Source: an uncultured Candidatus Saccharibacteria bacterium (GTDB lineage Bacteria > Patescibacteriota > Minisyncoccia > Phycocordibacterales > Phycocordibacteraceae). From it: 39,819 bases of DNA. The DNA is taken from the NCBI GenBank assembly GCA_964360855.1, contig CAYHXV010000004.1, forward strand, positions 1-39,819, written 5' to 3'. The translations under genes were made by a program, and so were the position numbers. Each line of letters begins with the position of its first letter. The stretch's first letter is position 1. The notes under the pieces are model-generated. The model did no database searches. It was not told the origin of the DNA and worked only from the letters and a program-made list of their open reading frames with translations. Positions 1 to 39,819 of the stretch are shown in pieces.

Positions 1-296
1 GCCATAAGGGCTGAGCCCCCAGACACAGAGAGATCACTCCCGCCAGGAGTGGGGGAGGGGTCGATGTTAATAGCCGCCTCAAGGAGCGCGAGGCTGCTGT
101 CATGAAGAACCGGTGCACTTTGTACTACTTCAGAAGCCCTAAGTATAGAAAAAGGCCAGAATGCTCCGGCAGTTTGCGGGACAAGGATGATTCCTATGCC
201 AAGAAGAAGGCTTGCGGCGATTAAAGCGCCAGGAATCCAGTATGCAACCGAGTCGGATAGTGCTTTGAGCGGACTCGGAGGTTCAATTGGGGGCAA
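1..296 (-). CDS. Partial (N-terminal) secreted/membrane-anchored protein, possibly a LysM/M23-type peptidase; runs off the window start
   Basis: Not in the ORF track. Hand translation from TTG at 296 is open to the window edge: ...YWIPGALIAASLLLGIGIILVPQTAGAFWPFS...LLEAAINIDPSPTPGGSDLSVSGGSALM. Signal/TM segment with an AxA-type site. Family guess rests on recalled resemblance to CPR LysM/M23 N-termini; start codon uncertain. TATACT on the minus strand at 392-397. Confidence 0.5.
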   Translation of the reverse strand, partial: MPPIEPPSPLKALSDSVAYWIPGALIAASLLLGIGIILVPQTAGAFWPFSILRASEVVQSAPVLHDSSLALLEAAINIDPSPTPGGSDLSVSGGSALM

Positions 297-470
297 AATA
301 AAGAAACAGGGTGTGCGTCAGCGAGTCTTCCGTATTCGAAATGGCGTATATAAGCCATTTATTCAATTCATCCGTACCAGGCGATTCTCCTAGTATAGAG
401 GGTGGGTGGCACAGGTCAACTGGCTCGTGGGGTAGGTGGGGAGAGTGGCTTTTGGGCTATAGTGTAAGAC

Positions 471-2372
471 ATGCAGTACTTGGACGGCCTAAATGATGCC
501 CAGAGAGAAGCCGTCATAACCACCGAAGGGCCGGTATCCGTACTTGCGGGGGCAGGAAGCGGAAAGACTAAGGTTCTGACCACACGTATATACCACCTGA
601 TACGCACCGGCACCCCTGCCGAGCGTATTTTGGCGGTGACCTTCACCAATAAAGCGGCTCGCGAGATGCGTGAGCGGCTTGCCCACATGCTCGACGACGC
701 CCGGCTTCCGATTGTGGTCACCTTCCACGGCCTCGGGCGTATTTTGCTCGAACGGTTTGGTACGCGCATAGGGGTACCGCGCTACTTTGCGATATTTGAT
801 AGAGATGATTCCGAGCGCGCAGTCAAAGAAGCGCTCAAGGCACTCGATGTTGACCCGAAAGAAGTTCCTCCGCGAGCGATTCTTGCACGCATTAGTAAAG
901 CTAAGGGGGAGGGGTTAGGTGCAACAGAGTTTCGTTCCAAGCACGCTCATGAAAGTTTTCGTTCACGTATCACCGCTGAAGCGTGGACCAGGTATGAGGA
1001 CACCCTGAAGCGCGAGAAGTCTCTTGATTTTGATGATTTGATTGCCTTACCTGCAAAGCTGCTGCGCGAGCACGCAGACATACGCGCAGAAGCGGAGAAA
1101 CTCTTTTCGCACATTCATGTGGATGAGTATCAGGATACGAGCGTACAACAAGGCGAGTTGATTAATACACTTTCGCAAACGCACAAAAATATATTCGTTG
1201 TGGGCGACATCGATCAATGTGTGTACTCATGGCGTAATGCAACGATTGAAAACCTACTCTCCTTTGAAGACACGTATCCAGGCGCGCACGCAATTGTGCT
1301 TGCACATAATTACCGTTCAACCAAAACAATTGTTGAAGCATCGAACCGCATTATTGAGAAGAACAAAAACCGAAAAGAAAAGATTGCCATCACCAACAAT
1401 GCGGAAGGGGAGCCGATTCGTATTCATGTGGCAAACACGGCGGATGGCGAGGCTCGTTGGATTGCAGACGAGGCGAGACACCAAATGCTTGCCGGTGTTC
1501 CTCCCGAAAACATTGCGGTTCTCTATCGCACAAACTTCCAGTCTCGTGCACTTGAGGAAGCATTTCTGCGAGGTCGCATACCATACAAGCTTCTTGGTAC
1601 CCGGTTTCTAGATCGCAAGGAAGTAAAGGACGTATTGGCGTGGGTACGCTTGGCACTTGAGCCTACGCGTGAGACGGACCGGATGCGTGCAGTGCAAAGT
1701 CCTGCGCGAGGAATTGGTAAAGTAACGCTCGGAAAGATGACCGCAGGACTGCGCGACACCCTCAAAGCAGGGGAGCGCAGCAAGGTGGAAGCGTTCGAAG
1801 CTATTGTGAACGAACTGCACGAAGCGGCGCAGACTCTTGAGCCCTCTGCATTTGTGCGTTTGGTCGTAGAGCGAAGTGGCATGGAAGCCGCGCTCACCAA
1901 GGGGGGAGACGAAGATAAGGAGCGGCTTGAAAACGCCAAAGAGTTGGCAACACTTGCGAGCCGCTATGACGCAACTCCTGGAGTTGAGGGGGTTAATTCG
2001 TTTCTTGCAGACACCGCACTTGCAGGAGATCAGGACGAGCTTGATCGAGACCAAAGCAAGACGGGCGTCACTCTTATGACGGTGCATGCATCAAAGGGTC
2101 TGGAGTTCGATACCGTGTTTGTAACGGGTCTTGAAGAGGGGTTGTTCCCTCACCAAGGTATGGACGATGAGAAACGAGACGAGGAAGAAGAACGCCGGCT
2201 CTTCTATGTTGCGGTTACTCGGGCGAAACAGCGGCTCATTCTCACCCTTGCACGAGTACGTAGAATATATGGAACTGACTTCTTTTCGGAACCCTCTTCT
2301 TTCATCCATGATATTGATGAACACCTCATCCATCTTGAGGAAGGGGACGAGCATGAGACGATAATTGAATAG
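471..2372 (+). CDS. pcrA: ATP-dependent DNA helicase, UvrD/PcrA/Rep family
   Basis: AGAGSGKT Walker A, VTFTNKAAREM, VDEYQD, NYRS, VTLMTVHASKGLEF, EEERRLFYVAVTRA motifs. Confidence 0.95.
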   Translation: MQYLDGLNDAQREAVITTEGPVSVLAGAGSGKTKVLTTRIYHLIRTGTPAERILAVTFTNKAAREMRERLAHMLDDARLPIVVTFHGLGRILLERFGTRIGVPRYFAIFDRDDSERAVKEALKALDVDPKEVPPRAILARISKAKGEGLGATEFRSKHAHESFRSRITAEAWTRYEDTLKREKSLDFDDLIALPAKLLREHADIRAEAEKLFSHIHVDEYQDTSVQQGELINTLSQTHKNIFVVGDIDQCVYSWRNATIENLLSFEDTYPGAHAIVLAHNYRSTKTIVEASNRIIEKNKNRKEKIAITNNAEGEPIRIHVANTADGEARWIADEARHQMLAGVPPENIAVLYRTNFQSRALEEAFLRGRIPYKLLGTRFLDRKEVKDVLAWVRLALEPTRETDRMRAVQSPARGIGKVTLGKMTAGLRDTLKAGERSKVEAFEAIVNELHEAAQTLEPSAFVRLVVERSGMEAALTKGGDEDKERLENAKELATLASRYDATPGVEGVNSFLADTALAGDQDELDRDQSKTGVTLMTVHASKGLEFDTVFVTGLEEGLFPHQGMDDEKRDEEEERRLFYVAVTRAKQRLILTLARVRRIYGTDFFSEPSSFIHDIDEHLIHLEEGDEHETIIE

Positions 2373-2380
2373 GGGGTTGT

Positions 2381-2403
2381 GTGTATTACACTAGGTGATA
2401 CAC
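2381..2403. promoter_or_regulatory. Imperfect inverted repeat, candidate TA autoregulatory operator
   Basis: GTGTAT-tacactaggtg-ATACAC ending 9 nt upstream of the antitoxin ATG. Confidence 0.5.
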
Positions 2404-2412
2404 TTTTGATAT

Positions 2413-2658
2413 ATGCCTACCACCAAAGAACGTATTTTGATCACCCTTACCCCTGATATGGCGCACGAGTTAACGCTTCGTGCGAAGAAGGAGAAAAGTC
2501 CTCGCGCAACAGTTGCCGCACGTCTGGTGCGAGAAGCTCTGGAAGATGCCGAGGACAAGCGTATCGCGGCTATTGTAGACAAACGTATCGCCTCAACCAA
2601 AACGTGGCTCTCCTCTGACGAATTCTGGGAAAAGGTTCAGGCGATGCACTCAAAATAA
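2413..2658 (+). CDS. Putative type II antitoxin (ribbon-helix-helix/RelB-like)
   Basis: 81 aa, N-terminal beta-strand RILITLT followed by helices, 'EALEDAED' acidic segment, directly upstream of a RelE-like gene. Confidence 0.75.
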   Translation: MPTTKERILITLTPDMAHELTLRAKKEKSPRATVAARLVREALEDAEDKRIAAIVDKRIASTKTWLSSDEFWEKVQAMHSK

Positions 2659-2660
2659 GT

Positions 2661-2921
2661 ATGGGGGCCTTCGACGTTACGTTTTCCCGTGACGCACTGA
2701 ACGACGCTGGAAAGCTCGACCACTCGGACTTTGCAGTATTGCGTGAGGCAATACAAAAGAAACTGACCACGAACCCGGAACATTTTGGCAAGCCGCTACG
2801 GTATTCACTTACTGGTTCGCGTAGCTTGCGAGTGGGAGACTGGCGTGTTGAATTCGTAATCAGAAAGAACACGGTCCATGTGGCGGGTATATTTCACAGG
2901 AAGAAAGGCTATTCGCGCTAA
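2661..2921 (+). CDS. Type II toxin, RelE/ParE family
   Basis: 86 aa with GKPLRYSLTGSRSLRVGDWRV...IFHRKKGY, typical RelE/StbE signature. Confidence 0.85.
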   Translation: MGAFDVTFSRDALNDAGKLDHSDFAVLREAIQKKLTTNPEHFGKPLRYSLTGSRSLRVGDWRVEFVIRKNTVHVAGIFHRKKGYSR

Positions 2922-2922
2922 T

Positions 2923-3702
2923 ATGCAACCAAAAAAATCACTCGGACAAAACTTCTTGATGCACCCGCAAACTGCGGAGCGTATTGTGGTTGCCTCAGGG
3001 GTGGGGGAGAACGCCACCGTACTTGAAGTTGGGCCCGGTACCGGTATGCTCACCCGCGCACTCCTTGCCCGCGTGCGCAAAGTTATTGCGGTGGAGGCAG
3101 ACCATACATTGCTGGGTGCGCTTAACGAGACTTTTGCTGAAGAGATTGGGACAGGGAGACTGGAATTGGTGTCTGGGGATATTCGTTCTTTTGATACTGC
3201 AACAATTCCCGGTGAGTATTCTGTTGTGGCAAATATTCCGTACTACATAACCGGGGAGATAATCCGGCAATTCCTCACCAGTACCCACAAGCCAACCTCC
3301 ATGACCCTCTTGGTTCAGAAGGAGGTGGCTGTTCGAATTGCTCGAGACAAGAAGGAAAGCCTTCTTTCTTTGTCTGTGAAGGCGTTTGGTACCCCAAAAT
3401 ATTGCTTCACCGTACCCCGCGGTGCCTTTCGGCCCGCTCCAAATGTAGATTCTGCGGTACTTTCTATTGAAAACATACGGAGGGATGCCTTTTCTTCTCC
3501 GGAAGACGAGAACGTATTTTTTGAAGTGCTTCGGGCTGGCTTCTCGCAGAAACGTAAGCGGTTGGCTAAGAACTTGGAGCAGTTGTACCCTTCCGAATCA
3601 ATCGTGCGTGCGTTTCAGACACTTGGTCTTTCCCCAAATGTGCGCAGTGAGGACATTGGAGAGGAAGTGTGGCGGTCTCTTGTACACACTCTCCGTATCT
3701 AA
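2923..3702 (+). CDS. rsmA: 16S rRNA m6,2A dimethyltransferase RsmA/KsgA
   Basis: KKSLGQNFL, VLEVGPGTG, ANIPYYIT, FRPAPNVDSAV; start moved to the ATG at 2923. Confidence 0.95.
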   Translation: MQPKKSLGQNFLMHPQTAERIVVASGVGENATVLEVGPGTGMLTRALLARVRKVIAVEADHTLLGALNETFAEEIGTGRLELVSGDIRSFDTATIPGEYSVVANIPYYITGEIIRQFLTSTHKPTSMTLLVQKEVAVRIARDKKESLLSLSVKAFGTPKYCFTVPRGAFRPAPNVDSAVLSIENIRRDAFSSPEDENVFFEVLRAGFSQKRKRLAKNLEQLYPSESIVRAFQTLGLSPNVRSEDIGEEVWRSLVHTLRI

Positions 3703-3771
3703 TGCACAGATACCCTATATAGGTAGCGGCGGGGAAGTGTGTGTGCGTGCTACTATTTTGATAAACCTTGT

Positions 3772-4755
3772 ATGAATCCCCGCTTTCGTACGCTTCAACT
3801 TGCTCTTGCTTCTTCCGTCGCGGTTGCGTTCATTGTGTGCTCGTATCTATTCTCGGGACCCTTCTCACTTCGCCCAAGTACGGTGGACGCCGCAACTGCA
3901 GAAACACTGTTGAAAGCCTATGCGGTAAAAGATGCAGATGCAGACGGTCTGCCTGATTGGCAAGAAGCGCTCTATGGTACTGATCCAGCTAATCCTGAGT
4001 CCGTACAAAAAGGAATGAGGGATGGGGATGCGGTTGCGCAGGGCTTGGTGAAGCCGAAGTTTGAAAGTGCACCAGCTACACCGACGAGTGCCGAGAGTAT
4101 TCCTGGCACACTACCCTCGGACGACTCAGTAACGGCACAGTTTTCACAGGAGTTTCTGAAAGCTTATATAGACGCCGGTGGTCAGACCATGAGCGCAAGT
4201 GAGCAACAGGTTTTGCTTTCGCGACTCATGCAGAGCTTCACTACCCGTGCAGAGAAGGTGGTGACATCCCCTTACACCGCACTTTCAATACATACCGACA
4301 CGAATGTGAGTGTATTGGCGTACGCAGGAGCGGTTGAAGCAATCATCGTTGCAAACGACTCACCAAAGGGAAGTCCGTTACCACTTGATCTAATGGATGC
4401 CTATATCAATAACGGAGACGCTGCAGCTGGAGTTCAGCTGGGCGCACTCGCAAAGAGATACGAAGTAATCAGCAAAGCTCTTCTTGCGCTGCGCGTGCCG
4501 CCTTCGGTTTCCACTTCTCATCTGTTGCTTCTGCAGTCTTTCGATTCGCTTGCTCGCGCAACGCGTCTCGCCGCTTCTTTTGAAAAAGATCCGGTGGCAG
4601 TACTCGGGGCACTGAGCATATATCAGCCCGCATCAACCGGTGTGGTGGAGGCATTTACGCAACTTGCAACCACGATTCTCTCGGGTGGGGAGCCCTCGAA
4701 AGGAGCGCCAGGTTTCATTATTGTGAATTTTGCTCGTAGCACACAGACGCAATGA
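3772..4755 (+). CDS. Membrane-anchored protein with a thrombospondin type-3-like Ca-binding repeat
   Basis: N-terminal TM helix then DADADGLPDWQEALYGTDP; start ATG 3772; TGcTACTAT at 3748-3756. Confidence 0.7.
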   Translation: MNPRFRTLQLALASSVAVAFIVCSYLFSGPFSLRPSTVDAATAETLLKAYAVKDADADGLPDWQEALYGTDPANPESVQKGMRDGDAVAQGLVKPKFESAPATPTSAESIPGTLPSDDSVTAQFSQEFLKAYIDAGGQTMSASEQQVLLSRLMQSFTTRAEKVVTSPYTALSIHTDTNVSVLAYAGAVEAIIVANDSPKGSPLPLDLMDAYINNGDAAAGVQLGALAKRYEVISKALLALRVPPSVSTSHLLLLQSFDSLARATRLAASFEKDPVAVLGALSIYQPASTGVVEAFTQLATTILSGGEPSKGAPGFIIVNFARSTQTQ

Positions 4756-6344
4756 CTTCCTTCTACTCACACTTCGTACGTTTCGTAGCTGGACTCCTTA
4801 CAGTGGCGATAGTTGCAGTTGGGGTGTACGTGCCAATGAATGCCTCTCGTGTGGAAGCGCAAGCGGTACTTAGTTTTGAAACTAATCCAGCGCTTCTTGG
4901 GGGTATTGCGGCGACAGCTATTGCTAGCGCCGATCAAACCCTTATTTCCAAAGTGTTAAACGCTCTCGCGTGGACTGTTGCAAAGGTCGCCATTCAGACC
5001 ATGACCAAGAGTATTGTGAGTTGGATCAATGGTGGGTTTGAGGGCTCTCCTGCGTTTGAAACTGACCTCCAAAACAGTCTCCGTCGTTTGGGGGACGGTG
5101 TGGCCCAAGGCTTTCTCTCCCAAATGGCCAATGAAGCAGCAATTCGATCACCGTTTAGCGATCAGCTCATAACGAATGTGGGTGCGGCATACTATTTGTA
5201 TAGTGGTCGAGAAGGACTCGCGTCTCGTCTTCGCTACACCCTAAACGAGTCTGCTGCAGACGATAGGGCATTTCTTGCGGGAGATTTTAGTCAGGGGGGG
5301 TGGAACGCGTGGTTCAGTGCATTTCAAAATCCCGCCAACAATCCCTTTGGGGCGCAGATGATCGCATCTCAAGAACTCTCTAATCGGATTTCTGCTGCTG
5401 CAGTGCAGCGTACCCAAGAACTCGGGTGGGGAAGTGGCTTCCTTTCGTGGAAGGGTGATTGTGTCGACAAAACTAATGGTTCGGCACACACCGGGAGTGG
5501 TGGTACCACGACCAACACTGCGCAGGGATCAGTATCTTCACAGAGCACTAGTGGCGTTGGTGGAACAAATACAGGAAGTGGGCTCTCCGAAGCAGAACGG
5601 GCTGCGCGTGCAGCCTCTACCCCCTCTACCCATACTCTTTCAGATGCTGAGGGATGTCTTGAACACGAAATTCAAACACCCGGTTCTGTTATCGAGGGTA
5701 CACTCATTCCGAACATAAACTCTCCCTTGCACCAGCTCGAGCTTGCAGACTCTATAAATGAGATTATTGGGGCTCTGGCGCAACAGTTAGTATCAAAAGT
5801 TATTGGTGGGGGAGGACTTCGCGGAGTATCAAACCCTGGCCAAGGAGGCGGGAAGTCGGCACTCGAACAAGCGTCAGATTCTTCCCAGTACTCTGGAAAT
5901 GTAAACAGTCTTCGAGGCGGCTTTGACCAGGGTGTTGCTAATTCGCGTGCCCAGACTGAAAGTTATCGCGCGTCGTGGCAAAAGATTGCTGATGCCGCTG
6001 CAGCAGCTAAGGCTGCTTGCGGCACAAGCTCTGAGACAATCCAAGCGGTACTCGATAGGTCCGCCAAAGCTCTCGCACGAGCGAGCGAAGCCCTCGCGGC
6101 ACTCGACCAAATACGAGGACGGTCTGCAGCTCTCAATACTGCGGGGGACGATCCTGCAACCGTACTAACCGGTATCTCTAACAGCTACCTTGATCTTCTT
6201 TCTAATGGCACGCTACCAAGTGCTGCCGAGTTGACCGAAGCTGCGGGAGAGAGTCAGGACACTGGCTCTGCCACTCCAGGCTCACTCTACAGCCAGATGA
6301 CTAGACTTTCTTCTGCTCGCTTGTGTGCATTCACCGGAAACTAG
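4752..6344 (+). CDS. Hypothetical secreted/membrane protein of the T4SS-like locus
   Basis: 530-aa ORF overlapping the previous stop (ATGA); signal peptide, hydrophobic helices, G/S/T-rich loop between two Cys, Ala-rich helical C-terminus. Confidence 0.75.
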   Translation: MTSFYSHFVRFVAGLLTVAIVAVGVYVPMNASRVEAQAVLSFETNPALLGGIAATAIASADQTLISKVLNALAWTVAKVAIQTMTKSIVSWINGGFEGSPAFETDLQNSLRRLGDGVAQGFLSQMANEAAIRSPFSDQLITNVGAAYYLYSGREGLASRLRYTLNESAADDRAFLAGDFSQGGWNAWFSAFQNPANNPFGAQMIASQELSNRISAAAVQRTQELGWGSGFLSWKGDCVDKTNGSAHTGSGGTTTNTAQGSVSSQSTSGVGGTNTGSGLSEAERAARAASTPSTHTLSDAEGCLEHEIQTPGSVIEGTLIPNINSPLHQLELADSINEIIGALAQQLVSKVIGGGGLRGVSNPGQGGGKSALEQASDSSQYSGNVNSLRGGFDQGVANSRAQTESYRASWQKIADAAAAAKAACGTSSETIQAVLDRSAKALARASEALAALDQIRGRSAALNTAGDDPATVLTGISNSYLDLLSNGTLPSAAELTEAAGESQDTGSATPGSLYSQMTRLSSARLCAFTGN

Positions 6345-6348
6345 CGCT

Positions 6349-8847
6349 ATGAAAAAGCTCCTGCGAGCATCGATTATAGTTTCGGGGCTTTCATTGGTGC
6401 TGTTTTTTGGTGTGGGGATGTCTGTTGGTTATGCACAGACGGCTAATGTGCCTCCTGCAGCAACGCCCACTGATACGGTAAGTCAGTTCGCTTCCAAGGT
6501 AAGTATTTTACTAACAAAAGACAAGGCAAGAATCCCTAACGTCGGGTTTGGTGCTAGTACAAATTTTACATATCAGGGTCTTGCTTGTTTCCGCCGCACT
6601 TCTGAATTGAGCCGTGGGGGAACGGCCACATATACGATATCGTGTACACAACAGCAGCCAAAACTGACAGCAACTTGTGAGGATACAACCGGTTTGCTTA
6701 ATACATGTCGTGTAACTGATGCTGCGGGCAATCCAGTTCAGGTGGGTGGTGAGGACACTTTTTCACCAAATCGTGTTGGTGAGGATGCCGTGATAGATGC
6801 AGCAACAGGACAACAGGTGGGTGAGGATACGGGGAGACCCATTTCAGACGATGCTAGTTGTTCGGGTAATTTCCTCTGTGCCTTAGGAAAACTTCCCGGC
6901 ATGCTCTTCGCTGGCCTCGGCTTCCTCCTCCTCACACTATCAGCGCTCATTCTGGGTATTGCCGGTACGGTCTTTAACTGGGTGGTGATACGCACGGTGT
7001 TTCAGTTTGCCCTATACTTCGGTACCTCTGCGGGTATGCTGGTTGCCTGGGGAGTGCTGCGAGACATTGCCAACATTGCGTTGTTATTCGGATTTATCTT
7101 TGTTGGCATAGCCACAATTTTGAATACCCAGAGTGTGGAGGGGTATACCGCAAAGAAAGCGCTGCCGCGACTCATCATCTTTGCCGTACTCCTTAACTTC
7201 AGTCTCTTTGCAACACAGGCGATTATTGATGTGGCCAATGGGTTTAGTTCGGTGTTTGCTGCGTATGCGGGACAGGAACAGTGCGATCAGGGTGTATCAA
7301 CCACTGGAAGTAGTGGGCAAAGTCAAGCTGCGTGTGCCAACCTCGGTATCTCAAGCAAAATCCTTGAGGCGGCGGGTATGCACAACATCAACCCCTTCAA
7401 GGTGGGGACACTTACCGCCCTTTCACAGGCATGGGAGCAACCCTACACCTATACCGTGATGCTCATCATGCTCTCCCTCATGGTTACCGTAACGGCCATG
7501 GTGCTCATTGCTGCCACCATTATGCTTGTGGTGCGGGTGGTGGTGCTCTCCCTCCTTATGGTTACTTCGCCCATAGGATTTGCGGGCATGGCTATTCCTT
7601 CGCTTAATAAGATTGCGCAGGACTGGTGGCACAAGCTCATCAATCAAGCGTTCTTCGCTCCTCTATTCCTGCTCATGATTTTTGTGAGCTTGAAGTTAGT
7701 GGAGGGACTCCAGTCTGGCGAGGCAACCATTGCAGACGCCATACTCGGAAATACGGGAAGTGGGGGAGGTACCACCGCGGGAAACATGCAGGTGGTGATG
7801 GTGTTTATGATTGTGATTGGGTTTATGATCGGCGCACTCATGATTGCGCAGAAGATGGGTGCGTATGGGGCGAGTTTTGCTACTAAGACTGCAGGGGGTA
7901 TTGCGTTTGGGGCGCATGGGTTTGTGGCAAGGAGGACGGTAGGGAGAGTTTCAGGAAAGATTGCTTCTAAACTTCGTGGTACTAAATTTGCGGAAGGTAA
8001 CTTCGGTCGCTTGGTGGTTGGTGCTGCAGATGCTGGCTCAAAAGCCAGCTACAGTACAAGAAACCTTGCTGGTGGCCTTCTCAAGGGAACAGGTGTTGAC
8101 GTAGGTAAGGCAAATAAGACTGCGGGACACGGGTATCATGGCATTGAGGAGAAGGCTGAGAAGGCGCGTCTGGATTATGCAAAGACTCTTCAGGACCGAA
8201 ACGAAACTGATGAAGAGTACAAAATACGCATGGCAGCTCTGAAACGCGACCACGAGCAAAACGCACGCGACTTGTCTAAATCTGAAGCTGCTGTTCCTGT
8301 GGCAGAGGAAGCAAAACGTGTGGTAAAAGAACTTCTGGCGACTCAAGAGTCTGAGTTGCGAAGGATGCAGACTATTGTTACTCAAAATCCTGGAAGTGCG
8401 GCCGCCCAGCGTGATCTCGTGGCAGCAGAGCAAAATGTTGCACGCACAAATGAGGACCTCACGCAGGCAGACAGGAACCTTGCCGATGCAACAAGGGCAC
8501 TAGCAAGCGCTCAAGAAACTCGCACCAAGCTTAGCAAAACGACAACAGATAAAATTACCGTTAAGGGGTCTGATCGTCAGAAAGCGTACGCTGAAAATAT
8601 TAAACACGAGGGTGATTTGGACTTTATAGGCCTTAAGGGGATTCGGGTCACTGCGGCCTCACATGGAAACCATGCTGCTGCTGCAAAAATACTTAAGGAC
8701 GCCAATAAGTCAGACCTTGATAAAGCGTTAGACGCCCTTAAGAAGGAAATGAAGGCAAAAGAAAAGGCCGAGGCGGCTGATGATCATAAGGAAGAGACTC
8801 CAAAAACCACGGCACGGGGTGGGGCTGCTGGCCCAACAATTCACTAA
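6349..8847 (+). CDS. VirB6/TrbL-like polytopic membrane protein
   Basis: Signal peptide, Cys-containing N-domain, multi-TM core (WGVLRDIANI..., LPRLIIFAVLLNFSLF, RVVVLSLLMVTSPIGF, WWHKLINQAFFAP), Gly-rich region and coiled-coil tail; start ATG 6349. Confidence 0.7.
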   Translation: MKKLLRASIIVSGLSLVLFFGVGMSVGYAQTANVPPAATPTDTVSQFASKVSILLTKDKARIPNVGFGASTNFTYQGLACFRRTSELSRGGTATYTISCTQQQPKLTATCEDTTGLLNTCRVTDAAGNPVQVGGEDTFSPNRVGEDAVIDAATGQQVGEDTGRPISDDASCSGNFLCALGKLPGMLFAGLGFLLLTLSALILGIAGTVFNWVVIRTVFQFALYFGTSAGMLVAWGVLRDIANIALLFGFIFVGIATILNTQSVEGYTAKKALPRLIIFAVLLNFSLFATQAIIDVANGFSSVFAAYAGQEQCDQGVSTTGSSGQSQAACANLGISSKILEAAGMHNINPFKVGTLTALSQAWEQPYTYTVMLIMLSLMVTVTAMVLIAATIMLVVRVVVLSLLMVTSPIGFAGMAIPSLNKIAQDWWHKLINQAFFAPLFLLMIFVSLKLVEGLQSGEATIADAILGNTGSGGGTTAGNMQVVMVFMIVIGFMIGALMIAQKMGAYGASFATKTAGGIAFGAHGFVARRTVGRVSGKIASKLRGTKFAEGNFGRLVVGAADAGSKASYSTRNLAGGLLKGTGVDVGKANKTAGHGYHGIEEKAEKARLDYAKTLQDRNETDEEYKIRMAALKRDHEQNARDLSKSEAAVPVAEEAKRVVKELLATQESELRRMQTIVTQNPGSAAAQRDLVAAEQNVARTNEDLTQADRNLADATRALASAQETRTKLSKTTTDKITVKGSDRQKAYAENIKHEGDLDFIGLKGIRVTAASHGNHAAAAKILKDANKSDLDKALDALKKEMKAKEKAEAADDHKEETPKTTARGGAAGPTIH

Positions 8848-8856
8848 CCTGATAAT

Positions 8857-9591
8857 ATGTCGAATATGGAACTGAATGCCCAGCCCTCGAATGACTTATC
8901 TGTAGACGAGGCAGTCGCAACCCTCCTCAGCGAACTCCCAAAACCCGTACAGGACTTTGTCACGGGGCCCGAACGCGCACGCATAGCACTTTCTCTCTCT
9001 CAAAAGTATCAACTCCACGTGGACCAGGCAGGGGCATTTGAAGTAGCCTATATGCACATGCTCCTTGGTATTTCTTCCCCTGAAGAATTCGTAGATTCAC
9101 TCACTAAGGCAGGGATCTCTTCCGAAGCCGTGCGCGGCCTCGCAAACGATGTGAACGAACAGGTATTTGTACCTCTTCGGAAAGCTGAGCAAGCGCCACC
9201 GGCACCCGTTATAGCTACTCCTCCTCCCGCACCAGCAGCACCCATTCTTCCAGGAAGCACTGAGCCCGTACCTCAACAGGTGGTTCCTCCTCCCATGCAT
9301 CACTATCCCGTCCCCGCAGCACCTCTGCCACACACGCTCATATATCCGCCTTATGCAGTACCGTACGGCACACCCATGTACATGATGCCCGTGCATCATC
9401 CGCAACAGTGGGTGGCTCCCCCTGTAGCAGCACCACTTCCTGAACAACCAGCACCCCCCATCCAACCGAGCACACCGACTCCGGTACCGTCGATACCAGA
9501 GACCATACCAAGCGCTCCACCCATGCCGCAACCAACCCCAATCCAAAAAGAATACTCTGCAGACCCGTACCGAGAACCTTTTACTCAGTAG
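8857..9591 (+). CDS. Hypothetical cytoplasmic protein with Pro-rich linker and C-terminal DPYREP motif
   Basis: About 110-aa helical N-domain, long Pro-rich tract, ends YSADPYREPFTQ. Confidence 0.75.
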   Translation: MSNMELNAQPSNDLSVDEAVATLLSELPKPVQDFVTGPERARIALSLSQKYQLHVDQAGAFEVAYMHMLLGISSPEEFVDSLTKAGISSEAVRGLANDVNEQVFVPLRKAEQAPPAPVIATPPPAPAAPILPGSTEPVPQQVVPPPMHHYPVPAAPLPHTLIYPPYAVPYGTPMYMMPVHHPQQWVAPPVAAPLPEQPAPPIQPSTPTPVPSIPETIPSAPPMPQPTPIQKEYSADPYREPFTQ

Positions 9592-9633
9592 AGTATTCCG
9601 TGTGCACGGATACATCAGGTATACTGAACAGTA

Positions 9634-10050
9634 ATGGAGTACCAAGTACCGCAGTTCATTGAAGTGGAGGACAAGATCTTTGGTCCTTTCACCTTGAAAC
9701 AGTTTATATATGTTGCTGGTGGGGTGGGGCTCTGTGCGGTGCTCGTGCTCTATCTTCCCCCGGTCATCGGTATTATTCTCGCTATTCCTGTTGCAGCGTT
9801 TTCAGCAGCGCTTGCGTTCTACAAGGTGAACAACAAAAGCTTTGTTGATATGTTGGAGAGTGGCTTCAGGTACTACACCACCGAACGTCTCTATCTGTGG
9901 AAGAAAGATTCTAAGAATGTCTCTGCAAGTGCTCCCGTAGTTCAAGCTCCAGAGCGGGTAGCACCATCAACCATCACGCGCAGTCGTCTCCACGATCTTG
10001 CGTGGTCGCTCGACGTGAAAGACACCATGAATAAGCAAGACGACTCATAA
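9634..10050 (+). CDS. PrgI family protein (VirB3-like)
   Basis: YQVPQFIEVEDKIFGPFTLKQF followed by two TM helices; upstream of VirB4-like genes. Confidence 0.85.
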   Translation: MEYQVPQFIEVEDKIFGPFTLKQFIYVAGGVGLCAVLVLYLPPVIGIILAIPVAAFSAALAFYKVNNKSFVDMLESGFRYYTTERLYLWKKDSKNVSASAPVVQAPERVAPSTITRSRLHDLAWSLDVKDTMNKQDDS

Positions 10051-10051
10051 C

Positions 10052-10678
10052 ATGGCACAAACAAAAGCAACACAGTCCTTTGTGCCCGTGAAAGAAGTTC
10101 GTAACGGGGTGATTATCCTGAAAGATGGGGGGTATAGGGGTGTGCTCATGTGCTCCTCAATTAACTTTGCGCTGAAGTCTGAAGACGAGCAGCGCGCTAT
10201 TGTGGGAGGATTTCAGAACTTTCTAAATACGCTCGACTTCTCGGTGGAGATAGTAGTGCATTCACGCAAAATGGATATTAGGCCCTATCTAGCGCTCTTA
10301 TCTGAGCGTATGGAAGCACAAACGAGTGAACTCATGCGGCTGCAGTTGCGCGAGTACATTCAGTTCATCCGTGGCTTCATGGATTCCACGAGTATCATGA
10401 CGAAGATTTTCTACATTGTGGTGCCATACACTCCGGGACTCGGTACGGGGGTGAGTAGCGCGGTTTCTTTTTTGAAACACAAAGATCCCACGAAGCTAGA
10501 CCAAGCCGCTTCTTCGTTCGAGGACGACCGCGTGCAGCTTGAGCAGCGTATGGCGCTTGCGGCAGGGGGACTCGCGTCCTCGGGACTACGTGCCATTCCG
10601 CTTGGCACCGAGGAGATTATTGAACTGCTGTATCGCTCATTCAACTTGAGCGAGCTCGAGAGCCCTATTCGTCTATAA
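10052..10678 (+). CDS. TraC/VirB4 N-terminal-like protein
   Basis: SINFALKSEDEQ...FLNTLDFSVEIVVHSRKMD...FYIVVP...EIIELLY resembles the non-ATPase N-region of Gram-positive VirB4s; sits between PrgI and the ATPase. Confidence 0.65.
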   Translation: MAQTKATQSFVPVKEVRNGVIILKDGGYRGVLMCSSINFALKSEDEQRAIVGGFQNFLNTLDFSVEIVVHSRKMDIRPYLALLSERMEAQTSELMRLQLREYIQFIRGFMDSTSIMTKIFYIVVPYTPGLGTGVSSAVSFLKHKDPTKLDQAASSFEDDRVQLEQRMALAAGGLASSGLRAIPLGTEEIIELLYRSFNLSELESPIRL

Positions 10679-10681
10679 CGT

Positions 10682-12502
10682 ATGGCACTACTTGATTTTC
10701 TTGGACGAAATAAGGATGCGGCACCTGCAATAACGCCTGTATTACCTGCCGATATCTATGCAGAGGGTGCGCTTGATCTGGCGGACGCCATAGCGCCAGC
10801 CGCCCTCAAGGTGGGGGCACGGGAGATAGAGCTTGGCGAGAAGTTTTCTCGTACTTTCTACACCATTTCCTATCCACGCTTTTTGGCCGATGGCTGGTTC
10901 ACGCCCGTAATAAACCTGGACAAGGTCTTTGATGTGGCTATATTTGTGCATCCGGTGGATACGGGGGCGGCACTGCGCAGTTTCCAGAGAAAGGTTGCCG
11001 AAGTGGAAAGCCAAATAGAGGATAGAGCAGACAAGGGACTGGTGCGGGACCCAATGCTTGACACCGCGTTTCAAGACTTGGAGACACTTCGTGACCAACT
11101 CCAGCAAGCAGAGGAACACCTCTTTGATGTGGGGTTGTACATCACCATATACGGAAACTCAAAAGAGGAGCTCGATAAGCTGGAAGGGGAGTTGCGTGGC
11201 ATTCTTGACGCGAAGCTTATATACACCAAGCCGGCACTCTTCCAGCAAGAGCAGGGATTCCGCTCAACCTTGCCGCTTGCACTCGACCAGCTTGAGGTAC
11301 ACAGCAAGCTGAACTCATCTCCCTTGTCTTCCATTTTCCCCTTTGTCTCCTTTGACCTCACCAGTGACTCCGGCATTTTGTATGGCATAAACAGACACAA
11401 TGCGTCCCTCATTCTCTTTGATCGGTTCTCGATGGAGAACTACAACTCGGTGGTTTTCGCTAAGTCAGGTTCGGGAAAGAGTTATGCCGTTAAATTAGAA
11501 ATACTTCGTTCCCTCATGTTTGGGACTGAAGTGATTGTGATAGACCCCGAACGTGAATACGAAGACCTCGCAAGCGCCACCGGAGGCCGTACCTTCAACA
11601 TCTCTCTTTCGAGTGAGCACCACATCAACCCTTTTGACCTACCCCCGGTTAAGGAAGACGAGGAGCCGGCAGATATCTTGCGTTCAAACATCATTAACTT
11701 GGTGGGACTCTTCCGTATCATGCTCGGGGGTCTCTCTCCTGAAGAGGACGCCATTATTGATAGGGCAGTCACGGAAACGTACGCCCTTAAGGACATCACC
11801 GGAGACAATGACTTCACCGGAGTAGAACCACCGCTTCTCTCAGACTTTGAGCAAGTGCTCTCAGGAATGGAAGGTTCGCAGTCTCTGGTTACTCGGTTGT
11901 CTAAGTACACGCACGGCACCTGGTCTGGATTCTTGAACCAGCCCACCAACATCGACATAAACAAGCAGTTTGTCGTGTTCTCCGTGCGCGATATGGAGGA
12001 CGAGTTGAAGCCAATCGCGATGTATATCATCACGCACTATATATGGAACGCGGTACGTCATGAACTCAAGAAACGCCTTCTCGTGATAGACGAGGCGTGG
12101 TGGATGATGAAGTCCGAAGACACGGCGTCTTTCTTGTACAGTCTTGCCAAGCGTGGCCGCAAATACTATCTCGGTCTTGCAACCATTACTCAGGACGTTG
12201 AGGACTTCTTGAAGAGCCCATACGGCAGACCAATTCTCACCAACTCTTCTATTCAACTTCTCTTGAAGCAGTCTCCGACAACTATTAACGTGCTGCAGGA
12301 AACCTTTAATCTAACGGATGAGGAGAAGTTCTTGCTCCTTGAGTCCGGGGTGGGGGAGGGGCTCTTCTTTGCGGGACTAAAGCATGTGGCAATCAAGATT
12401 GTGGCTTCATATACTGAGGATCAAATCATTACCTCAGACCCTTCCCAGCTCCTCGCCATTAAACAGGAGAAGAATAGGTTGGAGGAGGAAGCAGCCAAAT
12501 AA
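10682..12502 (+). CDS. virB4: VirB4-like T4SS ATPase
   Basis: AKSGSGKS Walker A, VIDPEREY, INPFD, VIDEAW Walker B, KRGRKY, TQDVEDF, GEGL. Confidence 0.9.
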   Translation: MALLDFLGRNKDAAPAITPVLPADIYAEGALDLADAIAPAALKVGAREIELGEKFSRTFYTISYPRFLADGWFTPVINLDKVFDVAIFVHPVDTGAALRSFQRKVAEVESQIEDRADKGLVRDPMLDTAFQDLETLRDQLQQAEEHLFDVGLYITIYGNSKEELDKLEGELRGILDAKLIYTKPALFQQEQGFRSTLPLALDQLEVHSKLNSSPLSSIFPFVSFDLTSDSGILYGINRHNASLILFDRFSMENYNSVVFAKSGSGKSYAVKLEILRSLMFGTEVIVIDPEREYEDLASATGGRTFNISLSSEHHINPFDLPPVKEDEEPADILRSNIINLVGLFRIMLGGLSPEEDAIIDRAVTETYALKDITGDNDFTGVEPPLLSDFEQVLSGMEGSQSLVTRLSKYTHGTWSGFLNQPTNIDINKQFVVFSVRDMEDELKPIAMYIITHYIWNAVRHELKKRLLVIDEAWWMMKSEDTASFLYSLAKRGRKYYLGLATITQDVEDFLKSPYGRPILTNSSIQLLLKQSPTTINVLQETFNLTDEEKFLLLESGVGEGLFFAGLKHVAIKIVASYTEDQIITSDPSQLLAIKQEKNRLEEEAAK

Positions 12503-12505
12503 AGT

Positions 12506-12931
12506 ATGGGGGAGCGGGAACGCATATCCACCGTCACAGCAGCATTTATTATTGCGATTGCACTGATTCTTGACCTTGTTCAGTTTTTGTTAGTACTAAC
12601 GGTTGTTGGTTCGGTTGTGTCAGTAATCATTGGCCTATTGGCAGGGTTTGGGCTGTGGCTAGCATTTGCACTTCATGGAGTTAAGTACTCCGGTACCGGT
12701 GCACTCAAGAAGGCTGGAGCGACGTTCGGCACGATGTTTGCAGAAATGGTGCCTTTTTTGGACGTACTTCCACTCATTACCATTGGTGCTGTTCTTATTA
12801 TTCGACAGACACGAAAGGAGGATAAGGCAGCGAGACAGAAGGCAAGGGCGGATTTACTCGCACAACAGCAAGCGCAGTATGCACAGACACAAGAAATGCA
12901 GGCAAGTGTTGCGCAGCAAGAGGCTGCGTAA
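12506..12931 (+). CDS. Hypothetical membrane protein
   Basis: 3-4 hydrophobic segments, EMVPFLDVLP, Gln/Ala-rich tail; 3 nt after the virB4 stop. Confidence 0.7.
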   Translation: MGERERISTVTAAFIIAIALILDLVQFLLVLTVVGSVVSVIIGLLAGFGLWLAFALHGVKYSGTGALKKAGATFGTMFAEMVPFLDVLPLITIGAVLIIRQTRKEDKAARQKARADLLAQQQAQYAQTQEMQASVAQQEAA

Positions 12932-12980
12932 TCCCTAGTAGCGATACAGCACTCCTGTGTTGAGGCGGTATACTGTGCGT

Positions 12981-13961
12981 ATGTTGAAGATAAGTATGAT
13001 GGTGGCTGCACTCTTGTTTGCGCTTCCTGTGGCTGCACAGTACTCCACACAAGACGAGCCTGTTTCGTTTATTCTAACCCCGAGTTATCCGCGTCCGTAT
13101 CAGAGCGTAACAGTAAGTCCACGGAGCTCTCTAATTGATCTCACCGCAAGCACCGTTACCATTTCCGTGAACGGGGTTGCCGTTCAAAAGGGAACCGGGA
13201 CCCAAGCAGCCACGGTTACGGTGGGTGGGGTGGGGGAGACCACCAAGATCACCGTATCGGTGAAGGGGCCTGATGGAAAAACGTATACGACCAGCACCTC
13301 GGTGCGCCCGGCAGACGTCTCGCTCGTGGTTGAACCAAACACCACCGTACATCCGCTCTATCAGGGTCTGCCTCTGGTTGCGAGCGAGGGGAGTGTGCGT
13401 TTGGTGGCAATTGCCGATCTACGCACCAGCATCAATAAGCCCATTGATCCCTCGACACTAGTGTACCAGTGGAAGCTTGGCTCTAAGATTCTTACCAGTG
13501 CCTCGGGTATTGGTCGCTCGGTCTTGGTGGCTACTGCTCCCATTCGCTACCGGGACGCCGATATTACCCTTACCGTATCTACTCCCGACTCAGGGATAGT
13601 GGCTGAAGCCAAAACAAGAATTAGCCCCGTAGACCCACTGGTGCGCATCTACTCCTTTGACCCCCTCTTGGGTCCTGATTATGACCACGCCATCGGTGCG
13701 TCCTTCTCGCTCCTCACCACTGAAGCATCATTTCGTGCGGTACCATATTTCTTTGCTGCTCCTCCCACCATTGAGTGGAGTGTGAGCGGCACCGCTCAGA
13801 ATGCACAGAAGGATATTACCGTGCGCTCCACTGGGAACGGGCAGGGAAGTGCCTCGCTTGAGGCACGGGCGAAGCTAGCGAGCAATTTACAAACTGCAAG
13901 CAGCCGGACGCTACTCAGATTCGGTGAGGGGACATCCCCGTTTAGTCTATTTGGCTTCTAA
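12981..13961 (+). CDS. Secreted beta-rich (Ig-like repeats) protein
   Basis: Signal peptide ending VAA-Q; T/V/S-rich beta strands, YQWK and IEWSV Ig/PKD-like segments; TATACT 6 nt upstream of ATG 12981. Confidence 0.7.
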   Translation: MLKISMMVAALLFALPVAAQYSTQDEPVSFILTPSYPRPYQSVTVSPRSSLIDLTASTVTISVNGVAVQKGTGTQAATVTVGGVGETTKITVSVKGPDGKTYTTSTSVRPADVSLVVEPNTTVHPLYQGLPLVASEGSVRLVAIADLRTSINKPIDPSTLVYQWKLGSKILTSASGIGRSVLVATAPIRYRDADITLTVSTPDSGIVAEAKTRISPVDPLVRIYSFDPLLGPDYDHAIGASFSLLTTEASFRAVPYFFAAPPTIEWSVSGTAQNAQKDITVRSTGNGQGSASLEARAKLASNLQTASSRTLLRFGEGTSPFSLFGF

Positions 13962-13962
13962 T

Positions 13963-14883
13963 ATGAAACGACTTCTCTATTCACTACTCCTCGTTGCGAT
14001 TCTGGTACCGCAAGTGTCTCTTGCCGCAGGCACGTCAACTACTCCTACCACTCCCCAAGTACAGGCACCCACCTCACTCGGCTTCGTGCCCCTCACCAGT
14101 ATTCCGGGAATTGAGTCTGCAGGAAACTCAGCAACCCTCCCGGACTTTTTAAATAACCTGTACAAGCTCGCTATTGGAGTTGCTGCGGTGCTCGCGGTAC
14201 TGCAGATTGTTCGAGCGGGCATTATGTACATGGGCGGGGACTCTGTGTGGGAAAAGAAAGAAGCAAAAAGTCTCATCGCCCTTTCTGTTGGCGGATTGAT
14301 TCTGATATTATCTCCGGTGATTGTGTTTTCACTTATCAATCCGAAGATACTGGAATTAAAGATTGATGGGTTAGATACGCTTGGAGACACTCGTTTTGGA
14401 AAAGACGATACAACACCGCCTGTGGATACGGCAACCGATCAACAATTGGCGGGGTATATCCAGTTGAAAGCCGAGTCGCTGCCAGCTGGCAAGTCGTGCA
14501 AAGATATCCTCGGGATTGATTGGGAAAATGTTCCCACCACTCCACTGGGAAGTACTATAAACACCTGCGCCCTACTTCCCGCGGGACAGACCTGCTGTGG
14601 GCGATTGCGTCAATCACCAACGGCGCCGGTTCTTTCTGATGGTACTATCACTTTTTACACTGCCGAGGAAAGTACAGACCTTGCAAAGCTTGGTTCTCCA
14701 AGGTGTCTCTTGTACAAAAAGCCAACATTTAGCTCTGTAAACTTATGTTCGAGTGCGCTGCTAAGTGCTACCGCCAACAGTAACGTGGTGCTCATTGAAA
14801 ACTGTTCAGGATTCAGGCCATCACTCACTTCGCAAACACCGGTGTGGAAAGATATAAAGGATCTGCCGACATGTTCACAATAG
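13963..14883 (+). CDS. VirB2/TrbC-like pilin-domain protein with Cys-rich C-terminal extension
   Basis: Signal peptide; FLNNLYKLAIGVAAVLAVLQIVRAGIMYM...EAKSLIALSVGGLILILSPVIVFSLINP pilin hairpin; 8 Cys downstream. Confidence 0.8.
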   Translation: MKRLLYSLLLVAILVPQVSLAAGTSTTPTTPQVQAPTSLGFVPLTSIPGIESAGNSATLPDFLNNLYKLAIGVAAVLAVLQIVRAGIMYMGGDSVWEKKEAKSLIALSVGGLILILSPVIVFSLINPKILELKIDGLDTLGDTRFGKDDTTPPVDTATDQQLAGYIQLKAESLPAGKSCKDILGIDWENVPTTPLGSTINTCALLPAGQTCCGRLRQSPTAPVLSDGTITFYTAEESTDLAKLGSPRCLLYKKPTFSSVNLCSSALLSATANSNVVLIENCSGFRPSLTSQTPVWKDIKDLPTCSQ

Positions 14884-14889
14884 AATTGT

Positions 14890-16089
14890 ATGTCTAAAAA
14901 AGTACTCATTATCATAGCCAGCATCATCGTCCTCCTCGGACTTTTGGTCGGTGTCTACTTCTTTTTCTTCAGTGGTAAGCCTGGCGTCACAACGACCGCC
15001 CCCTCCTTCACGGCAGCAGGGGACCGAGAACCCATAGCAAACACTGTCTCGGGACCCGTTGAGGGTGCGGGCACTGTGGTGGCTCCGCACTTGGTGCGCA
15101 TCACTGCGGGACCAGTGGCAAAGGGTGCGGTGGCACTAGTGGTGATTCCGCAAGCCATTGGCTCTTCAACACCCGGACTCGGAGACACGGAGGTGCGCTA
15201 CGTTGAGCGACAAAGCGGGAACGTCTATTCATTCCTCCTGCATGACCGCGTTCTTACCCGTATCGGAAACAAAACACTGCCTGGAGTGCAGGAGGCAGTC
15301 TGGCTTCCGGATGGCTCCAGTGTCTTTGCGCGCTTCATAACGAGCGAAGAGGGGGTAGAGCGGGTCGCCACATACTCACTCCCTTCAGGAGGAGGGGAAG
15401 GTTTCTTCCTTGAATCTGGTCTATCCTCCGTTGGGATCACGGCGTCCTCGAGCCTGTACACCCTCATCTCTCGAGGCTCGGGTTCAGTGGCAAGCATTGC
15501 AAACGCAAACGGCACCGGTGCACGTACACTGTTTTCTTCACCCCTGCAGTCCCTTACGTTGCGTTCGTTTGGTACTGATTTTATTGCCACCACCAAAGCA
15601 TCTTCTGAAATAAGTGGGTATGCGTTCCTGGTCTCCGGAAAGACCGGTGGGTTTAGTCGCGTGCTCGGACCCTTCACCGGACTTTCAACACTTCCAAACC
15701 CCTCCGGGAAATTGGTGCTCTATAGCTACACCTCTCGAGGCAAGGTATTTACCGCAGTCCTCGATGTTCAAAAGCACACCGCCACACAACTACCCGTTAC
15801 CACGCTTGCCGAAAAATGTGCCTGGGCGCCAAATGGCACCTCGCTATACTGTGGCGTACCCACCGCACTTCCGAAAGACCTGCCTGATAGCTGGTATCAG
15901 GGGACGCACGCATTTTCCGATCGGTTGTGGAAGGTTGATTTGCATACCCGGCTCGCCACGCTCGTGAACGACCCGAGTACGGTGGCAAGTATCACCATCG
16001 ACATGGTATCCCTCACCGTTGATCCTGCAGAAGACGCCGTTATCTTTACAAACAAATCAGACGGCTCACTTTGGGCGTATGATTTCTAA
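14890..16089 (+). CDS. Membrane-anchored beta-propeller-like protein
   Basis: N-terminal TM; repeats resembling TolB/WD-type blades (AVWLPDGSSV, LPNPSGKLVLY, CAWAPNGTSLYC). Confidence 0.7.
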   Translation: MSKKVLIIIASIIVLLGLLVGVYFFFFSGKPGVTTTAPSFTAAGDREPIANTVSGPVEGAGTVVAPHLVRITAGPVAKGAVALVVIPQAIGSSTPGLGDTEVRYVERQSGNVYSFLLHDRVLTRIGNKTLPGVQEAVWLPDGSSVFARFITSEEGVERVATYSLPSGGGEGFFLESGLSSVGITASSSLYTLISRGSGSVASIANANGTGARTLFSSPLQSLTLRSFGTDFIATTKASSEISGYAFLVSGKTGGFSRVLGPFTGLSTLPNPSGKLVLYSYTSRGKVFTAVLDVQKHTATQLPVTTLAEKCAWAPNGTSLYCGVPTALPKDLPDSWYQGTHAFSDRLWKVDLHTRLATLVNDPSTVASITIDMVSLTVDPAEDAVIFTNKSDGSLWAYDF

Positions 16090-16820
16090 ACGATAACTGT
16101 TGGTGTCTTGGTTTGCATTGAACGTCGTACGAAATACTCCTGCACAATACCAAACAGGTTGCTGGTGATGAAGTATATAGCAATTGCTCCTGACGCGTAC
16201 GCGATCGCTGCCATTATAACCGGAAAGACGTACCTCATTTGGAGCGTCATGGCGCGTGATATGTCTGCCTGCATACTCTTGTCCTCAGAAGACTTCGGGG
16301 GTGCGGGGATGGCATAGAGGGCGAGCAGGTATTGGGTGATGCCCGCAATAAGGGCGAGGACCACACTGGTGCTCGTTATAGTGATGAGGCCAAGGAATAC
16401 GGGGGAGATGGTTGCGGGCACTGCAACGAATGAATAGAGAATAGAAGGATCCACCGTGAGGAGTGTTTTGTTATAGAAGACCCAGTACAGGGTAATGATG
16501 ATGGGGAGTTGAATGAGTATAGTGAGAATACTCGCAAAAGGATTGATGCCGTATTTCTTGTAGAGCGCCATCATGGCACGGGCCTGTTCCTCTTTGTTGT
16601 CTTTGAGTGTATCGCGAATTACTTTCAACTCGGGCTCGATATTCTTCATTGCGCGCGCGGTCTTTTGTGCCGCAAACGAGAGCGGCATGATGATGAGACG
16701 AATAATGATCGTCACCAGCACCACCGCAAGACCTATGTCCGCACCGGGAAGTTTGTCCACGAGCAAAATGAGGAGGTTGTATATCGGCACATAGAGCACC
16801 GTGTGAAAGAAAGCCATCAT
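16086..16820 (-). CDS. yidC: Membrane protein insertase YidC (short form, no large periplasmic domain)
   Basis: TIIIRLIIMPL, LYKKYGINPF, LIQLPI, AIYFITSNLF..QEY; rpmH-rnpA-yidC synteny. Confidence 0.92.
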   Translation of the reverse strand: MMAFFHTVLYVPIYNLLILLVDKLPGADIGLAVVLVTIIIRLIIMPLSFAAQKTARAMKNIEPELKVIRDTLKDNKEEQARAMMALYKKYGINPFASILTILIQLPIIITLYWVFYNKTLLTVDPSILYSFVAVPATISPVFLGLITITSTSVVLALIAGITQYLLALYAIPAPPKSSEDKSMQADISRAMTLQMRYVFPVIMAAIAYASGAIAIYFITSNLFGIVQEYFVRRSMQTKTPTVIV

Positions 16821-16831
16821 GTGGATAGAGT

Positions 16832-17158
16832 CTAGCTTATTTGTGCCGGTCCGAGAAGTTTGGTGAGGAGTTCAGAGAGTTCGGTATTGAGTACCGCATA
16901 GGGAAGGGAGGGACTTCCTGAGCGAGCGTACACCACGATTGTCTTGTCAGATGCGCACCACGGCCGAAGTACGGCCAAAATACGACGTTTGAGACGATGT
17001 CTCCCCACTGAGGTCTTTTCGGTCTTTTTTGATATAACGGCACCGGCACCGGACTGTCCCAATCGAATAGATACAGAGAAATGAGGGCTTACCGCTCTCA
17101 TTTCCTTCCCGGTATGGGTGGCCTTGCCCCTCTGAAGCCGCATTCGGCGAGGAAGCAT
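16832..17158 (-). CDS. rnpA: Ribonuclease P protein component
   Basis: MLPRRMRL, VISKK..SVGRHRLKRR (RNR-motif variant); position between rpmH and yidC. Confidence 0.85.
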   Translation of the reverse strand: MLPRRMRLQRGKATHTGKEMRAVSPHFSVSIRLGQSGAGAVISKKTEKTSVGRHRLKRRILAVLRPWCASDKTIVVYARSGSPSLPYAVLNTELSELLTKLLGPAQIS

Positions 17159-17168
17159 AAGAAAAAGC

Positions 17169-17306
17169 CTAGACGGTCAGCTTGGCGCGGCCCTTGCGAC
17201 GACGTGCAAGAAGAACCCGACGGCCGTTGGCCGTAGCTGAGCGGGCACGGAACCCGTGGGTACGGGCGCGCTTTCGCTTTTTTGGCTGATAGGTGCGCTT
17301 TGGCAT
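17169..17306 (-). CDS. rpmH: 50S ribosomal protein L34
   Basis: Below the ORF-track cutoff; hand translation [45 protein letters not shown]. Confidence 0.97.
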
Positions 17307-17452
17307 AGTGTTTGGATACTAGCAGTTTCGCCCACAGAGGGCAAGGATTGCCAAGACTTTCCCCTTGGACCAGGAGGGGTATACTACCACCACGATGAGA
17401 CTAGATCGCACGACACACCAGAGTAGTTATCAGTTTTTTGTTCCTTAACGGT

Positions 17453-18823
17453 ATGTCTAGCACCAACACCATGAATCGTCTTGAGCCTCGGGAGCTGTGG
17501 GAGCAGGTACTTACTCAGGTAGAACTTTCTGTTTCAAGTGCAAATTTCAACACCTGGTTCCGTGAGTCTTCGATCGTTAAAATCGAAGAGGGAATTGTAC
17601 ACGTAGGTGTCCCGAGTCAGTTCTTCCGCGACTGGTATCTGAAGAAGTTTCACACACTGCTGCTCAAAATAGTACGTGGTATTTCATACGAATACCGGAA
17701 TATCGAGTATCAGATCGTGAAGGACGATAGACGTAAACCGAAAACGGAACGACGTCAGCCAACACAGCAAGTAGCAGAATTGCCCCTTGATGAGTTCTAT
17801 GTAAACAAGAGTGACAACTTAAACCCACGCTATACCTTCGATAACTTCGTTATTGGAGCCTTTAATGAGCTGGCACACACTGCTGCTCTCGCAACCATTC
17901 GTCGCCCGGGTATTACGTACAATCCATTCTTTATCTATGGAGACACCGGAAGAGGGAAGACCCACCTTATTCAGGCCATTGGAAATCAATTCAAGAAGAT
18001 GTATCCCACTCGCAAGGTGTTTTATATTACGTCTGAGAAGTTTGGTACAGACTATGTCGATTCCTTGCAGCAGGGGACCGCAAATCGTTTCAAGGACAAA
18101 TACCGTCAATTTGATCTCTTAATCATTGACGATGTGCAATTCCTTTCTAAGAAAGAAAAGATGCAGGAGGAGCTGTTCCATCTCTTTAATGCCTACCACG
18201 ACAATAACAAGCAGGTAATTTTCTCCTCAGATCGTCCCCCAGTAGCTATCCCTGATATCGCCGAGCGTCTTCGAGGCCGATTTGCAAGTGGTATGGCAGT
18301 TGATATTGGGGAACCAGATATGGAAAGTCGCATGGCTATTGTGCGCAAAAAGGCTGCGGTACAGGGGGTGAACCTCTCAGACGAAGTAGTTGAACATATT
18401 GCGACCTCTATTTCGGGCTCTATTCGTGAACTTGAGGGAGTTATTAACTCAGTGGTCTGCCACACTCAAGTAAAAGGAATTCCACCTGACTTGGCAGAGG
18501 TCAAGCAGTCTCTCCGTTCCTTTGCACGACCGCAAAAGACCGTGTCCGTGAAGCATGTGGTGTCTAAGGTCGCCGAATACTACGGGATAGATGAGGAGAG
18601 TATCTACGAGAAGACCCGTAGAAGGGAGGTGGTACGCCCTCGCCAAGTGATTATGTATATCCTTCGTGAGGATTTCAGTGTGTCGTACCCAACTATTGGA
18701 ACTAAGCTTGGTGGAAGAGACCACACCACGGTTATTCACTCCTGCGAGAAAGTGAAGCGAGAAGTACTTGAGGACACAGAGCTTGCTAAAGAGATAACAG
18801 AAATCCGCACCTTGTTGGTGTAG
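17453..18823 (+). CDS. dnaA: Chromosomal replication initiator DnaA
   Basis: LNPRYTFDNFVIG, YNPFFIYGDTGRGKTHL, LLIIDDVQFL, QEELFHLFN, GGRDHTTVIHS; start may be 17453 or 17471. Confidence 0.97.
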   Translation: MSSTNTMNRLEPRELWEQVLTQVELSVSSANFNTWFRESSIVKIEEGIVHVGVPSQFFRDWYLKKFHTLLLKIVRGISYEYRNIEYQIVKDDRRKPKTERRQPTQQVAELPLDEFYVNKSDNLNPRYTFDNFVIGAFNELAHTAALATIRRPGITYNPFFIYGDTGRGKTHLIQAIGNQFKKMYPTRKVFYITSEKFGTDYVDSLQQGTANRFKDKYRQFDLLIIDDVQFLSKKEKMQEELFHLFNAYHDNNKQVIFSSDRPPVAIPDIAERLRGRFASGMAVDIGEPDMESRMAIVRKKAAVQGVNLSDEVVEHIATSISGSIRELEGVINSVVCHTQVKGIPPDLAEVKQSLRSFARPQKTVSVKHVVSKVAEYYGIDEESIYEKTRRREVVRPRQVIMYILREDFSVSYPTIGTKLGGRDHTTVIHSCEKVKREVLEDTELAKEITEIRTLLV

Positions 18824-19059
18824 GTGGGGATATCTCAGTTGATAACGTATGAAAAACTTCCGGAAGAACCTGGGGAAAAAGTGGGGAGAGGAGACCTCCT
18901 CTTGTGGACTACTTCCTATCAGTTTTTGCGTAGTCCCCAGGTGTAGTGCGGAGAAGGTGTTCTTTTCACCACGATGTACAATAGAGAAGAGGGTTTCTAG
19001 AGCCCACCCTATGAACCGTACGGGTTATCCACGCTATCAACACCCCTAATAAGAGTTGT
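18824..19059. promoter_or_regulatory. Probable replication origin (oriC)
   Basis: dnaA-dnaN spacer with DnaA-box-like 9-mers: TTATCCACG 19025-19033, CTATCAACA 19034-19042, TAGTCCCCA 18931-18939, TTTTCACCA 18963-18971, and minus-strand TTATCAACT 18837-18845, TTTTCCCCA 18871-18879, TAGTCCACA 18904-18912. Confidence 0.75.
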
Positions 19060-20160
19060 ATGGTCATTATTTTAGATAAAAAGGAGTTCGCAGAAGCAGT
19101 GCAGAGTGTTGCGCGGTTTGCTCAGAGAACATCAGCAAGCCTTCCTGTACTTTCAGGTATTGCAATCATTGCTGGAGACGATGGAATCAAACTACGGGCA
19201 ACGAATCTCGAGACCGGCATTGATCTCTCTCTTGCGGGCACCATAAAAGAGCCCGGGGTAGTGGCTCTTCCTGCAGCAGTACTTCGCGAAATAACCGCTT
19301 CTCTTTCAGGATCAGGCCCTCTCACCCTTGAACAATCTGGAAGCACGGTGTCTGTGCAGTCTGGAACAGGGAAGAGTACCCTCAAAACACTTCCGTACGA
19401 AGACTTTCCTGTGCTTCCGCTCCCTGAGTCTCCGAAGGTATCCTTCTCGCTTCCAGGAGCAGTTTTGCGCTCTCTCATTAGTGCTGTGGCAGGATACGCG
19501 TCCACCTCAACGGTACGTCCTGAACTTGCTTCAGTACTGTTAAAGGCAGAAGGGGGTACTCTTACTGCGGTTGCGACTGATTCATTTCGACTTGCTGAGA
19601 AGAAGATAACGCTTTCTGGCACTGTTCCGCCTTTTTCGCTTCTTATTCCTGCCAAGAATGCGCTTGATATTGTTCAATCCATTCCTGATACCGACATTGG
19701 AGTGTCTCTCGATGACCACCAGTGTGTCTTTACTTGGAAGGGTGGGTTAGTTACCACACGTCTCGTGGTGGCAAACTATCCGGACTACGCACAAATAATC
19801 CCTAAAGCGAGCGTTGCAGAAGCGGTGCTTCTCAAAAAAGACTTTGAAGCAGCACTGAAGCGTACTGCAGTCTTTTCAGACGCCTTTCAAAAGGTTCGTC
19901 TTAGTTTCCAAACTGCGGACAAGAAAATAACCTTAAGCTCCCAGAATTCTGATGTGGGAGATTCTTTGGAAAGTATTTCAGGAAACATTTCCGGAGAGTC
20001 GGTGGAGCTTTCCTTTAATCATCGGTATCTTGGAGCACCACTTTCTCTTATTACGGCTGAAAGTGTTACGCTTTCAGCGTCTGGAATTGGACGCGCCATG
20101 ATTATGCGCGGCACGGGAGACCCTTCATTCTTGTATTTGGTGATGCCGATGAACCAATAG
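19060..20160 (+). CDS. dnaN: DNA polymerase III beta clamp
   Basis: LPVLSGI, ATNLE, RPELASV, VATDSFRLA, YPDY, YLVMPM. Confidence 0.96.
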   Translation: MVIILDKKEFAEAVQSVARFAQRTSASLPVLSGIAIIAGDDGIKLRATNLETGIDLSLAGTIKEPGVVALPAAVLREITASLSGSGPLTLEQSGSTVSVQSGTGKSTLKTLPYEDFPVLPLPESPKVSFSLPGAVLRSLISAVAGYASTSTVRPELASVLLKAEGGTLTAVATDSFRLAEKKITLSGTVPPFSLLIPAKNALDIVQSIPDTDIGVSLDDHQCVFTWKGGLVTTRLVVANYPDYAQIIPKASVAEAVLLKKDFEAALKRTAVFSDAFQKVRLSFQTADKKITLSSQNSDVGDSLESISGNISGESVELSFNHRYLGAPLSLITAESVTLSASGIGRAMIMRGTGDPSFLYLVMPMNQ

Positions 20161-20162
20161 TG

Positions 20163-22319
20163 TTACAGCGTTGGTGTAGAAGTAGGAGTAGCCACGGGAG
20201 GGAGAGAACCAGCAAGCCATATTTGTATAGGATATTCCCAATGAGCGAATTGTGGATCACTATAGGGATTAAATGGGGGAGGTCCTTGGGGGTTATCTTT
20301 GTTTACCCAGTACAAAAGACTGTGCGCAGTTGTTGAACCATCCGGCAGTGTTATTTTTGATACACCACGAAGTGCTGCGTGTGCTGAATTCGGAATCGCC
20401 GGAGGATCATTAAAGTACTCCTTTGGCAGCTTATCGATAGCAACTTGCATGAACTCGTGCCACATTGGGGCCACGATATATCCCGCAATTTCCTTCACCA
20501 TAGGGGAGTTATCATTGTTTCCCGCCCATACCCCAACTGCGATACCGGGAGTGTACCCAACCGTCCATGCGTCTCTCGACTCGTTTGTGGTACCGGTTTT
20601 TGCGGCCACATCAAAGTCGGGGAAGTAGAAGGGGTTAACCGGAGGGTATTCTGGCTGCCGGGCTTGATTGTCTGAAAGCATTGCAGAGATTTGACGAGAA
20701 ACTCCCTGATCAATTGCCGAGGTTGGAGCAGGTACAAACTTTTCAAGCACCACCCCCTTGCGATCTCGTACCTCAAGAATACTTACCGTTGGGTTTCTCA
20801 CCCCATCGTTTGCAAACACTCCATAGGCACTGGTGAGTTCAAGCAGTTTTACTTCAGCAGCACCCAGTGCCAAAGAAAGACCGTATTGCTTGGTTTCTCC
20901 GAGGGTGGTGATACCTGCTGATTCTGCAAGGTCGAGTACATTGTCCATACCGGCCAGATAGAGTGCCTCCACCGCAGGAATGTTAATCGACTGAGCAATA
21001 GCCGTGGTGAAAGTCATAGGTCCTCGGAACTTGTTGTCATAATTAGAAGGTGCATAGCAGGGATACACATTGTTTGTGGTGTCTGATGCTGAGCACGCTG
21101 TCGAGAATTGCGTTGGTAGGTCAAAGACTATTGAGAGTGGTGTGTATCCTTTCTTAAGCGCTGCTGCGTACACGAATGGTTTGAAAGAGGAGCCCGGCTG
21201 ACGCTTGGCGAGTGTGATGTTGAAATTTCCATCAATGGCTGGATCAAAATAGTCGCGAGAGCCAACCATAGAGAGGATCTGTCCAGTCTTCGGGTCTATT
21301 GCTACTAGCGCTGCATTACTCGCATTGAATTTCTTTGCATTGGCGAGCGCGTACTTGTTTACAATTGTTTCTGCGTCACGCTGTAGATCCGCATCAAGTG
21401 TGGTAATAACACTGAGTCCTTGGGTAGCGACGTCCGAGCCATACTTAGTCTCAAGCATCTGTTCGACATAGAAAACGAAGTGCGGTGCAAGTACCGAATT
21501 GCTTTGCTGGCGACTGAAGATAACTTTCTCATTTTTGGCACTTGCGTACTCACCCTCGGTTATATAGTTGAGAGCGCGCATACGAGAGAGCACAATGTTC
21601 TTTCGTGCATCGAGTGCCGATCGGTTATTTCCATAAGGAGAGTAGTAGGTGGGGAGTTGTGGAATGGCAGCCAGATAAGCCGCCTCAGCAATACTTAAAT
21701 CAATTGCGGACTTGCCATAGAAGGAACGGCTCGCCACTTCAGCGCCATAGAGGGTCCCGCCATACGGGGTCACGTTGAAGTAGAACTCAAGAATTTGGTC
21801 CTTGGAATACTTCTGTTCGAGCTTTAGGGCCAGGATGAGTTCCTGTACCTTGCGGGTAATACTTTTTTGTCCTGTCAGGATAGTATTCTTCACCACCTGT
21901 TGGGTGATGGTAGAGCCTCCTTGAGCGAAAGAGCCTGAAGTGATGTCAGTGTAGATTGCGCGTGCGATGCCGCGTAAGGAAACACCGCCATGTGAATAGA
22001 ATCCAGAATCTTCAATAGCCAGCGTTGCTTTCTGCAAGTTCACCGATATTTCAGAAAGGGGCACCACATTGCGTCGTACATCGTGGTTCAGGTCATAGAG
22101 CACTGTTTTGCCCGTACGATCATAAATCTTGGTGGACTGCGCTACCTTGCGTGAATCAAAGTTGTTTAGATCCGGAATGGGGCGAAGGGCTACAAATAAG
22201 ACACCAATACCAGCTAGCACAAACACACATCCAATTAAAATGAAGAGCGTTCGCAGCAGCAGATTAGGACTCTCAATCTGAGACTTCAGGGTGTTCTTTT
22301 TCACCTTAGCGCGCGCCAT
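20163..22319 (-). CDS. Class A penicillin-binding protein (transglycosylase/transpeptidase)
   Basis: AIEDSGFYSHGG, GGSTITQQVVKN, RKVQE, RQPGSSFKPF (SxxK), SIN (SxN), KTGT. Confidence 0.95.
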   Translation of the reverse strand: MARAKVKKNTLKSQIESPNLLLRTLFILIGCVFVLAGIGVLFVALRPIPDLNNFDSRKVAQSTKIYDRTGKTVLYDLNHDVRRNVVPLSEISVNLQKATLAIEDSGFYSHGGVSLRGIARAIYTDITSGSFAQGGSTITQQVVKNTILTGQKSITRKVQELILALKLEQKYSKDQILEFYFNVTPYGGTLYGAEVASRSFYGKSAIDLSIAEAAYLAAIPQLPTYYSPYGNNRSALDARKNIVLSRMRALNYITEGEYASAKNEKVIFSRQQSNSVLAPHFVFYVEQMLETKYGSDVATQGLSVITTLDADLQRDAETIVNKYALANAKKFNASNAALVAIDPKTGQILSMVGSRDYFDPAIDGNFNITLAKRQPGSSFKPFVYAAALKKGYTPLSIVFDLPTQFSTACSASDTTNNVYPCYAPSNYDNKFRGPMTFTTAIAQSINIPAVEALYLAGMDNVLDLAESAGITTLGETKQYGLSLALGAAEVKLLELTSAYGVFANDGVRNPTVSILEVRDRKGVVLEKFVPAPTSAIDQGVSRQISAMLSDNQARQPEYPPVNPFYFPDFDVAAKTGTTNESRDAWTVGYTPGIAVGVWAGNNDNSPMVKEIAGYIVAPMWHEFMQVAIDKLPKEYFNDPPAIPNSAHAALRGVSKITLPDGSTTAHSLLYWVNKDNPQGPPPFNPYSDPQFAHWEYPIQIWLAGSLPPVATPTSTPTL

Positions 22320-22334
22320 AATGTAGGTAATGCT

Positions 22335-22371
22335 AACACAAAACCGACCTGTGTGAGGTCGGTTTTGTGTT
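22335..22371 (-). terminator. Intrinsic terminator (perfect 16-bp stem)
   Basis: AACACAAAACCGACCT-gtgtg-AGGTCGGTTTTGTGTT, 4 nt downstream of the stop of the small acidic ORF. Confidence 0.8.
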
Positions 22372-22375
22372 CGTG

Positions 22376-22504
22376 CTAGAAGGTGTCTTTCTCGTCTTCG
22401 TCGCCGTCGAGTCCGGCTGGGGGTGCGTCCTCTTCACCCTCCTCCTCTTCATCTTCGTCCTCCATTCCCCCAGCTGGCATTTCAAATTCGTCGTCGTGCA
22501 ACAT
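22376..22504 (-). CDS. 42-aa highly acidic microprotein
   Basis: MLHDDEFEMPAGGMEDEDEEEEGEEDAPPAGLDGDEDEKDTF; followed by a terminator, preceded by TTGCAA-17nt-CATTAT (22580-22552). Confidence 0.65.
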   Translation of the reverse strand: MLHDDEFEMPAGGMEDEDEEEEGEEDAPPAGLDGDEDEKDTF

Positions 22505-22585
22505 GTGCGTGTTATTAGCTATGAATACTCTCGAATATCGGGAGCAAGTCCATAATGTATAGAAGACGCCTACTTTGCAAGGGTA

Positions 22586-23074
22586 TTAGCGAGGCCTTGT
22601 GGACAGCGCTGCAATACCAAGAGCGATGGCATCAAACTCATCGTCCAGGCGTTTCTTTTCAGGTAAGGAAATGAGCTTGGGAACCATGGCCATAACTGCC
22701 TTCTTGTCTGCGTTTCCGTATCCAGTGACAGCAAGCTTCACCTGCTGGGGAGAGAACTCTAATACCGGAAGAGTATTGAGTCCGGCGCTTGCAAGCACGG
22801 CACCGCGTGCCTCAGCCACCCCAATACCCGTGGTTTGATTATTGGTGAAGAAGAGTGTTTCGAGGGCAAGGACAGTGGGGGAGTACGTAGTTATTGCATC
22901 CTGTACCGCTTGGAATACCGCAGCAAGGCGTGCTTCTTTGAGTCCTTTCGGAGGGAGTATGGTATTGCTCCAAACTAATTGTGGCTTGCTTGGGTCGCCC
23001 GTAACAACGGCCAAACCAAGTCGGTCATATCCGGGATCAACCGCCAATACTCTGCTACTCACGAGTGGTTTCAT
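22586..23074 (-). CDS. ruvC: Holliday junction resolvase RuvC
   Basis: VLAVDPG, ALETLFF, VAEARG, QVKLAVTGYGNADK, DDEFDAIA. Confidence 0.93.
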   Translation of the reverse strand: MKPLVSSRVLAVDPGYDRLGLAVVTGDPSKPQLVWSNTILPPKGLKEARLAAVFQAVQDAITTYSPTVLALETLFFTNNQTTGIGVAEARGAVLASAGLNTLPVLEFSPQQVKLAVTGYGNADKKAVMAMVPKLISLPEKKRLDDEFDAIALGIAALSTRPR

Positions 23075-23612
23075 AGCCGCGTGCATTGGTGAAGACCTGC
23101 TGCACGTCATCGTGTTCGTCAAAAAGGGTGAGGAGAGATACGAACGTTGTCTCGTCCTCTTCGGATAGTTCCATGAGTGGCTCGTTTGGAATGAGTACTC
23201 CTCCCCCTGATTTGGTGAATGCCCAGAGCGCGCTTCCGGGGGTGCCGAGCTCGTGTCCGTTCTTGGTTAAGAGATGCTTAATTTCTTGCGTGGTTCGATT
23301 GCGATTATCGGTGAGTGCGTCTACCACCACTGCTACTCCTCCGGGGCCGTACCACTCATATACTACTTGCTCTAAATCCCCAGCATCTTTGCTTGAGCCT
23401 TTTGTTATGGCTCTCTCAATACTATCTTTTGGCATGTTTACGCCTTTGGCGCGCTCAATAGCGCCAAGGAGTCCTGGTGCGGAGAGGTTGCCAGCAGCTT
23501 TCTTTGCTTCGAGAGTAATGAGGCGGGAGAAACGAGAGAAGGTGCGGCTTTTGGCTGCGTCTGTTGCGCCCTTTTGGCGTTTAATGGAAGACCATTTGCT
23601 GTGTCCGGACAT
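23055..23612 (-). CDS. yebC: YebC/PmpR family protein (short, 185 aa)
   Basis: MSGHSKWSSIKRQK, NMPKDSIERAI, YEWYGPGGVA, TDNRNRT, HDDVQQVFTN. Confidence 0.93.
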   Translation of the reverse strand: MSGHSKWSSIKRQKGATDAAKSRTFSRFSRLITLEAKKAAGNLSAPGLLGAIERAKGVNMPKDSIERAITKGSSKDAGDLEQVVYEWYGPGGVAVVVDALTDNRNRTTQEIKHLLTKNGHELGTPGSALWAFTKSGGGVLIPNEPLMELSEEDETTFVSLLTLFDEHDDVQQVFTNARGYETTRE

Positions 23613-23668
23613 GGGGGAAGTATAGCAAGAGGGACGGTTCGGTGAATAATACCTACTATTTTATTCGA

Positions 23669-24649
23669 TCATGCTTCCAAATATTCCCGTCCCTTCGCTG
23701 TTAACACTCGCCCCCGCTGACTTCGCTCCACAAACCCCAAACGCATTAGAAAGGGCTCATACACACTCTCCACCGTGTCCGGGTCTTCATGAAGCGCGCT
23801 TGCGAGCGCCCGAACCCCAGCTGGCCCTCCCTTAAAGGAATCCCGAAGGGTGGTGAGGTATCGACGGTCATCTTTGGTAAGTCCTAGCTCATCAATACCA
23901 AACAAGTCGCAGGCGGCGTCTGCTACGGTTCCTGAAAGAGGAAGCTCGTGCACCTCACTGTAATCACGAACACGCTTCAGGAGCGCATTAGCAACACGCG
24001 GTGTTGCGCGACTGCGACTTGCTACTCGCTCAATAACTTCGTCTGGGGCTTCAAGAGACAGCACGCTCGCTGAACGACGAATAATATTTCGCAGATCGTC
24101 CTCCGTATAGAAATCAAGCTGATACACTCCACCCCCAAAACGAGAACGCAGGGGAGCAGAGAGCTGTGCCATGCGGGTGGTTGCTCCCACAAGCGTGAAG
24201 GGAGGAAGGGCAAGTTCAACTGTGCGCGCTGAAGGGCCCTTCCCGAGTATCAAATCAAGGGAACCAGACTCAAGTGCTGGATACAGGAGCTCCTCTATCT
24301 TGTGCGAGAGCTGGTGTATTTCATCAATAAAGAGCACGGTGCCCGGCTCGAGGTTGGTGAGTATGGCAGCCAAGTCCCCGGCACGCTCAATTGCTACTCC
24401 GGAGGTTGTTTTGAGTGGGGCGTCCAGAGACGCCGCCACCAAGTGGGCAAGGGTGGTCTTGCCCACGCCGGGAGGGCCATAGAAAAGAAGGTGCTCCGGC
24501 ATACCACCGCGCTTCTTTGCAGCCTCAAGCACTATCTGTACATTCGCCTTAACGTGCCCCTGGCCTACATAGTCGTCCCAGAGAGAGGGGCGCAGAGCTG
24601 CGTCTAGAGACTGGTCTCGAATGGGGGAGTCTAGGGGGGTACTTGACAT
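23669..24649 (-). CDS. ruvB: Holliday junction branch migration helicase RuvB
   Basis: LRPSLWDDYVGQ, GPPGVGKTTLA, FIDEIH, GATTR, PLRSRFG, YEPFLMRLG..RGR. Confidence 0.95.
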   Translation of the reverse strand: MSSTPLDSPIRDQSLDAALRPSLWDDYVGQGHVKANVQIVLEAAKKRGGMPEHLLFYGPPGVGKTTLAHLVAASLDAPLKTTSGVAIERAGDLAAILTNLEPGTVLFIDEIHQLSHKIEELLYPALESGSLDLILGKGPSARTVELALPPFTLVGATTRMAQLSAPLRSRFGGGVYQLDFYTEDDLRNIIRRSASVLSLEAPDEVIERVASRSRATPRVANALLKRVRDYSEVHELPLSGTVADAACDLFGIDELGLTKDDRRYLTTLRDSFKGGPAGVRALASALHEDPDTVESVYEPFLMRLGFVERSQRGRVLTAKGREYLEA

Positions 24650-24929
24650 AAAAGTGGACTGTGCTAGCATTCTATCACACCGGCTCTTTCATTGGGGCCA
24701 ATTCTTTTTACATCCTGCATATAACCCTCTAGGCAAGGCTTGACGGCTTCGGAGCGTTTCCCCAAGGACCTTTTGGTACCCACCTTGTAGTGGGTGCGCT
24801 GAGAGTATCCCCAGGTGTCTCGTTCGCCTTTCGTTTACGAAAGGAGTGCCTGGAGGGTTGTGTGCGGGATGTTTCTGTACACTATAACGGTGAGTGCCAT
24901 GGTGGCGCTCACTAAACAAGGAGAGCATT

Positions 24930-25217
24930 ATGCTCGGTCTTACGGTTGCGGTTCCGTTGCCGCTCGTTCTTTTCTTAACTACACTCGCGCTCGCCAGTAT
25001 TGGCTTCGTGAGGACGAAAGACATGACTACCAGAATGTTCTGGTTGGTACTTGGATTTGCGGAGCTGTTGCTCGCACTCATCTGTTTCGTGGGGATTACC
25101 ACCCTTTTCTATCAGGACACCCTGATGGTTCAGTTCGTGGTGCCACTCACGTTTTCTTTCATTTCCTCATTGATCTTATTGGGCGGTGGACTCCTTTTGG
25201 TGAGGGGAAAACTGTAA
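24930..25217 (+). CDS. Small hypothetical membrane protein (3 TM)
   Basis: 95 aa, almost entirely hydrophobic; AAGGAG Shine-Dalgarno upstream of ATG 24930; followed by a hairpin. Confidence 0.6.
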   Translation: MLGLTVAVPLPLVLFLTTLALASIGFVRTKDMTTRMFWLVLGFAELLLALICFVGITTLFYQDTLMVQFVVPLTFSFISSLILLGGGLLLVRGKL

Positions 25218-25234
25218 CGCGAGTTCCACACCGG

Positions 25235-25268
25235 TGGCCCTCGATGTATGTACCCTCATCGAGGGCCA
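25235..25268. terminator. 12-bp hairpin between convergent genes
   Basis: TGGCCCTCGATG-N10-CATCGAGGGCCA; weak U-tract. Confidence 0.55.
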
Positions 25269-25275
25269 TTACTAT

Positions 25276-26949
25276 TTAGTCCCGCGGCAAATCCACCACC
25301 TTAAACACTTCCGTAAGTGAGGTCTCTCCACTAATTGCTTTCAGCACACCCTCCTGCGCCATGGTCAGGTAGCCTTGTCTGCGCACTGATTTTGCGATAT
25401 CCCCCTCGCTTGGATTGTCTCGCAAGAAGTTTCCTAACTCCTCGTCCATAAATATTGCTTCGTGTACCCCCACTCGCCCCTTGTATCCGGTCTCGTCTGG
25501 AGATTTTGGATCAGGTACCCAGACCATATCGAGAGAAGAGGGAAGGAGTGTCTTGTCTTCGAGAGTTGAAAGCACGCGCTCCATCAGTTTCTTTTCTTCG
25601 TCTGTGGCGGGTACTTGTTTTCGGGCACCAGGATCAAGCGTTCGCACCAGTCGCTGTGCCATTGCCACCGTTATAGCGGAAGCAAAGGTCTTAGGGTCGC
25701 TTCCTAGATCAACAAAGCGCGGGAAGGTTCCCGCAGCATTGTTGGTGTGGAGGGTCGAGAACACGAAGTGTCCCGTGAGGGCTGCCTGAAGCGCTACCTC
25801 AGCTACTTCTGCGTCTCTGATTTCTCCCACCATGATAACGTCCGGGTCCTGGCGAAGAACGGAACGAAGCCCTGAGGCGAAAGTATAGTCGGTACCATTC
25901 GTTTGGGTCTGCACAATGCCCGGGAGGTGATACTCCACCGGGTCCTCGATGGTCACAATCTTTATTTCAGGGGTGTGCAGGTGCCGCAAGAACGCATAGA
26001 GCGCCGTTGTTTTTCCGGAACCGGTTGGGCCCGTCACAATAAACATGCCATTGGGGCGGGTGATTTCCTTCTTGAGTCGCTCAAGGAGCTTCGGGTGAAT
26101 ACCCAAGTTCTCAAAATCAACTCCAAGAATTGAAGGGTCCAAGATGCGGAGCACAAAGGACTCACCAAACGCTCCGGGAATAACCGAGGTGCGTATTTCA
26201 ACTTCTCCCACAGCACCTGGTACTGAGAAGCGACCGTCCTGTGCTCGATTAGCAACGTTCAGTTTCAGTCCCGAAAGAAGCTTGATACGATTTGCTAGGA
26301 GTCGATAGGCGCGTGCATCAAAGGTGAACGCATCGGTGAGGATGCCGTCTAGTCGCAGACGGAGTCGTACTCCGGCCTCTTCGGGCTCTATGTGAATATC
26401 AGACGCGCGCAGAGACACGGCAGTGGCCATAATGTCTTCAAGTACTCGGGACACCTGTGCCTGGGTGCCATCCTTAAATGCCGCATCGAGTTTCGTGCGA
26501 AGGGCTGAAATAGAGGAGAGCTCACGAGAGAGCGCCACCAACTCATCACTTGATAAATCAAATACTCCTGCTCGCGTGGTGTGCGCGAGGGAGAGGTCCT
26601 GATAGCGCAGTTGTGCAGACTCAATACTCTTTCGAGAGACAAGGAAACGCTCCAAGATAAACCCCTGGGCTTCGAGTGCCTGCTCCACCGGCTTCAGTAG
26701 GGGGTTGCCTGGAGCATGAATGGCAAAAGAGAGGTGGTGCCCATGCTTATCAAATACTACCGCTTCTGCGGACCGAGACTCAGCTTCTGGTAAAAGACGA
26801 AGTGCATCCACGTTTATGGGCACCATAGTGAGATCGGTGTATGTATAGCGATACTTCTCGGCCAGCATTTGCGCCAGGTCCTCTTCTTCAGACTCGTGGA
26901 TATGATCCAGCTTCTGATCTTCGTTTTCAGTATCAAAATGAACGGACAT
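25276..26949 (-). CDS. pilB: Type IV pilus assembly ATPase PilB (GspE/PulE family)
   Basis: ASDIHIEP, QDGRF, VTGPTGSGKTTALY, TIEDPVEY, LRQDPDVIMVGEIRD, TGHFVFSTLHTN, GYKGRVG. Confidence 0.92.
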   Translation of the reverse strand: MSVHFDTENEDQKLDHIHESEEEDLAQMLAEKYRYTYTDLTMVPINVDALRLLPEAESRSAEAVVFDKHGHHLSFAIHAPGNPLLKPVEQALEAQGFILERFLVSRKSIESAQLRYQDLSLAHTTRAGVFDLSSDELVALSRELSSISALRTKLDAAFKDGTQAQVSRVLEDIMATAVSLRASDIHIEPEEAGVRLRLRLDGILTDAFTFDARAYRLLANRIKLLSGLKLNVANRAQDGRFSVPGAVGEVEIRTSVIPGAFGESFVLRILDPSILGVDFENLGIHPKLLERLKKEITRPNGMFIVTGPTGSGKTTALYAFLRHLHTPEIKIVTIEDPVEYHLPGIVQTQTNGTDYTFASGLRSVLRQDPDVIMVGEIRDAEVAEVALQAALTGHFVFSTLHTNNAAGTFPRFVDLGSDPKTFASAITVAMAQRLVRTLDPGARKQVPATDEEKKLMERVLSTLEDKTLLPSSLDMVWVPDPKSPDETGYKGRVGVHEAIFMDEELGNFLRDNPSEGDIAKSVRRQGYLTMAQEGVLKAISGETSLTEVFKVVDLPRD

Positions 26950-26992
26950 ATTATGAATAATAACACCTGAAACATGAGGTTCTTGGCGCCAC

Positions 26993-27022
26993 TTGACAAA
27001 TACACCTATTCAGGTGTATAAT
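26993..27022 (+). promoter_or_regulatory. Consensus sigma70 promoter with embedded palindromic operator
   Basis: TTGACA (26993-26998)-18nt-TATAAT (27017-27022); ATACACCT-attc-AGGTGTAT at 27000-27019. Confidence 0.8.
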
Positions 27023-27089
27023 ATATGCATATCTTGTTCCTTTCGTGACGAATAGTCAGTGAGGAGCTCAACCCCAAGAGGAGGACAGC

Positions 27090-27503
27090 ATGTCCATTAG
27101 TAAGGTATCGGTGGTCATGTTCGCCATGTTTGCGGCGGCATGCACCACAACCGGCAATTATGACCCCGCAACGGGTCAGTCAGTTGCTGTTGTTGAAAGC
27201 GGTTCCTGCCTCCCGGGGCAGAAGCAGGATGGAAAGTCCTGCATCTGTTCGCGAGAGCACGGCAACTACACCTACTGCTCCATGCGGGTTGTGGCCAAGT
27301 CGCCGCGGCCGCAGTACGAGGCCACGCAGTGCTTACTGCAGACCGCGGTGATGTACCAGGACTGCCTTCGGTATGGACCCGGCTCCGCCGCCGCACCCTA
27401 CCAAGTGCCCGGCTCGCCCTACTGGAGCACGCCGCCAGCTCGCGGCTACCGCTACCAGTGCAACCGGGACGGTTCTGGTTGCGGGTATATGCCCCGATAC
27501 TGA
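27090..27503 (+). CDS. Cys-rich putative lipoprotein, unknown function
   Basis: GAGGAGG SD; signal peptide ending FAAA-C18; 8 further Cys; own promoter and terminator. Confidence 0.75.
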   Translation: MSISKVSVVMFAMFAAACTTTGNYDPATGQSVAVVESGSCLPGQKQDGKSCICSREHGNYTYCSMRVVAKSPRPQYEATQCLLQTAVMYQDCLRYGPGSAAAPYQVPGSPYWSTPPARGYRYQCNRDGSGCGYMPRY

Positions 27504-27515
27504 CAACATCCCGCC

Positions 27516-27554
27516 GCGCGCCTGCCTCTCTTTGAGGTGGGCGCGTATCTTTTT
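27516..27554 (+). terminator. Intrinsic terminator
   Basis: GCGCGCCTGCCTC-tcttt-GAGGTGGGCGCGT (13-bp stem with G-U pairs) followed by ATCTTTTT. Confidence 0.7.
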
Positions 27555-27576
27555 ATACCCGTGTACAATTAGGCAC

Positions 27577-28011
27577 ATGGAACGATTCCTTCCCAATCTG
27601 GAAGCGCTCACCGCTGAAGCTCGCGCATTCGCAAAAACACTCACTCCTCGCCAACACGGCGCAACTCTAGTCACCTTGTCTGGTGAGCTTGGGGCAGGGA
27701 AGACCTCCTTTGCCCAAGGGATTGCCAGTAGTTTGGGGGTGGTGGGATCAGTCACCAGTCCCACCTTCGTGCTTGAAAAGATATACCAACTGCACAGCGC
27801 GCCGTTTTCAAAACTCGTGCACATAGATGCATACCGTCTCACGGGTGGAGATGAGCTGCGCGCACTGGGTTTTGATGAACTTATGGGCGAGTCCGGAAAT
27901 CTCGTGCTGCTTGAATGGCCAGAGAAAGTTATTGATTTACTTCCAGCGCCAGCACACCGCATCACCCTTACGGTGCCTGCCACCGAAGGCCGCACCATTT
28001 CCTATGCCTAA
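27577..28011 (+). CDS. tsaE: tRNA t6A biosynthesis ATPase TsaE
   Basis: LSGELGAGKT, VTSPTF, HIDAYRL, LLEWP; start ATG 27577 with TACAAT 7 nt upstream. Confidence 0.93.
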   Translation: MERFLPNLEALTAEARAFAKTLTPRQHGATLVTLSGELGAGKTSFAQGIASSLGVVGSVTSPTFVLEKIYQLHSAPFSKLVHIDAYRLTGGDELRALGFDELMGESGNLVLLEWPEKVIDLLPAPAHRITLTVPATEGRTISYA

Positions 28012-30394
28012 GAAAGAAACACAAAAGCGGCTGGTACTGCTCGATGCACACGCCATCATTCATCGTGCGTACCACGCACTCCCTGACTTCACCGGACCCG
28101 CCGGCCAACCTACCGGTGCCCTCTACGGGCTCTCCTCAATGCTTCTTAAAATAGTTACCGATCTGCACCCTGACTATCTTGTTGCCTGCTACGACCTGCC
28201 GGGCCCAACCGTCAGACATGAAGCGTTCGCAGAATACAAAGGAACACGCGGAAAGTCAGACGATGCATTGGTCACACAACTCCAGAGCTCCCGACAAGTG
28301 TTTGAGGGGTTCTCCATACCCATCTATGAACGTGCAGGATTTGAGGCAGACGATGTGCTTGGCACCATCTGTAAAGAACTGGCAGGAGACACAAGTATTG
28401 AAATAATCATCGCGTCCGGAGACATGGACACCATGCAGTTGGTTGAGCAGGGGAGGGTGTCGGTGTACACCCTCAAGAAGGGACTTAATGACACCATTCT
28501 TTATGACGAGAAAGCCGTGATCGAGCGATACGGCTTCGCCCCCGAACTCATCGCAGACTATAAGGGGTTGCGGGGAGATCCCTCAGACAACATCAAAGGT
28601 ATTCCTGGCGTTGGCGAAAAGACGGCAACAGAGCTTATACAGAAGTTTGGAAGTGTTGAAGATATATACAAGACACTCAAGAAGAACGAAGCCGCATTTG
28701 TTGAGGCGGGTGTGAAGCCGCGCATGGTTCAACTTCTCAAAGACCATGAAGAGGACGCGCTCTTTTCAAAGAGCATGGCAATCATTCGTACCGATGCACC
28801 CATTGCATTCAACCTTCCAAAGAAAGAATGGAAGGACGAAATGAAGCAAGAGCGCATCTTTGCGCTCTTCGATGAATTCGGTTTCCGCACCTTGCGACAG
28901 CGCGTGCGTTTGTTGACGGAACAAACCGACGAAGAGGGAGAAGCAGCCATGCAGGAAATGGAGGAAGAAGAAACCGAACAGAGTGTGGACCAAGAACAAC
29001 TCAAGGAAGCGAAGGTTATGTTGTGGGTTCTGTACTCGGAGTTCACCAACCCCGACTATGACGATGTGCTTGGGTACACTAAAACGCACACGCTTAGCGA
29101 CGCATACCAGGAGCTCACGAAGCGCCTTAGCGAGATCCCCACACTTAAGCAGTTATATGAGGATATCGAGAAACCACTCATTCCAATTGTTACCGAAATG
29201 AGTCGGTGTGGAGTGCGCATAGACCGCGCTGTTCTCGAGAAGTTGCGAAGCACGTACCGTACTGAGCTAGAAAGTATCGAGAAGAATATCTTCAAAATGG
29301 CGGGAAGAGAGTTCAGTGTGAGCTCACCAAAACAACTTGGTGAAGTGTTGTTTGACGAACTAGAGCTTGTCGTAAAAGGACAAAAGAAAACTGCGGGAGG
29401 ACAGCGGAGTACCAAAGAGACTGAGCTCGAGAAGATTCGAGACCTGCATCCTATTGTGGACGAAGTACTGAAATATCGAGGGCTACGCAAACTTCTCAGC
29501 ACCTATATTGAGGCAATCCCCCCACTTCTTGATAGTGAGGACCGACTCCATGCGGAGTTCCTGCAGACCGGTGCTGTAACGGGTCGCATGGCAAGTCAGA
29601 ATCCGGGGCTGCAAAACATACCGATACGTACCGAGCAGGGAAGAGCAATTCGTAACGCATTCATTCCCCGAGAGGGATACACCCTCGTGGGTCTTGATTA
29701 CTCGCAGATTGAGCTACGCATTGCGGCAATTCTTTCAGGAGATGAGAAACTCTGTGAGATATTTCGCAGCGGCCGGGACGTACACACCGAGGTGGCAAGT
29801 GCTGTGATGGGAGTAGACCCAGCGAAGGTAGACCGTGAAATGCGTCGTCGAGCGAAGATTATTAACTTCGGGATTCTATACGGCATGGGGGTGAATGCAC
29901 TTAAGACGCAGCTTGGCACCTCTATTGGAGAGGCGCAACAGTACTTGGAAGACTATTTTCAAACCTTCTCCCGCTTAAAAGAATATCTGGAAGAGACGAA
30001 GGGGTTCGCACGCAAGAACGGATACACCGAAACCTTGTTTGGGAGACGCAGACAATTTCCCGAGATGAAGTCTCCTCTGCCGTATGTGCGCGCACAGGCA
30101 GAACGTATGGCAATTAATGCGCCCATACAAGGCACCCAATCTGATGTGATAAAGCTTGCCATGGTGCGAATTGATACGTGGCTCAAGGAGAACAATGCTC
30201 GAGAAGACGCACACCTTATTCTTCAGGTACACGACGAATTAGTGTACGAAATACGAAGTGAGAACGTGCAGGAGTTGGCGGACGGTGTTGAACACATTAT
30301 GGAAACCGTCCTCACAGACGAGCAGAGAAATGGAGTACCCATTCTTGCCGAGTGGAAGGCGGGTGCCAATTGGGGAAGCATGGAAGCTCTATGA
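28004..30394 (+). CDS. polA: DNA polymerase I
   Basis: LLDAHAIIHRAYHA, GFEADD, GDPSDNIKGIPGVG, TGRMASQNPGLQNIP, DYSQIELR, AKIINFGILYG, LQVHDEL; start ATG 28004. Confidence 0.95.
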   Translation: MPKKETQKRLVLLDAHAIIHRAYHALPDFTGPAGQPTGALYGLSSMLLKIVTDLHPDYLVACYDLPGPTVRHEAFAEYKGTRGKSDDALVTQLQSSRQVFEGFSIPIYERAGFEADDVLGTICKELAGDTSIEIIIASGDMDTMQLVEQGRVSVYTLKKGLNDTILYDEKAVIERYGFAPELIADYKGLRGDPSDNIKGIPGVGEKTATELIQKFGSVEDIYKTLKKNEAAFVEAGVKPRMVQLLKDHEEDALFSKSMAIIRTDAPIAFNLPKKEWKDEMKQERIFALFDEFGFRTLRQRVRLLTEQTDEEGEAAMQEMEEEETEQSVDQEQLKEAKVMLWVLYSEFTNPDYDDVLGYTKTHTLSDAYQELTKRLSEIPTLKQLYEDIEKPLIPIVTEMSRCGVRIDRAVLEKLRSTYRTELESIEKNIFKMAGREFSVSSPKQLGEVLFDELELVVKGQKKTAGGQRSTKETELEKIRDLHPIVDEVLKYRGLRKLLSTYIEAIPPLLDSEDRLHAEFLQTGAVTGRMASQNPGLQNIPIRTEQGRAIRNAFIPREGYTLVGLDYSQIELRIAAILSGDEKLCEIFRSGRDVHTEVASAVMGVDPAKVDREMRRRAKIINFGILYGMGVNALKTQLGTSIGEAQQYLEDYFQTFSRLKEYLEETKGFARKNGYTETLFGRRRQFPEMKSPLPYVRAQAERMAINAPIQGTQSDVIKLAMVRIDTWLKENNAREDAHLILQVHDELVYEIRSENVQELADGVEHIMETVLTDEQRNGVPILAEWKAGANWGSMEAL

Positions 30395-31044
30395 TCTACC
30401 TATTCCACGGGTCGGATACCAGTAAAGTGCGCGCAAAAGCATTTCAGTGGGTAGAGGCTGCACGAGCAAAGGCACCGGACGCCGTGTACCTGCGGATTGG
30501 TGCAGAGGATTTGAGTGAGGGAGTGCTCCGGGGTGCACTCAGCACACAGGGACTTTTCTTTTCAAAATCTCTCATCCTGCTCGATGACCCTTTTGCCCTT
30601 ACCGAGTCTGGAGAGACGGTACTCTCCCTTCTGGAGGAGCTTTCGCTGTCTCAAAACCCCGTGGCTATACTGGCCCCAAAGCTGTTGGCAGTGAGAATCA
30701 AAAAGCTCGAAGCCAAAGCCGAGAAGGTTTTCAAAATTGATGCGGGAGAGAAAAATGCACGGGGTTTTAATAGTGGACTGGTGAACGCCCTCGGGAGCAA
30801 AGACGGGGAACTGTTGTGGAGGGAGCTACAAAAAGCCTATCGCCAAGGGGATGCCCCTGAGATGGTACACGGTCTCCTACACTGGAAGGCGCGAGACATG
30901 ATGCAAAAGGGAAGCGCGAAGTGGGGAAGAGAGGGTGCACGGAAACTTTCCCGCGACCTAATTGAATTGGTGTCTGATTCACGCAGTGGCGACGTGCCGC
31001 TTGGGGTGGGGTTGGAACGGTTTGCGCTCTCTGTTACGAGTTAG
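30391..31044 (+). CDS. holA: Putative DNA polymerase III delta subunit (short HolA-like)
   Basis: MIYLFHGSD start, QGLF clamp-binding-like motif followed by KSLILL; translationally coupled to polA. Confidence 0.6.
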   Translation: MIYLFHGSDTSKVRAKAFQWVEAARAKAPDAVYLRIGAEDLSEGVLRGALSTQGLFFSKSLILLDDPFALTESGETVLSLLEELSLSQNPVAILAPKLLAVRIKKLEAKAEKVFKIDAGEKNARGFNSGLVNALGSKDGELLWRELQKAYRQGDAPEMVHGLLHWKARDMMQKGSAKWGREGARKLSRDLIELVSDSRSGDVPLGVGLERFALSVTS

Positions 31045-31552
31045 TAATTATTCGGGCTACTTCCCGAGCCACCTCCTCAGGAGCCTTATTTGATGTATCA
31101 ACAATGGACAACCCCTCTTCTGCTGACTCTTCTCGCATTTTCTTTGCGTACCACACATTGCCGTCAATAAATTCCATCACCGGCTTTCCAATAACTGTCT
31201 GAGCTTCATCAAATATTCCGTCCTTGGTGTATCTGCCCACCAAGCGCTCACGAATCGTATCGGCGTCTGCATCAAGCACAATGATTTCCAATTCTCTCAG
31301 TTGTGATGATTCAAAATCGCCAGGCTTCACAAAACCACACACCACTAACTGCTGACCGCTCTCTCGATACGTAGCCCCTTCAGCAATCCAGTGCGCCGCC
31401 TCGTTTTTGCGCCAAGCATGGTCTGCACCATCAGGCACACCGCGCGAATCAAAATCAACCACCACGAAGGAAGTGGGTAGAAGCTCTCGCAGGTAGGGCA
31501 TAAGCGTTGATTTACCAACGCCGCACACACCGCTTATGAATACTGTTTTCAT
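31034..31552 (-). CDS. P-loop nucleoside/nucleotide kinase-like protein
   Basis: FISGVCGVGKST Walker A, DADADTIRERL..R lid, VDTSNKAPEEVA. Confidence 0.75.
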   Translation of the reverse strand: MKTVFISGVCGVGKSTLMPYLRELLPTSFVVVDFDSRGVPDGADHAWRKNEAAHWIAEGATYRESGQQLVVCGFVKPGDFESSQLRELEIIVLDADADTIRERLVGRYTKDGIFDEAQTVIGKPVMEFIDGNVWYAKKMREESAEEGLSIVDTSNKAPEEVAREVARIITNS

Positions 31553-31553
31553 G

Positions 31554-31626
31554 TGCGCCCACTTGGATTTGAACCAAGGACCGTCTCCTTAAAAGGGAGC
31601 TGCTCTACCAACTGAGCTATGGGCGC
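31554..31626 (-). tRNA. tRNA-Lys (UUU)
   Basis: GCGCCCATAGCTCAGTTGGTAGAGCAGCTCCCTTTTAAGGAGACGGTCCTTGGTTCAAATCCAAGTGGGCGCA; loop CTTTTAA; CCA not encoded. Confidence 0.95.
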
Positions 31627-31644
31627 ATGTGTTCTGTTATACCG

Positions 31645-32643
31645 CTAATAGGTATAGAGGTCTACCGTTAATCCATTCTCGTCCAAAAGACGAACGCCAT
31701 CGCGCGACGATTTCCAGAGCTCGCCATACTCACTTTTTTCCTTGTGTGTGCGGGTGATATCGGTGCGCCCCAGGAAGATTCTCCAGGTGCCGGTGGAGAA
31801 ATACGCGTCGTATTGATGAGAGGCTACACAGCCATTGTAGTTAAGGCGCTTATCGATGAGTGCCAGACAATACGAGGAGATACGCCCGGCGTCACTGGGA
31901 GTTTTGCAGATACTCGTGTTCTGCACTGCTTGGTAGCATCCGGTGTCCTTGTATGGGTTTCCCTCAAAGTAATGATCGAATTCATCACGGGCCGTGGGGC
32001 AGCGCTGCGCAAGTGCCGGGGAAAAGGACTGCGAGTACCCAAGATACCCCGTACACATATTCTCCCGGAAGGATCCGCCGATAGGCGACTCTCCCGAAAC
32101 AATGTATGCCTGGTCTCCAGGATGCAGCACAATGGGTGCTGTTTCGTTCACGCCACCTGACGTGGGAAGGGCACTGCCTGTCCCAATGCGCACACTGGTG
32201 TCCGTTGATACAGACTGCAGGCGCCACCCAGTAATGGTGTAGTCCTGTGGCGCGCTCGAGGACACTTGAATCGTTACATACTCCTGGTCCTGATCAGTTG
32301 CAGAAAAGTTTCCGCCGGTGATGCGCACCATACCCCGATAGGGGGAAGGGGTGCTGAAGAGCGCCTGCTTCTTGGCCTCTATTTGCAGGTTGCCAAGCTG
32401 ATACTGCGCGCTCGACAAGCTACTCCGTATTTCCTGTGTCTTCACCCCAGGAAGTGAGCCCGTTACGTTTACTCCACTGAGCCATGTACCATTCCCATAT
32501 CCCACCTGTGTTTGGTCTACGTTCGTTATGGGGGTGATATAGGGACCAGACCACGAAATAGGCTTTGTGGGGCCACCTCCCGCGAGCCACAACACAAAGA
32601 AAAACACCATCATCGCTAGGAAAAAGAGGAACTCGCTCTGCAT
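31645..32643 (-). CDS. Membrane-anchored extracellular protein with lamin-tail-domain-like region
   Basis: N-terminal TM; EYVTIQ...ITGWRLQS...VLHPG...W....DGVRLLDENGLTVD pattern, with a Cys-containing insertion. Confidence 0.65.
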   Translation of the reverse strand: MQSEFLFFLAMMVFFFVLWLAGGGPTKPISWSGPYITPITNVDQTQVGYGNGTWLSGVNVTGSLPGVKTQEIRSSLSSAQYQLGNLQIEAKKQALFSTPSPYRGMVRITGGNFSATDQDQEYVTIQVSSSAPQDYTITGWRLQSVSTDTSVRIGTGSALPTSGGVNETAPIVLHPGDQAYIVSGESPIGGSFRENMCTGYLGYSQSFSPALAQRCPTARDEFDHYFEGNPYKDTGCYQAVQNTSICKTPSDAGRISSYCLALIDKRLNYNGCVASHQYDAYFSTGTWRIFLGRTDITRTHKEKSEYGELWKSSRDGVRLLDENGLTVDLYTY

Positions 32644-32647
32644 GTAC

Positions 32648-33919
32648 TTATGATACCGCGCTCGTATTTAATTTCTCTAACTCTTCACGCACTACCTGTG
32701 CATCACTCCAAGGAGTTTTGGTGTCGCTTGCTTCCATGATGAACGGATCCGTGCCTTTCCCGGTGATAAGCACGGCGTCTCCGGGACGAGCAAGAGAGAG
32801 GGCTGTGCGTATTGCCTCACGCCTGTCCATAATGATGCGTGGTGTCCGTTTCATACCTGCCGCCATGGCGTCTACGATCGCTTGTGGGTCTTCATCATAG
32901 GGGTCTTCGTTTGCGAGTATCACCTCATCGCAGTGCTCGTCTGCGATTTGCCCCATCAACGGGCGCTTCCACGTGTCTCTGCCACCACCGGTGTTTCCAA
33001 GTACACAAATCTTTCGGCGCTTGGCGTATGCGCCGTACAGCGCGAGAAGGGAGTCGGGGGTGTGTGCGTAGTCCACAATAGCGAGGAAATCTTGTCCGGC
33101 GTCTATTTTTTCGGCACGTCCCGGTATGCGAGTGAGGAGGTGGAGTGCCTCGCTACTCGTTTCAACAGGAACCCCAAGCCATGCCGCAGTTTTAATAGCG
33201 GCCAATGCATTCATCACAGAAAACTCTCCCGGTTGGGGAATAGTGAATAGAACACCCTCGTATCGGAAAGACACCGCACCGTCCTGAAGAGAGAGCTCAC
33301 CCGCGTCCCCAACACCAAAAGGAAGTTTGGTTTCAACGGGAAGCGCGAGGTACGGCTTTGAATATTCGTTATTACTGTTGGCAATAATTGAACGTGGTCG
33401 CTTGGGGGAGTGGGCAAGTGCCTGGCCAAGACGAAACTTTGCCGCTGCATAGTGCTCGATGGAGCCATGGGACTCTATGTGTTCTCGTTGAAGGTTGGTA
33501 AAGATGAGGGCGTCCATATCGAGAAACAGGTGGCGGTTTTGTACTGCACCCTCGCTCGTTAACTCCACAATTGCGTACTGCGCACCTTTTTGTACTGCGC
33601 TTGCAAGAAATGATTGGAGGAATCCCCGTCCTTGCATGGTCATCTTGAAGAGGTTGGGGCGAGACTCTTCGTTCACCGCAAAACGAATCGTACCGGCTAC
33701 TGCGGTTGAGTATTTTGCATGGCGCAAAATAGCAAACAACATTTCAGACACTGACGATTTTCCTTTGGTGCCCGTTACGCCGATAACGGTGAGCTTGCGA
33801 GCAGGGAAGCTGTAGAATAGTGCTGATCCAAATACCCAGAGGTAGTGGTACGACTTCAGAAGGATCGCGTATAAGCGACGAGGGAGGAGAGATTCGAGAA
33901 GTGAACGAAGCCAGCTCAT
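32648..33919 (-). CDS. murE: Mur ligase, MurE-like
   Basis: IGVTGTKGKSS, ELTSEG, FTNLQREHIESH, IPGRAE, VDYAHTPD, GGGRD..KRPLMG, LITGKG. Confidence 0.88.
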   Translation of the reverse strand: MSWLRSLLESLLPRRLYAILLKSYHYLWVFGSALFYSFPARKLTVIGVTGTKGKSSVSEMLFAILRHAKYSTAVAGTIRFAVNEESRPNLFKMTMQGRGFLQSFLASAVQKGAQYAIVELTSEGAVQNRHLFLDMDALIFTNLQREHIESHGSIEHYAAAKFRLGQALAHSPKRPRSIIANSNNEYSKPYLALPVETKLPFGVGDAGELSLQDGAVSFRYEGVLFTIPQPGEFSVMNALAAIKTAAWLGVPVETSSEALHLLTRIPGRAEKIDAGQDFLAIVDYAHTPDSLLALYGAYAKRRKICVLGNTGGGRDTWKRPLMGQIADEHCDEVILANEDPYDEDPQAIVDAMAAGMKRTPRIIMDRREAIRTALSLARPGDAVLITGKGTDPFIMEASDTKTPWSDAQVVREELEKLNTSAVS

Positions 33920-33920
33920 A

Positions 33921-34475
33921 TTATTTAGACGCAGAAGATAGCGCGGCCTTCAGGCGCGCATCCTTGCCTACCGTTGTCTTTGGAATGTGAGAAAGTGCCC
34001 CTCGTGCTTCGCGATCCGTGTATCCGAGCGCCACCAGCGTATCAAACACATCAGCGTCGCTTTCGTCGTGCCCTTCGCTACTGCCACCAAGCTTCTCAGA
34101 GAGCAACACGGTGAGCTTGTCTGCCGCCTTTTTGCCAAGTCCCGCTACACGCGTGAGATAGTCTGTGTCTCGCGAAGCGATAGCGCTTTCAAGAGCTGCT
34201 CGAGGACCCTTGCGCATAATAGAGAGGGCGGACTTAGGACCAACACTTGGCACCGTGATGAGAAGCTCAAAGAAGGTGCGGTCTTCCTCGGTGAGGAACC
34301 CAAATAAATCCACCCCGTCCTGTTTAATGGATAGGTACGTTTTGAGGAGCACTACGGTGTCCGGGAGTAGCTGCTCGGGGGAGGCCAGCTGCACATAGAC
34401 ACCCCAGCCGCTCACGTCCACGACGGCACCCGCCCCACCAACTGAGCTCACGGTTCCTCGAATCTCGCGAATCAT
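33921..34475 (-). CDS. ruvA: Holliday junction branch migration protein RuvA
   Basis: MIREIRG, LFGF, LITVPSVGPKSAL, VAGLGKKAA, LVALGY. Confidence 0.92.
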   Translation of the reverse strand: MIREIRGTVSSVGGAGAVVDVSGWGVYVQLASPEQLLPDTVVLLKTYLSIKQDGVDLFGFLTEEDRTFFELLITVPSVGPKSALSIMRKGPRAALESAIASRDTDYLTRVAGLGKKAADKLTVLLSEKLGGSSEGHDESDADVFDTLVALGYTDREARGALSHIPKTTVGKDARLKAALSSASK

Positions 34476-34532
34476 GCGTATATCCTAGCATTTCTTGCAT
34501 CTCTAACCGATATATCGTACTATCCGTCCTAC

Positions 34533-34796
34533 ATGGCAATCACCTCATCTGCAAAGAAAGCGCACCGCGCTTCACTCAAAAAGCACGTATTTAATGTGCG
34601 TCGCAAGCGTGCACTTACAGAAACCACCAAGACCGTTAAGAAGCTTATGGTTTCCGATACCAAGGCTGCGAACGAGTCTCTCGCACAGGCATACAAGGCT
34701 ATTGATAAGGCGGCAAAGACAGGCGTTATCAAGAAGAACACCGCAGCTCGCAAGAAGTCCCGTTTGGCACTCGCTATTGCGCGGGCAGGGAAGTAG
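34533..34796 (+). CDS. rpsT: 30S ribosomal protein S20
   Basis: SAKKAHR, AIDKAAKTGVIKKNTAARKKSRL; promoter TTGCAT-17nt-TACTAT at 34495-34523. Confidence 0.95.
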   Translation: MAITSSAKKAHRASLKKHVFNVRRKRALTETTKTVKKLMVSDTKAANESLAQAYKAIDKAAKTGVIKKNTAARKKSRLALAIARAGK

Positions 34797-34801
34797 GGAA
34801 G

Positions 34802-34845
34802 ATAAAAGAAAACACCCGGACAATTGTCCGGGTGTTTTCTTTTAT
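34802..34845. terminator. Bidirectional terminator; perfect 44-bp palindrome
   Basis: ATAAAAGAAAACACCCGGACAA|TTGTCCGGGTGTTTTCTTTTAT between convergent rpsT and tRNA-Arg. Confidence 0.85.
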
Positions 34846-34846
34846 G

Positions 34847-34918
34847 TGCTCCTGGATGGAATCGAACCATCATTACGAATTCCGCAAACTCGCGTCCTAT
34901 CCATTGAACGACAGGAGC
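34847..34918 (-). tRNA. tRNA-Arg (GCG)
   Basis: GCTCCTGTCGTTCAATGGATAGGACGCGAGTTTGCGGAATTCGTAATGATGGTTCGATTCCATCCAGGAGCA; stem CGAGT/ATTCG, loop TTGCGGA; CCA not encoded. Confidence 0.92.
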
Positions 34919-34963
34919 TAACGTTTTTGACTCTATCCTTTCCTTGCGCGCTCTGCAACTTTT

Positions 34964-35437
34964 CTAGAGTCTAAACAATTCAACCACCCAATCCATGATG
35001 GACTCATCATGTTTGCCCTCCTCCACGTGGTGGCTGAAGAATTCATAGATCTCAACCGGGTCGTGCCCAACGATAGGGATAAGGATATGAGGAGCCAAGA
35101 GCCGCTTAGTCTTAATGGAAAGGGAAGGAGGCCAGCTGGGGTCTGCATACTCAAGCACGGAGAAGTGCAGCATTTCGTCGTATGTGTAGAGTGTTTGATC
35201 TACCGTTACCCCCCGATCGGTAATAGCAAATTGGTGGGTACGGGTGCTGCGTGCTGCCGTTAAAGCAACGGTGCCACTGGCTGCCAGAATAACAAGACCC
35301 AAGATTATGTTGTTGAAGAGAATGCACGCAACAACTCCCGCCACGGCGATAAGACCAAGAGCCCAGTACCAATCGGCACCTTTTTCTTCAAATGCATATT
35401 CTTGTCCTTCCCACTGGTAGAAGACCGTGCGCGCCAT
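34964..35437 (-). CDS. Hypothetical membrane protein (2 TM plus beta-rich C-domain)
   Basis: 157-aa ORF; DWYWALGLIA hydrophobic hairpin; TGcTATCAT 6 nt upstream of ATG. Confidence 0.75.
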   Translation of the reverse strand: MARTVFYQWEGQEYAFEEKGADWYWALGLIAVAGVVACILFNNIILGLVILAASGTVALTAARSTRTHQFAITDRGVTVDQTLYTYDEMLHFSVLEYADPSWPPSLSIKTKRLLAPHILIPIVGHDPVEIYEFFSHHVEEGKHDESIMDWVVELFRL

Positions 35438-35472
35438 GTGTTGATGATAGCACTCGTCTGTGCACGGGAGCG

Positions 35473-36024
35473 CTACTTGATTTCCAGTTCCGTTAATAGC
35501 TCGAGAATTGTGTCGATACCTTTTCCAAAATGACCTTTATCATCGAAAGAAATGAGTCGGGCTCCTAGACCCGTGGCATTCTCGTCACCCTGTACAAATG
35601 GTACCCACTGGTCATCTTTAGAGTGAAAGACAACAAAATCATCACAGTGCATCTTTATTTTTTCAAAGTCATAACCCGCTACACTGTAGAAACCGTTATT
35701 GGTCTCTGTTGGAATTGCACGGTTCTTCACAAACCCAGAATTCGTAGCCACCAGTATTACTTTTCGGACTTTCACACTCGGTGGCTGCTTTTCAAGCCAA
35801 CGAAGTATTGCAACTCCACCACGGGAGTGACCGATGAGAACTGTTTCCTGATCAGGGTGCGTTTGAGAAAGAGTTGAAACCCACTCCTCAATTTTAGGAT
35901 CCTGAGCGTCAGGAAGTATCGGTACGATGCAAGGAACATCACGCTTTTCAACTTCGCCCTTAAACCACGGATACCACTTCTGACTCGGGTCGGTATCTTT
36001 ACCGTGCATCAGGATGACTTTCAT
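35473..36024 (-). CDS. Alpha/beta hydrolase, RBBP9/YdeN-like
   Basis: ILMHG, WYPW, GHSRGG nucleophile elbow, HSKDDQWVP, KGHF; true start ATG 36024 (the track start lies inside tRNA-Ser). Confidence 0.85.
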   Translation of the reverse strand: MKVILMHGKDTDPSQKWYPWFKGEVEKRDVPCIVPILPDAQDPKIEEWVSTLSQTHPDQETVLIGHSRGGVAILRWLEKQPPSVKVRKVILVATNSGFVKNRAIPTETNNGFYSVAGYDFEKIKMHCDDFVVFHSKDDQWVPFVQGDENATGLGARLISFDDKGHFGKGIDTILELLTELEIK

Positions 36025-36026
36025 AT

Positions 36027-36115
36027 TGGCGGAGGAGGTGGGATTCGAACCCACGGTACCTTTACGATACGGCGCATTTCAAGTGCGCTGGAATAAACCG
36101 CTATCCGACTCCTCC
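36027..36115 (-). tRNA. tRNA-Ser (UGA)
   Basis: GGAGGAG acceptor stem, anticodon arm GCGCA-CTTGAAA-TGCGC, long variable arm, GTTCGAATC, encoded CCA. Confidence 0.95.
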
Positions 36116-36595
36116 CTAAGTCTGTACCCTACCATTAAGCCAGCTTTTTTCTAAATAGTGCTCTTCATAGTGGCAGTTGGGACATATCAGCTCCAGGTTC
36201 TCGAGCTCATTATGTTGCCGGTCCCTGTCTTTGTGATGTACCTGCAATATCTCAGCTTTGCTGTACCCACAGCGTTCGCATACCGTTCCACGCTGGACTA
36301 GTAGGCGCAACTTAAGTCCCCTCTGAGATACCACCTTGTCTTTAGGGCGGCCTAAGTGGTACTTAATACCGGTTCTGTTTTTATTTGAACAGCCGCGACT
36401 GCATGTTTTCTTGTTAGCTCCGGCCAGAATTGGCTTGCCACAGATAACACAAGGTACCTCATCTCTTTGAGAAATGCCGTAGCAGACCATGGAACAAAAA
36501 ACCCCACCACCACGCGCAATTTCACCCGGCCTACGATATATGGGCTTGTTGCAGATCAAACACTTGGTATTTGGCTTTCTTTTGTACTCAGGCAC
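36116..36595 (-). CDS. HNH endonuclease with two N-terminal Cys4 zinc-finger-like repeats
   Basis: CLIC...FCSMVC, CVIC...TCSRGC, then CERC...LQVHHKDRDRQHNELENLELICPNCHYEEH; GTG start supported by TGgTATACT 6 nt upstream. Confidence 0.85.
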   Translation of the reverse strand: MPEYKRKPNTKCLICNKPIYRRPGEIARGGGVFCSMVCYGISQRDEVPCVICGKPILAGANKKTCSRGCSNKNRTGIKYHLGRPKDKVVSQRGLKLRLLVQRGTVCERCGYSKAEILQVHHKDRDRQHNELENLELICPNCHYEEHYLEKSWLNGRVQT

Positions 36596-36633
36596 TCACC
36601 CAGTATACCAGTTCAAAACGAAGAGTGATCCAC

Positions 36634-36906
36634 CTACTCCTCAATCTTGGGGGTAGCAGGTGCTGGTGCCGGAGCAGGCGCAACTTTTGCATTCTGCTTA
36701 TCCGCACGAAACCACACGAGGTACACAATTTCCGGAATACCAATTCCGTTCACAATCAACAGAAATACAAACCACCACTTCTGTTCATTGCGAGCTGCAT
36801 GCCACAGTGCATATCCTTTAATTGCGAGTACCCACACAAGAAGCACAGCAAGGAGAGGAAGCGCAAAAGGAAAGAATCCTTCATGGGTGTACCAGGTGTT
36901 CATCAT
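36634..36906 (-). CDS. Small membrane protein, DUF5652-like
   Basis: WVLAIKGYALWHAARNEQKWWFVFLLIVNGIGIPEIVYL. Confidence 0.75.
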   Translation of the reverse strand: MMNTWYTHEGFFPFALPLLAVLLVWVLAIKGYALWHAARNEQKWWFVFLLIVNGIGIPEIVYLVWFRADKQNAKVAPAPAPAPATPKIEE

Positions 36907-36953
36907 ACGGGCAGACTATAGCACGCATGACTCCTCCCGTGTAGGATTTAAGA

Positions 36954-37376
36954 ATGCGGTATCTTGCTATAGATTATGGAACTAAACGGGTGGGCATCGC
37001 GCTCTCGGACGAGAGTGGTGCTATGGGATTCCCGCACGCAACGCTCCCTAATTCAGGGAGACTTATCGATGAGATTCTTGCACTCATCACCCAAAAGAAT
37101 GTAGGCGCCGTGGTGCTAGGGGAGTCCCGAGGGTTTGATGGATCTCCTAATCCGGTAGCACAGGCGGCCAAAGAATTTGGTGCACTCATTGAACGAAGAA
37201 CCGGAATCACTGTTGCCTACGAACCAGAGACCCTCACCACCCAAGAAGCCAGGAGAAACTTCGAAGGAGTGCGTGAATCAGGAAGCGGCAGCGTCTTGGT
37301 TGACGCGTCTGCCGCCGCCCTCATCCTTACCAGCTATTTAGATAGAAACCGTCCCCATGGAGAACGAAAAGATTAG
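36954..37376 (+). CDS. ruvX: YqgF/RuvX family nuclease
   Basis: YLAIDYGTKRVGIALSD, ETLTTQEA, VDASAAALILTSYL. Confidence 0.92.
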   Translation: MRYLAIDYGTKRVGIALSDESGAMGFPHATLPNSGRLIDEILALITQKNVGAVVLGESRGFDGSPNPVAQAAKEFGALIERRTGITVAYEPETLTTQEARRNFEGVRESGSGSVLVDASAAALILTSYLDRNRPHGERKD

Positions 37377-37695
37377 TATTGAAGACTTTGCAAAAATTGA
37401 AGTGAAGGTAGGAACGGTGCAGGGCTGTGAGCGAGTACCGGACACAGACAAGCTCCTGCGTCTCACGGTTGATTTTGGAGAAGAGACTCCACGTCAGATA
37501 GTCTCTGGCATTGCAACATACGTGCCGGAACCCGAGACACTAATTGGGAAACAACTTGCGTTCGTTACCAATTTAGCACCACGTACCATTAAGGGGCTTG
37601 AGAGTAACGGCATGCTCTTTGCGGTGGGGAACGAAGAGACGTTTGCATTCCTTTCACCCGATCGAAATGTTCCCCCAGGGACTCGTGCACACTAA
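37357..37695 (+). CDS. Stand-alone tRNA-binding OB-fold protein (MetG C-terminal/CsaA/Trbp111 family)
   Basis: ISIEDFAKIEVKVG, DKLLRLTVDFG, RQIVSGI, NLAPR...ESNGML. Confidence 0.88.
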   Translation: MENEKISIEDFAKIEVKVGTVQGCERVPDTDKLLRLTVDFGEETPRQIVSGIATYVPEPETLIGKQLAFVTNLAPRTIKGLESNGMLFAVGNEETFAFLSPDRNVPPGTRAH

Positions 37696-37730
37696 AACTC
37701 ACGCCTACAAGGCGGTATACTGGCAAAGAC

Positions 37731-38831
37731 ATGAAGGATAGTCTTTTGAGTCGTTTAGTGCGCACAGAGCTTGCACCTCCGTCGTATATGTCTATGCCTG
37801 CTGCGGGTATCGATATTTCAACGAGTGGTATTAAGGTGGCGAAACTAAAAGAACGACTAGATGGTATCGAGCTCGTTGACTATGGTGAACAACTCCTTGA
37901 GCTTGGCGCCATTGTTGGGGGAGAGATTAGCGACCAAGTAGCGGTGTCTACTGCAATAAAGCAGCTTGCGCACAAGCACCACATTACCTTTGCCAATATT
38001 GCCGTTTCAGAATCACGCAGTTATTTGTTTGAGTCGGTACTCGAGGGGGACCACCGTACGAGCGACTCCGCAACGCTCCACGCACTCGCCGAGCAACACA
38101 TTGATGAATACGTGCCGCTACCCCCAGCAGATGTGGCGTTTGATCTTATGCTCGTGAACGCGACCGAGACTACCGGAACCCTTGCGGGAGTGGGGTATGC
38201 CAGGCGCGTTATAGATGAAGCGCTCGCCACACTTGATGCCACCGGTGTTATAACGCGCGCCGTGGAAAGTGAAACCTTTTCTATGGCACGAGCCCTTATG
38301 CCTCGTGGAGGAAAGGAGACGGTACTCATTATTGATATTGGAAAAACAACCACCAAGCTCATTGTGGTCACGGGCCAAGTTCCTCGTTTTGCCACCACGC
38401 TTGAAATTGGCGGGCATGCCCTCACGCAGGCGGTTATGAAGCATTTCAATATTTCAGAAGATGAAGCAAAGAAAGTAAAAGCAGAAAAGGGACTCCTGAA
38501 TGGAGATGACAAAGATGAATATGTCGCCACCATGCTCATCACCGTCTCCGCCATACGAGAGGAAATAATTCGACGCCTTGAGTATTGGCAGGGGAGAGCA
38601 GAGACAGGGACTGCTCACGAGCCCATAACCCGAGTGTTGCTAACGGGTGGAAACGCTTCCTTGCGAGGCCTCCCGGAGTACCTGGAGAACGCGATAAAAC
38701 TCCCCGTTGCTTTGGGAGATGTGTTTACCAACCTCGCTTCGAGAGAGAAGTGGCTTCCGTCTGTGCCGTACATGGAATCACTCGCGTACGCTACCGCTAT
38801 TGGACTAGCGCTGCGAGAATTTGAACACTAG
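37731..38831 (+). CDS. pilM: Type IV pilus assembly protein PilM
   Basis: GIDISTSGIKV, IIDIGKTTT, GGHALT, LLTGGNASLRGL, YATAIGLALR actin-like fold motifs. Confidence 0.88.
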   Translation: MKDSLLSRLVRTELAPPSYMSMPAAGIDISTSGIKVAKLKERLDGIELVDYGEQLLELGAIVGGEISDQVAVSTAIKQLAHKHHITFANIAVSESRSYLFESVLEGDHRTSDSATLHALAEQHIDEYVPLPPADVAFDLMLVNATETTGTLAGVGYARRVIDEALATLDATGVITRAVESETFSMARALMPRGGKETVLIIDIGKTTTKLIVVTGQVPRFATTLEIGGHALTQAVMKHFNISEDEAKKVKAEKGLLNGDDKDEYVATMLITVSAIREEIIRRLEYWQGRAETGTAHEPITRVLLTGGNASLRGLPEYLENAIKLPVALGDVFTNLASREKWLPSVPYMESLAYATAIGLALREFEH

Positions 38832-38834
38832 ATC

Positions 38835-39371
38835 ATGAACTTACTTCCCGACAGTCGAAAGCAACAACTCACTCGATTTTACTTCGTACGAGTAGGGGTG
38901 GTGTGTGCGCTCATGCTTGCGGGGGTCTTTCTCGTACACACCATCCTCACGGTACCTACGTATCTGCACCTTGCGCAGAATGCTGCAGACAGCGCCGTTG
39001 AACTCGCAGCACTAACCGAACGTATCGCCGATTCGAAAGAACAGGAAATCGGCTCGCGCGTAGCGAGTCTTTCCGAGCGTACCAGCTATCTCGCCACCGC
39101 CACCAGAGGAGCAACAGCAAGTGGCGCGCTGCGTGCGTTTGTTGCCATGCCGCACAAAGGGGTGCGCATAACTAGTTTCGCCTTTGTTGAAGGCGTTCAG
39201 GCACGGCTCTCCATTACCGGGGTTGCAGCGTCTCGCGAAACTCTGCGTGCATATGCCGGAGCACTGGCTATCCTTCCGTATGTGTCTGGGGTGGACTTGC
39301 CGATTAGTGCGTATGCAAAAGAATCTGATATCCCCTTTACCATTACCGTGACGGGCACCCTTACACCATGA
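38835..39371 (+). CDS. pilN: PilN-like protein
   Basis: MNLLP N-terminal motif, TM, coiled coil, ITGVAASRETL; follows pilM. Confidence 0.75.
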   Translation: MNLLPDSRKQQLTRFYFVRVGVVCALMLAGVFLVHTILTVPTYLHLAQNAADSAVELAALTERIADSKEQEIGSRVASLSERTSYLATATRGATASGALRAFVAMPHKGVRITSFAFVEGVQARLSITGVAASRETLRAYAGALAILPYVSGVDLPISAYAKESDIPFTITVTGTLTP

Positions 39372-39819
39372 ACCGCACCCCTTTCATTCACCTAGGAAGT
39401 GCTCTGGCAATACTCGCGCTGTCCGTTGGACTGTGTGTGGGGGCAGGTATGGCGCTGAACAAGGTGGAAAAGAAAGCTACAACACTGCAGACAGAAGTTA
39501 GCGCTGCACAAACACAAATTGATCGCGTGCGCGCGGCAAAGGAAGCGTTGCCTCTACTTGCAAGTGCTGAAGCCGCCACGAGCGCGTTCCTACTAAGTCA
39601 GGAAGACATTGTCCCGTTTTTGGAAACACTTGAGCGAAAGGGGAGAGCGCAGGGTGGTATGGTGACGGTGCTCTCGGTGAATACAGAGCATGTGGGCGCT
39701 AAGCCCCGTATTGCTCTTTCCCTCTCCATCACCGGTTCTTTTGACGCCGTGCTGCGCACACTTGGAACCATTGAATACAGTTCATATGATATTCGAGTAG
39801 TGAGCGCAACAATAGAAAA
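39368..39819 (+). CDS. pilO: PilO-like protein (partial, runs off window)
   Basis: Hand translation MNRTPFIHLGSALAILALSVGL...IVPFLETLE...LSITGSFDAVLRTLGTIE; ATGA overlap with pilN. Confidence 0.65.
   Translation, partial: MNRTPFIHLGSALAILALSVGLCVGAGMALNKVEKKATTLQTEVSAAQTQIDRVRAAKEALPLLASAEAATSAFLLSQEDIVPFLETLERKGRAQGGMVTVLSVNTEHVGAKPRIALSLSITGSFDAVLRTLGTIEYSSYDIRVVSATIE

What the first reader, a model, noticed from the sequence alone, without database searches (positions are those of the whole stretch)
3772..16089. Origin-adjacent, apparently non-conjugative T4SS-like envelope machine with six uncharacterised subunits
Seen: 11 tightly packed same-strand genes between housekeeping rsmA and yidC, ending about 2.7 kb from oriC. 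They include PrgI, VirB4 parts, a VirB6-like protein and a VirB2-like pilin; no relaxase, VirD4, integrase or att repeat is visible in the window. Internal -10 boxes (3751, 9620, 12969) match the host promoter style and divide the locus into three modules. Known: PrgI-VirB4-VirB6 is the core of Gram-positive-type conjugation systems, and a T4SS-like locus has been reported in Saccharibacteria. Inference: a domesticated, vertically inherited secretion/attachment apparatus for an episymbiotic lifestyle, whose six non-canonical members (TSP3-repeat, 530-aa, Pro-rich, small TM, Ig-like, propeller) are undescribed components. Best candidate for a new system here.
Basis: partly seen in the sequence, partly recalled or inferred. 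Interest (0 to 1): 0.8.

Follow-up and report, generated by a model that had tools for sequence, protein, structure and literature searches.

The report
Known Patescibacteria chromosomal type IV secretion locus
This is the relaxase-free type IV secretion and pilus gene cluster that ultra-small Patescibacteria carry beside their replication origin; papers from 2023 to 2025 already describe it, so this is a well-preserved example rather than a new system.

Summary
Eleven tightly packed + strand genes (3772-16089) lie between rsmA and yidC/rnpA/rpmH/dnaA. They encode PrgI/VirB3, a two-ORF VirB4 (TrsD-like N-domain plus ATPase), a VirB6-like protein and a VirB2-like pilin.

The reading "domesticated, vertically inherited, non-conjugative" is supported:
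- No relaxase was found in the four Pfam families searched, and there is no att repeat or nearby tRNA.
- The whole block is collinear in dozens of Paceibacteria genomes.
- VirB4 distances track DnaA/DnaN/YidC distances (Mantel r 0.90), and VirB4 evolves more slowly than DnaA.

It is not a new system. Wang et al. 2023 and Quinonero-Coronel et al. 2025 describe this T4SS clade, its missing relaxase, its TrsD, pilins and position beside dnaA/ksgA/rnpA. This scan has also reached the same verdict on other genomes.

What I add:
- Three conserved leaderless-type promoters split the locus into g1-4, g5-8 and g9-11.
- One subclade has broken the locus exactly between g4 and g5.
- g11 is a confident membrane-anchored beta-propeller, and its family lies just downstream of VirB4 in other classes too.
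- g9 is Ig-like and limited in range.
- g2, g4 and g8 remain without a fold or family.
- Seven more pilin genes and a T4CP-like gene lie on other contigs.

The parts
3751..3756 (+). -10-like hexamer TACTAT (context TGcTACTAT) 15 nt before the g1 ATG; promoter of unit 1
   Evidence: Sequence read. A TAnnnT hexamer (at least 5 of 6 matches to TATAAT) lies within 20 nt of the start in 13 of 26 relatives, against 0 of 32 for g2 and 2 of 47 for g3. Function is inferred.
3772..4755 (+). g1: 327-aa protein with an N-terminal TM/signal segment, one TSP3-type Ca-binding repeat (DxDxDG...W) and a C-terminal domain of unknown fold
   Evidence: TSP3_bac scores 16.7 bits, below cut-off, in the window copy and 27.1 and 31.2 bits, above the 25 cut-off, in 2 of 2 orthologues scanned. 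Hydrophobic N-terminus. A profile search of PDB gave only Ca-binding-loop matches. Present in 26 of 80 related loci by tblastn; many of the others are truncated or rearranged.
4752..6344 (+). g2: 530-aa secreted or bitopic, mostly helical protein of a Patescibacteria-only family; function unknown (weak VirB5/TraI-like lead)
   Evidence: No Pfam, NCBIfam or PHROG hit. The AF2 model is poor (pLDDT 60.6, all-helical). Foldseek against PDB gave 0 matches at E<=0.001. Atlas neighbours are Minisyncoccota hypothetical clusters. The 100 homologues have no functional name; 2 of them carry an N-terminal DUF4141 motif (33.7 and 27.1 bits against a cut-off of 30).
6349..8847 (+). g3: extended VirB6-like polytopic membrane protein (Cys-rich N-terminal exodomain, multi-TM core, long charged C-terminal tail)
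   Evidence: TM-like segments at 183-513. 6 of 40 orthologues match TrbL/VirB6 PF04610 (best E 1.9e-7) and 1 matches TrbL_4; the window copy matches nothing. The ORF opens at GTG 6325; ATG 6349 fits the signal-like N-terminus.
8857..9591 (+). g4: 244-aa protein without TM or signal segment; conserved ~110-aa N-domain, Pro-rich linker and invariant C-terminal DPYRE(P) motif
   Evidence: In the alignment of 30 sequences, D236, P237, Y238 and E240 are invariant and R239 is at least 90% conserved. The motif occurs once in the genome's ORFs. No family or PDB match. Homologues have no informative source name.
9620..9625 (+). -10 hexamer TATACT (gGTATACT) 8 nt before the g5 ATG; promoter of unit 2, leaderless-type
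   Evidence: Sequence read. A -10-like hexamer lies within 20 nt upstream of the g5 start in 55 of 72 relatives, mostly 6-8 nt away. A subclade has broken the locus exactly here.
9634..10050 (+). g5: PrgI/VirB3-like membrane protein
   Evidence: PF12666 PrgI, 40.8 bits against a cut-off of 27. Found in 73 of 80 related loci at 41-67% identity.
10052..10678 (+). g6: TrsD-like protein, the separately encoded N-terminal domain of VirB4
   Evidence: NCBIfam VirB4_plasma positions 102-233 (E 6.9e-8), CD1110 positions 2-102, TrsD E 5.5e-4; all are below the whole-protein cut-offs. Found in 77 of 80 loci at 42-74% identity.
10682..12502 (+). g7: VirB4 ATPase (MPF_FATA-like, CD1110 type)
   Evidence: NCBIfam conju_CD1110 373.8 bits against a cut-off of 325. 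P-loop_TraG 90.3 bits. 73-90% identical in the 80 best related loci. Found in 191 of 201 sampled Patescibacteria genomes at E<=1e-20.
12506..12931 (+). g8: 141-aa polytopic membrane protein with a charged tail; variable slot
   Evidence: TM-like segments. Conserved E-x-I-P...N-x-L-P motif in the 15-sequence alignment. 53 of 72 loci have a small ORF with at least 2 TM segments between VirB4 and g9, and 19 have none. No family hit.
12969..12974 (+). -10 hexamer TATACT (gGTATACT) 6 nt before ATG 12981; promoter of unit 3, leaderless-type
   Evidence: Sequence read. A -10-like hexamer lies within 20 nt upstream of the g9 start in 39 of 73 relatives, with the mode at 6 nt.
12981..13961 (+). g9: secreted protein of tandem Ig-like domains
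   Evidence: Profile of 69 sequences against PDB: Hoc (Ig-like domains) E 4e-5. Cadherin-like at 21.5 bits, below cut-off. Found in 73 of 80 related loci. Only 7 of 201 genomes of the phylum sample match at E<=1e-8, and 4 of those are partial.
13963..14883 (+). g10: VirB2-like pilin hairpin (residues ~52-125) with a ~170-aa Cys-rich C-terminal domain of unknown fold
   Evidence: T4SS_pilin and TrbC hits. 44 of 49 orthologues match T4SS_pilin and 17 of 49 match TrbC; no hydrolase or other recurrent domain appears. The C-terminal parts are not alignable between species.
14890..16089 (+). g11: membrane-anchored beta-propeller (TM helix 3-27, linker, propeller), TolB-like by sequence
   Evidence: AF2 model: pLDDT 91.8, pTM 0.83. 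Foldseek against PDB returns propellers, including TolB 4pwz at E 4.5e-9, with TM 0.42-0.56. Profile against PDB gives TolB at E 5.6e-4. The family has 2784 clusters at E<=1e-30. It lies within 12 kb downstream of VirB4 on the same strand in 25 of 40 other genomes with a strong match.

Best explanation
The locus is the Paceibacteria version of the chromosomal Patescibacteria-clade type IV secretion system, a derivative of monoderm MPF_FATA conjugation machinery that no longer serves conjugation.

Shown:
- It encodes VirB3/PrgI (g5), a VirB4 ATPase split into a TrsD-like N-domain (g6) and the ATPase (g7), an extended VirB6-like membrane protein (g3) and a VirB2-like pilin (g10).
- It is fixed between rsmA and yidC-rnpA-rpmH/dnaA and inherited with the chromosome.
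- VirB4 is under tighter constraint than DnaA.

Inferred from conserved -10 elements and from a natural break point: the locus is transcribed as three units with very short or no leaders (g1-g4, g5-g8, g9-g11).

Inferred from the roles of the homologous families and from published work on Saccharibacteria: VirB4, docked on VirB3 and VirB6, drives assembly of VirB2-type pilins (8 genes in this genome) into a surface pilus or conduit. This episymbiont uses that structure to contact its host cell and move macromolecules.

The exported proteins g9 (Ig-like), the C-terminal domain of g10 and g11 (membrane-anchored beta-propeller) most likely form the wall-crossing or host-contact part. g1, g2, g4 and g8 are conserved neighbours whose roles are open.
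For: Core families: with scores given under parts.

No conjugation or mobility signs:
- 0 matches in the own genome (94% complete) to Relaxase PF03432, Mob_Pre PF01076, TrwC PF08751 and Rep_trans PF02486.
- One tyrosine recombinase, on another contig.
- No tRNA within 15 kb. Only short imperfect direct repeats.
- GC content is like that of the flanks.

Vertical inheritance:
- tblastn of 19 window proteins on the 80 best VirB4 loci shows uvrD-rsmA-g1..g11-yidC-rnpA-dnaA-dnaN collinear in all 11 loci printed in detail (L016, L019 and L024 show only the g5..dnaN part), down to loci with about 50% DnaA identity.
- In 54 taxa (53 of 80 loci with all five genes more than 85% covered, plus the window), g6+g7 distances correlate with DnaA+DnaN+YidC distances: Mantel r 0.896, with 0 of 999 permutations as high.
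- FastTree trees share 32 of 51 splits, against a mean of 0.23 and a maximum of 2 in 200 label shuffles.

Constraint: mean pairwise p-distance is 0.223 for VirB4, 0.403 for DnaA, 0.578 for DnaN and 0.562 for YidC.

Phylum range: VirB4 is found in 191 of 201 sampled genomes.

Transcription units:
- -10 hexamers are conserved before g5 (55 of 72), g9 (39 of 73) and g1 (13 of 26). The other genes give g2 0 of 32, g3 2 of 47, g4 5 of 33, g6 14 of 75, g7 11 of 78, g8 2 of 17, g10 8 of 55 and g11 17 of 64.
- 4 of the 5 GTATACT sites in the window lie 6-9 nt before a start codon.
- In 3 of 3 genomes examined from the subclade that lacks g1-g4 upstream of g5, uvrD-rsmA-g1-g2-g3-g4 sits elsewhere as a block.

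Literature:
- Essential T4SS with pilins and without relaxase in Southlakia (PMC10633639, passages read).
- Survey of 3,035 genomes (PMC12102498, sections 12-14 read).
- Tubular structures interpreted as possible T4SS pili in a cultivated member of the lineage (bioRxiv 10.64898/2026.06.21.733656, passages read).
Against: - Function is not tested here; no RNA or protein data exist for this organism.
- The window's own g3 matches no VirB6 model, and g10 as a protein is below Pfam's cut-off.
- Only four relaxase families were searched. MOBC, MOBM, MOBH and others were not, and the genome is 94% complete in 37 contigs.
- A T4CP-like ATPase exists on contig C3 (TrwB_AAD_bind 34.4 bits, TraG-D_C 27.7, T4SS-DNA_transf 23.3, all above cut-off), so DNA handling cannot be excluded.
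- The tree comparison uses genes linked in one region and FastTree supports. 5 of 25 strongly supported VirB4 splits conflict with strongly supported housekeeping splits; most are small or local groupings.
- Promoter counts depend on my heuristic start-codon choice.
- Membership of g1, g2, g4, g8, g9 and g11 in the machine rests on gene order alone.
Confidence: 0.88

Rival explanations
1. The machine imports nucleic acid rather than exporting protein or building an adhesive pilus. It would be a T4SS-derived uptake system, functionally like the archaeal Ced system or Helicobacter ComB, feeding an organism that cannot make nucleotides.
For: - VirB4 gives a weak partial match to the archaeal DNA-import ATPase CedB (41.1 bits, far below the 700-bit cut-off).
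- The genome keeps a T4CP-like DNA-binding-type ATPase on C3.
- A 2026 preprint reports host RNA use by a cultivated member of the lineage and possible T4SS pili at the contact site (bioRxiv 10.64898/2026.06.21.733656, passages read).
Against: - No evidence here on the direction of transport.
- The T4CP-like gene is unlinked. The 2025 survey says its homologue was not essential in Southlakia while the T4SS genes were (PMC12102498, section 13).
- The CedB match covers only about 70 residues of the P-loop region.
Confidence: 0.15
2. Only g3, g5, g6, g7 and g10 belong to the T4SS. The six unassigned genes (g1, g2, g4, g8, g9, g11) are unrelated envelope or cytoplasmic proteins that share a conserved origin-proximal gene order.
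For: - rsmA and uvrD, which are plainly unrelated to secretion, keep the same adjacency to g1-g4 even after the rearrangement, so conserved order alone proves little.
- The g8 slot is empty in 19 of 72 loci.
- g9 is not found beyond the order except as partial domain matches.
- None of the six matches a T4SS family by its own sequence.
Against: - g11-family genes lie within 12 kb downstream of VirB4 on the same strand in 25 of 40 other genomes with a strong match. 21 of these are in other classes, where the surrounding housekeeping order differs according to the 2025 survey (PMC12102498, section 14).
- g9, g10 and g11 share one conserved promoter.
- g1, g2 and g4 share a unit with the VirB6-like gene.
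Confidence: 0.25
3. The locus is an integrated conjugative element, or a decayed remnant of one, that happens to lie near the origin.
For: The core genes derive from MPF_FATA conjugation systems. A ParE/RHH toxin-antitoxin pair, typical of mobile DNA, lies 0.85 kb upstream at 2413-2921.
Against: - No relaxase in four families, no integrase in the window, no att-like repeats and no adjacent tRNA.
- The block is collinear with core genes in dozens of species and co-diverges with them.
- VirB4 is more conserved than DnaA.
- The toxin-antitoxin pair is absent from the related loci: RHH in 0 of 80, ParE in 1 of 80 as a weak match. It is therefore a separate local insertion.
Confidence: 0.02

Closest known systems
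Patescibacteria-clade T4SS as surveyed by Quinonero-Coronel et al. 2025 (Microb Genom, PMC12102498), Paceibacteria arrangement
   Same: VirB4 with a separate TrsD-like ORF, PrgI/VirB3, VirB6-like gene, VirB2-like pilin, no relaxase, T4CP-like gene far from virB4, and position beside dnaA, dnaN, rnpA, ksgA (rsmA) and rpmH.
   Different: Nothing essential differs. The main text I read does not mention a propeller, TolB, PD40 or DUF4141 (term search). It shows unassigned neighbours only as grey genes. Its supplementary tables, which I could not open, may list them.
T4SS of Candidatus Southlakia epibionticum ML1, a 14-gene cluster (Wang et al. 2023, Cell, PMC10633639)
   Same: Chromosomal, Gram-positive-like subunit set with pilins, no recognisable relaxase, low locus-tag numbers (origin-proximal). 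Shown by Tn-seq to be essential for growth on the host.
   Different: It belongs to a different class (Saccharimonadia). It has a pilin array inside the cluster and peptidase/lysozyme genes downstream of virB4. Here the five-gene pilin array and a pilin with a weak lysozyme-like match are on another contig, and no hydrolase is recognisable in the window.
Monoderm conjugative MPF_FATA systems (pCF10 Prg/Pcf, pGO1 Trs, CTn2 CD1110-type)
   Same: VirB4 of CD1110 type, PrgI, TrsD and VirB6-like proteins. No outer-membrane core.
   Different: No relaxase or linked coupling protein and no PrgB-type adhesin. VirB2-like pilins are present. The locus is fixed in the core chromosome and evolves more slowly than DnaA.
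TolB (Tol-Pal system) and other PD40/WD-type beta-propellers, for g11 only
   Same: Beta-propeller fold (Foldseek E 1e-8 to 1e-10). The best sequence-profile matches are TolB propellers (E 5.6e-4).
   Different: g11 has an N-terminal membrane anchor and lacks the TolB N-domain. The host is a monoderm with no Tol-Pal context. Identity is 11-17%.

Membership tests
Patescibacteria-clade chromosomal T4SS | VirB4 ATPase related to MPF_FATA VirB4 | tested here: met
   NCBIfam conju_CD1110 373.8 bits against a cut-off of 325. Homologues at 46% identity or more among the matches listed for 191 of 201 sampled Patescibacteria genomes. Placement inside the published monophyletic clade was not tested with a reference tree.
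Patescibacteria-clade chromosomal T4SS | TrsD-like ORF next to virB4 | tested here: met
   g6 matches VirB4 N-terminal model positions and TrsD weakly. It lies 3 nt upstream of g7 and is present in 77 of 80 loci.
Patescibacteria-clade chromosomal T4SS | VirB3/PrgI homologue near virB4 | tested here: met
   PF12666, 40.8 bits against a cut-off of 27.
Patescibacteria-clade chromosomal T4SS | VirB6-like polytopic protein | tested here: inconclusive
   The window copy matches no model. 6 of 40 orthologues match TrbL/VirB6 (best E 1.9e-7), so the assignment is by transitive homology.
Patescibacteria-clade chromosomal T4SS | VirB2-like pilin gene(s) | tested here: met
   g10 scores 27.5 bits against a cut-off of 26.6 in the six-frame search, and 7 further pilin genes lie on contig C1. 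44 of 49 g10 orthologues match T4SS_pilin.
Patescibacteria-clade chromosomal T4SS | No relaxase associated | tested here: met
   0 matches to PF03432, PF01076, PF08751 and PF02486 in the 94%-complete genome. Other MOB classes were not searched.
Patescibacteria-clade chromosomal T4SS | Chromosomal position near dnaA/dnaN/rnpA/ksgA/rpmH | tested here: met
   Conserved in relatives.
Integrative conjugative element / conjugative MPF_FATA T4SS | Relaxase and linked type IV coupling protein | tested here: not met
   No relaxase found. The only T4CP-like gene is on another contig.
Integrative conjugative element / conjugative MPF_FATA T4SS | Integrase and att repeats, patchy distribution | tested here: not met
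   No integrase in the window. No att-like repeats or adjacent tRNA. Collinear in relatives.
TolB / Tol-Pal system (for g11) | Beta-propeller domain | tested here: met
   AF2 pLDDT 91.8. Foldseek matches to propellers including TolB.
TolB / Tol-Pal system (for g11) | TolB N-terminal alpha/beta domain and periplasmic Tol-Pal partners | tested here: not met
   The model has a TM helix and a linker before the propeller, with no N-domain. The profile match covers only the propeller part of TolB. Tol-Pal genes were not searched for.
VirB5 / Bacteroidetes TraI (DUF4141) (for g2) | Match to the family model | tested here: not met
   The own genome gives 0 matches to PF13605 at E<=1, and the phylum sample gives 0 of 201. 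Only 2 of 100 homologues carry the motif, one of them above cut-off. This remains a lead only.

The most novel reading that the evidence does not exclude
The membrane-anchored beta-propeller g11 is a core subunit of the Patescibacteria T4SS across classes that the papers I read do not name. Together with the co-transcribed Ig-like protein (g9) and the pilin carrying a variable Cys-rich head (g10), it would form the extracellular wall-crossing or host-contact module. That module would take the place of VirB8/VirB9/VirB10 or of Gram-positive adhesins. The secreted helical g2, next to VirB6, may be a VirB5/TraI-like pilus-base or tip protein.
Probability: 0.35. Interest if true: 0.55.

Novelty: new member of a known kind. 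Interest (0 to 1): 0.3.

Why it matters
The Patescibacteria T4SS is thought to be central to how a very large group of ultra-small, host-dependent bacteria live. It is essential in the one species tested, and its substrate and architecture are unknown. This locus adds no new system. It is, however, a clean and complete Paceibacteria example with very deep comparative support.

Three points give concrete handles for structural and genetic work:
- the split into three conserved leaderless transcription units;
- VirB4 being more conserved than DnaA;
- the cross-class linkage of a beta-propeller gene to virB4.

They help decide which unnamed proteins belong to the machine.

Tried and rejected
- **Complex prediction** of g4 (partner) with g6 and g7: no verdict, score 0.00, controls not run. 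It says nothing either way.
- **g2 structure**: the AF2 model is poor (pLDDT 60.6). Foldseek against PDB gave 0 matches at E<=0.001, the PDB profile search gave only coiled-coil noise, and the Atlas gave only hypothetical clusters.
- **DUF4141 lead for g2**: not found in the own genome or in 0 of 201 phylum genomes.
- **g10 C-terminal domain**: the Atlas has no model and no usable hit. No hydrolase domain appears in 49 orthologues. BLASTP against the two long pilins of contig C1 aligns only the pilin hairpin. An earlier-scan lead that such pilins carry wall-cutting enzymes is therefore not borne out for g10. One C1 pilin has a weak SLT_3 match (E 0.0019, below cut-off).
- **g4 and g1 profiles against PDB**: nothing beyond Ca-binding loops for g1.
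- **g3 profile against PDB**: only low-complexity matches.
- **PHROGs**: nothing useful.
- **Generic promoter/terminator scan**: fewer sites than in shuffles, and none of the three boxes listed.
- **DnaA boxes**: no enrichment. Repeats in the two candidate oriC intergenic regions are unremarkable.
- **Sequencing runs**: no RNA holder listed. DNA holders with at least half of the words are 4 groundwater metagenome runs in 2 studies.
- **Place look-up of earlier notes** near this window: nothing.

Full report
**What is there.** The window is contig C4 of a 638-kb, 37-contig genome that is 94% complete. Related records are named Paceibacterota, Kaiserbacteria or Parcubacteria MAGs. Near-identical DNA occurs in groundwater metagenomes. 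Between rsmA (2878-3702) and the divergent yidC-rnpA-rpmH block (16086-17306, minus strand), which is followed by dnaA and dnaN, lie 11 + strand ORFs with gaps of -20 to +42 nt.

**Family assignments.**
- g5 is PrgI/VirB3 (40.8 bits against 27).
- g7 is a VirB4 of the CD1110 type (373.8 bits against 325). It aligns only to model positions 184-733 of 752. g6 matches the missing N-terminal part and, weakly, TrsD. The pair is therefore the two-ORF VirB4 already described for these bacteria.
- g10 is a VirB2-like pilin hairpin with a C-terminal extension. 44 of 49 orthologues match T4SS_pilin.
- g3 has about ten hydrophobic segments and a long charged tail but no hit of its own. 6 of 40 orthologues match TrbL/VirB6.

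**Is it mobile?** I found no sign of it.
- The genome gave no match to four relaxase families.
- There is one tyrosine recombinase, on another contig.
- No tRNA lies near the locus, and there are no flanking repeats beyond short imperfect words.
- Composition shows no step.
- A soluble T4CP-like ATPase does exist on contig C3, unlinked, as the 2025 survey reports for most Patescibacteria.

**Inheritance.** A scan of one genome per species with VirB4 found 524 relatives among 583 candidates; the best 80 loci are 73-90% identical.
- tblastn of 19 window proteins on those loci shows the full order uvrD-rsmA-g1..g11-yidC-rnpA-dnaA-dnaN in all 11 loci I printed in detail (L016, L019 and L024 show only the g5..dnaN part). 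This holds down to loci where DnaA is only about 50% identical.
- For the 53 of 80 loci with g6, g7, DnaA, DnaN and YidC all more than 85% covered, plus the window, VirB4-pair distances track housekeeping distances (Mantel r 0.896, 0 of 999 permutations as high).
- VirB4 is the slowest of the five: mean p-distance 0.223, against 0.403 for DnaA, 0.578 for DnaN and 0.562 for YidC.
- FastTree trees share 32 of 51 splits, against 0.23 on average for shuffled labels. 20 of 25 well-supported VirB4 splits recur in the housekeeping tree. 5 conflict, mostly in small or local groupings.
- These genes are linked, so the test shows co-divergence of the region with the origin region rather than with the whole genome.
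- Across the phylum, 191 of 201 sampled genomes have VirB4 at E<=1e-20.

**Transcription units.** A generic sigma-70 scan does not list them.
- In relatives, a TATAAT-like hexamer, typically gGTATACT, lies within 20 nt (mostly 6-8 nt) before the start of g5 in 55 of 72 loci and of g9 in 39 of 73. A TGnTAnnAT form lies before g1 in 13 of 26.
- The other genes give 0 of 32 (g2), 2 of 47 (g3), 5 of 33 (g4), 14 of 75 (g6), 11 of 78 (g7), 2 of 17 (g8), 8 of 55 (g10) and 17 of 64 (g11). Start codons there are my heuristic choice, and loci with under 45 nt upstream were left out.
- In the window, 4 of the 5 GTATACT words lie 6-9 nt before a start codon; the fifth is upstream of dnaA.
- A natural experiment agrees. 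In a subclade (L016-L033 and L045, apart from L022), g5 is preceded by housekeeping genes. The block uvrD-rsmA-g1-g2-g3-g4 sits elsewhere in the same genomes: the VirB6-like gene was found in 5 of 5 genomes searched, and the full block in 3 of 3 regions fetched. The break is exactly at the g4/g5 junction.

**The six unassigned genes.**
- *g11.* It folds with high confidence (pLDDT 91.8) into a TM helix plus beta-propeller. Foldseek returns propellers, including TolB. The sequence profile's best PDB matches are TolB propellers (E 5.6e-4). The family is large, with 2784 clusters at E<=1e-30. In the phylum sample, 40 genomes other than the window's have a match at E<=1e-18. By my reading of the place tables:
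  - 25 of these have the gene within 12 kb downstream of VirB4 on the same strand. 21 of the 25 are outside the window's class.
  - 8 have it on another contig of a fragmented assembly.
  - 5 have it on the same contig but farther away or on the opposite strand.
  - 1 has no VirB4 match, and for 1 the VirB4 place was not listed.
- *g9.* It is Ig-like (Hoc, E 4e-5). It is present in 73 of 80 related loci, but only 7 of 201 phylum genomes match at E<=1e-8, and 4 of those are partial matches inside larger proteins.
- *g8.* It occupies a slot that holds a small polytopic ORF in 53 of 72 loci and is empty in 19.
- *g1.* It has a Ca-binding TSP3 repeat and nothing else recognisable.
- *g2.* It is a secreted or bitopic helical protein found only in this phylum. 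Two of 100 homologues carry the short DUF4141 motif just after the signal peptide. According to tables in PMC10434189 (passages read), this motif marks a gene beside traJ/traG in Bacteroides conjugative transposons. That is a weak hint of a VirB5/TraI-like role, and it failed on the window copy and on the phylum sample.
- *g4.* It has no export signal and ends in an invariant DPYRE(P) motif that occurs only once in the genome's ORFs.

**Parts outside the window.** Seven more T4SS_pilin genes lie on contig C1: five small ones in tandem and two long ones.

**Comparison with what is known.**
- Wang et al. 2023 (PMC10633639, passages read) found an essential T4SS gene cluster with pilins and without relaxase or coupling protein in Southlakia.
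- Quinonero-Coronel et al. 2025 (PMC12102498, abstract and sections 12-14 read) found VirB4 in 2,417 of 3,035 Patescibacteria genomes, forming a clade within MPF_FATA. They report TrsD, VirB3, VirB6 and VirB2-like genes nearby, relaxases in only 103 genomes, and frequent proximity to dnaA, dnaN, rnpA, ksgA and rpmH, notably in Paceibacteria.
- A 2025 review repeats this (PMC12857230, passages read).
- Earlier notes of this scan reached the same verdict on at least 17 other genomes and had already remarked on a propeller gene in such loci. My cross-class count is a test of that remark, not independent discovery.
- The main text of the 2025 survey contains none of the words propeller, TolB, PD40 or DUF4141.

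**Verdict.** This is a real, complete and well-conserved member of a known kind. The mechanism stated (a VirB4-driven pilus or conduit for host contact and transfer) is inferred from homology and from work on another class; nothing here tests it. The tallies include one unpublished genome (G159); no statement depends on it.

Noticed in passing
window 2413-2921: An RHH antitoxin-like ORF (81 aa) and a ParE-family toxin ORF (86 aa, 25.2 bits against a cut-off of 23) sit between uvrD and rsmA. Among the 80 related loci, tblastn finds the RHH in 0 and ParE in 1 (30% identity). The pair therefore looks like a recent local insertion. The ParE ORF overlaps the annotated rsmA ORF start, so rsmA probably starts near 2923.
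   Followed up: partly
genome contig C3, L003:874-2589: A 571-aa soluble ATPase with no TM segment matches TrwB_AAD_bind, TraG-D_C and T4SS-DNA_transf above cut-off. It is a T4CP-like protein unlinked to the T4SS locus, and it has a long charged, Pro-rich C-terminal tail.
   Followed up: partly
genome contig C1, 64860-67363 and 78839-80771 (minus strand): Seven further VirB2-like pilin genes. Two are long (316 and 334 aa), flanking a 182-aa TM protein. Five are small and tandem (79-173 aa), lying directly downstream of a solute-binding-protein gene (SBP_bac_1). The 334-aa pilin has a weak lysozyme-like SLT_3 match (E 0.0019, below cut-off).
   Followed up: partly
window 17379-17385, 36602-36608 (minus strand), 37715-37721: The same gGTATACT word occurs upstream of dnaA, and 6 and 9 nt before the start codons of ORFs 36116-36595 (minus strand) and 37731-38831. 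This suggests that very short or absent leaders are the organism's common promoter style.
   Followed up: partly
related loci L039, L050, L055, L058, L060, L062, L069 and others: Where the small membrane gene g8 is missing, VirB4 is followed directly by g9 and is 40-80 residues longer at its C-terminus (639-692 aa against about 606).
   Followed up: no
window 8857-9591 (g4), residues 236-241: The C-terminal peptide DPYREP is invariant across 30 orthologues, although the Pro-rich region before it varies freely. This is the pattern expected of a docking or recognition peptide.
   Followed up: partly
related loci L016-L033, L045; L090-L092: A subclade has moved uvrD-rsmA-g1-g4 away from g5-g11-yidC-dnaA (about 40 kb apart on one contig in one genome). 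TIM, PGK, RecJ, RNase H, ComEC and an M50 peptidase now lie upstream of PrgI.
   Followed up: yes
window 1-39819: Cumulative GC skew rises almost steadily across the window and does not turn at the rpmH/dnaA region. E. coli-type DnaA boxes are at chance level. The replication origin is therefore placed only by gene order.
   Followed up: partly
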